The translations under genes and the position numbers were made by a program. The notes under the pieces are model-generated. The model ran no database searches. It had not been told where the DNA came from and saw nothing but the letters and a program-made list of their open reading frames with translations. A stretch of 63,723 nt of DNA, the filler included, from Folioceros fuciformis (lineage: Eukaryota), in NCBI GenBank assembly GCA_049999805.1. It is 23 parts of 23 records of this genome, joined end to end, with 100 filler letters (N's around TTAATTAATTAA, not from the genome) between each part and the next. Parts side by side here need not be neighbours in the genome. Positions count along the whole stretch, not along the records: positions 1 to 5,523 come from JBNGIO010002752.1; 22 more parts are not named here. The stretch is one strand, 5' to 3'. This document shows positions 1 through 63,723 of the stretch, piece after piece (within the stretch, counting starts at the first letter, position 1; each line of letters starts with the position of its first letter).

Positions 1-37
1 TAGAAATTACAAAACAACACACATGTTGGCCTTATGA

Positions 38-718
38 ATGGCCAACCGGTTGGAAGGACATCAATGGCATCAAGGCGCGCAAGCTGCAAGGAACATCATT
101 GTTGATCAACTTAATCAACATGTGGCTGAATGGATTGCAAGGAATCAGCATCAGCCAGTGCTTGCGTTGGAAGTAAGGGAATCCTACAATACCTTAATTG
201 AAGTGATATTCCCTGACCAGCACCACTTGATTATAGCCCTTCCACCTCGTAACCCTGATAATCTCCCAGAAGTGCGCGTACAGAGAGCTTTTGATGGAAA
301 TGGTCATCATAGAGGCTTTCTAACAACACACGTTGCACCTGCCACAAGTGTCACTCAATTAGTCAATAGAATTGAGGCACATCAAGAGCACATAGATACA
401 CGTTTCAGCAGTATTTTGAGTCAAGTCTCTGCAACTAGTATAGATGTAAGAGACTTGCAAGAACAGATAGGGCATTTGGACTTTAAACTTCTTACCTTGT
501 TAAAGCCACAATTACTTGCTAACCCAGCACACAGGGGAGTAGCCTGTAAACACACTAAGAAAACAAGTAAGAAGCATATGTTTGGTGTCCCAAACTCTTG
601 CCCTTCCTGCTTAGTGTATGCATTCAATAAGTGGGAGATTAGAAACCAAAGAGTAGCAAACAGAGTTAGAGAACAAGAGTTTGCTATCAGACCTGCTAAT
701 GCTGTAAACATACTCTGA
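38..718 (+). CDS. Extra ORF (ORF0) upstream of copia gag; coiled-coil-like segment and C-x9-H-x7-C-x2-C motif; unknown function
   Basis: Intact 226-aa ORF ending 113 nt before the gag ATG (832); homologs in the same position at 12979-13698 and 10695-11365. Confidence 0.8.
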   Translation: MANRLEGHQWHQGAQAARNIIVDQLNQHVAEWIARNQHQPVLALEVRESYNTLIEVIFPDQHHLIIALPPRNPDNLPEVRVQRAFDGNGHHRGFLTTHVAPATSVTQLVNRIEAHQEHIDTRFSSILSQVSATSIDVRDLQEQIGHLDFKLLTLLKPQLLANPAHRGVACKHTKKTSKKHMFGVPNSCPSCLVYAFNKWEIRNQRVANRVREQEFAIRPANAVNIL

Positions 719-831
719 CTCTGCTGACCTGATAGCATTTAATTGAAGTCTCAAAGGTTGAACCCCTGCAACAGCCATTATAGAATCTTAGTATATTGGG
801 AGTAGCTAACCCAACATACAAAAGAGGAAAA

Positions 832-3800
832 ATGGCAACCACAGCACCAGACCCCTCTACTAGTCTAGGTGGGGAAGGGTTCAAAGAAAAAGATAGGTTT
901 GGAGGGCAGGATTACGACATATGGGTAATCCGAATGAAAGGGGCCCTACAAAACAAGAAGTTGTGGAAGGTGGTCAATGGGGATGAACCAGCCCCAGCGG
1001 CACCTGCAAATCCAGCACAACCTACTAATGCTGAGAGAAGAGCACAAGAAGCATGGGACTCAAAGGATGAAGCCGCCATGTTTCTAATCAGAAGTGGTCT
1101 TACCTCTGAAATGCTAAGACAGACTTCAGGATGCATAACCTCAGCAGAAATCTGGACGAGACTTCAAGACCTATATTCAGGCAGCAATCAAACAAGTCAG
1201 ATGACAGCAATGAGAAATTTGCAACTAAACAAGTCAGATGACAGCAATGAGAAATTTGCAACTATGTAAAATGAGAGAAGGAGACTCAATTGAAAAACAC
1301 CTTGGATACTTCAGAACACTTGTGTCCAAGCTAGAGAGTGCTTCAAATGATATTATAAAGGATGACATGCTTATATTATATTTCCTGATATCCTTACCAG
1401 ATTCCTGGTCACACTTTGTGACATCTTTTAATGCTTCCAAGCTCCAAACTAAAAAACTAGCAAAGGCTTCAGGTGTTACCCTACCAGAGACAAGCTTTGC
1501 TGAGTTAGTGGGAGCCTTATTACAAGAAGAAGCAAGCAGATCACATGGTAGACGATCTGGTAAGCAGCAAGCCCTCTTCACATCAAATAGAGGACGTGGA
1601 GGAGGAAGACCCTTTAACAAGGGTGGTGGTAGTACCTCAAGAGGTGGTGGTTCTCAAGCACGAGGAACCAACCAGAAGAAGCCAAAAAGAACAGGAAACT
1701 GCAATTGGTGTAAATTACCTGGTCACTGGGAGCGTGAGTGTAGGAAAAAGCAAGCTGGTGTTCCTCGCAAGGAGGGTTCGACCAGCGCTGAAACTCATGT
1801 GGTTGTGAAGAAACAGCCAACACCCTCAGCTCTTACAGTCGGTACTACAGTTTTTGCAACAAGTTCTTTCTTGTATCCAGCCAGCCTGTCAGCAAATACC
1901 AAGAGTAAGCCTGTGTTAGATTGGTATCTAGACACAGGGGCAACAGCCCACATTTGCTTTGACAGAGGTTCATTTCAGACATACAAAATTTACAATGATC
2001 AGTATGTATACCTAGGTGATGATAGATCCCTAGTGTCTCCAGGTCGCGGCTCAATAGACCTGCCAGTTCCATCAGGACATGTGTTAACACTGCATGATGT
2101 TTACTTTGTTCCTGACATGACACGTAACCTAATTTCAGTTAGGAAGTTGAATTCAGACAACCACTGTCACATTCTGTTCACACAAACAGAATGTCAAGTA
2201 CTAGATGCTTTTAATCATAGCAGAATACTTGCCTATGGGTCCTCAGATAGAGACTTGTTTCGTCTCCACACAGACAGAAGTGTACCAGCATCATATTTGA
2301 CACAAGATGCAACTGCTGTATCTGCAAAACAGATAGAAAAATCTATGTTATGGCATAGGAGATTAGGTCATCCACATTCAGCAAAACTTCAGAAGCTTGC
2401 TGTAAGCAATCTTTACCAGGATGGTCCTATAGGGCAGTTGGCATCACTCCCATTGTGTGAGTCTTGTGTTCTTTCAAAGAGACATTAGGCAGCCTTTAAG
2501 AACAAGGCCCCACATAGAGCCTCTGAAGTTCTTGAGCTTGTACACACAAATTTGTGTGGTCCTCTTTCCCAGCCGTCAATAGGAGGGGGAAAATACTTCC
2601 TGACCTTCACTGATGATAAAACCAGGTTTGTTACAACCTACATTGTTAAACAGAAGAGTGAGTGTTTCAGTCACTTCAGACATTATATCAAATATGCTGA
2701 AAGATGGACCGGAAGGCAACTCAAAATCTTGAGATCAGATAATGGGGGAGAGTTCATTTCTGATGAATTCCAATCTTACTGTGCATCTCAGGGAATAGGA
2801 CGCCAGCTGACAGTGGTGTATACACCTCAGCAAAATGGTGTTGCTGAACGTGAAAACCTAAGCGTGCAAGAGATGACATCGTCATTATTACATCAAGCCC
2901 AGTTACCATTGCCATACTGGGCAGAAGCTTTAATGACTGCAACTTACCTGAAGAATAGGTTGCCTACTTCTTCTGTTGAAGGCTAGACTCCTTTTAAAGC
3001 TTTCACAGGGCGCAAGCCTTCTATTCTCCATCTGCGCACATTTGGCTGTGTTGCATATGCCTTTATACCTAAGAAAAAGAGGAAGAAGCTGCAAGACAAG
3101 GCCAAAAAGCTATTAATGCTAGGCTATACAGAGGGCATTAAAGCCTACAAACTGTATGATGTTCCCAAAAACAAAGTTGTTTACGCCAGAAGTGTTACCT
3201 TTGATGAAGGCCGCACTTGGGTTTCAGTGGGAGCTTCCCAAGATGTTGGTGTTGCTTCCCTTGATGATGATGTTTCATTCGATCAGTTTGAACATGGAAC
3301 ACAGGTTGTCCCCTTGGAGGACATTGCTCCTGCAGGAGGGGAAGATCCAGCCGCTGATTTTGAAGTTGTTGATGTTGATGACCTTGCGGTGGCAGAACCT
3401 GCACCTGTCAATGAACCAAAACATCAGCAGCAGCAGGGCATACAGGACCAATATCCTCCTGCACAACCTGCTCCTGATCTAATTGACCTTGCAAACTTAC
3501 CTGCTGATTTAGATAACCATGATGCAGCCCCTGACCCAGCTGCAGATCAGCCTGATGAGCCCGTTGCAGAGCCTCGGCGTTATCCTACTCGCCATAGGCA
3601 GCCTCCTGATTTTTACCAAGCTCCGGACTTCAGGACTGCTTCTTCTCATGTCGCTGTCCATGCTGACACTCCATCTCTTGATCCCATCGAGCCTCAATCA
3701 TATGAGGAGGCCTTAAGCAGACCTGATCATAAGGAGAGGGAGAAGGCAATCCAGTCAGAATATGATTCACTGATTGAAAACGGTACATGGGAATTAACAG

Positions 3801-5282
3801 ATCTACCTCCTGGCCGGAAGCTGGTTACCTGCAAGTGGGTCTTCAAGCTGAAGGTGAAGGCTGATGGTACCTTTGATAGGTACAAGGCCCGTCTAGTTGC
3901 AAGGGGCTTCTCACAGATTCCTGGAGTTGATTTCCTTGAAACCTTTTCTCCAGTTGTGAAGCTGTCCACCCTCAGGATCACCCTTGCAATATCCACATAC
4001 TACAATTATGAACTGCAGATGTATGACGTTAAGACAGCCTTCTTGTATGGAAAGCTGGATATTGAAATCTACATGCAGCAACCACCTGGTTATGTGGTGA
4101 AAGGAAAAGAACATCAAGCTTGCAAACTCATTAAGTGCATTTATGGCTTGAAACAGTCAGCCATGAAATGGAATGCAGCCCTAGAAACAGAGTTGCTAGA
4201 ACTAGGGTTTATTAAAAGCCAAGCTGACAGCTGCCTCTACATTTACCTCAAAGGGACTGTCACTTGCTATCTGGCTGTCTATGTTGATGACTTGATTCTG
4301 TCAAGTAACAGCCAAGAGTTCATAGTTAGTATCACTGATGTACTAGCTACGAAATTCAAGATGAATTGCCTAGGACCCCTACAAAGCTGCTTAGGGATCC
4401 ATGCGCAGAGGAACAGGAAGACACGGGTGATGACACTTACACAACCTCATTACCTCTTAGAGTGTGCAGAGCAATTAGGGCTCAAGGAAGCCAAACCTGT
4501 ATCCACACCCATGCCTTTCGGTCAGAAGCTCAGCAAGCTCATGTCTCCTACAACTGAAGAGGAAAAGGAGCAAATGAGGGGAGTCCCTTACAGGCAGGGT
4601 GTAGGGAAACTTATCTATGCTAGCAATACAACGAGATTGGAAGTGGCATACACTACTAGTGTGCTCTCGCAGTTCCTTGAAAACCCCGGAAAAGAACACT
4701 GGACGAACCTGAAGCGTGCCTTCCGTTATTTGAAGGGCACTGCCAAGATTGGATTAGCATACAAGTATCAAAATGGCAAGCAACTGGATTTGGAGGTCTT
4801 TACCGATTCAGACTATGCTGGAGATGTGGACAGTAGAAAATCAGTCTCTGGCTACATAATTTCAGTTGCTGGTGGTCCCGTGTGTTGGTCCAGCAAAAAA
4901 GCAGCCAACGGTGGCTCTGTCTTCTACTGAAGCGGAGTATCGTGTCTTGACAGCAGCTGCGAAAGAGATAGTGTGGTGTAAGTTATTGTTCAAAGAGCTA
5001 GGTATCCAGATACCTAGTTGCACAACAATTCACACTGACAATCAGGGTTCGATGGCCTTAGCCAAAAATCCAGTGTTCCATGCACGAACAAAGCATGTTG
5101 AAGTGGAGTACCACTACATTAGGGGACTGGTGACAGAAGGGAAGATTAATTTAAAATATGTTCCGACTCAAGACAACCCGGCGGACATACTTACAAAGTC
5201 TTTGAGCAGAGATGCTCACCACAGACACATGCAACGTCTGGGCATGGGAGAGGCAGAAGCCCTCCTGGACAGTTCTGACTAA
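832..5282 (+). mobile_element. Ty1/copia gag-pol (GAG-PR-INT-RT-RNaseH), near complete, disrupted
   Basis: FKEKDRFGGQDYDIW gag N-terminus; CNWCKLPGHWEREC knuckle; WYLDTGAT protease; LWHRRLGH; LRSDNGGEF/YTPQQNGVAER integrase; YKARLVARGF and [24 protein letters not shown] RNase H. Lesions: 37-bp duplication, stops at 2486 and 2984, extra A at 4895-4900. Confidence 0.97.
1190..1263 (+). repeat. 37-bp perfect tandem duplication frameshifting gag
   Basis: AAACAAGTCAGATGACAGCAATGAGAAATTTGCAACT x2 (ATGs at 1201 and 1238). Confidence 0.95.
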
Positions 5283-5523
5283 TACTCAAACTAACTAGAA
5301 GCCCGAAGAGATGGAACCATCAGAGTCAGAAACCTCTTCTATCTCTATTGCGACCCCCGACTGGATGATATCGTTGGTGGACTCATCTTTGATGGTGTAG
5401 CCGGGACGTCGTTCGGGCAGTGGAACTTGGAGTGTTCTCATTTTCAGTCCTCGTGGCTTCTCTTAATTTTTTTTTTTATCAGCCTCCACTCCTCACTGAG
5501 CCTCTGGGCAGACCCTGTATTTA

Positions 5524-5623
5524 NNNNNNNNNNNNNNNNNNNNNNNNNNNNNNNNNNNNNNNNNNNNTTAATTAATTAANNNNNNNNNNNNNNNNNNNNN
5601 NNNNNNNNNNNNNNNNNNNNNNN
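5524..5623. other. Artificial contig spacer (first of 22)
   Basis: 44 N + TTAATTAATTAA + 44 N; also starts at 10078, 11366, 12682, 14368, 17469, 19739, 24431, 25999, 27762, 29557, 30808, 32610, 35267, 36589, 39887, 42743, 52912, 54777, 56361, 58854, 60275. Confidence 0.99.
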
Positions 5624-5795
5624 ATAACCCTACACTGGTCAACTAACCGGCTAGGTTAGGGTTCTGTGGATAGTACTTCGAAACTATATTTAAAGACCCT
5701 TTTTTGTTCTTTATTAAAACTTAATCATTTGGATAGTTTGTATGCTAATGCCTCTCGCCCTCCGGCTCTCGCTCCCCGCTGTCTACAAACTTAAT

Positions 5796-5837
5796 AGGAA
5801 TCCGTCGGCAATCAGTGCCCGGGGTTTTGCCTCCACA
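5796..5837 (+). mobile_element. Element terminus type A (...GGGGTTTTGCCTCCACA), short remnant
   Basis: Matches the ends at 33159, 40070, 53487 and the reverse-oriented end at 12534. Confidence 0.8.
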
Positions 5838-6897
5838 GTGCTGAATCTACTGAGGAGAGAGAGCTAGAAGACTGAAGAGAACCGTGGAAGATTGCTGGAA
5901 GAGATTTGCTGAGAAAATGCTGAGAAATCGTTGAGAGACTACTGAGAAAGTTTGTTGAAGTTGGACGAGATTGCTGGGGAATTTCCGAGGAATCCCTAGA
6001 CGTTTGTGAAGGACTGTGAGAGGTTGCTAAGGTGGCTGTAAGGTTTCTGGAGAGCTGGCAATATTTCTGGAGAACTGAAGAGAAAACGGCTGTGAAGTTG
6101 CTTGAGGAAGAGTGCCAAAGATTTGATTCAAAATCTGGAGAATTTCTGCGAGATTTTGAAGCATTTGTGAGCGGCTGTTGGAGATTGTTGAAGCTTGTGA
6201 GGAGTTGTGGGAGATTGCTGAAGAATCAATGGAGATGTGGGAACATTGCTGGAGATTGAGACCCTTGGGGACATGCTTGTGAAAATAATCGTGAACCAGA
6301 GCTCTTGTGTGTGATTTGCATGTGTGTGGAGTGTTGCATGTGTGTGTGGAGAGGTGTGGTTGATCCGCAAGGCTTTGTTCCCCAAGGATCAGCCCTTGCA
6401 TGTGTGAGGAGCATCGAATAACCCAGCCCTATGAGTCTGGAATGTCCTGGGCAGAAACCCGTGGGTGGAAACCGGTGGCGGCGCCTGTGCCAAAAATAAT
6501 TAATTAGGGTTTGGGATGGGACCCCCCATGGTAGTGGAAAGACAACGGAGCTAGGCGAAGCGGCTACCGGTAGTTGAAAGACGACAGAGGTAGTGGAATC
6601 CACTACCAGTAGTTGAGACCCTACCTCGGTAGTTGAAGGGTCGGTAGTTGTAGAGACCCCCACCCCAGTAGCCGAGTAGGTCTGTCAGGTAGTCCAGGGA
6701 CGGAGGTAGGGGTAGTTGAACCTGTAGGTAGTGGAGCTGGGGTAGTTGAAGTCCAACCTAGGCAGTAACTGACTTTTAGAAGAAACCTATGTTATTTGAC
6801 ACAAATCATTCCCTTGGGAGCGAATCCCAGTGCTATAACAACAAAGAGGGTTTGTGTGGACCTCACAGCACCCCAGGGTGCAATATTTTCCCCCACA
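5838..6897 (+). mobile_element. Terminal region of TG..CA element, terminus type B (...TGCAATATTTTCCCCCACA)
   Basis: 6787-6897 is the reverse complement homolog of 61328-61445; GGTAG-rich sub-repeats. Confidence 0.7.
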
Positions 6898-7856
6898 CCA
6901 TAGTATCTCAAAAATTGGAGATATCACGTGGTGAACAAAGGAATTAGCGTTCATGTATCTGTTGTGCAAATCTGTGTCCAAGCTCAAGACGAGGATTAGC
7001 AACACGACCATCAAGAGTGTTGTCACCCTGTGAAGATGAAGATTCAATCCTGAAAGTAACTCGTTCAGCAATTGATGGTTCCATTGGAGACACTCGGATT
7101 CTGCTGTTCAGAACAAGATCAGATCTCACCTTTCAAATTGATTCAACAATTCGAATGATTGCCGCTCTCATGGAGGATCTACGCCTGCAATTTGAGACTT
7201 CTCAAGTGCAAATTATGACTATTCAGAGAATTGCGCATTTTCTCAGAGTTTCAGACCCAGGACTCTTGCTAATGGATTCTCAAGCTGCCCTATACTTACC
7301 AACGCTGTCACCTCTGATTCGCTAGCGCGATGCTTTAGAGGCGGCCTGATTAGATTGGTGAGAGCCGTGCTGCAGCTGGGGGTGGATAGAGCTCACCACT
7401 CCATGCGCTGTTTGCAGCCAGCCACCAATAGGCGCCTTGCGCATGACTGACGGTTGGTTTTCATGTACACGTAGGCACATTGCTCCTAGATTGTGTACAC
7501 TTGTCATGAGCATACAACTTGTCATATCCTTAAACTTGTAAGTTAGGGCACGTTTGGTGTTTCTAGGGCTCACTTGCTTACCGTTTCGAATCTCCATGTC
7601 GTTTCGGAGTGGCGTTTTGATTATGATTTGTTTTTTATTAGTTAATAGCCTGCAAACATTTGATGCGTCTACGTATTCTCTGCATGAATGCATAGACATT
7701 TTCTGTATGTCAGGTCTCTCACTTCCCTTTGAAGAGACTGATAGTGATCCTGACACAGACCCAGAAACAGAGGCCTCATTTTTGCAGTCTCTAACTTCTC
7801 AATTTTCCTTTATCGTTGCTCCTCCTGCACCTGTTCTCCTTGTTGTTATTGCACAA

Positions 7857-9432
7857 ATGACAACAAACAAACTGCATCTTTTGGAGGCGAATTCAAGGAA
7901 AAAGACCGGTTTGATTGTACACATACCAAGTATGAAAGCTGGCGAGGTAGGATGAAGGCATTCCTAGATGCTCGTGATGTGTGGGAGTATGCCAATGGCT
8001 CGATTCCTGTTCCTGCACCGACTAATCCCCAAGATATTAAAGACAAGTTTGTCAAAAGGAACAAGGTGGCCTTTGCTATCATACTTTCAGGCCTTGGAAA
8101 AACTACAGTTATAGAAGTTGAAAGCTTGCCTACAGCTGCTGCTGTGTGGGAGCAACTTAAAAACACTTACGAGGTTCAAAATACATTGACGCTGGTCTCT
8201 GTTTGTAATCAATTCTATCGCTTGCGTTTGAAGGAAGGGGATAGTTTGGGAGCACATATAACCAAGTTTCGGTACCTAAGGGCATAGCTTGCTATGCTCG
8301 GCAGCATAATGTTGGAAGTGGATGTTGTTGCTCAGTTGCTTGGCAGTTTGCCTCCCACCTATCAATCCTTCATTTCCGGAAAGAATGCTGCTCTTCAGTC
8401 TTCATATATTGCTGTTGCTGCTGGTCAACCAGCGATTATCAACCTCAACAAAGTGATTGGCACAATCCTGCAAGAGGAGCAAAGCCATCACAGGTCTGGA
8501 TCCAGTTCCAGAAATTGAGGTGAAAAAGTGTTGTTGGCAACCAAGGGCAAAATGTTTGGGAAGGGGACAGATAAAGGAGGAAAGAAACCTACCTCCATTT
8601 CATCCTCGACTGCCAAATGAGTTGGCACTTGCCACTAGTGTGGCATCCCTGGACATTGGGAGCGCGGCTATCGTAAGAAGCAAGCTGGTGATCCTAAGTA
8701 GGACGTGAAAGTATCACAAGCTCATGTTGCTGTGAAGGACTCAAAGTTACCTTCACACAAGAGTGCTGCAACAGCCTTGCCTGTGTGCTTCACTGCTACA
8801 CGTGAGCTTTCATCACTGTGGTTTATTGACTCAGGTGCCTATGCACATGTTTGCAACAAATGGCAGTTGTTCACGACTTTCTAGAACACAACCTCACCAC
8901 AGTTAGTTTATGTGGGAGATGCTCGAGGAGTTGCAGTTAAAGGTACTGGACGGGTAGTCATACCTTTAATGAGTGGAGGAACACTTCAGGTGGAAGATGT
9001 CCTCTATGTGCCCTCCATGTTGAAGAACCTAATCTCCATTTCAGCAATTACAGGTAGTCAGTTGTATGGTTTCTGTTTTGAAGCTAACCACTGTTACATT
9101 TACAATTTAGATGATTCAGACCATCATGTAGCGGAAGCTGCAGTAGTTGGTGACTTGTACTAGCTACTCACTACATCCAAGAGGTTAGAACGAGCTTATG
9201 CAATCACTTCGATGAATCAGGCTAAGTTGTGGCATGCTAGATTAGGTCATGCACATAAAACCAAACTTGACCTTATGTCAGCGTTGGATTGTTATAGAGA
9301 GAAGTTGCTGTCATGCTTCAAATCACTTCCTGTTTCCACTTCCTGTGTCCTGTCCAAACAGAAAGAACTACCCTTCAAAAATAAGAATGCCACAAGGGCA
9401 ACATCCTCATTAGAGTTGGTACATGCTGACAT
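7857..9432 (+). mobile_element. Degenerate Ty1/copia gag-protease-start of integrase
   Basis: EFKEKDRFD, FYRLRLKEGDS, WFIDSGA, VLYVPSMLKNLIS, LWHARLGH, LELVHADI; many stops; truncated at about 9432 by unrelated DNA. Confidence 0.9.
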
Positions 9433-10369
9433 AGCTAGAAAATGCAAATTAACACGATCTGCGCCTAACGGTCGTATTCCGCCAAATCGGGCTTCGGGTC
9501 ATTTTCGGCATCATTTTCCGTGGCACATATCCAGAAATCATGCTATTTGGTGTGGATTACCCCCAAATCTACGGAAAAACGGTCACGAAAAACTTTTTAA
9601 TCGTCATGTTTACCCAGATGTGGAATGCGGGTTTTTGGCAAGTACCCGCAGTAGGTAGGGAGCGGCTAATAACATTTTCAGTTTTGTTTGGTCTTGGTTT
9701 GGTAGGTTAGATGAGTGGCGATAATAAGGGGTAGTATTATAAAGAAGTTACCTTCTTTGGGATGGCTACCTATAGGGAGGTGTGGAGTGAAACTTGCACC
9801 CAAGAACCACCAAGGGGCCACACTTCCCCTTATTATCGTTGCAGTCTTACGATTCGCTCCCAAGGGAGTGAACTAATGTCAAGGTTACCTACATCTCCCT
9901 AATCTCACCCTATCTATCAGCATATACCAAGTGCTACAGCAATAGGTCAGAATTCTCGGTCCTGTCTTCGGCTCCTACCACAACACCAACCCAAGCCTCA
10001 ACAAAATGAGAACTCCAGCATTGTCTTCAGCCCTCGTTTCCAACTCCAAGTATCAATCACTTCAGTGCTGAGAGGAGNNNNNNNNNNNNNNNNNNNNNNN
10101 NNNNNNNNNNNNNNNNNNNNNTTAATTAATTAANNNNNNNNNNNNNNNNNNNNNNNNNNNNNNNNNNNNNNNNNNNNGACAAGATATCCAAGAAAGAATA
10201 ATTTACTGATACAATGATACATGTCTTATACTTCTACATACGGTTATAACTGCAGTAATTCAGTTAAGTGTCTAAGTAACTTGATTAACTGCCTAAACTG
10301 TCAGGCTATTATTTTAAACTGGTTACGGGTGAAACGTGCCCTAAAAACTAGGTCCTCATCTGACGGCGC

Positions 10370-10540
10370 CTAAACCCCATCATTCGCACCAACAGAAGTG
10401 ATTCATTTCCTGTTGCTATCTTCCATAGCTCCTTACTTTGTAAGGCTCCTTTCATACGCATGACCCAGATGTCATAGTCAGTCCCCCCAAATCTATCTTT
10501 CTCCTTAAAAATATCACCAACTACAGTAGTGGTGTGCCAT
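10370..10540 (-). mobile_element. Copia gag N-terminus (truncated)
   Basis: Reverse strand reads FKEKDRFGG.DYDIWVMRMKGALQSKELWK, homologous to gag at 832. Confidence 0.85.
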
Positions 10541-10694
10541 TTATTAGAATGTAGTAATTCTATCCTAACTGTTAGGAGAAATGGCTGTATGCAGCTTTGT
10601 AGCCTATCCAGACAAGGTACAAACTGAAGAGAAAGACTGGGAAGAGGTAAGATGCTACTGTTGCATCTTAGATAAACTGCAGGAGCAGCCCTAT

Positions 10695-11365
10695 CTACAA
10701 GGGGTGAGCAAATCTACCAACTTGAGGTAAATTGGCCTGTTGATTTGCTAATCTATTTTCTATCCTTTGATGTCTAATCTCCCATCTGTTAAATGCATAA
10801 ACAGAGCATGAAGGACAGGAATTTGGAGCGTCAAAAGTGTGTTGCTTATAATTCTTGTTAGCACGTTTGCAAGCAACACCTCTGAGTGCAGGATTTGTTA
10901 GCAAAATGGGCTTAAGCAAGGTAAGCAACTTGAAGTCCAAATGTCCTATACGTTCCTTCAAATCTTGCAAGTCAACACTGACTTCAGCTATCTTGTGACG
11001 AATGCTCTGGAAACGCTCGTCAACATGCTGTTGAAGTGTTTCTATTCTTGCATTTAATTGTGACACACTAACATGTGGTGATGTGCGTGTTGTCAGGAAA
11101 CCCCTAGGGTTACCGTTTACAATAGGTGGAAGATTAATTTGATTCCTGGGTGGTGGAGGAAGCAACAAATGGCGCTGTTGTGGGAAGATAGCCTCAAGCA
11201 GATTGTTGAAGGAATCTCTCACAAGCCGGGATTGTTCAGGCTGGTCTTGTGTTTGAAGAATCCAATCCAGGGTTTGATGGTGAAGTGATTCTGCAAAAGT
11301 CAGCCTGCCCTCTTGAATTCGTTGTCCTCTATGGGCATTCCTCTATTGAATGCGCTCAGCAGAGC
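10695..11365 (-). pseudogene. Diverged ORF0 homolog upstream of copia gag
   Basis: IGHLDFKLLTLLKP, RGVACK, PNSCPSC, VYAFN.WEIR shared with 38-718; the 5' part has a stop and a frameshift. Confidence 0.85.
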
Positions 11366-11631
11366 NNNNNNNNNNNNNNNNNNNNNNNNNNNNNNNNNNN
11401 NNNNNNNNNTTAATTAATTAANNNNNNNNNNNNNNNNNNNNNNNNNNNNNNNNNNNNNNNNNNNNCAACATCACTCACCAGCCGTCCATGATCACTCTAT
11501 TACAAAACGGAGTTGACTCGAGACGCATTGCAACACAGTGGAGTCGAGTGGACTGAGAGGAGAGGCCGGTCTGTCCCGAATTTGCATCTCGAAAGGCAGG
11601 ACCTCCTAGCGGTGGTGAAGGAACGATTGAA

Positions 11632-12168
11632 ATGGACAGCACGGTAGTTCTGGGTGTGGAGGTTGCGTTGGTACTAGTGGTGCTGGTTGTGGCGTGGCGA
11701 GGATGGAGGTCCAAAGGGGTTCTAGGAACTCAGAGGAAAGTATGTGCCCAAAGGGTCCAAGGAGCTGCCGGGGAGCATGGGGCGGCCCCCCCTGGGAGAG
11801 ACCATGGAGGTGCTGGGCCACTTCAAGGACGGCGCCGTGGAGCGATTCAGGTTGACGAGGTTCCGAAAGCATGGCAACATGTTCAAGTCGCACATTTTCA
11901 GGAATCCGTACGTGTTTTTCTATGGCGTGGAGGCGGCAAAGCTACTAAGCACTAGCAAGAACAAGCTAGTGCAGGCGTACCAGTTCTTGCCGACCATCAA
12001 GCTGCTGGGTGAGGAGTTGTTGCTCAATCTGCACGGCTCCAAGCACAAGCAGTATAGGAGGATGTTCATTGAGACATTCATGGGAGAGGGCATATGGAAG
12101 TACCTCCTGGTGGTGGAGCAGATTGCTCTTGAGATGCTCAACGGCTAGAAAATGGGGGAAGTTCCCAA
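11632..12168 (+). pseudogene. Cytochrome P450 (CYP85-clan-like) N-terminal coding fragment, frameshifted and truncated
   Basis: N-terminal TM helix (VVLGVEVALVLVVLVVAW); LPGSMGRPPLGET proline hinge; HGNMFKSHIF; LHGSKHKQYRR; frameshift near 11740 and stop at 12146. Confidence 0.85.
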
Positions 12169-12533
12169 TGTCAAAGACGATTTTTATTTTTATTTTGCGA
12201 AGAAAATAATTCTAATTATGAGTGGAAGACTCCTCCCACTTACGATACAAAGGAAAACCCTGCTAACATATGTACAAAAATCGAGTACCAAAAGAGGGAG
12301 GGAGGGGAACTAGCCTTGAGCCCAAAACTCAAGACAAGGAGTGTTGAGAGCGCTCCCCTATCTGATGGTACCCGCGAATTGCCAAAGCCACTGATACATC
12401 CACCTCCAAGCCTCTCACAGACCCTAAATACTCACCTTCCCCATGGGCATGAGTGATTCCAGCGATCTTTCCCAGGTAATAGGAGGCCCGCCGTCCTCCA
12501 ATCTTTTCGCTTCGCTTCTCCCACTTGTCCTTG

Positions 12534-12681
12534 TGTGGAGGCAAAACCCCGGGCACCGATCGCCAACGGGTTCCACCTTTAGTGGCCACACTTATCCCAC
12601 TGTCGTTGAGACATTGGGTTTCGTTCCCACGAAGGAGCGATGGGGTTCCTTGCTGCTGTGGATGGAGGGTCGGACTTGATC
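12534..12681 (-). mobile_element. Element terminus type A, reverse orientation
   Basis: TGTGGAGGCAAAACCCCGGG...; reverse complement of 53340-53487. Confidence 0.9.
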
Positions 12682-12978
12682 NNNNNNNNNNNNNNNNNNN
12701 NNNNNNNNNNNNNNNNNNNNNNNNNTTAATTAATTAANNNNNNNNNNNNNNNNNNNNNNNNNNNNNNNNNNNNNNNNNNNNCTATAGTGTTTTTAGATAC
12801 AATTTTTGGAACATAAGGCAGTAATCCTTGCGCATTTTCCTGATTTGCTGTCACAGCAAATTCAGAAGAAATGCTCAAGGACAACTACCTAATCTGCAAG
12901 AAAAGTATTAGAAATATAATTATAGAAAAGGAAAAAGTTTAAAGAAAGCATTTAACAACATAGAACTTGGTCTAATGA

Positions 12979-13698
12979 ATGGCCAATCGCCTCGATGGGC
13001 GCCAGTGGCAGCCTCGCCCTGCAGAGAGAATTCAACATCAGAATCTCAACAAGAGGCAAGGAGCACAGGCAGCAATAGCAAAGCATCTTCATCCACAAGT
13101 TACTGAATGGATTGCTCATGCACAAAATCAACTTGTGCTTGCTTTGGATGTAAGAGAATCTTTTAATACCTTGATTGAAGTTCTCTTCCCAGATCAGCGC
13201 CATCTGGTACTGGCTCTTCCACCTAGGAACCCAGACAATCTCCCAGAGGTGCGTGTTCAGAGAGTCTTTGATGGTAATGGCGTACAAAGAGGTTTTCTAA
13301 CAACACACGTTGCACCTGCTACAAGTGTATCTCAATTAGTAAATAGAATTGAGGCACATCAAGCATATGTTGATACACGTTTCAACAATATTCTACGCAA
13401 TGTTTCTGCAACTAGTGTGGATGTAAGAGACTTGCAAGAACAGATAGGGCATCTAGATTTTAAACTTCTTACCTTGTTGAAACCTGCTTTACTTGCTAAT
13501 CCAGCACATAGGGGAGTAGCCTGTAAGCATGTTAAGAAAACAAGTAAGAAACATTTGTTTGGTGTTCCAAACTTTTGCCCTTCCTACTCAGTGTATGCAT
13601 TTAATAAATGGGAGATTAGAAACCAAAGAATAGCAAATAGAATTAGAGAACAAGGGTCTGTAGAAGACAGACCTGCTAATGCTGTCAACATTCTTTGA
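12979..13698 (+). CDS. ORF0 copy 2 upstream of copia gag
   Basis: 239-aa intact ORF colinear with 38-718; ends 113 nt before the gag ATG at 13812. Confidence 0.8.
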   Translation: MANRLDGRQWQPRPAERIQHQNLNKRQGAQAAIAKHLHPQVTEWIAHAQNQLVLALDVRESFNTLIEVLFPDQRHLVLALPPRNPDNLPEVRVQRVFDGNGVQRGFLTTHVAPATSVSQLVNRIEAHQAYVDTRFNNILRNVSATSVDVRDLQEQIGHLDFKLLTLLKPALLANPAHRGVACKHVKKTSKKHLFGVPNFCPSYSVYAFNKWEIRNQRIANRIREQGSVEDRPANAVNIL

Positions 13699-13811
13699 CC
13701 TTGCTGACCTGATAGCATGAGTCTGAAGCTCTGAGTCTTAAAGCCCTCCAACAGCCACTTTAGAATCTTAGTGTCTTGGGAGTAGCTAACCCAAAGCACA
13801 AAAGATGAAAA

Positions 13812-14367
13812 ATGGCTGATGCCTCATCAAGTTTGGGTGGGGAAGGGTTTAAGGAGAAAGACAGATTTGGTGGGCAAGATTACGACATATGGGTAATCCG
13901 CATGAAAGGAGCCTTACAGAACAAGAAACTCTGGAAGGTGGTTGCTGGGGAAGAGAATTCCCTAGTAGTCTCAACTCCGCCCACAGCAGTTGAAAGAAAA
14001 TTGCAGGATGCATGGGATTCAAAAGACGAAGCCGCCATGTTTCTGATTCGGAGCGGTCTTACCTCAGAAATGCTGAGACATACGTAAGGATGTTCAACTT
14101 CAGCAGAAATCTAGTCTAGCTTCAAGACCTGTATGCAGGCAACAATCACTCAAGTCGGTTGACAGCCTTGCACTGCAACTTTGCAAGATGAGAGATGGTG
14201 AATCAATAGAGAAACATCTTGGACATTTCAGAGCACTTGTTTCAAAACTGGAAAGTGCTTCAAATGAGACTATCAAGGATGATATGCTTGCCCTTTACTT
14301 CCTCTTGTCACTCCCGGAGTCCTGGTCACATTTTGTGACCTCCTTCAATGCTTCTAGACTCCAAACT
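13812..14367 (+). mobile_element. Copia gag 5' part, disrupted (same family as 832-5282)
   Basis: FKEKDRFGGQDYDIWVIRMKGALQNKKLWKVV; LPESWSHFVTSFNAS. Confidence 0.92.
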
Positions 14368-14467
14368 NNNNNNNNNNNNNNNNNNNNNNNNNNNNNNNNN
14401 NNNNNNNNNNNTTAATTAATTAANNNNNNNNNNNNNNNNNNNNNNNNNNNNNNNNNNNNNNNNNNNN

Positions 14468-14726
14468 CATACCCCACTCACCTACCTACAGACCTGGTCC
14501 TTAATGTTCTTAATGACCCGAGAGGCAAGGAGGCACTCGCTCATTCCTCCTCCTGGTCCTGGTCTTCAGTACACCCCAAACCCCAAAGCCCAAGAGGGAC
14601 TTTGGGCATAAACGCCCTGTTCTTATTTACCTACTAAGCCGATTCGCATGTCCCTTCACAAAAAAAATCACAACCTGCTCATTCCGTCGCTCAAAATGGG
14701 GGTTCCGAAAGTTTTTTTCGTTCACA
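14468..14726 (-). mobile_element. Element terminus type C (TGTGAACGAAAAAAACTTTCGG on minus strand), abutting the ORF of another copy
   Basis: Homologous to about 36975-37212; homology ends exactly at ...GTTCACA. Confidence 0.85.
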
Positions 14727-17468
14727 CAAGCCCAGGAAGAGGATGGTGCCACAAAACAAGACTCCTGGCAAGAGGAAAAGGACCAAAGGACAAAGTGTGA
14801 GCATGGGGGCTGATTAGGAGGAAGGGGGGACAGCCCTGGAGCAGACGGGTCAGCAGGAGGCAGAACGAGAACCAGCTGTCCAGGGAATCAAGGACCGAAG
14901 GTTGGAAGAGCAAGGTCAGGGTGAGACAAGACCCGAGGAACCACTGGATCAGGTGATGGTAGCCGACACAATTTCCTCCAGACAGGAGGATAAGTTAGGG
15001 CACGTTTCAGCACAGGAGGGTTCCTCAAGGTGGAAGGACATTTTCAAGTGCAGGCCTCAGAGAGACAGGTTGTAGGTGGGGGACCTGGACAAGTTGCGAG
15101 AATTCCTGGGAAGATAAATCACGGCAAGAGGAATGGGCGCCGGAGGGGTGCAGGAGGTGGACCTACCCGGGCTTACTGCTGCGATAGTGCAGGCCCAAGC
15201 AGACCTCCTGGATTAGGCTGCTAGGGCCCTGACCTGGTTAAGTGTACAGGCGGTGCGAGAGGCCGAGGCTTGGGGAAAGGAGGAGAAGGCTCGTGAGCGA
15301 GAGGCTAAAGCAAGGAGCCAACTAGTGGAGTCGGAGACGGCGTGGCAACTGCTGAAGGAGAAGCAGCAGGTCCTGGACGGGGAGAAGGCTCAAGCCGAGG
15401 AAGAGGCGCGTGAGGCGAGGGCTAAAGTGCAAGCGCTGAAAGAGCAACAGGGGACCCTGCTAGCTCAGGTGAGGGAGGCTCACGAGACTAACCTGGAGAT
15501 GCAACAGGAAATGGTCAGGGCACAGGAGATAGCCGCTGTAGAGCAGGCTCAGAAGTTGGCTGACAGATACAAGCGCGAGCAGGATGAGGGTGAAGGGGAA
15601 GAGCAAGGCTGGGTGTCCGAGTCAGTCGGCGACCCCGGTAGCAGAAGGGGCTATCGGTAGCCGAACCAGGGGAACGGTAGTCGAGGGGACTACCGGTAGT
15701 CCATGGGACTACCAAATAGTCCACGGGACTACCGGATAGTCCACGGGACTACGGATAGTCGGGTAGCCGACGGGGCTACCGGTGGCCCAGCAAGGCCTAG
15801 GATAGCTAAAGAACCAACCCTGGAAACGAAGGAGGAAGCAGTAGGGGTGCCTACCCCTAGGCGCTCCAAGAGGGTGACCCGTACTAGGAGGATAGAGCCG
15901 GAGGAGGCAACAGCTGGGCAGGCAGAGAACCTTCAGGTACCCCAGCGGGAGGGGGAGCATGCAACCCGAGGTAGCCCAAGGGAGGATGGGGTAAGCACCT
16001 CTGTTATGACAAAAGGTCGGATTGTGCTGCAGTATGAGGAGGAGGCCTCCTATGTGCCAGGCCTGTATGTAGAAGGGGCCAGGGTTCTGAAGCTGTTTCT
16101 GTATGTACGTATGGGCACAAGAGGGACACGGGGCTACGGCCTACAGTTGAGGACGCGCCTGGGACTCTACCACTACAAATGGTGGGTGACAGGACTGCCC
16201 CACTGCTATGCGGAGGCAGTTCTGGAGGAACTGACGGAAGAGGAGGCCTAGCGCTGGGTAGAACGGGGGCCTGTGGCTGTCCTCAACAACCAGAGAAGGA
16301 GGAGGAGTGGTGGACCACAGCGGCGGGACCCACTTGCGCCACCAGCCAGGTCCAGCAGTAGCAACATTGATGTGGAGATCCTCTGGGAGGATCTGTCGGA
16401 CCAACGGAGGGGCAGAAGAGCGAGAGGAGGAGCAGCAAGGGGTGACGCGCGAAGGCCAGTAGCAAGCCGCCTGCGGCATGGGAAAGGGCGATAGTAAATG
16501 CAGGCTAGAATAGGATTTGTTTAGCGTGCTTTATTTGGACCTAAGTCACTCAGAATTTAAGAGCGCAGCTCCCCTGCCTGACAAACTTTATGGCGGAAAA
16601 AAACCGCCATCACCGTGTACAAGAGGCCAGTTTGGAGGCCTAAGAAATCAGCAAGAACCAGCCGAACAGTCGACCTTGCAGGGACCTAGCGATGGCCATT
16701 GCTGGACAGGAGGTCCAGGCAAGCGAGCGCACGTAGCAACCAGGGGTGCGGGTGTAGGTGGTGGGCGCTCCGTGATTAGGTCCGGGGACGAATCGGGAGG
16801 AGGAGCCTCGCCGAGTGGGAGAGAAGCTCCCCAGCTATCCTCGAGGTGGTCACGTGGGGTGGTGCAGGAGTCGGAGCCGAATTCGCGAGTGCGGAGTGGA
16901 AGGGACTCCTCTTCCCTTAGCCCTATACCTCACCATTCCTCAACGTTAATAGGAGCCCAGGAGGGGGCATCGCTGAGAAAGAAGACTGAAGAACCAGAGA
17001 AAGGAGAGCGCGGGAGTGCGCGTGTGAGAGAAGGAGGAGGAGCGAGTGGCCGAGTAGTGGGTAAGAGCGAATGCGAAAAGGAAGCTAGAAGGAGTGGAGC
17101 AGAGTGGAAGTGATTTGACGACTGTTAAGACGGGCAGAATGTATACAGAGAACTGGCGAGTGGGGTAAGAGAGAACAAAGCCGGGGAAACCCCGAAGAAG
17201 AGGTGGATAATGTGTGTGAGGTGCAACGAGACGTGGTGTGTATGTGTGATTGGTCGCGATAAGACTGGAGAGGTTGTGAAGAAGCTGAATTGAGGCCGCA
17301 GGGGTTGTATCTAAGGTGTGAGATCACGCGGGAGGAAGGCGTCCAACAGATTGCTGCTGTTCATGTGTGCGTGCGCTTCTTTCTGAGGTGAGTGAGGCGG
17401 TTTTGTGGTGAACCAAGGAAGGGAAGCGCAAAAGGGGATGCGCGGGCAGGAGGTAATCAGCCGGGTAG
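14727..17468 (+). mobile_element. ORF-bearing TG..CA element: 3' half of the ORF (stop at 16494) and conserved downstream non-coding region
   Basis: Homologous to 29657-30807, 55220-56360, 58954-59340 and 62340-63570; coiled coil EKLREF...ADRYKRE; C-terminal LQYEEE.SYVPGLYVEGARVLKLFLY domain. Confidence 0.85.
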
Positions 17469-17568
17469 NNNNNNNNNNNNNNNNNNNNNNNNNNNNNNNN
17501 NNNNNNNNNNNNTTAATTAATTAANNNNNNNNNNNNNNNNNNNNNNNNNNNNNNNNNNNNNNNNNNNN

Positions 17569-19738
17569 AACTATCACAATGCAACACTGGCAACTCAACC
17601 TTGATCTCCAAATCTCCCACTAAACGAGCAAGCCACATGGCTTCCTTGCAAGCCTCAGTCGCTGCAACATACTCGGCCTCTATGGTAGATAGCGTTCTGC
17701 ACGACTGCAAACGAGATCTCCATGAGACTGCCCCTCCAGTGCACATGAAGACATAACCTGATGTGGACCTCCTTTTGTCAATATCCCGTGCATAATTAGC
17801 ATCCGTATATCCCATGACAGATGCATCTTGACTACCAAAACATAAGCACAAAGCTTTTGTACTATTCAAGTACCTCATAACTCCTTTCACTGCCTCCCAA
17901 TGCTTCTTGCCAGGGTTTGACATAAACCTGCTAACCACCCCCACTGCAAAAGCAATGTCAGGACGTGTAGCAATCATTGCATACATCAAACTCCCTATAA
18001 CTGATGAGTATGGAACCTTCTCCATGTCAGCTTTATCCTCCGTAGAGCTTGGGCAATCCTTGCTCGATAGTTTCACATATGGAGGCAACAGAGTACTCAA
18101 TACCTTCCCCTTCTCCATATTGAAACGTTGAAGCACCTTGTTAATGTATTCAATATGAGACAAGTAAAGCAAATGCTTCTGTCTTTCTCGACAAATGCGC
18201 ATGCCAAGAATATGGCTTGCCTCTCCCAAGTCTGTCATGTCCAAACGACCATTCAACTTTGACTTCAATGCTGAAATCTCATTACTGTTAGTCCCAGCAA
18301 TTAGCATCTCATCTACATAGAGGACCAGAATGAGCAAGCTTCCATTCTTAGCTTGCTTTGTATAGAGGCAATGATCCTCATCGCCTCGTTTGTAGCCTTG
18401 AGAAAGCATAAATGAGTGGAACTTGAAATACCACTCCCTGGGTGCCTGCTTCAAACCATAACGGCTTTTCTTTAACCTGCACACCAAATTCTCTTTGCCC
18501 TTCTCAATGAAACCCTTTGATTGCTGCATGTATACCTCTTCTTGAAGATCACCATGTAGAAATGCCGACTTCACATCCATTTGGACAAGTTCCATGTCGT
18601 ACCTCGCAACCATACTAAGAACACATCGCAAGGTGGTCATTTTGACAACTGGTGAGAAAATCTCATCAAAGTCAATACCTTGCTGTTGCTTAAAACCCTT
18701 AGCAACCAATCGCGCCTTGTACTTGGGTTTGCCATAATGGGGTATGTCCTTCATCTTACACACCTATTTGCATGGCAACGCCTTCTTGCCCCTAGGCAAC
18801 CGAACCAACTCCCAAGTTTGGTTCTTATGGAGCGATTCCATCTGCGACTGCATCGCCTTCTCCCACTTGTCCTTGCTAGTCACTGACATGGCCTCTTGAT
18901 AACAAGAGGGCTCCCCACAATCCGTCAGCATGACTTTATCAAGAGATGCAACATACTTGTAAGGAGGACGTGAGATCCTTCCTGACCTACGAAGCACAAA
19001 CACCTCGACAGGAGTTGGTTGCACTCTTTCCTCTTCTACAAGTGGAGGAACTTGTTCCTGCACATCATGACATTCAACCTGCGTAGGACGGTCAAGTCCA
19101 TCTTCTTGGAAGACCACCCGTCGCACCTCCACAGTTGGAGTAGGCTTCTTGTGCATCTTGGTCTCATTGAAGAACACGTCATTGTTGCGAACCATCTTCT
19201 TGGCTTGTGGATCCCATAGATGATATCCCATCTCACCAGATTCACCATAGCCAAGAAAAATACATTTTTTGGACTTGGGTGCCAACTTATCCCGAAACTC
19301 CTTCGGAACATGGTAGTATGCCTCGCAGCCAAACACTCGTAGATGCATGTATGACGGCTTCTTTCCACATCTCCTCTGGAACCTGTTCATCCACAACCCT
19401 ATTAGGAGATCTGTTAATAAGATGCATTGCCGTAACCACGGCTTCTGCCCAAAATCCGTTAGGCAATCCAGAGTTTGACAACAAACTGCGCATCCTTTTC
19501 TAGATGGTCTTGTTCATCCGTTCAGCCACACCATTTTGGGGAGGAGTATACGGCGCAGTCAATTCTCTCTTGATTCCCTTGGAATCACAGAATGAATGGA
19601 AAGCCTTCGAGACATACTCTCCCCCATTGTCTGTCCTTAGACATTTCAGTCGCAGGCCAGACTGATTCTCCACAAGGGTGACAAACTTCTAAAACACTGT
19701 CAGAACATCATCCTTTTTCCTCAAAGGATAAACCCACA
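17569..19738 (-). mobile_element. Ty1/copia pol (INT-RT-RNaseH), Tnt1/Tork-like
   Basis: LRTDNGGEY, KSKKCIFLGYG, YKARLVAKGF, LYVDEML, GGAVSWRSRLQ, EAEYVAA. Confidence 0.95.
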
Positions 19739-19838
19739 NNNNNNNNNNNNNNNNNNNNNNNNNNNNNNNNNNNNNNNNNNNNTTAATTAATTAANNNNNN
19801 NNNNNNNNNNNNNNNNNNNNNNNNNNNNNNNNNNNNNN

Positions 19839-20768
19839 GGACATCAGCGCCGCGACAATTGGATTGCTTAGCCACAGGCTGTAGCGATAGGATCTCCTGC
19901 GCTGTGGAGGTGGAGGAAGAAATCAACCGCGGAGATGGGGAAGCGGGGTAACGAGGCAGGGACGGGGAGGGCAAATCTAGCAGCGGGACTGCGGATTGAG
20001 GAGGAGATCAGGATAGGGCAGGAGGGGAACGAGACAAGAAATCAATGGGAAGAAGAAGAAGACAGGCCTGGCCCTGCATCGGCCGAATCCTCCACCTCGC
20101 CTCAACCTCCTCTTGTGCACACATTCAGTCCCATCACCGGCGATCCCTCCTACCTGCAATGTGAATCCAAAGAAGCGGGACAAAGAGATGGAGAGGGAAG
20201 AGGAAGAAGAAGAAGAAGAAGAAGAAGAAGAGGGGGCAAGAGGAAAATGAAGGAGGAAGGGAGAAAGGGAGGGAGGAATGGGAGCGGCCGCAGCCCCTGC
20301 CCAAGCTAGGGCACGGCCTCCATGGCCGTTCAGGCCAGCCAGGCAATCAACCAGCTTGACGTTAGACCCTGACCCCTAGTACTGACGAACCCCACATATT
20401 CCAGTTCCTATGTTCAAATCATTATTTCATTATTTAAATTTATTCTATTATTATTTAATCATTTAATACTATATCTCTCTAATTAGTAAAAAACCAATCA
20501 CCAGACCTAAACTCAAACTTTCCCAACTCTATGGTCCAATACCGGACCTAAACTTTCCCAGTTATGGGACCAAACCTATACTCACTCTTATAACCGACCC
20601 AACTATTTTCTGGTCAATTAACCTAATTAGCACAAAGAAAAATAGGAAAAAAGACTAGAAAATAAAGGAAAATTAGGGAAAATAATTAGAAAAAGAAAAC
20701 CAAAACATACCACTATTAACCCTTTTTCAACCAAAACAAACCACTCCCCCAAACTTTGGAGGTTCATA
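19839..20768 (+). mobile_element. LTR-like terminal segment (terminus type E, ...CTTTGGAGGTTCATA) inserted into copia
   Basis: 20695-20768 is the reverse complement of 52838-52911 (TGTGAACCTCCAAAG); 20480-20620 is homologous to 28830-28960. Confidence 0.7.
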
Positions 20769-22956
20769 GCAACATACTCTAAAGGGTTTAGCCAATGCAA
20801 GGCAGGAGGTAGTTTTATGGCATGCCATGCTAGGCCACGTTAATAGGTCTAAGCTCATAGACATGTTTGTAACAGAATGTCACAAGGAGCCACTTCAAAT
20901 TGTTTTAAGGACTTACCTGTTTATGAGTCTTGTATCTTGGCCAAGCAGAGAGTGTCTCCTTTCCCAAATACCCTTGCACACAAGACCACACAAGTCTTAG
21001 AATTGGTACATGCCGATATATCAGGGAAGATCCATGAGCCTTCCTTAGGAGGTTCAAAATACTTCTTTACCCTAACTGATGATTATAGCCAATATACCTG
21101 GACCTTTCCCATGCGTTTGAAAAGTGAAACTTTCAATTTCTTCAAAGAGTGGCTATTAACTGCTCAATGACAATCTAGGATGCCACTTAAAATACTAAGG
21201 ACAGACAATGGTTCAGAATTTATAAACTCATCTTTTGACGAATTGCTCTCAAGAGCATGAGCTCGAGTTACGACGGTCCTCCCAACATTACCCTCCACCA
21301 TCTGAATGGGCAGAACCACCCTATCAATCCATTGATTTTGGGACTAACGTGGTTGTTAGCCCCACCATTCCAGATGAGCCCACTACACTGTCTAAGGCCT
21401 TCGATGGACCTAAATCAATGCAATGGAAAGTTGCAGTGGAAGACGAGTACCAATCTTTGGTAAAGAATAAGACCTGGATTCTATCTGACTTACCACCTAA
21501 TCGAAAGGCGATATCCTGCAAATGGGTCTTCAAATTAAAGTTGAACGCCAAGGGGGAGGTAGCCAGATTCAAGGCTCATCTTGTAGCATGAGGCTTCACA
21601 CAAGTCGAAGGTCTGGATTATCAGGAGACTTTCTCCCCAGTTGTACGCACACAATCCATAACGATACTCTTGGCATTTGCCACAGAGCACAACCTAGACC
21701 TTCAACAGATGGACGTCTGTACAGCCTATCTTTATGGTGCATTGAATGAAGAACTATATATGCTGCAGCCAAAAGGTTATACGGATGAGAAATATCCACA
21801 AAAGATCATGAAGCTACAGAAATGCATCTATGGATTAAAATAGAGTGGGAGAGTCTAGTACCTGACGATGCATGAGTATCTGCTTAGTATCAATTTCGTC
21901 CAGAGTACAGTTGACACCAACGTCTACAAGCTTACGATTGATTTCTTTAGCGTGGTTCTTGCACTTTATGTGGATGATGTTATCTTAGCAACAAATGACC
22001 AACATCTCTTGTCAGACGTCAAAAGCAAACTAAGCAACAAATTTGAAATGAAAGATATAGGCAAATTGAAATTCTGCCTAGGTATCCAACTACTTAGGGT
22101 TAGGTCAGAAGGACTAATGTTTATTCATCAATACAAATATATCAATGAGATGCTCAGGAAATTCAACCTGGATCAAGCTCGCCTTGCTATTACTCCTTTC
22201 GCAGTGGGGACCAAGCTCACACGTGAGCAATGCGTTCCCAGTGCTAAAGAGATAGAAGACATGCGTGATGTTCCATATACATGTGCAGTCGGCAGCCTCC
22301 TTTTCGTGGCTAACTGGACACGACCTCACATCCAATACTCGATTAGTACTGTGTCTTAGTTTTTGGAGAAACCTGGTCGTCCACACTAGACAGTAATGAA
22401 ACGAATTTTTCGTTATCTGAAAGGCACACTCACCATAGGGCTTGTATACAAAAGGAGTGGAACATTGAAACTCACCTTGACAGGGTTTACAGACGCTGAT
22501 TGGGCCTCTGATCATGATTCCCGACGCAGCCTATCCACCTACTGTTTCCTCCTTGCGTCTGCAGCTGTTAATTGGAGTTGTAAGAAAGAGACCTCCATAG
22601 CCCTCAGTTCCACTGAAGCCGAGTACAAGTCCTTGACAGAGGCCTCTAAGGAAGCTGAGTGGGAAAGAAGTTTCCTTAGTGATCTAGATTAGAAACAACA
22701 CCAACCTACACAACAGCCCTGCGATAACCAGTTAGCCCTTGAATTAGTAGCCAACCCTAAATTCCATGCTCAGACCAAGCATATAGAGATCCATCATCAC
22801 TATATACGCGATGTGGTCGAGCGAGAAGTAATCAAAGTCGGTTACGTGAAAACCGAAGACAACACTGCTGATATCTTAACAAAAGGTCTATTTAAGTAGA
22901 AGCACTATGCCCACATGGAAGGAATAGGGCTAGAGGATTTTTCCGCCTATTTCTAG
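20769..22956 (+). mobile_element. Degenerate Ty1/copia pol with internal deletion in integrase
   Basis: [52 protein letters not shown]; integrase jumps to the pre-RT region near 21255. Confidence 0.93.
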
Positions 22957-23842
22957 CAGTAAGGACTTATCTGGCTGTCTGAGAGAGGGAGACAGATGGA
23001 ACAAGCAAAAACTTGCGCCCTCACTCCACACTAAGGACTCTCTCCATTATACAGCCAGGAACCCTTCCTGTATAATCAGGACCACACAAAAGTTATCTCG
23101 TGAGCATACACAAGGCCAAAGCAGGTGGATGAAGCTCTCTTGACAGATCAAATCACCTTGCTGCTGGCTCAGTACTCCCCTTCCTCACTTGGCATCACAT
23201 CCTTCACTTCCTCCAGCAGTTTGATGGTCTTCTTTAGCTCCATGATGAGGTTTTTTTTCTCCTTTTCTCCCTTACAGTCGTCGTGGAGATTGGGGCGTGA
23301 TCCGCCTTTCTTGACTTTCCCCACGATTATTTTGAGGCTCGACTCTACGTGATAAGGCCCCAAGTGGATGTAGTGTCCCCAGGCGTGCTTTGCATCCCAC
23401 TCCCAACCTCTGGCAGCAGTCTCCCTCTTTCTTCCTCAGTGACGGGCGCAGGAGATTTTGGTGGATTGTCCATTGTCTCTAGCTTGGGTGACCCCACCTT
23501 CTTCCTGTTCCTCTTCGACGCCCCTCATCGAAGGTAAGCCCTCTTGCTTCTCGTCTGCATAATCGCAAGACTGAATAGATTTAAGAAAACGAAGAACAGC
23601 AGCTGAATCACCGCAATCATGGAGGCGAGGTGGGTTGCCATCTCAGCGCCTTCTGCTTTATCCTTGAGAGCAAGCCTTGGAGCGTAAATACCCCCTATAC
23701 AACCGGCAATCCTCGAGCGTGTAGCCACCACCTTCTATTTCGCGGATGATTCGTGGCGGCGAGGGTTTTATCACATCATGACTATGATTCCTTCATGGGG
23801 AGTCGTCTCCATGATGCCACATGATTATCCATATGTTTAGTT

Positions 23843-24087
23843 TAAGGGGGGGTGTTACGATAAGCGCTTATCCTAGTTAAACCTAAACATAACGTCACAT
23901 ATATAGTGGTCGTTCGAGTTAGGATTAAAACGCAAAAGGACACAAAGATATCGTATTTAAGACATTTTTGTACATCATTGTTAATTAATCAAATCACAAG
24001 AGTTAGAAGTAGACTCTTATGCTCTCACTCGAGAATTTACACCTTTTTAGGAGCGTTGGTAGAACTAGCATTTTACAAAATCTAACA
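23843..24087 (+). mobile_element. PPT and probable 3' LTR of the preceding copia
   Basis: TAAGGGGGGG followed by TGTTA at 23853; candidate TAACA end at 24087. Confidence 0.6.
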
Positions 24088-24530
24088 TTGTTATTGAATT
24101 TTTAAAAAATCTAACTTATCTTCAAATTGGGTTCTAAAGAGGGGTGAAAAACAAGATGAGTTAGATTTGAGCCAAATTTTGAGCCATTTTCCCATAATCT
24201 TACTCATCTTCAAATACAACCTAATTACAAAATCTACTAGAAACATTTTCATAAAATTTGGATCGTCTTGAAAAAGTGGAGTTTGTCTCTACTTCATATA
24301 AAACCTTGTAATATATATTATTTTTTCATCTTCATCTTCACCTCAATCTCTCACCTCTCAACCATCTTTCCCTCCTTGTTGTCTTGATTGCTATTATCTT
24401 TGCTTTAGTTAGACCAACAAGCAATTATTTNNNNNNNNNNNNNNNNNNNNNNNNNNNNNNNNNNNNNNNNNNNNTTAATTAATTAANNNNNNNNNNNNNN
24501 NNNNNNNNNNNNNNNNNNNNNNNNNNNNNN

Positions 24531-25998
24531 CGGGAAGCTTGTCTCTGTAGAGATCCTGCATGGACATGGCAAGAAGCTTGGCAGAGTTAAGGTGCCCAAG
24601 TCTACAATGCCATAAAAAGGCTTGCTCGGAGGGCGAGTGCCTTGCAGCCACTGCATCCTTAGTCGAGTCCACCACAGAAACACTGGGGGAAGACACAAGG
24701 GTGCCTGAAAAGATATAGAGATCGCTGTGAAGACAACCTCTAGCAACCACCTTGTGTGGCTGAGAGGAGCGATAGAGTAGACAAGCGGATTTGTCAAACT
24801 CCAATTTATAAAAACCATCGTGCACAAGATGACGAATGGAGATAAGGTTCTTGGCCATTCGTGGAACATACAATACATCCTGCAGCATAAGGATAGAACC
24901 ATCGTCTAATTTGAAGGTTACCGTCCCTATGCCATGAATGGCAAGACCGGAATCATCTCCTAGGAGCACGTACCGTGGAGGATCAGAAGAACCCTCATAG
25001 GTAGTAAACATATGCTTGGAACTGCAAATGTGAGCAGTAGCCGCAGAGTCAAGGAGCCACGATGTCTTGAGTGCCGAGGTAACAAGGCACACAGTAAGAG
25101 CAATCTCTGATTTAGACTGATTTTTGGCCTTAGGAGCTACTACCATATTGGCAGACTTGGGCTCTCTCTTAGCCTCACCAGCTTGCTTCTTCCTGCACTC
25201 CCTCTCCCAATGACCCGGAATTAGACACCAATTACAAGTACCTTGGCGCTTCTGGGTCGTGGAGGTAGAGGCAGAAGAAGTGGATTTGGGATGACTATAA
25301 GAAGGCATCCGTTTTGTGGTATTGTCTCTTTTCTTAGGCTGATGTTGAAACAGGCCTCGGGTAACAAACATCACGCGTTCACCACCATGCTTAGATGTGC
25401 CAGAATTGTAGCGAGAAGCCTCCTCTTGCAGAAGTGCTCCAGCAATCTCGGACACAGTGAGAGTGGAGTGACCACCAGTCGCCACTGCTCGCTGAGAGTT
25501 AGGGACCGACTGGTTATGTGAAGAGACAAAGGATTGATAGCTAGCCGGAAGACTAGCCAACAATTGTACAGCAGCATCAAACTCAGACATAGTAGTGCCT
25601 AGTGCAGCCAATTGTGCCCGGAGGTAATGCAATCGACTCACATGGTGAGCAATACTATCGCCTGATTGCATACGAAGAGTATAAAACTCCTGCCGCACAG
25701 TGACCAGGGTCATCACATTGGTGGACTGATAAATGTCATTTATCTGCTTCCATGCTTCTGCTGCTGTAGTTGCACCATCGGTATGGTGTAACGTAGTCTC
25801 GTCAAGGCCAGATATCAACATATGCATGGCTTGACGATCAAGTTTTAACCAAGCTTCGACAGCCGACTGGGGTGCCAAAGGCTTGGAGGAAGTTCCTTCC
25901 ACGAGTGGAAGAAGATCGCGCGTATTCAGCGCCGCCTTCATTCGCCGAGACCAAACTTCATACTTGGTCCCATTGAACCTATCTTTTTCTTTGAAGTC
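24531..25998 (-). mobile_element. Ty1/copia gag-protease, open frame
   Basis: FKEKDRFNG, CNWCLIPGHWEREC, WLLDSAAT, LWHCRLGH. Confidence 0.95.
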
Positions 25999-26098
25999 NN
26001 NNNNNNNNNNNNNNNNNNNNNNNNNNNNNNNNNNNNNNNNNNTTAATTAATTAANNNNNNNNNNNNNNNNNNNNNNNNNNNNNNNNNNNNNNNNNNNN

Positions 26099-27761
26099 GG
26101 GGGAGCAGGTAGTGGTGGAGTGATTCCTCAGCCACTCCCGCCTGTGCCAGTGATTCCACAACCTTCTTACTCAGTTGAATTTAAGGAGCGAGATCGCTTT
26201 AATGGCATGAAGTTCGAAGGTTGGAAGGTGCGCATGACAGCTGCCCTGCAAGCGAGACACGTTTGGGGAGTTGTTAGCGGCACGCTTAAGGAACCTGCAC
26301 AGTCTGCCACACAAGAAGAGAAGGACTAGTGGGCAAACCTTAATTATGTTGCTCGTGCCGTCATCATAAGCGGGCTGGACGAGACTCTCCTTGCGGACGT
26401 TGCCTTCTTAACCAAAGCTGAAGACATCTGGATCCTGCTCACACAGACATATGAAGCTAAGAACATTCTTACCATGTGTGCTGTACGTGGTGAACTCTTC
26501 TCTTTGCGGCTTAAGGAAGGCGATAAGGTGTCCCCATTTGTCATTCGTTTTCGTCAACTGCGGGCTCAACTCATCAACCTCGGCTCACAATTCCCGGAGC
26601 TTGATGCTGTTAGCCAACTTCTGACCAGCTTGCCTCCTAGCTATCAGACTTTTGTCTCCAGCTATGGAGCAACTGTTCGCACTGCCGATGCAGCTAGAGC
26701 AGCCGGCCAGCCAACCAACATCAACCTGGCTGATGTGATTGGCGCCCTGCTACAAGAGGAACAAAGCCGCAGCCACTTTACTGTTAGTAGTGGTCGAACC
26801 AAGGCTGATAAAGTTCTCTATTCTCAAGGAAAGAATATCAGAAGGAAGCCTACCTCCGGTGCAGGTGCAGGCTCTTCTAAATCCACCTCTGTAAAGAGAT
26901 CTGGCGCCTGTAACTGGTGTGGTGTACAGGGCCACTGGGAACGGGAGTGTAGAAAAAAGAAATCAGGGGAGCCACACAGAGCTGAGAAGTCCTCCAGACA
27001 AGCTGAAGCTCATGTGGCATCCAAGGATCGACTTTCCTCGTCGACTTCCACCAAACCGCCTGTTGTCATGACGGTTTGCCTTGCATCTTCTGCTCACCCT
27101 TCCCCACAGAGTTGGTATATCGATTCAGGGGCCACTTCTCACATCTGTAACGATAAGTCAATGCTCAGTCATTTTCGGTCTTCTCAAACTGCTGACGAAG
27201 TGCTTATGGGAGATGAGCTTACACGTACAGGTTTGAAGATAGCAGGTTCTGGCTCCTGTCGTTTCCGTCTCCGGGACGGTTCAGTCCTTCACCTGGACAA
27301 TGTTCTTTACGTCCCTCATATGGCTAAGCACTTGTTGTCCGTTAGCCAGCTTATGTCCCTACGCACATATGATTTGCTCTTCTCTTCTTTCCCCTGTGAG
27401 CTTAAGACGAGAGGGGAGGGAGGTCAGGTTGTTGCACTGGACATATAGTACATGACTTGTATCAACTTGATTTAACAGTCATACCTCCAGATTCTGCTCA
27501 TGTTGCCCAGTCGTCGCAAGCTGCTCAGGCCAGTCTTTGGCACGCCCGCCTAGGTCATGCCAACCGTGACAAGCTGATAAAGATGTCTAATCTGACCTGC
27601 TACAGAGAGCCTCTGCCAAAATGTTTTAAGGACCTTCCTTTGTGTGCTGCCTGCGTTATAGCAAAACAAAAGGAGAGACCCTTTCCAACATCCAAGGCAC
27701 ATCGAGCTTCACAGATTCTGGAACTGGTACATGCAGATATCTCTGGAAAGGTCCACATACC
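26099..27761 (+). mobile_element. Ty1/copia gag-protease-start of integrase
   Basis: FKERDRFNG, CNWCGVQGHWEREC, WYIDSGAT, LWHARLGH, LELVHADI; two in-frame TAG stops. Confidence 0.95.
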
Positions 27762-27967
27762 NNNNNNNNNNNNNNNNNNNNNNNNNNNNNNNNNNNNNNN
27801 NNNNNTTAATTAATTAANNNNNNNNNNNNNNNNNNNNNNNNNNNNNNNNNNNNNNNNNNNNGAGAAGAGGTGGGATCAGGATAAAGGAAGAGTTGGTGGG
27901 GGCATTTTGTTGCTAATAATTTAGAGCTGCGATATGGTTTATAATTTATTCTATGTCATAAATGTAG

Positions 27968-28499
27968 GAAAAAAAACTTTTGATAATTGGGACAACGAGT
28001 ATTAGCCATGTAATGCAATCTCTTGGGCTTACTTTTGGATTCAATGTGATATTATCAGTACCAAACTTAAAGCAAGATAATATAAAGATGGCAAGTTCTA
28101 ATGAAGTTTTAAATTCTCCACTTATCAATCAATATACAATAGAAAAATAACATTTTAACTTTGAGCTTGTGTAGGTACTTGAAGAGCTTGAAGCTTTTAA
28201 AGACACTGATTTGCCTCGTGCCATTCAAGCACTTGATAATGAGGTCCTCAAACCCTATAGATATACTCTAATAAGTAATTTATCAAAATAAAAATGCTGA
28301 TTCACTTAGTACTTAATTATAATAAAGCCAACAATATTGAAGTAACTACAACGTATAGGTATCAATTAAGAAATTATTGCTGCTTTTGGATATGGCAAAG
28401 CATGGAAAGGATAGTGAAGATGCCAAGACTACCTCCACGAAGAAGACGAAGACAATTGAAATGTCATATTTTGTGGAATGTCTTAGAGATCTCTCCTAA
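27968..28499 (+). CDS. NSF: Vesicle-fusing ATPase NSF, last three exons (27968-28090, 28175-28243, 28359-28499)
   Basis: Spliced translation EKKLLIIGTTS...LSVPNLKQDNIKM / VLEELEAFKDTDLPRAIQALDNE / VSIKKLLLLLDMAKHG...FVECLRDLS* resembles the plant NSF C-terminus (KKLL..GTTS, PIKK..MLIEMA, HF.DCL.D); AG acceptors at 27967, 28174, 28358; donors GC (28091) and GT (28244); all phase 0. Confidence 0.85.
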
Positions 28500-28726
28500 T
28501 ATGACATGTTTTAATAATATTATGGTATATGATATATATGCATGTTATACATGTATAACACACACACTTCAATACAAATATACATATGATATAAATAAAA
28601 AAAGGTGGGAAGTAAGAGAAGGTAAGATAATATTTTTATATTTATATGAGACAAAATGTGGTGCCAAAAGACTTTCCTATTACGAAGAGACTGAAGCAAG
28701 CTAATGGGTAAGGTCTTGCAGATGAA

Positions 28727-29556
28727 AGATGAACCATAATCATCATACCAAACATGTCCCCAAGTCTATTGGTTTAGTATCGTTTTCTTTTTTTCTCCTC
28801 ATTTTTCTATTTTTTCTTATGCTAATTAGATTAATTGACCAACAAATAGTTGGTGTGGTTATTAGAGTGGGTATCGATTTGGTACTAGGCCTGAAGAAGT
28901 TTAGCTTTGGTTCTAGACTATAGGGTTGGGAAGGTCTAGATTTGGGTTTGGTCTTTGGCTTGGTAATAATATAAAATATAGTAAACTTAATTCTTTTAGA
29001 TAATATTAAAAGATTAAATCATATTAAATAATTGAACGTTGCCTAGGAGCAGGAATCTAGTCTGGTTGTGGCACGGCCAGTTGTGTTAGCACATGTGGCC
29101 AGCTGCTAAGTGCGTTATTGTGAGCAACAAAAGGATGGTAATAGGCTGCTACAGGCTATGAGGGAGATCAACAATTTGGAGGTGGAGCTTGAGCCACAAT
29201 GGGTTGCTGGCTGGTTTGAGGTAGAAGGTAATGGTGGCTTTGAGGCCTCTGCTAGCCAACCAAGGGGTGAAGACACTTATATCTACCGAGAGTTGCAAGC
29301 AATTGGAAGGGGCTCAATTGAAAATCCGAGAGGTTTGTGAGTGGAACCTATGGTGGAGCCCACTGGAGAACAAGGAGAAGCTAAGGCAGCAAGGCTGACA
29401 CATCCCCTAGTTAGGAGCATGATGTGTTGTGAAGAAAGCTTAGACAAGGGAGTGCTGAAAAGCAGGTTAATTGCCAAGAGCTAGTTGAGCAAGTGTGGAT
29501 CACCAGGCTCCAAGGATGCAAGCTGGAGGAGGGTGCACCCTCCGTGCGCTCTTGCT
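28727..29556 (-). mobile_element. LTR-like segment related to 19839-20768, about 230 bp downstream of the NSF stop
   Basis: 28830-28960 aligns by eye with the reverse complement of 20480-20620; boundary approximate. Confidence 0.5.
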
Positions 29557-29656
29557 NNNNNNNNNNNNNNNNNNNNNNNNNNNNNNNNNNNNNNNNNNNN
29601 TTAATTAATTAANNNNNNNNNNNNNNNNNNNNNNNNNNNNNNNNNNNNNNNNNNNN

Positions 29657-30807
29657 TTCACTCTCTCTCTGGCCTCATCCCGCTCCCGCTTGTATCTGTC
29701 AGCCAACTTCTGAGCCTGCTCCACGGCGGCTATCTCCATCTCCTGTGCCCTGGCCATTTCCTGTTGCATCTCCAAGTTAGTCTCGTGAGCCTCCCTCACC
29801 TGAGCTAGCAGGGTCCCCTGTTGCTCTTTCAGCGCCTGCACTTCAGCCCTTGCCTCGCGCGCCTCTTCCTCGGCTTGAGCCTTCTCTCTGTCCAGGACCC
29901 GCTACTTCTCCTCCAGCAGTTGTCGCGCCGTCTCTGACTCCGCGAGTTGCCTCCTTGCTTCAGCCTCTCGCTCACGAGCCTTCTCCTCCTTTCCCCAAGC
30001 CTCGGCCTCTCGCTCCGCTTGTACACTTAACCAGGTCAGGGCCCTAGCAGCCTAATCCAGGAGGTCTGCTTGGGCCTGCACCATCGCAGCAGTCAGCCTG
30101 GGTAGGTCCACCTCCTGCACCCCTCCAGTGCCCATTCCTCTCGTTGTGATTTGTTTGCCTAGGAATTCTCGCAACTTGTCCAGGTCCCCCACCTGCAACC
30201 TGTCTCTCTGAGGCCTGCACCTGAAAATGTCCTTCCACCTTGAGGAACCCTCCTGTGCTGAAACGTGCCCTACCTTATCCTCCTGTCTGGAGGAAACTGT
30301 GTCGGCTGCCATCACCTGATCCCGTGGCTCCTCGGGTCTTGTCCCACCCTGACCTTGCTCCTCCAACCTTCGGTCCTTGATTCCCTGGACAACTGGTTCT
30401 CATTCTGCCTCCTGCTGACCCATCTGCACCATGGCTGTCCCCCCTTCCTCCTGATCAGCCCCCATGCTCACACTTTGTCCTCTGGTCCCTTTCCTCTTGG
30501 CAGGAGTCTTCTTTTGTGGCACCAACCTCTTCCTGGGCTTGATTGGGGTTTCCTCCTGCGAGCTATTCCCACTGTCAGCTTCCCAACTGTTGGAGGCAGC
30601 CCTTGCTAGCTCAGCGGGCTTCCACTTCACATCGCGAACTGGCTTCCACAGGTGCAGCGAGGCCAGCCATTCTAGCTCAGTGACCAGGTTAGCGTAACAG
30701 TACACATGGATTAGAAATGGGGAAATCATAGAAGGTTCAGGGGTGGGTCGGATCAGGTTCTGCCTCTCCTCATCCATCCGGGTGTATAAAATCCTCCCCT
30801 AGTCGAT
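29657..30807 (-). mobile_element. ORF-bearing TG..CA element, middle of the ORF
   Basis: RILYTRMDEER...SSRWKDIFRCRPQRDRLQVGDLDKLREF...EQAQKLADRYKRE. Confidence 0.9.
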
Positions 30808-30907
30808 NNNNNNNNNNNNNNNNNNNNNNNNNNNNNNNNNNNNNNNNNNNNTTAATTAATTAANNNNNNNNNNNNNNNNNNNNNNNNNNNNNNNNNNNNN
30901 NNNNNNN

Positions 30908-31020
30908 ATGTCTTGTGGACTTGACTAGGCGACGGTTATTAGTTGTAACCGTCACCTAATCCTCTAACCTTAACCTGAACTAATAAAAGGTAATTAAATA
31001 TGACCTGTCACTCCCACTCA
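30908..31020 (-). mobile_element. PPT and start of 3' LTR
   Basis: Minus strand TGAGTGGGAG followed by TGACAGG at 31010. Confidence 0.65.
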
Positions 31021-31118
31021 GGTGTAGGGTTAGTGTAGTAAAGATATATATATATATATAAACTGCTCTCGCCTATAAACTTAAAGAAAAAGAAACTTAG
31101 AATAAGAAACTTAGAACC

Positions 31119-32609
31119 CTAATCTAAAGAAGTTCGACTCAAAGGGTCGTCTTCATCTTCGTCTTTGTCCTCGCGCGCCGCCACTGCCTTGCCCTTGCCG
31201 ATTGCTGGATCCGGAGCTGTACTCCACTTCAGGTCCTTGCCCAACGCGCGGAGCCCGAGCCCAGCTGCGTGTTGGTAGTGCTTCACACGTCCAAGCCCTT
31301 TCGTCAATATATCTGCGGTCATCAGCTCCGTAGGACAGTATTCCACTCTGACTATTCCAGCATTCACCACTTCTCTGATGTAGTGGTGCTGGACTTCAAC
31401 GTGTTTGGTGCGCGCGTGGAACCTGGGATTCATAGTCAGTGCTATCGCACTTTGATTATCACAGAACAGGACCACCGGCAGGGTTTGTGGCACTCCAAGC
31501 TCTGTGAGAGCTCCCACTGTCCAGGTGACCTCCTTGCATGCCTCTGTGAGGCTCTTGTACTCAGCTTCGGTTGAGGACAACGCAATTGTGGGCTGCCTCC
31601 TGCTGCTCCAGCCAATGGCACCTCCAGCAAGCAAAGTCACATAGCTGGAGATACTCTTCCTGCTATCAGAGTCTCCGGCCCAGTCTGCATCGCTGTAAGC
31701 CACCATTTGCAAAGCTTTGTGTGCTTTTGAACTGTATAGGATGCCCCAGTCCACAGTGGCTGCAATATACCCGTACAGCCTCGTCATGAGATCATTATGC
31801 TTTGCATTCGGGTTGGAGACGAATCTTGAGGTCAGTGCACTGTTGAAGGCCAGGTCAGGCCTCGAGCCTATCATTAGATGCATGACTGACCCATTCTTGG
31901 AGGGATACTGCTCCACAATTGCTGCTTCCTCCTCAGGTATACTCCCTACCTGAGCCACATATTTCGTGTTTTGTTCTACAGGAGTAGAAATAGGCTTGCA
32001 TTTAGTCATTCCATAGCGTTCTAATATTTGCATTGCATATTTTGTTTGATGCAGGAAGATGGTTCCTGCTTCCTGATCTCGCTGCAACTGCATGCCTAAA
32101 CAAAAAGTAAGTGCCCCTGCTGCTGTTATCTTAAACTCGCTGCTCAACTGACCCTTCAGGATGAAGATCATTCTAGGCGAGTTGCTTAAGATAATAATAT
32201 CATCTACATAAATGGCTAACGCCAAGAAGGATGCTGCTTCACGTTTTATGTATACATTCGTATCAGCATTCAGGCTTTCGTACCCCAGATCCTGAAGGTA
32301 AGCATCTATCCTTGCAAACCATGCTCTTGGGCTTTGCTTCAAGCCATATAATGTTTTCCGCAGTTTACAGACTGGATTTGGCAAGGCAGGAGGGATGCTA
32401 ACCCCATCAGGTACTTGCATGAAAATTTCCTCTTGGAGGTTTCCGTACAAGAAGGCTGTAGTAACATCAAGTTGCTCCAGCTCATAATTATTAACTGCAG
32501 CCAGGGCAATGAAGAGCCTGAGTGTGGTCAGCTTGACCACAGGACTAAAAGTGTCATCGTAATCCACTCCTGGAATTTGGGAGTACCCCTTGGCAACTAC
32601 TCTCGCCTT
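31119..32609 (-). mobile_element. Ty1/copia RT-RNaseH, open frame, with acidic C-terminal tail
   Basis: [51 protein letters not shown]. Confidence 0.96.
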
Positions 32610-32709
32610 NNNNNNNNNNNNNNNNNNNNNNNNNNNNNNNNNNNNNNNNNNNNTTAATTAATTAANNNNNNNNNNNNNNNNNNNNNNNNNNNNNNNNNNN
32701 NNNNNNNNN

Positions 32710-33159
32710 AGAGGGGAGTGTGTTCCCTTCTTTCTTTTCTTTGGGGTTAGTCTAGTGACTCTTGCCGGGTAGGAGGAGTCAATAGGGAAGTGTAGAAGGT
32801 AGTGGTGTCATTGTTAGTTGCTGGTGTTGGTGCTGGAGTGAGAGAGTGAGTGAAGTGAGTGAGGGAAGTCGCAGATCTAAGAGGTTAGGGTCGTTGTAGT
32901 GACTGGAGTGAGTTTGTGGGCACTGAGAGAGGTGCAGCTGACCGCCGGACAGCGAGGCCTGTCCTATGGCTGATCAGAGCTGGAGGGGAGCCCTCGAATC
33001 CATCATCGAGTCGATCAAGTCTGACTTCCATCCACAGCAGCAAGGAACCCCATCGCTCCTTCGTGGGAACGAAACCCAATGTCTCAATGACAGTGGGATA
33101 AGTGTGGCCACTAAAGGTGGAACCCGTTGGCAATCAGTGCTCGGGGTTTTGCCTCCACA
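32710..33159 (+). mobile_element. Terminus type A region inserted into copia RT
   Basis: Near identical to 53035-53487; at CCTCCACA the sequence switches to RT colinear with 18278 onward. Confidence 0.92.
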
Positions 33160-35266
33160 CTCATTACTATTAGTCCTTGCAATTAGCATATCGTCCACAT
33201 AGAGGACCAGAATGAGCAAGCTTCCATCCTTAGCTTGCTTTGTATAGAGGCAATGATCCTCATTGCTACGTTTGTAGCCTTGAGAAAGCATAAATGAGTG
33301 GAATTTGAAATACCACTCCTTGGGTGCCTGCTTTAAACCATAAAGGCTCTTCTTTAACCTGCACACCATACTCTCTTTACCCTTCTCAATGAAACCCTCT
33401 GGTTGCTGCATGTATACCTCTTCTTGGAGATCACCATGTAAAAATGCCGACTTCACATCCATCTAGATAAGTTCCATGTCATGCCTCACAACCAGACCAA
33501 GGACACATCGCAAGGTGGTCATTTTGACAACTGGCAAGAAAATCTCATTAAAGTCAATACCTTGCTGTTGCTTAAAACCTTTAGCAACCAATCGTGCCTT
33601 GTACTTGGGTTTGCCATAATGGGGTATGTCCTTCATCTTAGACACCCATTTGCATGGCAATGCCTTCTTGCCCTTAGGCAACCGAACCAACTCCCAAGTT
33701 TGGTTCTTGTGGAGCGACTCCATTTGCAATTGCATCGCCTTCTCCCACTTGTCCTTGTCAGTCACTGACATGGCCTCTTGGTAACAAGAGGGCTCCCCAC
33801 AATCCGTCAGCATGACATAATCAAGAGATGTAACATACTTGTCAGGAGGACGTGAGATCCTTCCTGACCTACGAAGCACATGCGCCTCAACTAGAGTTGG
33901 TTCCACTCTCTCCTCTTGTACAAGTGGAGGAACTTGTTCCTGCACATCATGACGTTCAACCTGGACGGGACGGTCAAATCCATCTTCTTGAAAGACCACC
34001 TGTCGCACCTCCACAGTTGGAGTAGGCTTCTTGTGCATCTTGGTCTCATTGAAGAACAGGTCATTGTTGCGAACCATCCTCTTGGCCTCTAGATCCCACA
34101 TACGGTATCCCATCTCACTAGATTCACCATAGCCAAGAAAAATACATTTTCTTGACTTGGGAGCCAACTTGTCCCGAAACTCCTTCGGAACGTGGTAGTA
34201 TGCCTCGTAGCCAAACACTCGTAGATGCTTGTATGACAACTTCTTTCCAGACCACATTTCTTCTGGAACCTGTTCGTCCACAAGCCTATTAGGAGATCTG
34301 TTAATAAGATGCACCGCAGTAGCCACTGCTTCTGCCCAAAGTCCGTTAGGCAATCCAGAGGTTGACAACAAACTACGCATCCTCTCCTGGATGGTCATGT
34401 TCATCCATTCGGCCACACCATTCTGGGGGGGAGTATATGGCGCAGTCAATTCTCTCTTGATTCCCTTGGAATCACAGAATAATTGGAAAGCCTTCGAGAC
34501 ATATTCTCCCCCACTGTTTGTCCTCAGACACTTCAGCCGGAGGCTAGACTGATTCTCCACAAGGGTGACCAATTTTTTGAAACACTGTCAGAACATCATC
34601 CTTTTTCCTCAAAGGATAAACCCACACCTTGCGTGAGAAGTCATCAATGAAAGTGACAAAATAAGATGCACCGCCTAACGATACAGTGGGCATAGGTCCA
34701 CAAACGTCACTGTGAACCAATTCAAGAGGTTTACTTTTGTGTTTAGCGCTTGCTCCATGTGGTGACTTCGTTTGTTTCCCATACAAACAGTGCTCACACA
34801 CAAATCAGAGAAGTCAAAAGCAGGGACGTAACCAAAACGAGATAGTATCTTCATTCCTTTCTGAGACATATGTCCTAACCGACTATGCCACAAGGAAACA
34901 CTTGGCTGTTCCGTTACACAAATCACATGATCCTGGACAGTGGTTACCTGAAGTGAGTACAAAGTGCCACACTTCGATCTATGAGCTAACACAAGAGAAC
35001 CTTTGGAGATCTTCCAAGAACGATCTCCAAACCAATAGTGGTAGCTAGCGTCATCCAACTGCCCTACGCTAATCATGCTTTTGGTCAACTTGGGAACATG
35101 CCTAACATCCTTTAGTACGAATGAAGATCCATTGTCGAACTTCAGCTACACATCACCAACGCCTATAATCTCGCATGCGTAGTTATTTCCAAGCCAAACA
35201 CATCCTTTCCTAGTAGCATCATACGTGCTAAACCACTCCCTATGCGGAGTAACATGGAAAGATGCT
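33160..35266 (-). mobile_element. Ty1/copia protease-INT-RT, same family as 17569-19738
   Basis: LWHSRLGH, LELVHSDVCGP, FIDDFSRK, YTPPQNGVAE, YKARLVAKGF, LYVDDML. Confidence 0.95.
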
Positions 35267-36688
35267 NNNNNNNNNNNNNNNNNNNNNNNNNNNNNNNNNN
35301 NNNNNNNNNNTTAATTAATTAANNNNNNNNNNNNNNNNNNNNNNNNNNNNNNNNNNNNNNNNNNNNCTGGCGATCTGGGGCTCCCTGTTGCTAGCGATCT
35401 GGGATGCCCTTCTCCGCGCCGAATTTGTTGCACACTAGGGCCGCCAATCGATCTCCCATACAAGTGCCCGCCTGAGTTCGATTCTTGGGAAGGCTCATCG
35501 CGTTTCTCCGGACAGTTCCCAATTCTAGCCTACTTGGGCACGGGCGCTGCAGAATCCACCGATTTTAGAGGGTTTGCCGATCTCGCTAGGCTGGAGTTGG
35601 AGGGAGAATGCCCCTGGAGCCTTGCTGTTGAGGTGAGGGTCAATTCTCCAGTCTTCCAGTCTCTATCGGAGATTTTGAGAAAACCCCCTACCCACCCGGG
35701 GATGTCCTCGCTAAATCCGTGGGCAATGCAGTCCACACGCGGACTGGATGCTAAGGAGCAGGTGCAATGCTGTGGGTAATTGTGGAAACGCTAGGGGGGA
35801 CGTCTGTCTCCAACTTCGGTGTCCAGCCTGTCCCTTCTCCGCCGTTTGATCCTGGCCTGCACTGACCTCCCTGTCTTCAGCTATTTGAGAAGCCTGGGCC
35901 GAGGTTCGAAAGGTCGGGAACGGCGGGGGATAAAGCAGAAATCCTCCTGTCTTGGGGCCATGGTAAGTGACAGCAATAAGAGTCGGGGCTGGATCGAGAT
36001 AGCGAAGACGGGGAGGAAGGCTCCACGCCTTCCCCCCTTCTCTTTTTTAAGGGCATCGACGGGGTGTAACTGATCATATCTTGTGCGGGGGCAGGTATTC
36101 CCGTGCCCATTAAGGGGCGGGGCTGATAGCTTGAGTTCTATCATGACTCCGGAGTTACCCGCCCCGAGGTCGGATTCAGGACCCGGGTGGGGAGCCTGTT
36201 CTAGGCCCCCCCTACATATATGTATGGAGTTATCCTTTAAAGGCATATACATGAGTACTCTAATACCATGATAAATTCCTATTAGTAGGAAGTGGGGAAA
36301 CGTCGTGTTCTTAAGCTACATTACTTTATTTAGCACAATGAATGAATAAATACAAGATGAGTGTTTCTTATATAGGTGCTAGTCACACCACTTCGCTAGG
36401 GGTGTGACTATTTGAGGTAACTCTGAGATTAACCTAACTCGACTGATCGATAACTAGGGTTAAGGGTTACTTAATCGAACCCTATTTTTAACATCCTGAC
36501 GAGACATAATATTTACAAATGCATTTGGTGCTATTTTCTTCCCACTCATGGAGGTACCTTTGGAAATAGTAGTCACAGTACTTTGTTCNNNNNNNNNNNN
36601 NNNNNNNNNNNNNNNNNNNNNNNNNNNNNNNNTTAATTAATTAANNNNNNNNNNNNNNNNNNNNNNNNNNNNNNNNNNNNNNNNNNNN

Positions 36689-37212
36689 ACCGCTCGCGCC
36701 TTGGAGGTCTTCCACTCCCCTGCGCTTGCTCGACCCTTACGCCCTACGCCGTCTGTCCCGTCGTCCTGGCGCTTTCGCCTTCCTCAGCCACTTTACGCTT
36801 CAAGTTACTCCTGCTCCCCACGCTTCCGGATACTAGACAAAGCTCCCCTTTCTCTAGGGTTTTTATACCCTGCCTGCTTTCTCTTCTTACCGCCCATCGG
36901 GCTACCACCAGTCGTTCCTCCGGCGACGGTTGCCCTGCCGGCTACCGTCGCCCCGTCGTCTCGGCCCTTACTTTGGCCTACCTGAATGTTCTCAAGGACT
37001 CGAGGGTCAGGGAGGCACTCGCTGCTTCCTCCTTCCTCCTTGTCCCGATCTCTAGTACACCCCAAACCCCGAAGCCCAAGGTGGACTTTGGGTATAAACA
37101 CCCTGGTCTTACTCGCTTACTAAGCCGATTCGCCTGTCCCCTCACAAAAAGAATGACAACCTGCTCATTCCGTCGCTCAAAATGGGGATTCCGAAAGTTT
37201 TTTTCGTTCACA
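36689..37212 (-). mobile_element. 5' terminus (type C) of ORF-bearing element, inserted into gypsy RT
   Basis: TGTGAACG at 37212 interrupts YRGLNRV; continues into sequence homologous to 54877-55160 and 60230-60274. Confidence 0.88.
36850..36871 (-). promoter_or_regulatory. Candidate TATA box upstream of the element ORF
   Basis: GGGTATAAAAACCCTAGAGAAA; counterpart GGCATAAAAACCCTATAG near 54987. Confidence 0.4.
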
Positions 37213-39761
37213 AACTCGATTGAGCCCTCGATAGTCTATGCACAACCGCCATCCTCCATCTGGTTTGGCAACTAAGAGGACTGGAGCACCAAAGGGTGAC
37301 ACAAAAGGTTGTACAAAACTCATCAACCTGTTTTTTGATCTCTTCGTTTTCCATTGTAGATGTCTTGTAGGGCTGGATACTAACCGGTTTGTGGCCTGGC
37401 AGCAACTCAATGGCATGGTCCACGGTTCTTCGAGGAGGGAGCTCCGTGGGTTCAGCAAACACATCTTGATACTCCTGGAGCAGGTCCTTCATGGGCTGTG
37501 GGAGCTGGTCCTCGTGAACCTTGGCTTCTGCGGCCCTTGACTTCGCAGTGCCTTCTAAGGGAAGCACCTTCTTGATCTTTGCTATGGACAGGAATCTGTC
37601 CATGGCAGTTGCTTTATTGAGAGCAGAGACAACAAACAATTGCTTGTCAGGGAGGTACTGTTCCCCCTGCATGACGTATGTCTGATGGTCTTGCAGGAGG
37701 TGAACAACGTTTTCCTTTCAGTCTACCTCCAGTTGATTCGAGTGACTAGCTAACCAAGGCTTGCCTATGATCAGGTTGTGGCAGAGCGAGGGCATCACGA
37801 TCAGCTTAAGAACCTCCTTGAACCCTCCTGGAAAGGTAAGCTATGCTTCTGTCCACTATTCTCTACTTGTCTCCTTCTCGCCTAGGGCTGTGATCACTGT
37901 GGAGACCTAACCTGTGTCCTTGACAGACAGGCCAGCTCTTTCTACAGCTGCCTTGAACACATAATGATGACTGGCCCCAGAGTCAAGCAACCCTGTGGCC
38001 CGGATTTCGGCCAACGACACCTCAAGTTTGATAGGTATGTGAGCTAACTAGCATGCAGTAACTGATCCAAGTTTACTTGCAGGATCAAGGATGGCCGCAG
38101 CTAGAGTGGGTTCACTAACCTCTGCAAGGGTTATGGCGTGTCCACTCTTGACAGAGGTTGGGGAGACGCCGCTCCTAGTGGACTTGCCTGTCTCCTTTAG
38201 CCAGCTTATGATGTCCCTCCTGAAAGGGCATGATTTCGAACCATGTCCGGAGGCTGAGCAGGTAAAGCACTTGCTGGCCTTCTTGTAGTCTTCCTTCTCT
38301 TCCTTCGTGAGGATTTTGAAGGTGGGCTTCTTCTCTGTGGCGTTGGCAGACTTGCTCCACTTGGGCTTGGGAGGGCTTGTTGAGGAAAGATGCTTGTACT
38401 TGTTGGTGCCGTAGTTGATGGCCATCTTTATGGCCTCTACCATGGTTGTGGGGTTCATCTGGTTCACGTCTACCCACATCTCGAACTTTAACCCGTCGAT
38501 GAACTTCTCAATTTTCTGTTCCTTATCCAACCTAGGCATGTCCAGAGTAAGTTGTAAGAAGTTGTCACAGTACTCTTGAATTGTGCCTTGTTGGAAGATC
38601 TTCCTGAACTGCTGATACAGGTCCTTGCGGTGGTTCACTGGCAGGAACTATTCGACGAAGATTTGTCGAAAGACTGGCCAAGAGTAGATCGGGGACTCCA
38701 TGCCGAGGTCGACCTGTTTCTCCCGCTGGCGCCACCAACGGTATGCATACCCCTCCAATGACATGACGCAGAACTGGATCTTCTGCAAGTCATCTTTGTC
38801 AGAGGCAGCAAGATACTTGTCAATTTTGTCTAACCAGTCGTGGACGCCCTGGGCATCCTTGGCTCCTCCATCGAAGGTAGTTGTCTTGATTTTTCGGTGG
38901 AGCTCCTTGTCCAGCTGAGGCCTGGGTTTGAACAAGTAGTCCTCACCTTCTTGTGCTTTGCTGTTAGTTCTTCCCCGTTGGTTCTCCTAGTGTTCATACC
39001 TCATCAGCTATAGGCGCCTGACCATGGCCTTGAGGTCCTTGTTATCCTTCTCACCAGGTAAGAGTTCCACGACTAACCTCTTCAGTTCCTCCTCTACTGT
39101 GCTCAAGTCACTTTCGCTAGGAATGGTTGGCGTGGCCCTTGCTTCCTTCCTACCCTCAGAAGCCTGACCCAGGGGTGCCAAGGGAGTCGAATGGTGTGTG
39201 CCCTCAGCTGACTCAGTGGGCCTGGATGTCTTATGGCAGGGTGAGAGTGGCGAGGGTCCTGGGGGTGATATCTGCTCCAGCATCTTGAGCACACCCTCAA
39301 GCTGCCTTTCCAGCCGTGTCTGGCAAGGCTGGGAGACCCACCCACAAAAAGTGCCGCTTGATTTTAGATTGCATGATCGTACTCCCAGGAGACCAGGCCT
39401 CCACCAACATCGCGATAGATCCTCGAAATGACATTGTTGTTTGCAAGAGAGCCTGGGCTCCAGCTGCCTCATCACACTTAATTTGGAAAGGACCATATGC
39501 TTTCAAGAAGACATACGTTGGGGGGCAGCCCGTAGCTTGTGTCACCCAGTCCTCCAATTCGTCCACGGTGGGAGGACCTCCCGATAGAAGCCGCCCCACG
39601 ACCGAACTGGTATCAAGATTGTCTTCCTCTTTTTGAAAATAGCGCGCTTCGGTGAGAACGTCCGCCAAAGGACCGAGCTGTAAACTTGAGCCCTCTTTTG
39701 CTAAACCTGAGGCATAATCTTGAGAAGAGTCCGCCCGTACCTGATCTTGCGCATAGTCCAT
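37213..39761 (-). mobile_element. Ty3/gypsy gag-protease-start of RT, with N-terminal DUF4283-like domain
   Basis: TFDGG..WLDK..AYRWW capsid; CFTCSASGHGSKSC knuckle; LLDSGASHHYV protease; [13 protein letters not shown] and [29 protein letters not shown]. Confidence 0.93.
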
Positions 39762-39986
39762 CTCAGGTGTCCATACCTGCGGTCATCCTCTGTAGCGGCT
39801 TTTGTCCGGCCAACGTTAAGAGGATTAGACTCCGTCACCACCGCATTTTTCCCCCGCACCTTCTGTTTATTAGGACACAAACCGACNNNNNNNNNNNNNN
39901 NNNNNNNNNNNNNNNNNNNNNNNNNNNNNNTTAATTAATTAANNNNNNNNNNNNNNNNNNNNNNNNNNNNNNNNNNNNNNNNNNNN

Positions 39987-40070
39987 CCAATGTCTCAACG
40001 ACAGTGGGATAAGTGTGGCCACTAAAGGTGGAACCCGTTGGCAATCAGTGCCCGGGGTTTTGCCTCCACA
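39987..40070 (+). mobile_element. Element terminus type A
   Basis: Matches 53404-53487. Confidence 0.9.
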
Positions 40071-41149
40071 CACCTGTTACCCAAGTTTGTATAGATATGC
40101 TCCATCGCGTTTCTTTAAAGGCAAAGGTGTCGGCGCAACCCTGTACATGCACATTGTGAAGCTTTCAGCTCAGCTCTCAGTCTCACACTTGACCCGTGTT
40201 AGAGAAGGCAAAGAGGAGACGTCCGAATCCATAATCCAACAAGTGGGAGTGAAGGAGTATTGATGTTGGCATAATGAGATTATGGTTATATAATATCCAA
40301 TTTCATATAGTGTGTATAGACTTAACATATCTTACCTCTTCCCTAGGGTTACGACTGTTAGTAATAGTTACACCCATTCATAAACAGTTAAGTTCAAGTT
40401 TCAATGTTTCGTGTTACTCTCACATATAAATATACACAATGTTATTTTATAATAAATCTACATCTATATGTAATTTCTTAGTTGTGCTCTTGGTTTTCTC
40501 CTCGCCGTTGCCTGGTACTTGCAAGCCGTCGTGTACGCAGATGGTGCCTTCAGTGCTATCCTTTTCATGCCGCCAGGCTCACGGCGCACCACTTATGTGA
40601 TCATTTCCGATATGCCCAGCTTAGTCACGTATGTCATGTCCCATGAGTTCTCGCCGGGTGCCTAGTCGAGTTATGGCCTAATGAGCTAGTGAGTTTTCAG
40701 ACATGGTTTCTCATGGGTTTCCTACCTACGTATCATATGCGGGTTTTCTACGAGGTTTCTTACCTGGTGTTTTAGCCTAATTACCTTGCTACGTTTAACC
40801 AACTGTATATGCCAGCTTAAATGTCTCTTATGCACCTTGGCGCCCAGTTATTATCACGACATACATACATACTATGGCCGTAGGTCATCCATATAAGTCT
40901 TATCATTTATAAACTTGACAAACTCCCTTCCTCACAAGGATAGGGAAAAACACTCTAAGTCTGCTAGACAATATCGGCCCTGAAAACATTCGTGGATCAC
41001 GAGATGTGCCAAGCTAACACACAAAAAGCATACATTGATAATGATGGAAAGACACAAATAGGAGTAACCCGTAAAACGGTTACAATGGTTCATAGCTATT
41101 CTTAAATAACTAAACTAAATAACCTACTTGGTATAACGTAATGTACTGT

Positions 41150-41185
41150 ATATGTTAAACCATAAAACTCTAACACTCCCACTCA
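41150..41185 (-). mobile_element. PPT and start of 3' LTR of the copia at 42290-42742
   Basis: Minus strand TGAGTGGGAG followed by TGTTAGAG at 41175; far end of the LTR not resolved. Confidence 0.65.
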
Positions 41186-41261
41186 TTAGTTATACGATGA
41201 TAACACTAAACGAAATTAGGATGAACGAATATTTATTATGTAGGCCCCAATATCTATACGC

Positions 41262-42038
41262 GTGAATGCCCTCAGTCTCCAGCTCATGTACTGGATTCAC
41301 TCAGACCGCTTATGTCACCTCGTCTTCCTTGTGAACTTAGGACACTCTCGATTAAGGCCGCTACAGCCACGCTTGCCGTTTGTTGCTGAACCCACGGCAG
41401 GAATAGCTGGAGCTCCCATTGCCTTATCTGCTTCTGAAGAGACGGAATACCAGAGTGTTGAGGGGAAGTTGCGAGACGGTGCTGAATCTGTTCAGAGTGC
41501 TCCTGCTCCTGTCCACGTAGCCTTGCGCCTTGTGTGTGATTGCCAGTCGCTTGTGCCACCCAGCAACCCAGTACACCTTGATACTGTGCAGGCATGGCCT
41601 GCTGCAAAGGCAAATGACTTCTACAACATAACTGTGTACTGGAAGAAGCGGGTGAAGGAAACGGGGAGCAGAGGGGACAGATTGGCACATGAAGTGGAGC
41701 ACCTGAAGAAGAGGACAGCTTTGGCAAAGAACAGCTCCTGCACTTATCCTGACGAGATGGAAGACAACATAAAACTGATGAAGATGGGTGAAGAAGGGGG
41801 AGGCGAGGTGATTGTTCCCTCAAACTTCAAACCCAAGGCCTACAAGTTGCCTATCGGTGACCTATACAAGACTGAGAGGCTGGTGACTGACCGGAATGGG
41901 GTTGACAACCCTCAGACTCCTGAAGTCTATTGTTGTATTTTAGTAGGGATCACCATAAATAGAGATAGATGGTATAGACAGGGCGGACATGGTGGGAATT
42001 TCATTTCATTCTATGGTAAGGACCTCCTGCACATCTAA
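41262..42038 (+). CDS. Antisense accessory ORF between copia RNase H and PPT; unknown function
   Basis: 258-codon open frame (first ATG 41286), opposite to pol and not overlapping it. Confidence 0.55.
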   Translation: MNALSLQLMYWIHSDRLCHLVFLVNLGHSRLRPLQPRLPFVAEPTAGIAGAPIALSASEETEYQSVEGKLRDGAESVQSAPAPVHVALRLVCDCQSLVPPSNPVHLDTVQAWPAAKANDFYNITVYWKKRVKETGSRGDRLAHEVEHLKKRTALAKNSSCTYPDEMEDNIKLMKMGEEGGGEVIVPSNFKPKAYKLPIGDLYKTERLVTDRNGVDNPQTPEVYCCILVGITINRDRWYRQGGHGGNFISFYGKDLLHI

Positions 42039-42289
42039 TTTAGCTCCCACTATTTGTGTGGTTTGAGAAGTGCTAGAACTAGCCCTGACTTTGTAACACA
42101 TGTACGCAGGGTCTGAGAAGAGGATGTACGGGGAGTCTGACATGGACTGGGGCCACAGGGACAGCAATGAAGACATAGCTTACGCAGAAACATAAACAAC
42201 AATCTACCTACCCATCAAGCTCCAACGAAGATGGCAACGACTAGCCCTCTAGGAACAGACTATGCTTTCATATGCTGAACTTATCCTTC

Positions 42290-42742
42290 TCATGACTGAC
42301 TGCTGGACATGGTTATGTGACCAGACTCTAAGACTCCAAGTAATTCCTTGAAACGGAAATGTTTTGCTCTGGCTAAGGACTTGGTAAGTATATCTGCTAC
42401 GTTTGCATCTGTTGGGATATATTCAAGCTTGATCTGACCTGAACTAACAGCGTCCCTGATAAAATGATGATGCACCTCGATATGTTTGGTCCTCGCGTGG
42501 AAAACAGGATTATGTGCCAAAGCCAATGCAGACTGATTGTCGTAGTAGATAGTTTTGGGTTCATGTTGAACTTGGCCCACATCTTCAAGCAGTCTCCTTA
42601 GCCAAATTGCTTTCTTGGCTGCTTGAGTTAAAGCTGAATACTCAGCTTCTGTTGATGACAATGACACAGTGGATTGTTTCTTCGAGGACCAGGTTACTGC
42701 ACCACCAGCTAACAAGAAGGCATAGGCTGACACAGACTTCCT
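42290..42742 (-). mobile_element. Ty1/copia RNase H
   Basis: [43 protein letters not shown]. Confidence 0.95.
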
Positions 42743-42842
42743 NNNNNNNNNNNNNNNNNNNNNNNNNNNNNNNNNNNNNNNNNNNNTTAATTAATTAANN
42801 NNNNNNNNNNNNNNNNNNNNNNNNNNNNNNNNNNNNNNNNNN

Positions 42843-45554
42843 CAATGAGTGTAGAAAAAAGAAGGCTGGAGAGCCTCGTAAACCATCCCGACCTACTACC
42901 AATATTGTAGTTAATGACAAGCCTGTAGAATCCAACAAGCCAGTGGTTAAAAGCTAGTCATTCTCTAACCTATTCTCTGAATAGGTATCATTCACCAACT
43001 AATTATGCCCTATACGCAACAGCAAAATGGTGTCGCCGAATGCAAAAACTAGAACTTGATGGGAATGACGCGTGCTATGTTGTTGTGGTCAGGCCTCCCG
43101 TCGCCATACTGGGCAGAAGCCATAGTCACTGCTACTTACATCCTTAACAGATTGCCCACAAGTTCTCTTGTTGATAAGACTCCTTTTGAGATTTTCTGGA
43201 AGCAGAAGCCCAGCCTTCTTCATCTCAGACTCTTTGGCTCAAAAGCCTATGCTTATGTTCCTGCAGAGAAACGTAGGAAATTAGACAACTGATCAAGACA
43301 ATTAGTTTTTGTTGGCTACAATGAAACTGTGAAAGCCTACAAGCTCATTGACCTTGCTACCCTACAACCAGTTCTGGCACATTGTCACTTTCCTATAGTC
43401 TTTGCAATTTTCTCACAGTGCTATTCAGCATGATTCCCTTAAGCAACCATCCACTCCATAAGAAGCCAGTGATGTAGAAGGCTCTATAGGTCTCCTGTCC
43501 TTATATCCTGTGGATGCTGACGGGCCAGCCATGCTTGTCCTTGACTTACCAGCAGGGAACCAGAACCAAAATCACTTTGAACTTGTTGGCGTCATCCCTG
43601 CCTAGCATTTACTTGCTGCTTATGTGGACCAGGATCTTGCACAACCCGTTGCAGCAGAAGAACTGATCTTAGATCCTGATCCATATGGGTTCAATGGCTT
43701 ATTTGCATATGCAGATATGGACATTGAAAACACTCCAGAAAATTTGCCAACTGACTTACCAACTGCTGATGACTGTATATACTTGCCCTTGCTATTGCCC
43801 TTGACCCTCCTCAAGATGAAGCTACTAGACTCCGTCGTTCTTCTCGTCACAGACCTCCACCTTCCAACTAAAGGGAACCTCCATATGGCAGCATAGACTT
43901 TCAACGACACACAGCTTCAACTGTCTCCTCCCCTCTAGCAGTTTCTCTTGAACCAGCTACTCTTATTGAGGCCTTGACAGGCCTAGACAAAGCTAAATGG
44001 AAATTTGCTATCGATGATGAGTATAATAGCCTCATCAAAAATGGCACTTGGCGCCTGGTTCCTTGGCTTGCAAACATGAAGGCTATCACCTGTAAATAGG
44101 TGTTTAAAAATAAGCTGAATGCTAAAGGGCACATAGCTTGTTACAAAGCAAGATTGTGTGCCACGGGATTTACCCAAATTGCTGGTTTAGATTACCAGGA
44201 GACTTTTTCTCCAGTGGTGCGTGCTCAGTCCATCCGCATTATCTTGGCCCTCGCTGCTGAGTATGACTTGAGTTGCAGCAGATGGATGTCTGCACGGCTT
44301 TCCTCCATGGGATTCTTGAGGAGGAGCTGTACATGGAGCAACCGAAAGGGTATGTTGATCCTACACATCCAGACCACGTTTGCTTACTCATCAAGTGCCT
44401 ATATGGATTAAAGAAGAGTGCAGAGTGCAGAGCGCTGGTATAAGAAGTGTGACATAGCCTTGAAAACCTTGGGTTTTGAACAGTGCAAAGCTCACTCCAA
44501 TGTGTACATCTTCCGAGATGGCACCACCTATGTCATTCTAGGTCTCTACATGGGTGACGTGATCCTTGCTTCCAGTAACCCAAATATCCTGTGACATGTA
44601 AAGGATATGTTAAGGAAGACGTTTGAAATGACAAATAGTGGCGATCTACTTTTCTGCCTGGGGATACAAGTACTTTGAGTTAGATTGGAGGGGCTTCTCA
44701 TTATCCATCAACACAAATATGTTGCTAAGATATTACACAAATTTAACATGGGACAAGCTCATCCCTCTTCTACTCCAGGCTGTGTAGGAGCTAAGCTTAC
44801 CACATATGAGTGTCCTGTGATAGGTGCTGATCGCTTGGAAATGCAGGATGTTCCCTATCGCAAGGCCGTTGGCTGTTTGCTTTTTGTTAGCAATTGCACG
44901 CGCCCTGACATCCAACATTCAGTCAGTACAGTGTCCCAATTTTTGGATAACCCTGGTCGTGCTCACTGGACTACCGTGAAACGTATTCTGCGTTACCCCA
45001 AAGGCTCGCCTTATATTGGGCTCTGCTATCGACGAGGAGGACACCAGACCACTCCGCTTACTCTTGAAGGATATACCGACGCTAATTGGGCCTCGGATAG
45101 TGACTCCCGTAAGAGTTTTTCCACGTATGCTTTTCTCCTCACTGAGGCTTCCGTCAACTCGAGCTGCAAGGAGCAGATCAGTATCGCCCTGTCAAGCACT
45201 GAAGCTGAGTACAAATCCCTTACAGATGCTACTAAGGAAGTGGAATGGGAGCGGTCTTTCTTACATGACCTTGGACGAACACAGGATGGTCCTACTCACC
45301 TCTATTGTGACAATCAATCTGCCATCGCCCTTGTTGCCAACTCCTGATTCCACGCTCAAACGAAACATATTGAAGTCCATCACCATTATGTTAGAGATAC
45401 TGCTGCAAGGGGGTTAGTTAAAATTCTCTATGTGCCTACTGAGAATAACACAGCAGACATCCTAACAAAGGCCCTACCAAAGGACAAGCACCAGAAGCAC
45501 ATGCAAGCACTTGGGCTGGTGAACTTTCAGCCCTATTTCAAACCTGCAAATTAA
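42843..45554 (+). mobile_element. Degenerate Ty1/copia (gag remnant, deleted INT, RT, RNase H); related to 20769-22956
   Basis: [50 protein letters not shown]. Confidence 0.93.
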
Positions 45555-46261
45555 CATATTGCAAACAGGACTTACGGGTGAGGCTCGAGTCCTCAGTATT
45601 GTGGAGTATAGTTCTTCCTTCCGTGCTCTTATGTACCTATCGTCAGGCGACAGGGAGGGTTAGCCACCACAACACAACAACAGTCTGAACAATCTGGAAG
45701 CAACTGTCTGAAACATAGGTCCGGTGGATGAAGCTCGACGTTAACCTAATCACCTGCATTGGTTTCCCCCGACTACTATCTCTTCTTCTTGCAGTATCTT
45801 CAGCAATCCAAGTAATCTATGTGCCTCCTGTAGCGGCCTAATCAAGCGGGTTTCGTCCAGCACAAGGTCACGTTGAACAGCACTTTCCAACCGCCAACCC
45901 TTAAGCTGGTCTCCACCACATGGGTTTCACCCCACTCTTCCTCTGCTGGTGGACGCTTAGCAGGGTGAGCTCTCCTAGCCCCGCTGCTACTCTTATTCCA
46001 CTTCGATGAACGACTCCCATGCATTGTATATAGCAATATTGCCCTTACGATTTGGGTGCACAGGAAGATGGCTATGAGGAGCGTTGCGTAGGCTGATGCG
46101 AGATTTATTCTCTGCTCCATCTCCTTCCAGCTTACACGTCCTCTCTGAGTGATGAGTGTTGCTCATTACGCCTCGCGTGCCCATCTTCTCCTTGTGTTCG
46201 TCCTCACTTGCTTCGCTAGACCCGTGCTCGGTCTCCTCATAACTCCTAAGCTCGTCTCGCT

Positions 46262-46919
46262 TAAGGGAGGGTGTTCACGGGGTAACCTCACTCGCTTAGG
46301 GTTTACCTCTTGGTTAGTTAAGTTTAGTTTAATTATTCAAGGGACACTTTAGCGAAGGGGTGCCTAGCGTAGATATATACTCTCTTTACATGACTTTGTA
46401 TTATTATTGTTTTATTCTATTGCCTTATGGTTGTTCATCTCCCTTGCTCTCCATTTATATCAAGATGTATCGGCTTGTGTGGTTGATGCTGACGCTGGAC
46501 CGTATGTCTCAAATGGTGGAGGGGCGATTGGAGCAATGCCTATTGGCGCAGAGCCACTTGAAGAGGATGGCGCATAAGCGCCCACACCAGTCGCACCCAG
46601 CTAAGAGCCAGAAGGTGCCTGCCCAAGTTGGTATCTGGGTTTCCGGCCATGGTGGATACACAGATTGGTAGCGTATAAAGGTAAGATTGTCATTTTTCTC
46701 AAGAGTCCTGTATTCCTGCGGAAAGGTTACATCTTCTCACGGGAAGGGGCGTAGATTTGAAGAGGTGCCTACAAAAGGTGCGAGTCTACAATCCCTGTGC
46801 AATGTAAGCATCTTCCAAATTCCTGTGCCACTTCGTGATAGTGAACGCGACCCTTCAAATCTCCCTCTTGTTGCACGCAGGTGCGTTAAGCTGGGAGATG
46901 GTGAAATCGCATGCCAACA
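46262..46919 (+). mobile_element. PPT and probable 3' LTR
   Basis: TAAGGGAGGG followed by TGTT at 46272; candidate AACA end at 46919. Confidence 0.6.
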
Positions 46920-47525
46920 TTAGAAAATGATGTTGTGATCACGCTCAGCAGATGACGGTGAGAGGCAGCCTGGGCATCATCGTCTTCCTAAACTTGATGG
47001 ATGCAGCCCTTCTTCCAATTGTTGTTACCAAGCCTAATGGAATATGGCTTGTTTGGGTGTAGGGTATGCTTGGCTTTGGCCGGTCTATTTCTAGCCATTT
47101 GCTGGCGCGAGTCTGTATGCAGGCGTGGGGGAAAAGTATCAATAGAGGAACATCTGGAGAGCAGGCCATGCCGTTTGAGGCGATCCCTTTCTCTGATGAA
47201 CCTCTTTATGATAAAGTTGTTATAGCTCCTACTTCCCGGTTGCTTGTTCCTGCGAGGCATTTTGTAATTTCGTGCGCCTTGTCTGCATGCTACCCAGCAG
47301 CAATGCAATGAAAGTCTTTTCCTTACACTCTACTTTTTATTGTTATCTATAGCTAATGTGGTCATGTAGGTGTTGAAGGATTGTCGGTCACATGAACCAA
47401 GGGCCATGCATGGGAAATGGTTATTGGGTTTTGTGCCCAATCAACTCTTGCACTACATGCATCTACCACATTAGATTTTGAAAACACAAAGTAGATTAGA
47501 TTAGGATAAGATATCAAAGCATGGG

Positions 47526-47537
47526 GCTCTGATACCA
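47526..47537 (-). promoter_or_regulatory. Primer binding site (tRNA-iMet) directly after an LTR end
   Basis: Minus strand ...TTGACA TGGTATCAGAGC; the LTR extends to higher coordinates from 47538. Confidence 0.9.
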
Positions 47538-48548
47538 TGTCAATTTGCTTAGAATCGCTGGGACAACATAACATAATTATTGCGGTCAAAGAGAATATCT
47601 TATATACATATGTCTTGTTATCTAAGTGACCTTTCGATAGCTATTTAACCCTAAGGAGTGGTTATATAAATAACCCTAAGTTATTCCAACTGGGACAAAA
47701 GTGCTCAAGATAGACAAGTCTTGAACTAGCTAAGAAACATGAGTACAAGATAAGAGTAGAGAGAGCACATCTTCCCATCTTCCCAAAAACGCCCTCGACA
47801 CACACACACACACACACGAAGGTCTCCAAGGCTAATAGATTGGTGCCTCTTTAAGCAACGGGAAGCAATGCATGTCACTTGGCCAAGTCACTAGGCACAT
47901 CATTGAAGGTGCCTAGGCCGATGATGTCCCCCAAAACCTATAGAAGGCATTTGGAAATTCCTTAAGCTCAACAACAAGGCTGAGAAGGGGGGCAATGATA
48001 GAAAGATGTACCCCAATTGCCTCTTAAAACAAAAGTAGAGAATCTTGACATTTATAAAAGCACGTTTGTCTGAGGTGATATTGTACCAACTATGCCCCTG
48101 TCTTATCAACATATCTAGCTCAAATTTGCTTTCATGTTTCCAACTTCTAAAGAAGCTAAGCTAAATTTCAAGTGTAGGGTGTGCTCTGTAATTTTCTACT
48201 CTTGCAATAATTAATTATACTTCTAGAGGTAATTACCGAATCATAATTATCATTTCGTCTACCATCAATACCTAGGAGTACCTACCACCAAAATTTAGGA
48301 GTACCAACCTATCAATATTATGCTCATATACTTTCTTATTTGAAAGTGTTTTTCCCTTCATTTAGGTTAGTCTTGGTCATCCTAGGTGGGCTTCCCTCCA
48401 TAGATCTTATTCTCAATGAAGACTATATCTTTATCTACAACATAAGTAACTGCGTATCCAAGCTCAACATGTAATTATTATGTTTCCATGAAAATACATA
48501 TTATTCAAATCTCATTTAAAGTACATTGTGTATATTTGTAACATATTT

Positions 48549-49478
48549 TCATGTCTCTCCTTTCAACCATGGATGATCCAATACATCCTTAGCTTTGGGG
48601 CGTAAAGAAGGAGCATCTTGCAACATTCTTAACATAAGATCTGATGCTAGGTTGGAAAAATATTTTCTAATTTGACCTAATCTTGAAGGTGATAAAACAC
48701 CTACATGTTGGAGAAGGTCGTTTTTAGTTGGGAATAAAGTTATATATGAACCACAGAGTATGCTATAAAGAAGTAACCCTAAGGTCCATATATCAACTTG
48801 AGATCCATAAGATTCTCCTTTCAAAATTTCAGGAGCCATTAGTTCTTGTGTGCCAATAATTCCCACACATGATTCGTCAGTCAAGATTGGACAGTGTATT
48901 GCAGATCGAAAATTAACTATGACTATGGAGGAGTTATTGTTTTCATTCAAAAAAAGAATATTTTTGTGTTTCAAGTCTCTATGTACAACACCATGAGTAT
49001 GGCATACATGAATGCCTGTTACAATCTCCTTAAAAACTCTCCGCACATTGTTCTCATCATATGTAAAAATCCTAGGAAATAAGGGTCCTCCCTTGTATAT
49101 ATTTGAGATCATGTGAATATGATATCTATCTTCAAATACTCCCTTTAAATCTATAATGTTGGGATGTTTTGGAAGAAATTCTTGAAGAGCACTCACCTCC
49201 CTTTGCAAATCTTGTGGTTCTAAGCCTAATATAAAGGCATCTTGCTTGTTAATAGTCTTGCAAGCTAGTTCCTTATGTGAGTTTTTGTCAATACAAAAAT
49301 AGATTTTGCTAAAAGTGCCTTCACGATATATCTTTTGTTGAAAAATATCGTATTTTCTTCTTACATGTGTTCTTAACACCTTAGGGTTATTTTCAAAGAC
49401 TTGCACTATTTTTGGATCAGGTGAAAAAGGATATATAGGAAAAGGAAATTTCTTGTACACGACAAAAGGAAACTTCAT
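48549..49478 (-). CDS. Intronless CDPK/CAMK-family kinase domain, probable pseudokinase or retrocopy
   Basis: LACKTINK, REV...LPKHPNI, HRDLKHKN, NFR in place of DFG, APE, DIWTLG, VLDHPW; no EF-hands. Confidence 0.85.
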   Translation of the reverse strand: MKFPFVVYKKFPFPIYPFSPDPKIVQVFENNPKVLRTHVRRKYDIFQQKIYREGTFSKIYFCIDKNSHKELACKTINKQDAFILGLEPQDLQREVSALQEFLPKHPNIIDLKGVFEDRYHIHMISNIYKGGPLFPRIFTYDENNVRRVFKEIVTGIHVCHTHGVVHRDLKHKNILFLNENNNSSIVIVNFRSAIHCPILTDESCVGIIGTQELMAPEILKGESYGSQVDIWTLGLLLYSILCGSYITLFPTKNDLLQHVGVLSPSRLGQIRKYFSNLASDLMLRMLQDAPSLRPKAKDVLDHPWLKGET

Positions 49479-49500
49479 TCTTGAATACTAGTTAGTAGGG

Positions 49501-49521
49501 ATATATATATATATATATATA
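49501..49521. repeat. (AT)n microsatellite
   Basis: About 10 AT units just upstream of the kinase ATG. Confidence 0.9.
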
Positions 49522-50680
49522 CAAATTATAACCAAAACCTTTCATTGAGAAATGTTGCTTACAAAAATCAAGAACAATAAAGAACTAGCCTAGCCAATAC
49601 ACATATGGATACCTTTAATTGCATATACATACCTATAAGGTTCATCAAAATATAAAATCTTTGGATTGATTTTCCAACAACTACAACTAGTAAATGGAAC
49701 CAAACAAAAAGATGTCGCATAGCAAAGTGTAAGCTCATAAAGCAAGATTGAATTCCCCTTCTTATTTGATGAGGACACAACCAATCACGGCTAAATGGAC
49801 TTGTTGAGTTCAAATTATCTTATTGTTTTTATTCTTTTTTAAGGAGGTTATACTTTTATTTCTTTTTTATTTAAAAAAACTACTATTCTTCTTTCCAATG
49901 ACTATTATGATAATTTGATAGTCATTCCAAAGAAACATAGTAAACATCATAAAAAATGCTAAGTCTTTTAAGTTTAGAAGCACAAAGTTTAGTAAACATT
50001 TTGTCATCTTACACAAACAAAATGGCAAAGTTTAGGATGTTACAAGAGCAAAGTTGTTAAAATAATTTTAATTTCTCTAGTAAGGAATGGTGTTGGCTTA
50101 GGTCTAGTTTTAGTTTGTCACTAGGGCCCTTGATAACAAAGAATAAGGCTAAGTCAATAGGTATCAGCCTAAAAAAATAATCATCGGAGGATTACTCCGA
50201 TGGCCCACCGGACTCGGTTGAGGAGTCCCGAGGGAAGGCTCGGCTTCTAATAAATGGGTATTTTTGGCTGACTCAGGTCCATCGGAGTAGAAGACATGCT
50301 GGACTCCGCGTCACTAGATGGACAATCAAAATGATAGTAAGGACAATCCGTTCAAGATCCAGTACTTTGCCATCATGCAGAAAGTGGGGCATAACCATCG
50401 TGGACGGTGGTAGGCGTATTGGAGACGCTAGGCGTAAGCTTTGATCCTGGCGTACGCTAATTGATATGCCCTACTCCCTCCTCTCTCTCCTACCCAACAC
50501 CTCGCCTGTGTGTCATTCCGACCTTTTCGTTTTGCTCTGTCCTTCTTTCACTCCACTCCACTGCACCTCACCAACTTGCTTTTTGCTTCTGGTTTTGCTT
50601 CCATCCGCTCTTGAAATATGGTGTGGCGCCACCCTTTGTCCCCTCCTTCGCGTTCTCCGGCTTGCAAGGACCTCTTTGTC

Positions 50681-51103
50681 ATGTCTTCAAGGTAGTTGCT
50701 CAAAATCGGCAGCACCTAGAGGCTCAACGCAAAGCATATTCAAACACACTCCTATCCAAATTTTGCGCCTTGGATAGCAGCAGTAAGGGATCTCGTGGAG
50801 CAATGGGAATTTAGCATCTTCCAGTTCCCATGGTGCATCAACTCCCCATCCACCATCCAGGATGCCTAGACCATGCTACAATGTGCTCGTGGCAAGCCTG
50901 CTTCCTCCAAAGTATGGGACGATCCCACTTCGTGGACTATCTAGATGATGTGTGAAGTGTACCGATGGCCAGCAAAGGAGCATGGCAGGCTCTACCTTAA
51001 TTTGCAGCACAACAAGGACCCATTGAAAGAAGCAGCGGCAGCACTTTTGGAGGACGACTTCGCCAAAACCACCAACGAGTGGTTTTCGTGCTTCAAGAGA
51101 TCT
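50681..51103 (+). pseudogene. Distant homolog of the N-terminal domain of the TG..CA element ORF
   Basis: Reading through TAG stops gives YPNFAPW..RDLVEQWEF..FPW..VWDDPTSWTI.MMCEVYRW..EHGRLYL, aligning with WPNMQHW..GKLVAELGL..HKW..IRGRPQEWNLELIRRVYGR..EEGGLVL. Confidence 0.6.
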
Positions 51104-51404
51104 TGTATTTCAACATATAAATATACATAACCCTAGACCATTTAAACTTATATATTTTATATATATTTAGCATACATTCATGTATATATATGAGGTGGCC
51201 AGCCCCTATATCGATATACGCGTATATTCTTGCAACAGTGCACATAGATGCCTCCCCTTAAGTGCTTCCTCCCCATCGTGCACGCCAAGGCTACTACTGG
51301 TCATCCTACCACTCTTTGGTGGTTTACTGCACACGAGATCGACGAAAAGAGTAGCTTTCCTCTACTCCTTCTCCATCGTTGCGACATCATCACTTCCCCC
51401 CCTT
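51104..51404 (-). mobile_element. PPT and probable 3' LTR (about 289 bp) of the PHD-gypsy
   Basis: AAGGGGGGGAAG followed by TGATG at 51392; ...ATACA end at 51104 coincides with the break in the flanking ORF. Confidence 0.7.
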
Positions 51405-51467
51405 AATCTGCTGACCATCTTTCGTTGGTAATACAGATTAACAAACTTTACACCAGAATTCATACAG

Positions 51468-51687
51468 TTGAGCACACTGCCCCTCACAATTGAGCACACT
51501 TGCCCTCACAATTGAGCACACTGCCCCTCACAATTGAGCACACTTGCCCTCACAATTGAGCACATTGCCCCTCACAATTGAGCACACTTGCCCTCACAAT
51601 TGAGCACACTGCCCCTCACAATTGAGCACACTTGCCCTCACAATTGAGCACACTGCCCCTCACAATTGAGCACACTGCCCCTCATAA
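51468..51687. repeat. 22-bp tandem repeat x10 in the gypsy 3' UTR
   Basis: TTGAGCACACTGCCCCTCACAA and TTGAGCACACTTGCCCTCACAA variants. Confidence 0.97.
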
Positions 51688-52837
51688 TGTATCAACTGCT
51701 ACACACATTGGACTAAACCATTGCCCCTCAGGCACTGCTTCTAGTGGAGGCTCTAAACAAAAAATATGCCACCCATCATTGCACCTATCACACAACAACA
51801 TGCAATGATCATTTCCAGAAGCTCCACAACTTGTACAAGCAAATCCCTTCTTCGGTACAAAAGCTTGCACATCAATTATTGGGTTTAAGTGAGGTAAATG
51901 ACATGACGCACAATTTTTCATGTGTTCCAAACAAGTTGTACTATCTTTCCCCTCCAACTCCAAAACTCCATTCAACTTCACACTTCTCACCCTTAATATT
52001 ATCCTACTCATACTTGTATCAATTGTTGTCATTGTCTTCCTCTGCAAATATACATAATCTCCAACTTCAAACTTTTTCACCTTAGGTCTGAAATGCCCAC
52101 TCCTTGTCTTCATGTACCTCAACTCATCTCTATGTTGAGCTATTAACAAGTTATCCATTGCCATAGGCATAATTCTCCTAAACAATTTTGCTCTATGTGT
52201 AACTATCTTCAACCAGTTATTAGGATCATCCAGCTCCACTATAGTATTCACCTTGTCTTCTAACATCCCAGATAACTGTGGTGTACATCCAAACAACAAC
52301 ATGTATGGTGAAAACTTTCCCAGCGATGCTTGCCTACTCATCCTATAACCCCTCGTAAGAAATGTCAACATCCTATCCCACTCACTCTTATCCATACCAA
52401 ACAATACTTCCTCAAAGCATTCTTACATGTCTGTACCATTCTTTCTGCCAAACCATCAGCCTCCAGATGATTCCTTAAAGTTACACTATGATCAATAAGA
52501 TACTCATTTAAAAATTCATCAAAATCTCCCATAAATTCAGTATCCTAATCTGTCAACACTTCTGCACAAGCCCCAAAAACATTCAACACATGATTAAGAA
52601 ACGCTTCTTTAATATCATGTGACTTCTTCTCTCTCAAAGGCACCAAAACTATCCACTTAGAGAAATGTTTTATCATCACCAACACATATATAAAACCTCT
52701 ACACTTGACTAGTACCTCTCCGGCAAAATCCAAACTCCACCTATAAAACATCCCCCTAATAGGTAGCGGATGAAGCTGAGAAGTTTTGCCCGAAAAACTT
52801 GCTTTCACCCTATCACAAACCTTACAAGTAGACACCA
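51682..52837 (-). mobile_element. Ty3/gypsy integrase with C-terminal PHD finger
   Basis: CKVCDR..LHPLPI..FYRWSLDFAG..HFSKW..EVLTD; ADGLAERMVQT; FEVGDYVYL; CTSC...LLCDRCNDGWHIFCLEPPL..VPEGQWFSPMC. Confidence 0.93.
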
Positions 52838-52911
52838 TGTGAACCTCCAAAGTTTGGGGTAGTAGTTTGTTTTGGTTGAAAAAGGGTTAATAGTGGTATG
52901 GTTTGGTTTTC
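52838..52911 (-). mobile_element. Terminus type E inserted into the gypsy integrase
   Basis: TGTGAACCTCCAAAGTTTGGGG; reverse complement of 20695-20768. Confidence 0.8.
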
Positions 52912-53011
52912 NNNNNNNNNNNNNNNNNNNNNNNNNNNNNNNNNNNNNNNNNNNNTTAATTAATTAANNNNNNNNNNNNNNNNNNNNNNNNNNNNNNNNN
53001 NNNNNNNNNNN

Positions 53012-53487
53012 AAGGTTGTAGGGGGGAGATATCCAAGAGGGGAGTGTGTTCCCTTCTTCCTTTTGTTTGGGGTTAGTCTAGTGACTCTTGCCGGGTAGGA
53101 GGAGTCAGTAGGGAAGTGTAGAAGGTAGTGGTGTCGTTGCTGGTTGCTGGTAGTTGTTGGTGTTGGTGCTGGAGCGAGAGAGTGAGTGAAGGAAGTCGCA
53201 GATCTGAGAGGTTAGAGTCGTTGTAGTGGCTGGAGTGAGTTTGTGGGCACCGAGAGAGGTGCAGCTAACCGCCGGACAGCGAGGCCTGTCCTACGCCTGA
53301 TCGGAGCTGGAGGGGAGCCCTCGAATCCGTCATCGAGTCGATCAAGTCCGACCCTCCATCCACAGCAGCAAGGAACCCCATCGCTCCTTCGTGGGAACGA
53401 AACCCAATGTCTCAACGACAGTGGGATAAGTGTGGCCACTAAAGGTGGAACCCGTTGGCAATCGGTGCCCGGGGTTTTGCCTCCACA
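53012..53487 (+). mobile_element. Terminus type A region inserted into a copia LTR
   Basis: Near identical to 32710-33159. Confidence 0.9.
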
Positions 53488-54776
53488 ATGCGCGACCCCC
53501 TGTTTGCTTGGATCCGGCCACCTGCGACCCGGACTCTGGCCACCTCCTGGATCTGGCAGGCTTGCCTGGCTGCCTGGCCGGGCTGGGCTGCCCGCTCCTT
53601 AACCAGTTGCTGCTAGGCCAGCCACCTAATAGGATTCCCCCCCGGCCTGGACTTCCCCCAGCCGGCCACCAGCCGCCCAGCAGCTGCTTGGCCCCAGCTC
53701 GACCAGCTGCAGCCAGCCTGCCATCTGGTACAGCTAGGGGGCCGCATGAGCCCACTTGCCAGCCGCCGTAGCCCATATTGGGCTCCCAGCCTGCCACCCC
53801 TGCGGATCCGGCTACGCGGCCTGCCTCAGCCCTGCCCCGGCCTGCCATGCCCAGAGCGCCCCGCCGACAGCCCGCGTCCAGCGTCCCGTCAAGCCGACCA
53901 CACCCACCTAGCTTGCCTGCACTACTGGTCTGAATCCGGCCACCCCGCGAGCCGCCAGCCTTCCTGGCTTTGGCCCAGCTCCACCGACCTCCTACTGCCC
54001 AGGCCGGGTTGGGTTGTTTGTGAAAGGATCATTAGAGGAGCATGGTGAAGGAGAGGAGAGAAGAAGCTAGGAGGAGAGGAGAGGAGAAAGAGAGGTCTCA
54101 CAATGTCTCTCACAGCTCTATTGCAAAGGGAGCTCAAGAGGGTATTTATACCCTCTAGAAAAGCTCCCAAGGAAGCTTCACAAGAAGCTCACAGGAAGCT
54201 ATGAAGGAAGCTTCCTAAAGATTAGCTTAAGCTAATGATACTTAATTAAACACTAATCTTAGACTAATTACATTAGTCTAATTAGACTAATCACATTAGT
54301 CTAATTAGACTAATCACATTAGTCTAAGCACATTGGGCTTTAATAACCCTACAAGCGCCCCCTTAAAGGCCAATTTACCTTCATAGGGGAGTAGTCTACC
54401 TCACGCCCATGAGTGTTCGAGCTTGTGCGAATTGCTCCGAAGAGAGCCCCTTGGTAAGAACATCTGCAAGGTTCTGACTGGTGTGAACTTTGACAAGTTG
54501 TACCCTCTTGTCTTCCAACACCTCTCGAATGAAGTGCTACTTCACTTCCACATGTTTGGTCTTCGCATGAAACACTGGATTCTTTGCCCATTGAATAGCA
54601 CTCTGGCTATCACAATGCAACACTAGCAACTCAACCTTGATCCCTAAATCGCCCACTAGACGAGCAAGCCATATGGCTTCCTTGCATGCCTCAGTTGCTG
54701 CAACATACTCGGCCTCTGTGGTAGATAGTGTTATGCATGATTGCAAACGAGATCGCCATGAGACTGCCCCTCCTGT
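53488..54776 (-). mobile_element. Tork-like copia RNase H, PPT and 3' LTR
   Basis: LSTTEAEY, LHCDSQSA, FHAKTKH; TAAGGGGGCGCT followed by TGTAGGG at 54353. Confidence 0.85.
54259..54327. repeat. 3 x 23-bp palindromic tandem repeat near the LTR start
   Basis: TTAGACTAAT-(C/T)AC-ATTAGTCTAA x3. Confidence 0.95.
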
Positions 54777-54876
54777 NNNNNNNNNNNNNNNNNNNNNNNN
54801 NNNNNNNNNNNNNNNNNNNNTTAATTAATTAANNNNNNNNNNNNNNNNNNNNNNNNNNNNNNNNNNNNNNNNNNNN

Positions 54877-56360
54877 AGGCAAAAGTAAGGGCCGAGACAA
54901 TGTGGCGACGGTAGTCGGCAGGGCAACCGTCGCCGGAGGAATGACTGGTGGTAGCCAAACGGGCGGTAAGGAGAGAAAGCAAGCAGGGCATAAAAACCCT
55001 ATAGAAAGGGGAGCTTTGTCCAGCATCCGAAAGCGCGGGGAGCGGGAGTAACTTGAAGCGTGAAGCGGCTGAACGAGGAGAAAGAACTAGGACGACGGGG
55101 TAGGGCGTAAGGGTTGAGCAGGCACAGGGGAGTGGGAGACCTCCAAGGCGCGAGCGGTGGAGAGAGTTGGGCGAACAGAGGAAGAGCCAGAGCGTGACGA
55201 GGATAGAAGAGTTCCGAGCCTGAAATGGGGAAATCAGGAGGAAATGGGGACAAACCTGGAGCAGACGGATCAGCAGGAGGCAGAACGAGAACCAGCTGTC
55301 CAAGGGATCAAGGACCGAAGGTTGGAGGAGCAAGGTCAGGATGAGACCAGACCCGAGAGCCACCAGATCAGGTGATGGCAGCTGACACAGTTTCCTCCAG
55401 ACAGGAGGATAAGTTAGGGCACGTTTCAGCACAGGAGGGTTCCTCAAGGTGGAAGGGCATTTTCAGGTGCAGGCCTCAGAGAGATAGGTTGCAGGTGGGG
55501 GACCTGGACAAGTTGGGAGAATTCCTGGGCAGACAAATCACGGCGAGAGGAATGGGCGCCAGAGGGGTGCAGGAGGTGGACCTACCCGCGCTGACTGCTG
55601 CGATGGTGCAGGCCCAAGTAGACCTCCTGGATCAGGCTGCTAGGGCCTTGACCTAGTTAAGTGTACAAGCGGAGCAAGAGGCCGAGGCTTGGGGAAGGGA
55701 GGAGAAGGCTCGTGAGCGAGAGGCTCAAGCAAGGAGGCAACTGGCGAAGTCGGAGACGGCGCGGCAACTGCTGGAGGAGACGCAGCGGAACCTGGACAGG
55801 GAGAAGGCTCAAGCCGAGGAAGAGGCGCGCGAGGCAAGGGCTGAAGTGCAGGCGCTAAAAGAGCAATAGGGGACCCTGCTAGCTCAGGTGAGGGAGGCTC
55901 ACGAGACTAACTTGGAGATGCAATAGGAAATGGCCAGGGCACAGGAGATGGAGATAGCCGCTGTGGAGTAGGCTCAAAAGTTGGCTGATAGATACAAGCG
56001 GGAGCGGGATGAGGCCAAAGAGAGTGAAGGGGAAGAGCAAGGCTGGGCGTCCGAGTCAGTTGGCGACCTCGGTAGCAAAAGGGGCTACCGGTAGCCGAAC
56101 TAGGGGAACGGTAGTCGAGGGGACTACCGGTAACCGAACCAGGGGAACGGTAGTCGAGGGGACTACCGGTAGCCGAACCAGGGGAACGGTAGTCGAGGGG
56201 ACTACCGGTAGCCGAATCAGGGGAACGGTAGTCGAGGGGACTACCGGTAGCCGAACCAGGGGAACGGTAGTCGAGGGGACTACCAGTAGTTTGGTAGTCC
56301 ACGGGACTACCAGTAGTTTGGTAGTCCACGGGACTACCAGTAGTCGGGTAGCCGACGGGG
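54877..56360 (+). mobile_element. ORF-bearing TG..CA element with internal deletion
   Basis: 5' leader joins directly to mid-ORF near 55220, lacking about 0.9 kb present at 59240-60160. Confidence 0.88.
56081..56360 (+). repeat. 39-bp x5 plus 27-bp x2 tandem repeats inside the element ORF
   Basis: CTACCGGTAGCCGAACCAGGGGAACGGTAGTCGAGGGGA units, then GGGACTACCAGTAGTTTGGTAGTCCAC units. Confidence 0.93.
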
Positions 56361-56460
56361 NNNNNNNNNNNNNNNNNNNNNNNNNNNNNNNNNNNNNNNN
56401 NNNNTTAATTAATTAANNNNNNNNNNNNNNNNNNNNNNNNNNNNNNNNNNNNNNNNNNNN

Positions 56461-58853
56461 ATGGATCTATCACCAAACCTAATGGGCCTTCACCTGCCCA
56501 CGACTCTTGGTTGAAACAAGACAAGCTAGCTATGCATATCCTTAGATATCCAGATACAATGCCGGCACTTCGAAGCATGGTGGTGAACGAGTTATGTTCG
56601 TTAGCAAAGGCCGTCAACGCCACCAGCCCCACCAGCGATGTCGTCCTCCTCCACCTGATAGACGGCCCTTCACTGCGCCTCCTCCGGCTCCTGGTCGTGG
56701 ACCTTCGGCATCCAAACATGCTAGTTCCGGCCGCAAGCTCGGTACCTGCATCTGGTGTCAAATTCTAGGCTACTGGGAGCCTGATTGCCGCAAGAAGAAA
56801 GCTGGCGAGCCTCGACGTCCATCCAAGACTGCCAATACGGCCTCGACCTCCAAGCAGAAACAAGCCGGCATTGCCCTCACAATCTACTTGGTAGCTTTTG
56901 AATATAAGACCTCTTGGCTATTTGATTCCGCTGCCTCCGAGCATATATGCTGCCATCGTCATATGTTTTCTAATTATCTCCTTGCCGACGATCAACGTTT
57001 TGTTCTTTTCGGCGATGGCTCTGGGCTTATTATTGCGGGCATTGGTACTTTTACTTTTACTTTTACTCTTGAAGATGGTTCTGTGCTTCTTCTAAGTGAT
57101 GTGCTGCATGTTCCGCAAATGGTGAAGAATCGTATTTCCGTTCGACGCTTGGTGAAGGACGGTACATTCCGACTAGAGTTTGAAAGAGGCGATTGCCTCC
57201 TCACAAGATCTGTTGCTCCTGGTCGCGTGGTTGCCAGAGGTTGTCCACGGCATGATCTCTATGTCTTCTCCGCCGTACCAGTGCTCATGGCTTCCTCGAC
57301 CCCAGCTTCCGCAATGGCAACTGCGGTCGATAGAGGGAGTTCCCGCAAAGGTGACTCCATATTATGGCATTCTCGGCTTGGACATATTAATCATGCTAAG
57401 CTTTTCGAGATGTCTAGGCAGGATTTATTTAGGGATAAGCTACCTCACTTTTCATAGACTCCACTATCATGTGACCCTTGTATATATGCTAAACAACGTA
57501 GCTTCCCCTATCCTACTCTCCTTGCCCGTCGGGCTACTCAGCCCCTGTAGTTGGTCCATGTTGATCTTTGTGGTCGACTTCCCGTCCTTTCACTTGGCGG
57601 CGCACTGCATTTTATGACTATTGTTGATGACTATAGTCGCTATACCTTTGCTATTCCGCTCAAGTTGAAGAGTGACTCCTTCGGCTCCTTTGCTCCTTTT
57701 GTCACTATGGCCGAGCTGCAAACCGGTTGCAAGCTTCGGTGTATTAGATCTGACAATGCAGGGGAATCAAAAAACCGGCAATTTAAGGATTTCTGTCTTA
57801 AGAGGGGGATTCTCCGTCAATTTACGGTTCCCTACACTTCGCAGCAGAATGGGGTTGCTAGAAAGGCCAACGGCGATCTTCACAAGGTTTTTGAAGAGCG
57901 GAGCAAGCGAGAGACTTGAAGAAAGATTTGTAGAACAAGTAAAACAATTACTGTCAAAAGATGTCTTATATACAAAATTGTATGTAACCTATGTAACTCT
58001 TCATTTAAGTATAAGTTAGATATTCTAAGCGACGTGGTTACTAGTCAACGCTAACCGGGTTACGAGGTTCAACAGATCTGCTCGCCATGGCCTGCGCTAT
58101 GCTAGCCTATGCTCAGCTCCCCAAACCCTTCTGGGCCGAAGCGATTAATACTGCAGCGTATCTCCGCAACAGGGTACTTTCCAAGTTCGTTCCTGACCAG
58201 ACACCCTTTGAGTCTTGGCATGGATATAAGCCTCTTATTACTCATCTTCGGATTTTCGGCTGCCCTGCCTATGCTAATATTCCTTCTTAGCTTCGCGACA
58301 AGCTTTTTGCTTGTGCTCGCAAGCTGGTATTTGTTGGCTATGGTGAGGACTGTAAGGCTTATAAACTGGTTGACTTGGATACCCATGCTATTGTATATGC
58401 TCGCACTGTCACTTTTGATGAGGCTCAGTTGGCATCTGCTCATTCTGAGTCCATGGATTCTACTTCGGCTCCTTCAGACGACATTGCTTCTTCCGACCCA
58501 AGTGACCTTATGCCTGAGTTTTTAACTCAACCCTCTGTTTTCCCGGACTTTGGTCCTGCACTCACTGCTCTATCCTTGGCCTCTTCACCTCAAGCAGCAC
58601 CTATCCCTATTGTTCCTGCTCGAGAGGGGGAAGATGAACAGGCCATTGTTGATCCTTATGAAAACAAAGAAGACTTTGGTGCTCTTAATCCACAAGACCC
58701 AGAGACTGTTCCTGCTCCACCATCTCCTATAATACTTGATCCAGCCCCTAAACGAAGATATCCTTTGCGTCATCGTCAACCAAGACACCTCTGGAATGAG
58801 ATCCCCTTTGATTTAGAGTTCAATCAAGCTGGCTACACCACCACTGCTACAGG
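56461..58853 (+). mobile_element. Degenerate Ty1/copia gag-PR-INT
   Basis: CIWCQILGYWEPDC, WLFDSAAS, LWHSRLGH, VHVDLCG, IRSDNAGE, FWAEAINTAAYLRNR; about 225 bp of foreign DNA at 57860-58085. Confidence 0.92.
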
Positions 58854-58953
58854 NNNNNNNNNNNNNNNNNNNNNNNNNNNNNNNNNNNNNNNNNNNNTTA
58901 ATTAATTAANNNNNNNNNNNNNNNNNNNNNNNNNNNNNNNNNNNNNNNNNNNN

Positions 58954-60274
58954 AGGAATTCTCGCAACTTGTCCAGGTCCCCCACCTGCAACCTGTCTCT
59001 CTGAGGCCTGCACCTGAAAATGTCCTTCCACCTTGAGGAACCCTCCTGTGCTGAAGCGTGCCCTAACTTATCCTCTTGTCTGGAGGAAACTGTGTCGGCT
59101 GCCATCACCTGATCCGGTGGCTCCTCGGATCTTGTCCCACCCTGACCTTGCTCCTCCAACCTTCGGTTCTTGATTCCCTGGACAGCTGGTTCTCGTTCTG
59201 CCTCCTGTTGACCTGTCTGCTCCAGGGCTGTCTCCCCTTCCTCCTGATCAGCCCCCATGCTCACACTTTGTCCTCTGATCCTCTTCCTCCTGGCAAGAGC
59301 CTTTTTTTGTGGGGCCACCCTCTTCCTAGGCTTGACTGGGGTTTCCTCCTGCGAGCTATTCCCACTGTCAGCTTCCCAACTGCTGGAGGCAGCCCTTGCT
59401 GGCTCAGTGGGCTTCCACTTCACATCACGAACTGGCTTCCATAGGTGCAGCGAGGCCAGCCTTTCTAGCTCAGTGACCAGGTTAGCGTAACTGTACACGT
59501 GGATTAGAAACAGGGAAATCATAGAAGGTTCAGGGGTGGGTCGGATCAGGTTCGGCCTCTCCTCATCCATCCGGGTGTATAAAATCCTTCCCCAGTCAAT
59601 CCTGGTGCCCTTCACTACTTCATGCACAAACAGGAGCATCTGATCAGACAGATAATCTTATTTGCGTACCTGGAAGAAGCTCAGGAACCACCTGGCCAAT
59701 CCCAGCAGCTGGGGACTTGCCATGTCGCGCACCAGCCCCCCGTTCGCTTCCTTTCTCGTGCCTGCCTTAAGCATTTCCGCCGCTCCCGTTCCGCCACGCC
59801 TTTCCAGGGACTCCAGCACCAGTCCCCCTTCCTCCTGTTGGTCGCGCCCATAGACCCTCCTGATCAACTCCAGGTTCCATTCCTGGGGTCTGCCTCTGAT
59901 CCCCTCCTCGCATACAGGCTCTATCAGCCTCAGGGCGCACTCCTTGACCAGCTGGGGTGCTGCATGGTTCCACTTATGGGTCATAAAAGTTAGACCCAGC
60001 TCTGCTACTAATTTTCCTGCCTTGACCCTCCAGTGCTGCATATTGGGCCACAGAAGCAGGTCGATTTGGGGGACATGAGGTCCCCCCTCCTGTCTAGAGG
60101 CTGCTGCTCCAGGAATTAGTTCAGGCCGCGACCTCATCCTGCCTATCCCCCTCCCCTCACGCTCGGGCTCGGAACTCTTCTGTCCTGGTCGCGCTCTGGC
60201 TCTTCCTTTGTTCGCCCAGCTCTCTCCACTGCTCACGCCTTGGAGGTCTTCCACTCCCCTGTGCCTGCTCAACC
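58954..60274 (-). mobile_element. ORF-bearing TG..CA element, N-terminal half of the ORF (ATG about 60137)
   Basis: One frame with a single stop at 59658; APQLVKEC..IRGRPQEWN..MLLFVHEVVKGTRIDWGRILY. Confidence 0.88.
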
Positions 60275-60374
60275 NNNNNNNNNNNNNNNNNNNNNNNNNN
60301 NNNNNNNNNNNNNNNNNNTTAATTAATTAANNNNNNNNNNNNNNNNNNNNNNNNNNNNNNNNNNNNNNNNNNNN

Positions 60375-60725
60375 TAGAAATCGGTAGGGGAGGTACTGGG
60401 GCCCTTCCAAGTGAAGGAATGGTGCCTACCTACTGACGAGACGTGTTGCAGGATTGGTAGGAACGTGATTGGAACGTAAAAATCGGTAGGGGAGGTATTG
60501 GGGCCCTTCCAAGTGAAGGAATGGTGCCTACCTACTGATGGGACGTGTGGCCAGATTGGTAGGTACGTGGTTGGGAGAGTTGACTAGTATAGGGGAGCGA
60601 TAGATGTAGCTGACCAGGCTCAGAGGGGAACGATTCCGGGGAAGCCTACAACGACCGTGGGATTAATGTGGCCACGATACATGTGAGTGGGTGCCTAGTA
60701 GGGATACCATGCCCACTTGCCCACA
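60375..60725 (+). mobile_element. Terminal segment ending ...TTGCCCACA inserted into copia integrase; contains a ~102-bp tandem duplication
   Basis: AAATCGGTAGGGGAGGTA.TGGGGCCCTTCC at 60378 and 60480; switches to YYLTLTDGYSRY after 60725. Confidence 0.65.
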
Positions 60726-61327
60726 GTATTACCTTACTCTCACCGACGGCTATAGTCGATACTTATGGACCATCCCCATGCAGCTAAAGAGTGATACTTT
60801 TCAACTGTTCAGAGACTGGCTCCCTGTGGTGCAGCGACACACTGGACAGGTTGTTAAATGGCTTCGAACTGACAATGGCACTGAATTCATCAATGCACAA
60901 TTTGATGCCTACCTACAGGAGTATGGAATTCAGCGTCAGCTGACAGTCCCCTACACACCACAACATCATGGAGTTGCCGAACATAAAAATCAAACCTTAC
61001 TCGGCATGATTCGCAACATGTTGCTTTGGGCTGAACTCCCACAAGGATATTGCGCAGAGGCAGTGGTGGCTGCTACCTACATACTAAACAGGGTGTTCAC
61101 AAGTTCTGTCAAAGGGCAGACCCCCTATGAGGTACTTTGGAAACGTAAGCCCAGCATTCTTCATCTCTGAGACTTCGGCTCTTGGGCTTTCGGCCATATC
61201 CCTACCAAAAAGAGGAGGAAGTTAGACAATAGGGCTCAAGGTCTTATTTTTGTAGGATACAGCGAGAATGTCAAAGCTTATAAACTTTATGACAAGCATT
61301 GACATACCATTGTTCTAGCAAGGAGTG
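60726..61327 (+). mobile_element. Ty1/copia integrase core fragment between two insertions
   Basis: LRTDNGTEF, YTPQHHGVAE, AEAVVAATY, LIFVGYS. Confidence 0.93.
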
Positions 61328-63576
61328 TGTGGAGGAAAATATTGCACCTGGGGGTGCTGCGAGGTCCACACAAACCCTATTTGTCATTATAGCACTGAGA
61401 TTCGATCCCAAGGGAATGATTTGTGTTAAATAACACAGGTTGTCTCACAAAGTCAATTACTACCCTGGGTCAGGCTCACACGGTTACTACTACCACCTAC
61501 CTGACCGCCTTGCTACCACCTGGTTACTCTGTCGCCTTGGCGGCTACTACTATTCCTGACTACTTTCGTCGTCCCTTTGGCGACGATCGCCCGATTGGCT
61601 ACCCCAGTGGGATCCACACTCTCTCTCTCTTTTCCTCTGACCCACACCACCTTTCTTTCTCTACCTCCTCTTTCTACTTACTTTTCCGGCTTATGCCTCT
61701 TGATTATCGGGATCTGTCGCAGACCTCTCCCTTTTCCCGTACTGGCAATCATTCTTCCTTCGCGACACACACCCCTCCATCCACTCACATCCACTCACTG
61801 CCCCTCTCAGGGGTCGAAGGTGCCCAGCTCATGCCCACACCCACACACATAGAAAGCCACGAACTTCACATACCTACCTACTCCTTAATCAGTCTGCACG
61901 CCCTCCTCCGCTATCGCGTTCGACTCGCCACCTCCGGGACAGACCCCTCGCGTTTGCTTGTACGTCCTTGTACTTCAGTCACATAGACACCGGTGAACTT
62001 CTCTTCACCTCACAACAATCCGTCAAAGCACCTAGACACATCTAGTTCTCGTCATGCTCCCCCTTATTTACTAGCTTGTCAGACGCGGCTACACATCCGC
62101 GGCGCTCACCCTCACCACTCCGGTTTCTCGGTTCTTCGGCTGCACCCTCAACTCGCTGCCACTCACACACCGTCAATCCAATCATCCAATTTTGCAACTT
62201 CTTTCTCCAGTCATCACCACAACCATACTCCGGATTCACGCGTAGCTCTCCTAGTGGCGGCCAGCAGGCCACCCGCTGGCTTCCTAACACGCAACCCTCG
62301 ACACATCCTCAATCTTTGATCTACTTACGACTCTCGTCTTCTCTCACCAATGTGCCCCGTCTAGGCCTTCTCTTCTCCTCGACGTTTGAAGGTATGGTGG
62401 GTCACCGAAGGCCAAGGGAAGGGTTATCCACTTCCACTCCGAACTCGCGGATTCGGTCTCCAACACCTTCACCACCCCACGCAACCGTCACAAGAATAGC
62501 TGGGGAGCTCATCTCCCACTCGGTGAGGTCTCTCCTCCCGATTCGTTCTTGGTTCCAGCTACGGAGCATCCACCACCTGCACCCGCACCTTCAGAACACT
62601 ACGTGCGCTCACTTGCCTGGACCTCCTATCCGACAACGGCCATCGCTAGGCTTCCACAACGTCGGAATGTCTGGCTGGTTTCTTGCTGATTTTTCCGAGG
62701 CCTCAAACTGGCCTCTTGTACACGGTAGTGGTGTTCTTTGCACCATAAAGTCTGTCAGGAGTCAGTCAGCGCTCTTGAATGCTGAGCGGCTTAGGTCCAA
62801 GCAACAACAATCTAAAAAAAACTGGTCTAGATTGTAATTACTATCGCCTCCTTCTTTGCCGCTGGCGCCTCCCTCCTGGCCGTCGCACTCCTCCCTCTAC
62901 TAGTTCGCCTCTGGCCCTCATGCCCCGACGCTGGTCAGGAAGGTCCTCCCACAAGACCTCCACCTCACTACTGCTGCTGCTGGGCCTTGCTGGCGGTGGC
63001 ACAGGAGGGTCCCGTTGCAGCAAATTCCTCCCCTCCCTTTGTTGCTGATTACTGAGGATGAGGACAGGCTCCCGTTCAACCCGCCGCTGCGCCTCCTCCT
63101 CCGTCAGCTCCTCCAGGATTGCCTCAGAATAGCAGTGAGGCAGCCCCCATACCCGCCAACGGTAGTAGTAGATGCCCCTGCAAGTATTCAGTTGTAGGCC
63201 GTAGCCCCGCATCCCTCCTGTGCCCATGTGTACATACAAAAACAGCTTCAGAACTCGGGCTCCCTCCACATAGAGGCCTGGCACATAAGAAGTCTCCTCC
63301 TCATATTGCAGCATAACTTGACCCTCTGTCATAAGGGAGATGCTTACCCCTTCCTCCCTTGGGCTACTTCGGGCTGCCCGACCCCTGCTCTCCTGGGGTA
63401 CCTGAGAGTCCTCCATCCCCCCGGCTGCTACTGCTTCCTCCGGCTCTGTCCGCCTGGTGCGAGTCGCCCTCATGGAACGCCTGGGCACAAGCGCCCTTGC
63501 TCTCGCTGCTCCGGCTACCGGGGTCGTGACTTTGGCTACCGAGGTCGCACCACCCCTTTCGGTAGCCCCTTCTGCA
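61328..63576 (-). mobile_element. ORF-bearing TG..CA element: ORF C-terminus (stop 62841), 1.5-kb downstream region and terminus type B
   Basis: C-terminal domain homologous to 15800-16494; TGTGGAGGAAAATATTGCA at 61328 interrupts copia ...ARSV. Confidence 0.88.
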
Positions 63577-63723
63577 AAAAGATAGGATCGAATGAATTGC
63601 ATTATGGGGTAACACACGTTTTGTGTGTCACCTGACATGTGACGGTTACAACCGTATTTAGGTAACCGTCTAGTTTGCTAATTAACCTAAGGACTGGACA
63701 AAATTAATATATATATAGTTTCA

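Follow-up and report, generated by a model that had tools for sequence, protein, structure and literature searches.

An open reading frame that stands directly in front of a copia gag gene, on the same strand, raises the question of whether it is a gene in its own right, what its product might do for the element and how gag can be translated behind it. The stretch of Folioceros fuciformis DNA analysed here (the window, 63,723 bases) consists of 23 short contigs joined by spacers of the form N44-TTAATTAATTAA-N44, and fragments of retrotransposons are abundant across it. The first copy of the reading frame, referred to below as ORF0, lies on the first contig (1–5523).

An additional reading frame in front of a copia gag

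Copy 1 of ORF0 and the parts of the element adjoining it are arranged as follows:

38 to 718, plus strand: ORF0 copy 1, intact, 226 codons and a stop codon, about 25.7 kDa, pI 9.4
34 to 105, plus strand: short upstream reading frame, out of frame with ORF0, its ATG 4 nt 5′ of the ORF0 ATG (ATGAATGG); the arrangement is also present in copy 2
719 to 831, plus strand: spacer of 113 nt between ORF0 and gag, stops in all three frames, 77% identical to that of copy 2 with conserved blocks
832 to 5282, plus strand: defective Ty1/copia gag-PR-INT-RT-RH body with the Pfam order DUF4219, Retrotran_gag_2, Pol_BBD, gag_pre-integrs, rve, SH3_retrovirus, RVT_2

Copies 1 and 2 both retain the ORF0 ATG, with a stop codon immediately 5′ of it. 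The original prediction of a 226-residue sense frame ending 113 nt before a copia gag ATG (at 832) holds. In GC content, GC3 and base composition, ORF0 falls inside the range spanned by the other genes of the element, and no tandem repeats were detected by TRF in positions 1–900. The spacer of copy 1 has no significant RNA structure (z −0.9). A motif close to ACAGCCA followed by TAGAAT is found in the spacer of all three copies described below (760–800; 13740–13780; 10560–10600 on the minus strand), 40–70 nt 5′ of the gag ATG; it might act in cis, for instance as a splice acceptor, an internal start site or a packaging signal.

The body of copy 1 has the domain order of Ty1/copia elements (Pseudoviridae), with the integrase before the reverse transcriptase and with gag and RT of copia type. 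Its RH part has no Pfam match, yet aligns inside related polyproteins. The polyprotein had been described as complete, which is correct for the order of its domains but not for its integrity, the frame being broken in four places: gag carries a perfect 37-nt tandem duplication (1190–1264, 2.0 copies) that shifts the frame and is not found in copy 2, in-frame stops occur at 2486–2488 and 2984–2986, and the frame changes near 4860–4930. The usual CCHC knuckle is present in the element's own gag. The wording of this nucleocapsid knuckle (CNWC..GHWERECRKK) is common to the ORF0-bearing family and to other copia fragments of the window, at 24531–25998 (minus strand), 26099–27761 (plus strand) and 56461–58853 (plus strand), whose contigs begin inside gag.

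Homologues of ORF0 had been claimed to occupy the same place on two other contigs, and both were found. A tblastn search of the window with ORF0 returned only three matches, namely itself, 12979–13695 on the plus strand (74% over 242 columns) and 11360–10737 on the minus strand (51% over 215), the next having an E value of 2.5. A profile built from the three copies and run against the 1,422 stop-to-stop frames of the window recovered the same three only (next E value 0.42). These two additional copies include:

12979 to 13698, plus strand: ORF0 copy 2, intact, 239 codons, 80% identical to copy 1 in alignment, Tyr in place of the last Cys
13699 to 14367, plus strand: spacer of copy 2 (113 nt) and start of gag (ATG at 13812); the gag contains stops and runs off the contig
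10695 to 11363, minus strand: remnant of ORF0 copy 3, 51% identical to copy 1, N-terminus beyond the contig end, in-frame stop at 11345–11343 and then open for 215 codons
10405 to 10694, minus strand: spacer of copy 3 (154 nt) and short gag remnant; the gag-like residues downstream of the gag ATG (10540–10538) are in a different frame from it, and similarity to gag stops near 10405

A copia gag start thus follows ORF0 in each of the three copies, after 113, 113 and 154 nt respectively. There is no ATG after the in-frame stop of copy 3. An imperfect inverted repeat (12813–12893, about 80% over 83 nt) is located 90–160 nt 5′ of the start of ORF0 in copy 2, and could form structure in the leader or belong to an LTR. 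Host-gene-like pieces are few in the window; one of them, a fragment of an open reading frame at 11777–12148 (plus strand), appears to resemble the N-terminal part of a cytochrome P450.

Three public runs contain the copy 1 stretch: two are DNA-like and come from one sample, and the third, X3, is RNA-like by our guess. A C>T variant at position 464 in a DNA run converts codon 143 of ORF0 into a stop. The five single-letter differences listed within ORF0 comprise this stop, three silent changes and one residue change.

Selection on ORF0 and its separateness from gag

ORF0 is a real protein-coding gene. The comparison of copies 1 and 2 gives a dN/dS of 0.19 (Nei-Gojobori, 226 codons, bootstrap 0.12–0.28), or 0.15 with a protein-guided alignment, whereas reading the same DNA in the remaining two frames yields 1.03 and 1.30. 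For the N-terminus of gag in these two copies the value is 0.11, and for the next stretch of gag 0.055. Differences at codon positions 1, 2 and 3 amount to 14%, 12% and 35% in ORF0 and to 17%, 13% and 41% in gag. The neighbouring segments have diverged about equally, with nucleotide identities of 80% for ORF0, 77% for the spacer and 77–78% for gag, at a synonymous distance of approximately 0.75. ORF0 is represented by three sequences from a single genome, and silent sites are saturated in comparisons with copy 3. ORF0 had been proposed to be conserved; since the in-frame ratio is low and those of the other frames are about 1, selection preserved the ORF0 frame as the family diversified. Each of the three copies is defective, and a DNA run has the variant stop at codon 143; selection can therefore be assigned to the ancestors of these copies only. 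A present-day function of these three insertions is unlikely.

The frame of gag differs from that of ORF0, the spacers of copies 1 and 2 contain stops in all three frames, and fusion of the two genes was seen in none of the three copies, in agreement with the view that ORF0 is separate from gag. A profile search of 120 related copia polyproteins revealed no ORF0-like part (best E value 0.018 within that small set), and none of 967 candidates for longer proteins containing ORF0 scored. The related polyproteins start where the gag of copy 1 starts. That ORF0 is an N-terminal extension of gag was rejected because the frames differ, stops intervene and the gag start is aligned with the starts of related polyproteins. 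When compared with the element's own gag using hhalign, ORF0 gave a probability of 0.1–0.2%.

The ORF0 protein and the search for relatives

Two features stand out in the protein:

347 to 514, plus strand: heptad-repeat segment of coiled-coil type, ORF0 residues 104–159, eight unbroken heptads in a single register
545 to 610, plus strand: Cys/His cluster C170-x9-H180-x7-C188-x2-C191, holding all three Cys of copy 1 within the basic C-terminal region

In the 56-residue heptad segment, 81–88% of the a and d positions are occupied by L, I, V, M or F, a value reached by 1, 3 and 0 of 20,000 shuffles for copies 1, 2 and 3 respectively. ORF0 has the long unbroken hydrophobic a/d pattern by which coiled coils are recognised; Pfam matches to coiled-coil families were weak noise only. 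Both the heptad helix and the C-x9-H-x7-C-x2-C cluster were part of the original prediction. The heptads are present in all three copies, and the cluster in copies 1 and 3, where it contains their only three Cys, but not in copy 2, in which a Tyr replaces the last Cys. The C-terminal 61 residues (166–226) have a pI of 10.4. The cluster and this basic tail suggest that the protein may bind zinc and nucleic acid. No membrane segment was detected in the three copies, the highest Kyte-Doolittle mean over 19 residues being 0.83–1.24. AF2 models are mostly helical and of low confidence, with a mean pLDDT of 47.9 for the whole protein and 56.2 for residues 92–226. We also considered whether the cluster is a retroviral CCHC zinc knuckle (PF00098) and rejected this: its spacing is C-x9-H-x7-C-x2-C and not C-x2-C-x4-H-x4-C, and none of the three copies gave a match to this family in Pfam at E values up to 10.

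The protein had been presented as unrecognised, and no known relative was found in the collections searched, which included protein representatives, Pfam, PDB sequences, the ESM Atlas and metagenome and viral contigs. A phmmer search of 1,835,955,588 protein representatives returned 0 matches, and none of 283 candidates for homologous proteins of near full length scored. Pfam gave nothing above noise (best CorA, E value 0.026, 14 bits against a cut-off of 27), with no family appearing in more than one of the three copies; the best E value among PDB sequences, using the ORF0 profile, was 0.15. The ESM Atlas yielded nothing usable for the whole protein or for residues 95–226, and no relative was confirmed among the 246 pattern matches in metagenome contigs and the 38 in viral contigs. 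The RT of copy 1 reaches its best identity, 48%, with unnamed records; named entries from plants, oomycetes and animals mostly show 32–42% identity, with one at 48%. So distant an RT indicates that the host group is poorly sampled, and the absence of ORF0 relatives is therefore partly a sampling effect.

The composition and layout of ORF0 suggest that its product is probably an oligomeric accessory protein associated with nucleic acid or with the particle. The protein of about 26 kDa would be composed of a helical N-terminal part, the 56-residue heptad segment and a basic C-terminal part with the Cys cluster. The heptads would provide self-association, and the tail, which probably binds metal, would contact nucleic acid or the Gag particle. 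ORF0 would then act as an accessory factor in the element's own replication cycle, with a layout like that of a virion-associated protein or a chaperone of the ORF1p type. Gag-pol would be translated from a second RNA, either spliced or internally started, or else by reinitiation or internal entry. Such a route would be required by the leading position of ORF0 and its many AUGs.

Transcripts, gag translation and the place of ORF0

Transcript evidence comes from X3. Its 11 aligned records on contig 1 are all at least 99% alike, and it accounts for 14 of the 15 joints listed, with 7 further joints outside the list. Among these 14, 13 have the form CT..AC on the plus strand and so read GT..AG on the minus; the skipped lengths are 90–238 nt, and three of these joints are located within ORF0. 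The minus-strand joints of X3 against contig 1, among the joints listed, are:

83>193, 336>494, 542>692, 1001>1102, 1168>1396, 1479>1718 and 1884>2011, minus strand
2321>2417, 2635>2778, 2855>2946, 3088>3199, 3402>3499 and 3720>3827, minus strand: the remaining joints

Their donors are GTAAG, GTAAC or GTAT and their acceptors CAG or TAG. U makes up 34.6% of the skipped pieces and 27.0% of those retained, and GC 40.8% and 47.4% respectively; of ten homologous splice dinucleotides, copy 2 keeps seven. The joined antisense form includes no stop-free stretch longer than 151 codons. Unjoined pieces of X3, which may belong to either strand, span 517–721 and 692–947, and no sense-strand joint occurs among the joints listed. 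The X3 joints show antisense transcription with splicing at cryptic sites and not expression of ORF0; together they have the look of a non-coding antisense RNA from the retrotransposon, spliced many times.

The question of how gag is translated behind ORF0, already posed in the original prediction, is justified. On contig 1 there are twelve ATGs 5′ of the gag ATG, nine of them located after the start of ORF0. Given these many ATGs and the conserved out-of-frame ATG, leaky scanning to gag is unlikely, and a simple bicistronic reading would be costly for gag with nine ATGs between the two starts. In plant copia elements, alternative splicing and premature termination are described as yielding a gag-only RNA (PMC5580714). 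This route acts downstream of gag and therefore does not answer the question of gag translation behind ORF0.

The ends of the element lie largely beyond the contigs: 37 nt precede ORF0 in copy 1 and 197 nt in copy 2, and 241 nt follow pol on contig 1. None of the copies shows an LTR, PBS or PPT on these contigs, there is no repeat between contig ends, and a tRNA-Met PBS motif, whether full or half, is absent from the 37 nt and 197 nt upstream of ORF0 in copies 1 and 2. The window contains five matches to the tRNA-iMet PBS motif against 5.7 expected, no half-tRNA motif near the element and no tRNA genes. The sole tRNA-iMet match near the element (682–693) was rejected as a PBS; it has two mismatches, lies inside ORF0 and is not conserved in the other two copies. 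The tRNA-iMet primer-binding motif is matched exactly only once in the window, at 47526–47537 (minus strand), in another element on a 10-kb contig (42843–52911).

Our preferred explanation, to which we give a fair measure of confidence, is that ORF0 is a genuine lineage-specific extra gene of one Ty1/copia family, located in sense orientation directly 5′ of gag and encoding an accessory protein. Its place in the internal region could be disputed, since neither an LTR end nor a PBS is visible upstream of ORF0 or in the spacer and since the homology of copies 1 and 2 reaches the very first base of contig 1. ORF0 might accordingly lie within a long 5′ LTR, or belong to a composite or neighbouring repeat regularly found upstream of this copia family. 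Two observations run counter to this: the 241 nt after pol are unlike the DNA that precedes ORF0 in copy 2, although only short ends can be compared, and ORF0, spacer and gag diverge in step. We regard this arrangement as rather unlikely. It is also unlikely, and we would put it a little lower in general terms, that ORF0 is part of a host gene acquired by transduction and of no service to the element. LTR elements are known to capture host sequence (PMC7264820), and host proteins are probably absent from the libraries searched, so that the missing host match counts for little. The same review describes transduced pieces as usually present in one or a few copies; the composition of ORF0 matches that of the element's own genes. 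Two element lineages are here separated by a synonymous distance of about 0.75, and a dN/dS of 0.19 across it means that the reading frame was preserved as the family diversified.

Two further readings keep the gene within the element and assign it a different role. Being first on any full-length RNA, ORF0 might serve mainly as a long upstream reading frame that throttles gag-pol translation, the peptide itself being irrelevant, and the out-of-frame ATG kept 4 nt upstream in copies 1 and 2, with nine more ATGs before gag, would suit such a role. Selection acts at the amino-acid level (0.19 in frame against about 1 in the other two frames) and the heptads and Cys cluster persist down to 51% identity, which makes this reading very improbable. 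An anti-silencing function, put forward in the original prediction, was drawn from analogy and found no support here. VANC21 of VANDAL21 is an anti-silencing factor predicted to form a coiled-coil dimer (preprint 10.1101/2024.04.02.587720), and the proteins of the Tekay 5′ extra ORFs have been compared with dsRNA-binding proteins (PMC11728184). Pfam, phmmer and PDB sequence searches revealed no sequence similarity of ORF0 to any suppressor, and we consider such a role quite improbable.

ORF0 among the extra genes of retroelements

Extra ORFs are frequent and heterogeneous in plant LTR elements, and the 3′ env-like ORF of SIRE is singled out as a lineage-wide feature of copia elements (PMC6317226; PMC7264820). 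Sense ORFs at the 5′ side are described for the gypsy lineages Ogre, Tekay and Retrosat2 (PMC7264820, PMC6317226, PMC11728184, PMC4093653, PMC2533021 and PMC3485330). Neumann et al. 2019 applied a minimum of 250 codons and report such eORFs for 582 of the 5,410 copia elements surveyed, falling into 45 unrelated groups (PMC6317226); with so many elements concerned, some copia 5′ forward cases may be included. ORF0 has the characteristics of an eORF-5′F: it precedes the polyprotein in the same orientation, is unfused in all three copies and is not derived from tandem repeats. At 226 and 239 codons it is shorter than 250 codons, a working threshold rather than a biological criterion, and would for that reason have been missed in the survey (PMC6317226). 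A text search of the literature, setting aside the group-by-group listing of this survey, returned no description of a copia 5′ ORF.

Retrosat2/FRetro3 ORF0 from rice and the Tekay 5′ ORFs resemble the present ORF0 in several respects (PMC3485330, PMC4093653 and PMC11728184). They are separate sense frames before gag-pol, orphan and conserved within their families, and their proteins include helices together with basic or nuclear-localisation-like stretches. In contrast to ORF0, they belong to gypsy elements and encode larger proteins (about 400 residues in sunflower), and no likeness to them surfaced in the database searches with ORF0. Ogre ORF1 (Ty3/gypsy, Tat lineage) is likewise a 5′ extra ORF before gag; a plant mobile domain (pfam10536) is present in 57% of Ogre elements (PMC6317226), whereas ORF0 has no Pfam family. 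The env-like ORF of SIRE (Sirevirus) shares with ORF0 the status of an extra copia ORF and differs in lying 3′ of pol and in typically having membrane segments, ORF0 being 5′ and having none. ORF0 was rejected as a frame of this env-like type on account of its position 5′ of gag and its 19-residue hydropathy maximum of 0.83–1.24.

The virion-associated protein of plant pararetroviruses and LINE-1 ORF1p are small proteins, encoded before the capsid or polymerase gene, in which an oligomerising coiled coil is followed by a basic nucleic-acid-binding part. Their likeness to ORF0 is one of layout alone, between different classes of element. The upstream ORFs of badna- and tungroviruses are nearly devoid of internal AUGs and in this are unlike ORF0, which has internal ATGs.

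ORF0 is a family-specific 5′ extra gene encoding an orphan protein with a coiled-coil segment and a Cys cluster, for which the sequence suggests a putative accessory function. It is possible, if doubtful, that it will prove to be the first characterised 5′ accessory gene of a copia element, specifying a coiled-coil metal-cluster protein that acts with Gag and RNA, as a chaperone or particle component or in countering silencing, and entailing a new route to copia gag-pol. If so, ORF0 would impose on gag-pol a mode of expression new for copia elements, by a second RNA that skips ORF0, by reinitiation after 226 codons or by internal ribosome entry. The value of the case is at present limited; the evidence comes from three defective copies in a fragmentary assembly. 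The extra genes of LTR retrotransposons are their least understood part, hardly any having a tested function, and those located 5′ are known mainly from gypsy elements. A short 5′ gene of a copia family, held under strong constraint, would offer a compact case in which to approach both the role of such a protein and the expression of gag-pol behind another reading frame, and in which to ask if small accessory genes form a class that escapes surveys set at 250 codons.

Follow-up and report, generated by a model that had tools for sequence, protein, structure and literature searches.

To our knowledge, Ty1/copia retrotransposons are usually described as carrying gag-pol only, with the 3′ ORF of SIRE as the exception. 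Extra ORFs on the 5′ side are known from the grass elements Retrosat2, RIRE3, RIRE8, and FRetro3, for whose ORF0 the accessible part of the report gives a Ka of 0.257 and a Ks of 1.65 (PMC3485330). The available portion of the REXdb survey lists forward 5′ extra ORFs for Tekay (33%), TatII (23%), and Ogre (21%), a few of the Ogre ORFs matching SMC-type coiled-coil models; within Ty1/copia, it lists no extra ORF in 13 of the 16 lineages, a 3′ ORF in SIRE, and 2–6% extra ORFs in Bianca and Ikeros, the latter in a table column that is ambiguous (PMC6317226). Its threshold was at least 250 codons, so that most copies of the ORF described here (223–253 aa when full-length and open) would be missed by a survey of this kind (same portion of PMC6317226). 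In the Drosophila 412/MDG1 elements, sORF1 and sORF2 lie upstream of gag, measure 70–110 aa, and were first recognised by their low dN/dS; the helical, nuclear sORF1 is served by a short transcript of its own (accessible part of bioRxiv 2025.03.14.642691). On the 3′ side, antisense ORFs occur in Grande, RIRE2, and Retand (PMC7264820), and copia elements of Arabidopsis produce multi-exonic, non-coding antisense transcripts (bioRxiv 2024.04.02.587720), as given in the available parts of both sources. Within the literature covered, which was mostly open-access and in several cases consisted of excerpts, no Ty1/copia lineage with a fixed 5′ ORF is described.

The window analysed here, a stretch of 63,723 nucleotides of Folioceros fuciformis DNA, consists of 23 short contigs; the runs of N between them come with a linker in which every frame meets a stop. 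Retroelement pieces are abundant across it, and the primer site and gag domains of its elements are of a kind known from plant elements. Three copies of an ORF, which we call ORF0, are present, and the start of a copia gag lies after each of them (Table 1); in all three, gag-pol is broken or truncated by contig ends. The proteins of copies 1 and 2 are 74% identical over their local alignment, and copy 3 shows 51–54% identity to the other two. The gag-pol of copy 1 matched the Pfam families PF14223, PF22936, PF13976, PF00665, PF25597, and PF07727, in that order. By its gag-PR-IN-RT-RH order, copia-type gag, and RVT_2, the element that bears ORF0 is a Ty1/copia LTR retrotransposon.

Table 1. Positions in the window of the three ORF0 copies and of the features that accompany them
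Feature	Position	Strand	Remarks
ORF0 copy 2 (focal)	12979..13698	+	239 aa, open, basic, pI 10.2
ORF0 copy 1	38..718	+	226 aa, open, private in-frame N-terminal deletion
ORF0 copy 3	10695..11360	-	diverged subfamily; 5′ end lost at contig end; one internal stop
Spacer of copy 2, ORF0 stop to gag AUG	13699..13811	+	113 nt
Spacer of copy 1	719..831	+	113 nt; same palindromic-loop hairpin at ~791-819
Leader hairpin of copy 2, upstream of ORF0	12826..12880	+	compensatory changes, kept across the clade
Spacer hairpin of copy 2, 9-nt loop with 6-nt palindrome	13771..13799	+	candidate kissing-loop dimerisation site
Spacer near-palindrome of copy 3, 15 nt	10563..10577	-	counterpart of the spacer hairpin in that subfamily
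gag of copy 2, 5′ part, copia type	13812..14367	+	stops and frame change; ends at contig end
gag-PR-IN-RT-RH of copy 1, Ty1/copia order	832..5282	+	small frame-changing duplication in gag, three stops
gag of copy 3, 5′ fragment	10396..10527	-	

Other features of the window include a cytochrome P450 gene fragment on a small contig (11726–12148, plus strand), an uninterrupted protein kinase frame of 312 codons (48549–49487, minus strand), and a PHD-finger frame (51682–52422, minus strand) beside a 22-nt tandem array (~51420–51727). A GC- and purine-rich repeat family, with 91–95% identity, occupies positions 14727–15698, 29663–30541, 55233–56288, and 58954–59334, and contains a 39-nt tandem run near 56020–56288.

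The anatomy of the whole element was established from relatives elsewhere in the genome. Paired LTRs of 205–258 nt, 97.6–98.1% identical and with 5-bp target duplications, delimit L031, L033, and L038, and the elements are 6.8–7.3 kb long. In these three and in L043 and L048, the LTRs start with TA and finish with CA or AA, and a purine tract precedes them; the usual LTR start is TG. A primer site of the tRNA-Met type, judged by its motif, lies 338–380 nt upstream of the ORF0 AUG. Read from 5′ to 3′, the element begins with a 5′ LTR (~205–260 nt), the tRNA-Met primer site, and a structured leader of ~360 nt. ORF0 follows, separated by a spacer from gag-pol, which forms a single frame; next come a region of 0.6–1.35 kb with an antisense gene, a polypurine tract, and the 3′ LTR. 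The leader has a consensus fold with both-sided changes in 17 of its 26 pairs (15 sequences), mostly in a stem of 21 pairs, and positions 12811–12890 in the leader of copy 2 gave a folding z of −6.9. Some copies have both ORF0 and a gag-pol frame of 1452 codons without interruption, which makes ORF0 a frame of its own rather than a fragment of gag.

The spacer between ORF0 and gag measures 53–162 nt across the clade and occurs in all three phases. The 113 nt noted in the preliminary description is correct for both window copies; being a value of their subfamily only, it is not a conserved coupling distance. Folding of the whole 113-nt spacer, which had been suggested as a check, was no better than that of shuffles (z 0.04); at the local level, the window's subfamily has a hairpin with a 9-nt loop containing a 6-nt palindrome flanked by purines. 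In its alignment, 93% of the 140 cells are paired and the palindrome is intact in 13 of 14 copies. Its covariation signal is modest, with 27 of 500 shuffles scoring at least as high, and the hairpin is therefore only a candidate dimer site. Another group of subfamilies has, at the same place, a 15-nt near-palindrome with a two-sided change, and neither structure was seen in several basal subfamilies. The loop of the HIV-1 dimer site has 9 nt. In layout, the candidate site of the window's subfamily resembles a retroviral kissing-loop dimer site, namely a stem-loop near gag with a palindromic loop and flanking purines, the last two being those given for HIV-1 in the accessible part of PMC516450. 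We take the spacer to keep, just before gag, an RNA signal that would probably serve genome dimerisation.

The preliminary description had proposed purifying selection on ORF0 from a stretch of 22 codons, in which we recovered exactly the 8 synonymous and 1 nonsynonymous differences between copies 1 and 2, at the codons first listed. Because that stretch had been picked by eye, the whole frame was tested. Over 223 codons, dN/dS was significantly below 1, at 0.165 (Nei-Gojobori; bootstrap 95% CI 0.10–0.25; Fisher p = 6e-20), and it was 0.198 (CI 0.12–0.31) over the 177 codons left after removing the picked stretch and the poorly aligned N-terminus. The value for gag in the same pair was 0.079 (94 codons); weighting transitions two-fold gave 0.21 for ORF0 and 0.12 for gag. 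Differences by codon position numbered 26, 18, and 66 (199 codons), and the shifted sense frames of ORF0 gave dN/dS of 1.1 and 1.9. On the reverse strand, two frames gave 1.4 and 2.4, and the one shadowing the third positions of ORF0 gave 0.28; each reverse frame holds at least six stops per copy in all 15 open copies.

For nine between-subfamily pairs, dN/dS was 0.18–0.38 in ORF0 and 0.12–0.28 in gag, and between subfamilies it was mostly 0.04–0.16 in integrase and RT, with 0.48 in one poorly aligned integrase pair. A tenth pair, formed by two decayed copies, gave 0.47 for ORF0, and near-identical siblings gave values scattered about 1 whichever gene was compared, which is expected of copies once they have inserted. 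Values below 1 were obtained in 490 of the 492 non-saturated ORF0 pairs, which are not independent of each other, and all six regions of the protein are constrained (0.14–0.31). Stops are no denser in ORF0 (19 in 6871 codons, or 2.8 per 1000) than in gag (5.0 per 1000), integrase (3.7), or RT (4.0). Two accompanying observations need qualification. The length difference between copies 1 and 2 is in frame, at 39 nt, and most of it stems from a deletion that copy 1 alone carries (242 aa in its siblings L003, L004, and L006), so that being in frame is only a one-in-three event. Codon 203, for the last Cys, is indeed TAC in copy 2 against TGC in copy 1; the reading of this change as decay was not borne out, since Tyr203 is also found in other subfamilies (L051, L068, and L032) and L031, the closest relative of copy 2, has Phe.

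A genome search gave 139 ORF0 matches among 143 candidates, down to ~30% identity, several of them being two pieces of one copy. The 109 distinct places were compared with 149 of 150 scored gag matches, 150 of 1707 candidates having been scored. Within this scored set, ORF0 lies within 800 nt upstream of 78 of the 97 gag matches with at least 49% identity, and of none of the 52 below 49%. Ten of the 19 exceptions were opened: in five, less than 500 nt of sequence lies upstream; in another, a profile search located ORF0; two are members of the sister clade; and the last two have ~1.6 kb upstream with neither ORF0 nor primer site, their likeness to relatives stopping ~210 nt before the gag anchor. 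Conversely, 80 of the 109 ORF0 places have gag downstream among the gag matches scored, and several of those opened among the other 29 are at contig ends or interrupted. One locus (L069:1-10000) holds tandem copies with a period of 6925 nt and 100% identity over 3075 nt, probably through a shared LTR or an assembly artefact.

In an integrase tree of 42 elements, the 25 carriers of ORF0 form one clade (100/100), whose sister is a clade of 8 (99/96). With 26 elements, the ORF0 tree has 13 strong splits; the gag and integrase trees each reproduce 10 of them and each show one conflict, which lies inside one subfamily. Very probably, ORF0 is a genuine accessory gene of a single Ty1/copia clade and has been passed on with gag-pol since that clade arose. 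Support for the earlier proposal of a translated, useful ORF0 comes from its dN/dS, its fixed position in the clade, the congruence of the trees, and its stop density.

Full-length open copies have a pI of 8.8–10.7 and start with AUG-GC in 14 of 15 cases; we infer that the product is a soluble basic protein of 26–29 kDa. An AlphaFold2 model from 21 sequences was weak (pLDDT 62.5, pTM 0.29) and all-helical, placing helices at residues 16–47, 52–69, 117–173, and 203–229. The predicted layout is a helix pair (16–76), a Pro-rich linker, a heptad helix (117–173), a basic stretch with a PNxCPSx motif, and a C-terminal helix. The best heptad register of the long helix has hydrophobic residues at 13 of 18 a/d positions. 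Motifs are kept down to ~30% identity, and the N-terminus is of low complexity. In the subfamily of L044 and L087, ~55 residues including the helix pair were lost in frame, which shows that part of the protein is dispensable. Conservation of the Cys and His residues is uneven (C182 22/29, H184 16/30, H192 18/30, C200 27/30, and C203 23/30), and their region is unstructured in the weak model; only the last two Cys are mostly kept, so that a metal-binding reading of the cluster is weak. A membrane helix is absent in 14 of the 15 open copies, in which the best 19-residue hydropathy was 0.5–1.2 (1.6 in the remaining copy), and an env-like or FAST-like accessory protein was rejected on this ground.

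Database searches returned no credible relative of ORF0. The best Pfam match had an E of 0.026 and was of the coiled-coil type, and a PDB sequence match to a coiled-coil viral chain (best E 0.025) was not accepted. Nothing credible came from a word-indexed protein search, whether a single copy or the alignment of 21 sequences was the query, or from the ESM Atlas, PHROGs, and metagenome and viral contigs, and the three matches given by HMMER among 1.84 billion representatives were, on inspection, all tandem-repeat or coiled-coil proteins. Fold searches with the weak model found generic helices (best Z 6.2, best E 0.36). As a control, the element's own gag-protease matched two proteins only, one of them 23% identical over 90% of its length; since even this control barely matched, the blanks are weak evidence on novelty. 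Neither caulimovirid P2/P3 nor LINE-1 ORF1p stood out by Pfam, PDB sequence, or fold, and with so weak a model the lack of a fold match says little against either.

Our best guess is that ORF0 encodes an oligomeric nucleic-acid-binding accessory protein. The long heptad helix would make it oligomerise, and its basic ends would bind nucleic acid. Its most likely target would be RNA or DNA of the element itself: it could bind RNA as a partner when particles are assembled and trafficked, or it could be a regulator that favours expression in the face of silencing by the host. Taken as a whole, from oligomer to a role in assembly, transport, or counter-silencing, this scheme appears to us as apt to be wrong as right. 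Another reading makes the protein a particle-associated movement or transmission factor, comparable to pararetroviral virion-associated proteins or to MDG1 sORF2. Plant pararetroviruses encode coiled-coil virion-associated proteins ahead of the capsid gene, and ORF0 has both the position ahead of that gene and a predicted coiled coil followed by a basic stretch. In MDG1 elements, moreover, a 5′ ORF that mediates cell-to-cell spread does exist (accessible part of bioRxiv 2025.03.14.642691). However, the general lack of a membrane helix noted above separates ORF0 from sORF2 and env, no Pfam match to the badnavirus or caulimovirus families and no viral fold match was obtained, and we consider a movement factor unlikely.

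Leaky scanning of the badnavirus type was rejected, as ORF0 is rich in AUGs (147 out of frame against 119 expected, in 15 copies), and so was a fixed frameshift or readthrough from ORF0 into gag, given the range and phases of the spacer. With these routes excluded, gag is probably made from separate mRNAs, through another start site or splicing, or by internal initiation. No sense splice donor common to all subfamilies was found upstream of ORF0, and a TATA-like word 35–95 nt before ORF0 was not persuasive: 9 of 18 leaders contain it, where 4.2 would be expected for related sequences. The caulimovirus transactivator lets ribosomes reinitiate downstream, and the ORF0 protein could likewise be a translational transactivator or internal-entry factor, the RNA being bicistronic and ribosomes reinitiating at, or reaching, the gag AUG. 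The excluded routes and the lack of clade-wide sense splice sites leave room for such a factor, and most copies of the sister clade end their 5′ ORF ~10–13 nt short of the gag AUG, a distance suited to reinitiation. On the other hand, ORF0 resembled no known protein in our searches, its own spacer is long and variable, and no new mechanism would be required for a separate mRNA, a spliced subgenomic gag mRNA being already in use in plant copia elements (available part of PMC5580714); we consider a transactivator quite unlikely.

Leaders hold 5–11 AUGs, which counts against our best explanation as far as ORF0's own initiation is concerned. Of 18 leaders, 16 have an AUG 42–49 nt ahead of the ORF0 start, and 17 have an out-of-frame AUG at −4 or −46 that opens a frame overlapping this start (e.g., window positions 12975–12978); in some copies, a 14-codon frame stops directly before the ORF0 AUG. 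These AUGs may exert translational control or may merely form the arm of a small hairpin. Together with the place of ORF0 upstream of gag and its low-complexity N-terminus, they would suit a frame of which only the translation matters, a long upstream frame damping gag-pol with an irrelevant peptide. The amino acids are nevertheless conserved in every region, and the motifs persist in the most distant copies, by which this reading is largely refuted and left very improbable.

Evidence on transcripts came from one public run, presumed to be RNA and used as contigs, which gives neither strand nor level directly. It was compared with L048:506-5788, a 98–99% sibling of copy 1 (window 38–5282), and parts left uncovered are no evidence on expression. 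The run contains 18 joints of L048, and 13 of the 15 listed are antisense GT-AG introns of 90–237 nt whose donors are strong and whose interiors are rich in U; no sense-strand joint is among these 15. The antisense joints span pol, gag, and ORF0, and one contig reaches 1045 nt further 3′. Antisense exons over ORF0 are short and contain stops, and those over gag-pol also carry stops. Conservation at the used splice sites hardly exceeds that at unused sites (0.52 against 0.34–0.42, and 0.51 against 0.40–0.44), and the used sites look opportunistic, not conserved. One donor sits in the conserved LTL codons of ORF0, whose dN/dS is 0.13–0.16 in antisense-exon parts and 0.16–0.29 in antisense-intron parts. 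The little-conserved sites, the stops in the exons, and the equal constraint in exon and intron argue that antisense RNA is not the cause of the dN/dS of ORF0. A shadow of the other strand (antisense exons or splice signals), for which the multi-intron transcript across ORF0, the reverse frame at 0.28, and the donor in the LTL codons might speak, is thus refuted, also by the stops in every reverse frame, and capture of a host gene lacks an intron-bearing or stand-alone host version among the loci examined, which took in some of the 29 places without a listed gag downstream; this makes either origin of the low dN/dS extremely improbable.

ORF0 is not the only accessory gene in these copia clades. 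In elements of the ORF0 clade, the interval between pol and the 3′ LTR is occupied by an antisense ORF, of which there are two unrelated types. The common type (L031:9151-9798, minus strand; L092; 3′ regions of L034, L036, L043, L049, L050, and L052) has a dN/dS mostly of 0.3–0.6, near saturation, and a basic, AT-hook-like stretch; no Pfam or Atlas match was found for this ORF. A splice-donor motif was found in 8 of 12 elements, perfect and at the same codon in all 8, and a second, acidic, Ser-rich exon likely follows. In L033, L038, and L044, the place is taken by an unrelated antisense ORF with Cys/His and helical parts (dN/dS 0.12–0.37). The 5′ ORF of the sister clade (L119:6691-7263 and L114:6854-7393, both minus strand; L120; L126) encodes a basic protein of 170–195 aa, with 50 genome matches and a dN/dS of 0.40–0.65 (four pairs), and its profile comparison with ORF0 gave a probability of 1%. 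In a third, more distant copia clade, a 5′ ORF of 216–227 aa (L122:7481-8128, minus strand; L159; L166) had 35 matches and a dN/dS of 0.34–0.42 (two pairs); it encodes a CxxCxxxxH motif together with a coiled coil, and a long stretch rich in Ser and Pro comes next, in frame with gag.

One copia clade has retained a 5′ gene all through its radiation, and two more clades of this genome have 5′ genes of their own, which suggests that surveys at 250 codons missed a class of accessory genes. The three new small protein families are candidates for anti-silencing, RNA-transport, or assembly roles, and they pose the question of how gag-pol gets made behind an AUG-rich gene of 700 nt. More tentatively, these Ty1/copia elements may be complex in the way that complex retroviruses are, combining a sense accessory gene at the 5′ side with a spliced antisense one at the 3′ side. 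Since three copia clades here each have a different 5′ gene of the coiled-coil type, the host would impose a need that the upstream gene meets, be it counter-silencing, RNA export, or bicistronic translation of gag-pol, and in the boldest form of this reading the ORF0 protein licenses gag-pol expression. We regard this wider scheme as possible rather than probable.

Compared with known systems, the arrangement is one already known, of the gypsy type, and scarcely described in copia, and the ORF0 family is without a detected relative. As far as the available parts of the sources go, one of the closest likenesses is to Retrosat2, RIRE3, RIRE8, and FRetro3, which share with the ORF0 clade an upstream extra ORF, a single gag-pol frame, restriction to a lineage, and the lack of a homologue, and whose ORF0 also evolves faster than gag-pol and yet is constrained (dN/dS ~0.2 here); those elements, however, are large, with LTRs of ~3 kb, and are set beside Ty3/gypsy, whereas ours are Ty1/copia with short LTRs (PMC3485330), and no link between the two in sequence was found. 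The 5′ ORFs of Tekay, TatII, and Ogre resemble ORF0 in being on the sense strand within the interval from the 5′ LTR to gag, but all belong to Ty3/gypsy (accessible portion of PMC6317226). 412/MDG1 is of the gypsy superfamily as well, and sORF2 has a membrane helix, unlike ORF0 (same part of bioRxiv 2025.03.14.642691). SIRE (Sirevirus), on the evidence of the excerpts available, was rejected as a counterpart, its 3′ ORF being sense and its mean length 9.9 kb, in contrast to the antisense 3′ ORF and shorter elements found here. On the 3′ side, the accessible texts on Grande, RIRE2, and Retand and on the Arabidopsis copia elements describe a layout like that of this clade's antisense gene and many-intron antisense RNA. 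Unlike in the Arabidopsis elements, as portrayed there, a conserved ORF lies in the first part of the antisense unit here, its splice donor at a fixed position, and a sense gene is present at the 5′ side of the very same element.

Follow-up and report, generated by a model that had tools for sequence, protein, structure and literature searches.

A LINE ORF1 fragment joined out of frame to a Ty3/gypsy gag in one contig of Folioceros fuciformis: probable nested retrotransposon debris

Does the genome of Folioceros fuciformis hold an LTR retrotransposon whose Gag has taken up the RRM-like domain of a LINE ORF1 protein, or only a single junction between two unrelated elements? The question is raised by one contig of 3,198 bp (G000:C2769, positions 36689-39886 of the window), where a first-pass annotation had seen a DUF4283-like domain running into a Ty3/gypsy gag and proposed either a LINE/LTR chimeric Gag or, as a fallback, a one-off recombination in this copy. 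The window, that is, the whole stretch of 63,723 nt that was analysed, consists of 23 small contigs and 22 artificial linkers (44 N, TTAATTAATTAA, 44 N), and adjoining contigs need not be neighbours in the genome. Its long frames with a Pfam match are mostly retrotransposon pieces, and none of its other contigs matches the LINE or the gypsy family described here. The contig, which ends at 39886, is a mosaic of three pieces on the minus strand, namely the 5' part of a LINE ORF1, a gypsy gag-protease-RT start and an LTR-like repeat, with the following features:

39322-39886, minus strand: ORF1 of an L1-type LINE, 5' part only, truncated downstream of WVGLPALP
39321-39569, minus strand: DUF4283-like domain, N-terminal two thirds only (PF14111 profile 2-85 of 124, with the match stopping at the breakpoint)
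39322, minus strand: LINE/gypsy breakpoint, the base at which LINE matches end and gypsy matches start
38048-39322, minus strand: Ty3/gypsy gag, capsid and zinc knuckle, with four in-frame stops (Retrotrans_gag, Ty3_capsid, weak zf-CCHC)
37213-38047, minus strand: gypsy protease region and first RT motifs, with four more stops (from translation and the RT of relatives)
36689-37212, minus strand: high-copy repeat, 5' end only (TGTG...), inside which the contig stops (sharp edge common to matches with unrelated flanks)

Both domain assignments of the first-pass annotation were right, in that a DUF4283-like piece of LINE ORF1 lies beside a gypsy Gag. The peptide it quoted, VVGRLLSGGPPTVDELEDWV...WVGLPALP, is encoded as quoted by a minus-strand frame at 39297-39782, and PF14111 is matched below its curated cut-off (E=1.1e-4, residues 72-154 of 39300-39782; 22.3 bits against 27.2); among five relatives' frames with a DUF4283 match, one exceeds that cut-off (29.9 bits). 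A search of the same genome with the DNA of 39150-39886, in which 40 of 77 candidates were scored, returned 40 matches: the contig itself, 37 of 71-93% identity, none of which extends past query position 567, and two that start at 565. The LINE sequence (ORF1) carries on past the junction in all 28 relatives compared (29 were retrieved; L009 ends earlier). Beyond it these relatives show weak zf-CCHC_4 matches, an APE domain (Exo_endo_phos, E=1.4e-7) and an RT (RVT_1, E=3.9e-20); the APE and RT of ORF2 are absent from the copy at 36689-39886. In a best-hit comparison with solved structures, the relatives' RT was nearest to human L1 ORF2p (E=3e-20, versus 1.2e-8 for R2), and both full-length relatives examined have a short A run at the 3' end and a 15-bp target-site duplication (TSD).

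The accessible part of PMC5203782 presents DUF4283 as the dominant domain of plant L1 ORF1p, associated with zf-CCHC_4. The relatives resemble plant L1-clade LINEs accordingly, with a DUF4283-like domain and then weakly matched zf-CCHC_4 in ORF1, APE and RT in ORF2, an A-tail and 15-bp TSDs, whereas the family is long (~10.6-11 kb) and the contig copy ends inside DUF4283. What had looked like an LTR-like repeat upstream of one LINE copy (L071) was recognised as a neighbouring LINE's RT, and the DUF4283 family is therefore not an LTR element. Judged by the 5' ends of two full-length copies, the first ~120-135 nt of the LINE are missing beyond the contig end at 39886. Since the ATG at 39761 occurs in none of the 29 LINE relatives, and a 1-nt deletion near 39782 is private to this piece (against 10/10 relatives tested), the ORF1 piece is broken upstream of its domain. 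Longer proteins were also searched with the DUF4283 piece, and none of 571 candidates reached E<=0.001, which is weak evidence.

Several further observations concern the LINE family itself. Its length of ~10.6-11 kb and 15-bp TSDs are seen in L068/L101 (G000:C6099, ~309450-320440) and L061/L100 (G000:C5936, ~38855-49490), and the start of ORF1 lies 4.7-5.8 kb from that of ORF2 in the two copies measured. The middle region, scanned in one copy, contains open frames (715 and 797 aa) that have no Pfam match, and the third-position bias of the middle frames is weak (e.g. 119/97/160); the family may encode an exceptionally long ORF1p of up to ~1,900 aa. LINE copies also cluster locally: two stand head to head ~3 kb apart on G000:C6099 (305769-306332, minus strand, and 309569-310133, plus strand), besides L071 with the RT of another LINE directly upstream.

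On the other side of the junction, the ORFs 39008-39502, 38648-38986 and 38048-38647 share one frame with isolated TAG stops between them, as the first-pass annotation had described. Retrotrans_gag (PF03732) is matched at 38051-38647 above its cut-off (E=1.9e-6, 28.4 bits versus 24.1); Ty3_capsid (PF19259) is also matched (E=1.7e-5), and zf-CCHC weakly (E=0.1). All 35 candidates were scored when the same genome was searched with 38650-39340, and of the 46 matches, the contig itself aside, none starts before query position 17, the closest starting at window position 39322. The gag piece is 90-92% identical to five relatives and aligns from position 1362 onwards of the full-length copy L074. The gypsy copy in the contig has thus lost 1,361 nt of the full-length copy, comprising the 5' LTR, the primer-binding site (PBS) and the first ~195 Gag codons.

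Intact relatives make clear what normally stands in this place. Two full-length copies of ~6.6 kb (L074, L075) have TG...CA LTRs of ~400 bp, a PBS, a polypurine tract (PPT), 5-bp TSDs and no LINE DNA, and their paired LTRs are 93% and 91% identical. The PBS of the family begins TGGTATC. The relative L072 has the order gag-protease-RT-RNase H-integrase, and the best match of its RT is that of Ty3 (E=2.9e-31; PDB 4ol8/7q5b). Gene order, LTRs, PBS, PPT and 5-bp TSD are thus those of Ty3/gypsy elements; the contig copy is unlike them in having no LTR, PBS or 5' gag, eight stops and an interrupted RT. Gag sequence extends upstream of the junction position in 18/18 gypsy rows compared (17 places), and the four close copies that were translated show, besides a PBS ~950 nt upstream, a Gag N-terminal extension of their own. 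LINE DNA lies 5' of gag at none of 29 gag-bearing loci, so the further DUF4283-Gag copies that a chimeric family would have left were not found, and the other copies of this gypsy family do not carry the segment, a result that the first-pass annotation had itself named as refuting its proposal.

The gypsy RT is itself interrupted. Matches of up to 97% to the repeat at 36689-37212 begin at 37212 and have unrelated flanks (40 of 246 candidates scored), and its read depth is ~400-3,400, versus ~6-16 for unchanged single pieces. From its TG start and the sharp edge shared by its matches, and with its 3' end off the contig, it most likely represents an LTR from a different, younger retrotransposon that entered the gypsy RT.

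The two pieces meet at 39322, in a single base, C, that is common to both parents. This C falls on the second codon position of the DUF4283 frame and on the first of the gag frame; past the breakpoint the DUF4283 frame stops at 39299-39297, and what the 39008-39502 ORF contains above 39322 is LINE DNA read off frame rather than Gag. The single frameshift that the first-pass annotation placed near 39320 is the breakpoint of two unrelated elements and not a mutation within one ORF; its statement that no LTR or PBS stands between the LINE domain and the capsid was confirmed. In pairwise alignments, no indel is shared near the junction relative to the relatives of either parent, so the LINE and gypsy halves probably never shared a frame. 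We also weighed a programmed frameshift at this point and set it aside: no shift motif of the Ty1 or Ty3 type is apparent, and the point is moot given the eight stops downstream. No fusion protein is made from this junction.

Both halves appear to have decayed neutrally. The gag-pol frame of the contig copy has eight stops from 39010 to 37718, and a 14-nt deletion near 37320 is private to the gypsy piece (against 6/6 relatives). Private substitutions are synonymous about as often as expected, in the LINE piece (4/13 versus 3.9 expected, from the four closest relatives), in gag (13/36 versus 12.3) and in protease/RT (7/20 versus 6.8); the test has low power, with only 13 substitutions in the LINE piece. 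Taken with the stops and private deletions, these counts fit neutral decay of the contig copy. Among LINE subfamilies, differences are concentrated at third codon positions (e.g. 16/10/47), and selection therefore acted on the DUF4283 domain in the LINE lineage.

The junction was found once. Among the candidates scored in own-genome searches from both sides, only the contig 36689-39886 spans LINE and gypsy; the 23-mer across the junction has one match in the 87-Mb assembly at up to 3 mismatches, that assembly being possibly incomplete; and the junction is shared by 0/28 LINE and 0/18 gypsy relatives. The missing 5' and 3' parts of the contig's gypsy copy were also sought across the genome, and no linkable contig was found: L106 has an N gap upstream and an uninterrupted RT insertion point, and L133 stops at its own contig end. 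Nor did the own-genome search, in which 40 of the 77 candidates were scored, yield a contig overlapping beyond 39886.

Direct examples of nesting and truncation in both families exist elsewhere in the genome. At C6373 (~611190-617080; L073:4193 to L098:3081), a copy of this LINE family, truncated at its 5' end, interrupts the gag of an element of this gypsy family; it has an A-tail and is accompanied by a ~26-bp diverged duplication, and gypsy sequence continues beyond the insert. This duplication is long for the TSD of the LINE family, which is 15 bp in two other copies. When 11 close gypsy copies were set against the full-length one, seven (one being the reference) continued through the junction position to their own 5' region, two crossed it and then passed into unrelated DNA, and two began further downstream. 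In one gypsy copy (L034:1-800, G000:C3276) a copia RT frame is joined directly to the gypsy 5' internal region without an LTR, and another (L057) is cut ~70 nt above the same point as the contig junction. Among the 29 LINE copies, two (L007, L009) have ORF1 cut at different points by one and the same AT-rich repeat, which starts with TG; one has lost 5.3 kb internally; and one passes into unrelated DNA ~60 nt beyond the junction position.

We consider it likely that the junction arose by nested insertion followed by deletion with end-joining, as a one-off, non-functional product amid dead retrotransposons. Ordinary insertion would first have brought a gypsy element and a LINE to lie in one orientation, nested or adjacent. 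The DNA from the WVGLPALP of the LINE to the Gag N-terminal extension of the gypsy element would later have been lost in a deletion end-joined with 1 nt of microhomology. A third element interrupts the gypsy RT. The deletion, its direction and its place in this order are what we infer. Had the gypsy element entered the LINE ORF1, a deletion of at least 1.36 kb (1,361 nt: 5' LTR, PBS and 5' gag) would suffice; had the LINE entered gag, ~10 kb would have to be lost. We modestly favour insertion of gypsy into LINE over the reverse, because the deletion is smaller. The flanks able to prove nesting lie off the contig, on the far side of 39886 and past the 3' LTR of the gypsy element.

The 1-nt overlap fits a deletion and a template jump alike, and a one-off recombination at the RNA level, whose out-of-frame chimeric product would have been dead from the start, is the first alternative to weigh. 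The gypsy RT could have jumped to a co-packaged LINE transcript, the LINE RT could have jumped from gypsy RNA to LINE RNA, or a break could have been patched with cDNA; taken together we hold these routes to be unlikely. Same orientation and near-zero microhomology would suit template jumps, and the two halves show similar divergence, with 91% and 92% identity to their nearest relatives, so the LINE and gypsy families may have been active together. Against this, a route through the LTR element requires a second switch to recover the PBS and LTR, and the nested and deleted copies of both families already on hand are simpler precursors. The text available of a study of mammalian L1 (10.1101/2025.02.02.635956) does describe template-switching chimeras, U6/L1 and Alu/L1, that like ours join two sequences in one orientation; those chimeras, however, carry L1 at the 3' end and have TSDs, whereas here the 5' part of the LINE comes first and the ends are off the contig.

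A chimeric read, or a mis-join of two repeats, would be a natural suspicion in a small unplaced contig of 3.2 kb that is repeat throughout and lies within a linker-joined pseudo-scaffold. We nevertheless judge an assembly or library artefact very improbable. A 112-nt piece across the junction (39240-39351; 82 gypsy letters and 30 LINE letters, the latter one below the 31-letter rule for a bridge) was recovered in two runs with 0 differences, at depths of 7.3 and 6.4. Other unchanged pieces have depths of 6.2-15.9, so that the junction piece is similar to them, at about single-copy level; the two runs come from one sample, which may be the source of the assembly, and support the junction without being independent proof of it. 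Among the matches listed for two further runs (X3, X4) no piece crosses the junction, and these are uninformative; no RNA run is among the runs listed. The 1-nt overlap, moreover, would offer an assembler nothing for joining. The read data are thus supportive of a junction that is real and single-copy.

That the contig preserves a once mobile LTR lineage, with a Gag bearing the RRM-like domain of LINE ORF1, is largely refuted and in our view scarcely credible, even though the LINE piece stands upstream of the capsid in place of a Gag N-terminal extension of similar length and the accessible text of PMC5348765 gives a precedent for module exchange in the repeated gains of RNase H by gypsy and L1 groups: the junction was found once and at about single-copy depth, the frames mismatch at the breakpoint with no nearby indel relative to either parent, only profile positions 2-85 of 124 of DUF4283 are present, the segment is absent from all other gypsy copies examined, and the low-power test gives no sign of selection on the contig copy. 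The likeness in length between the lost Gag N-terminus (~195 codons) and the LINE piece (~205 codons from the relatives' start) we treat as coincidence. Just as hard to credit is a variant in which a gypsy RT took up the start of a LINE mRNA to replace its own Gag N-terminus, an in-frame descendant persisting in unassembled DNA or a related species and the contig copy being its decayed relic.

The proposed chimeric family thus fails the tests of copy number and reading frame: what the first-pass annotation had read as a chimeric Gag is a single, out-of-frame junction between halves that appear to have decayed neutrally, and its fallback of a one-off recombination agrees with the data. Each half is of a known kind, and nested insertion followed by deletion would make the junction one of an already known type of nested, truncated debris. 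In the portions available of the respective sources, LTR-less internal fragments in plant genomes are attributed to deletions, larger rearrangements and illegitimate recombination (PMC1940013), and plant LTR copies are mostly truncated or nested (PMC11899658). Nothing essential differs here from such debris, except that the break sets two Gag-like coding regions head to tail. The locus is not evidence for an RRM-like-Gag lineage and, as found, matters little, being one more junction in nested retrotransposon debris; it does caution that head-to-tail repeat breaks and linker-joined contigs can imitate domain fusions. If a mobile lineage were true, it would mean that structural (ORF1/Gag) modules had been exchanged between non-LTR and LTR retrotransposons. 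A narrow look through parts of open-access text found no case of such an exchange between LINE ORF1 and Gag, a result that does not prove absence; module exchange does have a precedent in RNase H, as far as the text available of PMC5348765 goes, and a real RRM-like-Gag lineage would therefore be notable.

Elsewhere in the window, a copia gag-pol is nearly continuous over four consecutive frames (gag, protease, integrase and RT) at 784-4927 on the plus strand. The largest contig carries, on the minus strand, a protein kinase frame of 312 aa at 48552-49487 (E=7e-49) and a PHD-finger frame at 51685-52422 (E=3e-8), the latter beside a 22-nt tandem repeat at 51420-51727.

Follow-up and report, generated by a model that had tools for sequence, protein, structure and literature searches.

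How does a repeat that ends in TG..CA, and whose gene matches no reverse transcriptase, integrase or transposase family, become abundant in a plant genome? The question is raised by a 1,321-bp contig of Folioceros fuciformis (c22), which is exactly the span 58954-60274 of the stretch of DNA that we analysed (the window; 63,723 bases). The window consists of 23 contigs of 1.2-10 kb each, set between N44-TTAATTAATTAA-N44 linkers, and pieces that stand side by side in it therefore need not adjoin in the genome. The original prediction was that overlapping copies among these contigs tile a single unit of about 4.7 kb encoding one protein of about 850 aa. An all-against-all BLASTN of the window contigs bore out the tiling across six or seven contigs (Table 1). 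For example, the 5′ terminal piece in c16, read from 37212 to 36689, overlaps c22 by 47 bp; the ORF starts about 615 bp from the TG end, the TATA-like box that had been described is a TATAAAA at 36861-36867, and neither gag nor pol is present in the unit. Summed, the pieces come to about 4.7 kb, chained through copies that are 75-93% identical. The contig c23 is the sole one to join the end of the ORF to the 3′ terminus, no contig carries both ends of one copy, and every copy of the unit in the window either has a break or is truncated at the edge of its contig. The uniform 4.7-kb unit and its single 850-aa product are thus found in no single copy, having been stitched together from diverged and broken ones.

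Table 1. Positions, along the window, of the copies and parts from which the unit is assembled
Feature	Position	Strand	Remarks
5′ terminal 524 bp of the unit (c16)	36689..37212	-	end TGTGAACGAAAA at 37212; three GGTAG sites; TATAAAA
Leader and N-terminal part of the ORF (c22)	58954..60274	-	ATG at 60137; 394 codons; frame open to contig end 58954
Copy bridging 5′ region to ORF (c20)	54877..56360	+	915-bp internal deletion
Mid-ORF: end of N-domain, linker, coiled coil (c12)	29657..30807	-	frame breaks
5′ end of a second copy, inverted	14499..14726	-	adjoins middle of another copy at 14726/14727
Linker, coiled coil, tandem repeats, C-terminal domain, tail (c06)	14727..17468	+	
Coiled coil in c06	15253-15660		
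Short tandem repeats in c06	15674-15760		
C-terminal domain in c06	15703-16494		with stops; followed by 974 bp of tail
C-terminal ORF, tail and 3′ end (c23)	61328..63723	-	end ...TTTTCCTCCACA at 61328
Intact 265-aa C-terminal ORF in c23	63638-62841	-	followed by 1,513-bp tail
c02-type 3′ region	5838..6897	+	end ...TTTTCCCCCACA at 6897

The reading frame itself is represented by copies in different states of decay. In c22 the predicted start and extent of the ORF stand, with the qualification that one in-frame TAA (59658-59660) interrupts the frame; the protein that it specifies comprises an N-terminal helical domain (about residues 40-235) followed by a basic/acidic linker. Stops or frame shifts are present in c06, c12 and c20, and in the last of these the deletion takes out the N-terminal domain. 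Tandem repeats of 39 bp (5.4 copies) and of 27 bp (3.5 copies), with the core CTACCGGTAG, occupy 56080-56359 in the same copy. The only stretch of ORF that is unbroken in any window copy is the 265 aa of c23, which represents the C-terminal part alone. The junction between the two copies at 14726/14727 is a nested insertion.

Both TG..CA ends are true insertion boundaries, as had been proposed for 37212 and 61328. The 5′ end, TGTGAACGAAAA, which recurs in the inverted copy at 14726, breaks a gypsy-type RT frame at 37212 (..IDYRGLNRV at the break). The 3′ end, TTTTCCTCCACA, adjoins an antisense copia-type integrase core at 61328 (PF00665, E 8e-11) and has its counterpart at the end of the c02-type region, the last 137 bp of which are 87% identical to the end of c23. 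To these observations can be added Logan contigs from three DNA runs of one sample, which were mapped onto c23 only. At 61328, 21 contigs of run X1 and 14 of run X2 go loose, the agreement among their flanks is 0.39-0.41, and depth drops from thousands to about 120; together, the loose contigs, the heterogeneous flanks and the fall in depth form the pattern of a transposon boundary. The summed k-mer depth over parts of c23, which is not a copy number, ranges from hundreds to several thousand, in agreement with the abundance that had been claimed for the unit. In run X4, which we guessed to be RNA, three contigs covered 2 of 30 bins of c23, and no RNA runs were listed as containing c23. Compared with one another, TGTGAACGAAAA and TTTTCCTCCACA form an imperfect inverted repeat, as had been noted, that matches at 10 of 12 bases. 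BLASTN at word sizes down to 7 found no direct repeat between the c16 end region and either c23 or the c06 tail, the single exception being a 36-bp patch (75% identical) of GGTAGC-type motifs. Therefore, the unit is not a conventional element with short LTRs, and it can be an LTR-type element only if the whole of it is the LTR.

The ORF is a real gene under purifying selection, and both the unit and its gene are real. A dN/dS comparison, which had been suggested as a check, gave 0.39 for the C-terminal domain of c06 against that of c23 (241 codons), as compared to 0.81 and 0.96 in shifted frames. Similarly, the metagenomic relative L001 gave 0.22-0.23 when compared with L003 and L006, against 1.1-1.3 out of frame. 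Among close copies in the window (92-94% identical) the coiled coil gave 0.24-0.43 as compared to 0.59-1.43, and their linker showed no frame-specific signal (0.57 vs 0.59 and 0.44), which is as expected of dead copies.

What, then, does this gene encode? As anticipated, the ORFs of the unit match no Pfam family of reverse transcriptase, integrase or transposase; a Pfam search with the split ORFs returned no family other than a chance SOAR match (E 0.018). The N-terminus had been called PF20167-like and 'env-like'. The latter label found no backing. The former corresponds to a weak hmmscan match of the c22 protein (with its stop read as X; E 0.05) that extends over positions 4-168 of the 177 in the profile and scores 13.9 bits, far below the gathering cut-off of 45; at E up to 1, the c22 protein is the one member of 15 in its family to match PF20167, with none among the other 14. 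When the N-domain of one relative, P0005, was placed in the ESM Atlas, its neighbours included a cluster that is 99% PF20167 and a partly ATHILA cluster, both at a score of 0.87, which suggests remote kinship only with PF20167/ATHILA. No PMD or DUF1985 was found by Pfam in the protein family at E up to 1.

Structure prediction had also been suggested as a check. For the N-domain, AlphaFold2 produced from 15 sequences a model with a pLDDT of 79.9 and a pTM of 0.75, the best match of which by VIA-align among 48,161 chains was VANC21 with DNA (9lnk_A), with 171 of 196 residues aligned at an rmsd of 4.1 and 9% identity; the Z score of 6.0 is, by the program's own note, within the chance range for helical folds, and the runner-up scored 4.2 over 66 aligned residues. 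The model resembles VANC21 in a match that spans the whole domain and stands apart from those to other chains. Foldseek returned nothing from the PDB for the same model at E up to 0.001. Among solved chains, a profile of the N-domain (A2) had no matches at E up to 1, and a full-length profile (A4, E up to 10) found weak coiled-coil matches only, the best at 0.035. The AlphaFold2 model of the C-terminal domain was poor (pLDDT 51), and the domain had no homologues among proteins of 145-464 aa. An atlas lead toward WGR domains (0.75) was not supported, since the fold search gave only unrelated beta folds (Z up to 4.8). The most probable reading of the gene product is an accessory factor of the Athila/PF20167-VANC kind, non-catalytic and oligomeric, that is directed at DNA or chromatin. 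We regard actual homology to that kind as evenly balanced between yes and no, and an anti-silencing role as rather unlikely.

One motif recurs in the unit. In the remainder of the window CGGTAG has a density of 0.10 per kb, as compared to 1.9-10.8 per kb in those pieces of the unit that have the motif; c22 and c12 contain none. The sites are clustered. Three GGTAG sites lie at unit positions 231-307, just upstream of the TATA box, c20 has an internal cluster in its 39- and 27-bp tandem repeats, which keep the reading frame, and 3′ clusters are positioned 140-340 bp from the end in c23 and 160-370 bp from the end in c02. The leaders of the relatives contain 3-5 forward RGTAG sites, a number reached by 7 to 125 of 1,000 shuffles at loci that are not independent, and hence a modest enrichment. 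Another repeat family in the window, D, has GGTAG repeats as well.

Proteins of this type are not confined to the window. A HMMER search of 1.84 billion representatives gave eight matches at an E threshold of 0.001, of which none reached 1e-10, and a profile search among longer proteins gave nine. One candidate, P0001, was dropped as a chagasin-repeat artefact. The searches delineate a small unnamed family (P0002-P0007 and P0009-P0016; 244-723 aa) in which an N-domain of roughly 190 aa is combined with an acidic stretch and a coiled coil, with no Pfam family or enzyme fusion in any of these members. A metagenome scan with P0010 as a single-protein query then yielded seven loci, moss-like, of which five have a common sharp 5′ boundary, TGTCG.., about 232-255 bp upstream of the ATG. 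The common TGT boundary, leader and ORF reveal a layout shared by very distant plants, at about 25% protein identity. Two of the loci, L004 and L007, have one internal deletion in common, and the 5′ end of L007 has a distinct flank of its own; this deletion derivative has therefore spread, a situation like that of c20. The leader was not found to be repeated in the 700-790-bp tails of the relatives, and viral contig scans with P0010, P0005 and an alignment (A5) returned no relative.

We tentatively favor the explanation that the unit is a giant LTR that carries a gene and belongs to a Ty1/copia-type family, while placing its probability a little short of even. Our lean in this direction comes from the 3′ end of c02, which runs into a copia leader and gag, and from a flank that recurs among genomic copies. 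Specifically, the end at 6897 is followed, in the same orientation, by a leader of about 960 bp and a copia-type gag (from about 7858/7952), and an ORF in this leader aligns weakly (29% identity) with a 5′ extra ORF of other copia contigs. In run X2 the plurality flank at 61328 (14 contigs) starts with TGG and has TCTCAA..ATTGGA in common with the c02 flank, a gapped motif that occurs in the window at c02 6906-6919 only; the plurality flank of X1 (21 contigs) has a start other than TGG and only ATTGGAGA in common with c02. The flanks were compared by eye, from consensus lines that are noisy and derive from a single sample, and the X1 and X2 pluralities differ. Copia-type domains (rve counted) are found in 12 of the 23 contigs. 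In addition, two further repeat families in the window, B (five ends) and D (one end), end alike, in ..CC(T/C)CCACA and ..GCCCACA, and the end sequence that they have in common with the unit fits a lineage of related LTRs.

Were the unit a very long LTR, it would exist as solo and paired copies, and its U3 part would house a complete gene with its own TATA box, which LTR duplication and solo-LTR formation would spread without an enzyme of its own. The protein would consist of a helical N-domain of about 190 aa (a remote PF20167/ATHILA relative with a VANC21-like fold), a basic linker, a coiled coil, in-frame tandem repeats and a beta-rich C-terminal domain with a basic tail. Oligomers would form through the coiled coil. 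The protein may bind the GGTAG-type clusters near both of its own ends and in the internal repeats, and such binding could in turn affect chromatin or silencing, as with VANC. We know of no precedent for the retention of a gene within an LTR in plants so distantly related. On this reading, each solo LTR would be a copy of the gene.

Several features of an LTR retrotransposon were sought in the window. No copy pairs flanking an internal region were seen. Among eight 3′ ends of the B, C and D types, none is directly followed by a TGG primer site; one of the eight, that of c02 at 6897, precedes the copia leader and gag, without a canonical primer site, and the c02 flank has no canonical tRNA-iMet site. 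A candidate tRNA-iMet primer site within the unit, with two mismatches, was rejected as a chance match inside the ORF. The sole canonical LTR/primer-site junction in the window, at c18 47537, has a different end, and no tRNA genes were found in the 64 kb. A purine tract precedes neither of the two 5′ ends in the window and one of the five 5′ ends of the relatives. In comparison with other copia leaders, that of c02 may also be cut short, a state for which an insertion would account instead.

The absence of a primer site from all eight ends is one of several observations that would suit a stand-alone, non-autonomous TG..CA element, not an LTR, with the accessory protein as its sole gene product and with mobility supplied in trans by an integrase or transposase from elsewhere in the genome, a reading that we consider rather unlikely. 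Such an element may 'pay' through a VANC-like role in anti-silencing or end binding, or may exploit one. Its ends would be expected to look as they do, differing in sequence apart from a short imperfect inverted repeat, and its motif clusters, located close to each end, would parallel the subterminal repeats of class II elements. The 5′ ends of five relatives have flanks that all differ and lie in non-TE or host DNA, one of them beside a jacalin-like host ORF, and the nearest solved fold, VANC21, belongs to a DNA transposon. Internal-deletion derivatives that retain both ends (c20; L004 and L007) point the same way, but deletion derivatives propagate as LTRs too. However, the inverted repeat amounts to only 10 of 12 bases. 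A DNA transposase family was matched neither by the ORFs of the unit itself nor by the 71 scanned among the 106 ORFs of at least 110 aa in the 64-kb window; the remaining 35 either belong to contigs of the unit or had partial coverage in separate Pfam scans. The copia leader and gag junction of c02, along with the recurring flank motif, suits the giant LTR better.

The construction of the 3′ part of the unit bears on a further possibility. Consistent with the caution, already attached to the original prediction, that the reconstruction merges diverged copies, c06 and c23 are 75% identical, and their tails match over the first 431 bp and are unrelated beyond, c06 extending 546 bp past the match without reaching an end. 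The non-coding tail of about 1.5 kb that had been described is present in c23, where it measures 1,513 bp, and it belongs to a rare form: depth over this tail is 17-200, against 3,000-5,600 in the last 170 bp or so and thousands on either side, and at 61441 the public-run contigs (24 and 16) change to c02-like sequence, as do most genomic copies. The low tail depth and the switch at 61441 thus mark c23 as a minor variant. For the last kilobase, the common form appears to be that of c02 at 5838-6897, a region broken off on its upstream side by a B-like end at 5837; the distal tail of c06, when compared with this region, scored 52, within the shuffle range (maximum 54). These tails, the linking of the two ends through a chain of non-identical copies and the presence of the end motif in families B and D as well would accord with a composite, in which the ORF element and the 3′ module derive from families that are distinct or have recombined, c23 is an uncommon copy produced by recombination or deletion, and the prevalent form is longer and may have additional genes, perhaps for enzymes of its own, but we judge this improbable, given that c23 is contiguous from the intact C-terminal ORF to its end, that public contigs span 61436-61998 and 61996-62454 with no difference, and that c02, cut by the B-like end, may be the major tail variant of the unit itself, its part plus the common tail being about as long as the tail of c23.

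A broader proposal builds on the giant-LTR reading or its alternative in trans: an ancient land-plant lineage of TG..CA units, whether LTRs or elements moved by others, of which the sole gene would encode a VANC/Athila-like, coiled-coil, sequence-specific DNA binder that recognises GGTAG-type clusters at its own ends and keeps its copies unsilenced. As a whole we hold this to be unlikely. If true, an anti-silencing gene would spread in, or as, the terminal repeat of a retrotransposon, and solo copies would stay complete expression units. Independently of that proposal, a VANC/Athila-like gene at the extremity of a TG..CA unit that has no enzyme, in a layout that recurs in distant plants, would mean that what an abundant repeat chiefly carries can be a helper gene of this sort. 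The GGTAG clusters offer a testable candidate for a cis motif, and the protein family to which P0002-P0007 and P0009-P0016 belong should be useful for the annotation of large plant genomes.

The accessory genes of plant transposons are poorly understood, and VANC is, to our knowledge, the one accessory case with a demonstrated anti-silencing mechanism. One parallel for the position of the gene comes from animals, where the sag gene of MMTV sits in the U3 of a retroviral LTR. That likeness holds provided that the unit is an LTR, and MMTV is an animal retrovirus with an LTR of about 1.3 kb, whereas the putative LTR here is a plant repeat of about 4.7 kb with an unrelated protein. Also comparable are the aORFs of plant Ty3/gypsy elements (Athila PF03078; PF20167, Transposase_32), which, like the protein of the unit, are non-catalytic and combine a globular domain with a coiled coil, and to which the weak match along the PF20167 profile and the PF20167/ATHILA neighbours in the atlas also point. 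In PMC11728184, PF20167 is described as the mark of a 3′ aORF in an Athila element from sunflower, and a relationship between PF20167 and ATHILA ORF-1 is stated; Gypsy elements are described as encoding PMD-A clades (PMC5418596). Known aORFs, however, are internal, lying between LTR and gag or after pol, whereas the ORF of the unit lies near the TG end; the sub-threshold PF20167 score and the C-terminal domain, which is unmatched among proteins of 145-464 aa, likewise set it apart.

VANC21 of VANDAL21, a Mutator-like DNA transposon of Arabidopsis (PDB 9lnk), provides the best structural match and is similarly a TE accessory protein with a coiled coil. In the account of PMC13547354, VANC and the Athila domain both make coiled-coil oligomers, and VANC, which is dicot-specific, resembles in structure the plant mobile domain protein MAIN. 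According to PMC5735166, VANC is the VANDAL21 anti-silencing factor, the 9-base motif to which it binds has built up in tandem arrays, and tandem repeats are also associated with the variable regions of VANC; the unit, too, displays short motifs clustered in tandem repeats of the element, together with variable repeat regions in the protein. The two differ in that identity is 9%, with no DUF1985 or PMD match, and in that the element described here is bounded by TG..CA and lacks a transposase. VANC binds short motifs of its own element and strips silencing marks; the unit has motif clusters, and DNA binding and demethylation by its protein would be putative activities. As for class II (TIR) features, the unit has a terminal match of 10 of 12 bases, and no transposase family was matched by the ORFs of the unit or by the 71 of 106 ORFs scanned in the 64-kb window. 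Finally, the unit is like LARD and TRIM elements in being abundant, enzyme-free and, putatively, moved in trans, but these have two LTRs around a non-coding core, whereas the unit has no direct repeat at its ends and contains an ORF under selection.

Besides the ~4.7-kb unit, a second repeat family, family B, was found in the window, where its terminus, ...GGGGTTTTGCCTCCACA, occurs at five sites, each with a different flank. The terminal motif of this family is similar to the unit's own end motif. One of the five flanks is a copia reverse transcriptase broken at the YVDD region, for which the uninterrupted site is present in another contig (c07, 18277/18278), and a P450 fragment adjoins another copy. 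In a third high-copy family, family D, CGGTAGG and TTGGTAGG abound within a tandem repeat of 102 bp, and the family's terminus, ...CTTGCCCACA at 60725, lies within a copia integrase frame; 14 contigs go loose at this position in public runs.

Positions in the window of repeat-family, copia-type, LTR and host-like features
Feature	Position	Strand
Family B end-bearing site	5797-5837	
Family B end-bearing site	12534-12681	-
Family B end-bearing site	32710-33159	
Family B end-bearing site	39987-40070	
Family B end-bearing site	53036-53487	
Family D	60375-60725	
Copia extra ORF	38-715	+
Copia extra ORF	12979-13695	+
Copia extra ORF	10698-11342	-
Copia extra ORF, weak match	6948-7322	+
Canonical LTR end-primer site junction, ...AAATTGACA followed by TGGTATCAGAGC	47526-47537	-
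Host-like pieces and 22-bp tandem array of c18, listed jointly	48552-49487 (-), 51685-52422 (-), 51420-51727	

As a positive control we used the sole canonical junction of an LTR end with a primer site in the window. Between these copia-type elements, whose leaders are ~1 kb in length, an additional ORF of ~215-240 aa that precedes gag is conserved; copies are 80% and 51% identical to one another, and no Pfam family was found for this ORF. In the gypsy-type element of contig c16, a DUF4283-like ORF (39297-39761, minus strand; E = 1.3e-4, below the cut-off) is positioned upstream of gag.

When contigs of sequencing run X3 were aligned to 60375-63723, most of the differences were G>A or C>T changes (111 and 54, respectively), unlike in X1 and X2, two runs of the same sample. 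X3 thus looks like a bisulfite-type library and, if so, could serve for reading methylation across the repeats in this interval.

Contig c18 contains host-like gene pieces, namely a protein kinase (E = 7e-49) and a PHD finger, as well as the 22-bp tandem array. In L001, a metagenome locus related to the unit's ORF, the flank of the 5′ end (1-414) codes for what was judged by eye to be a jacalin-like lectin fragment.
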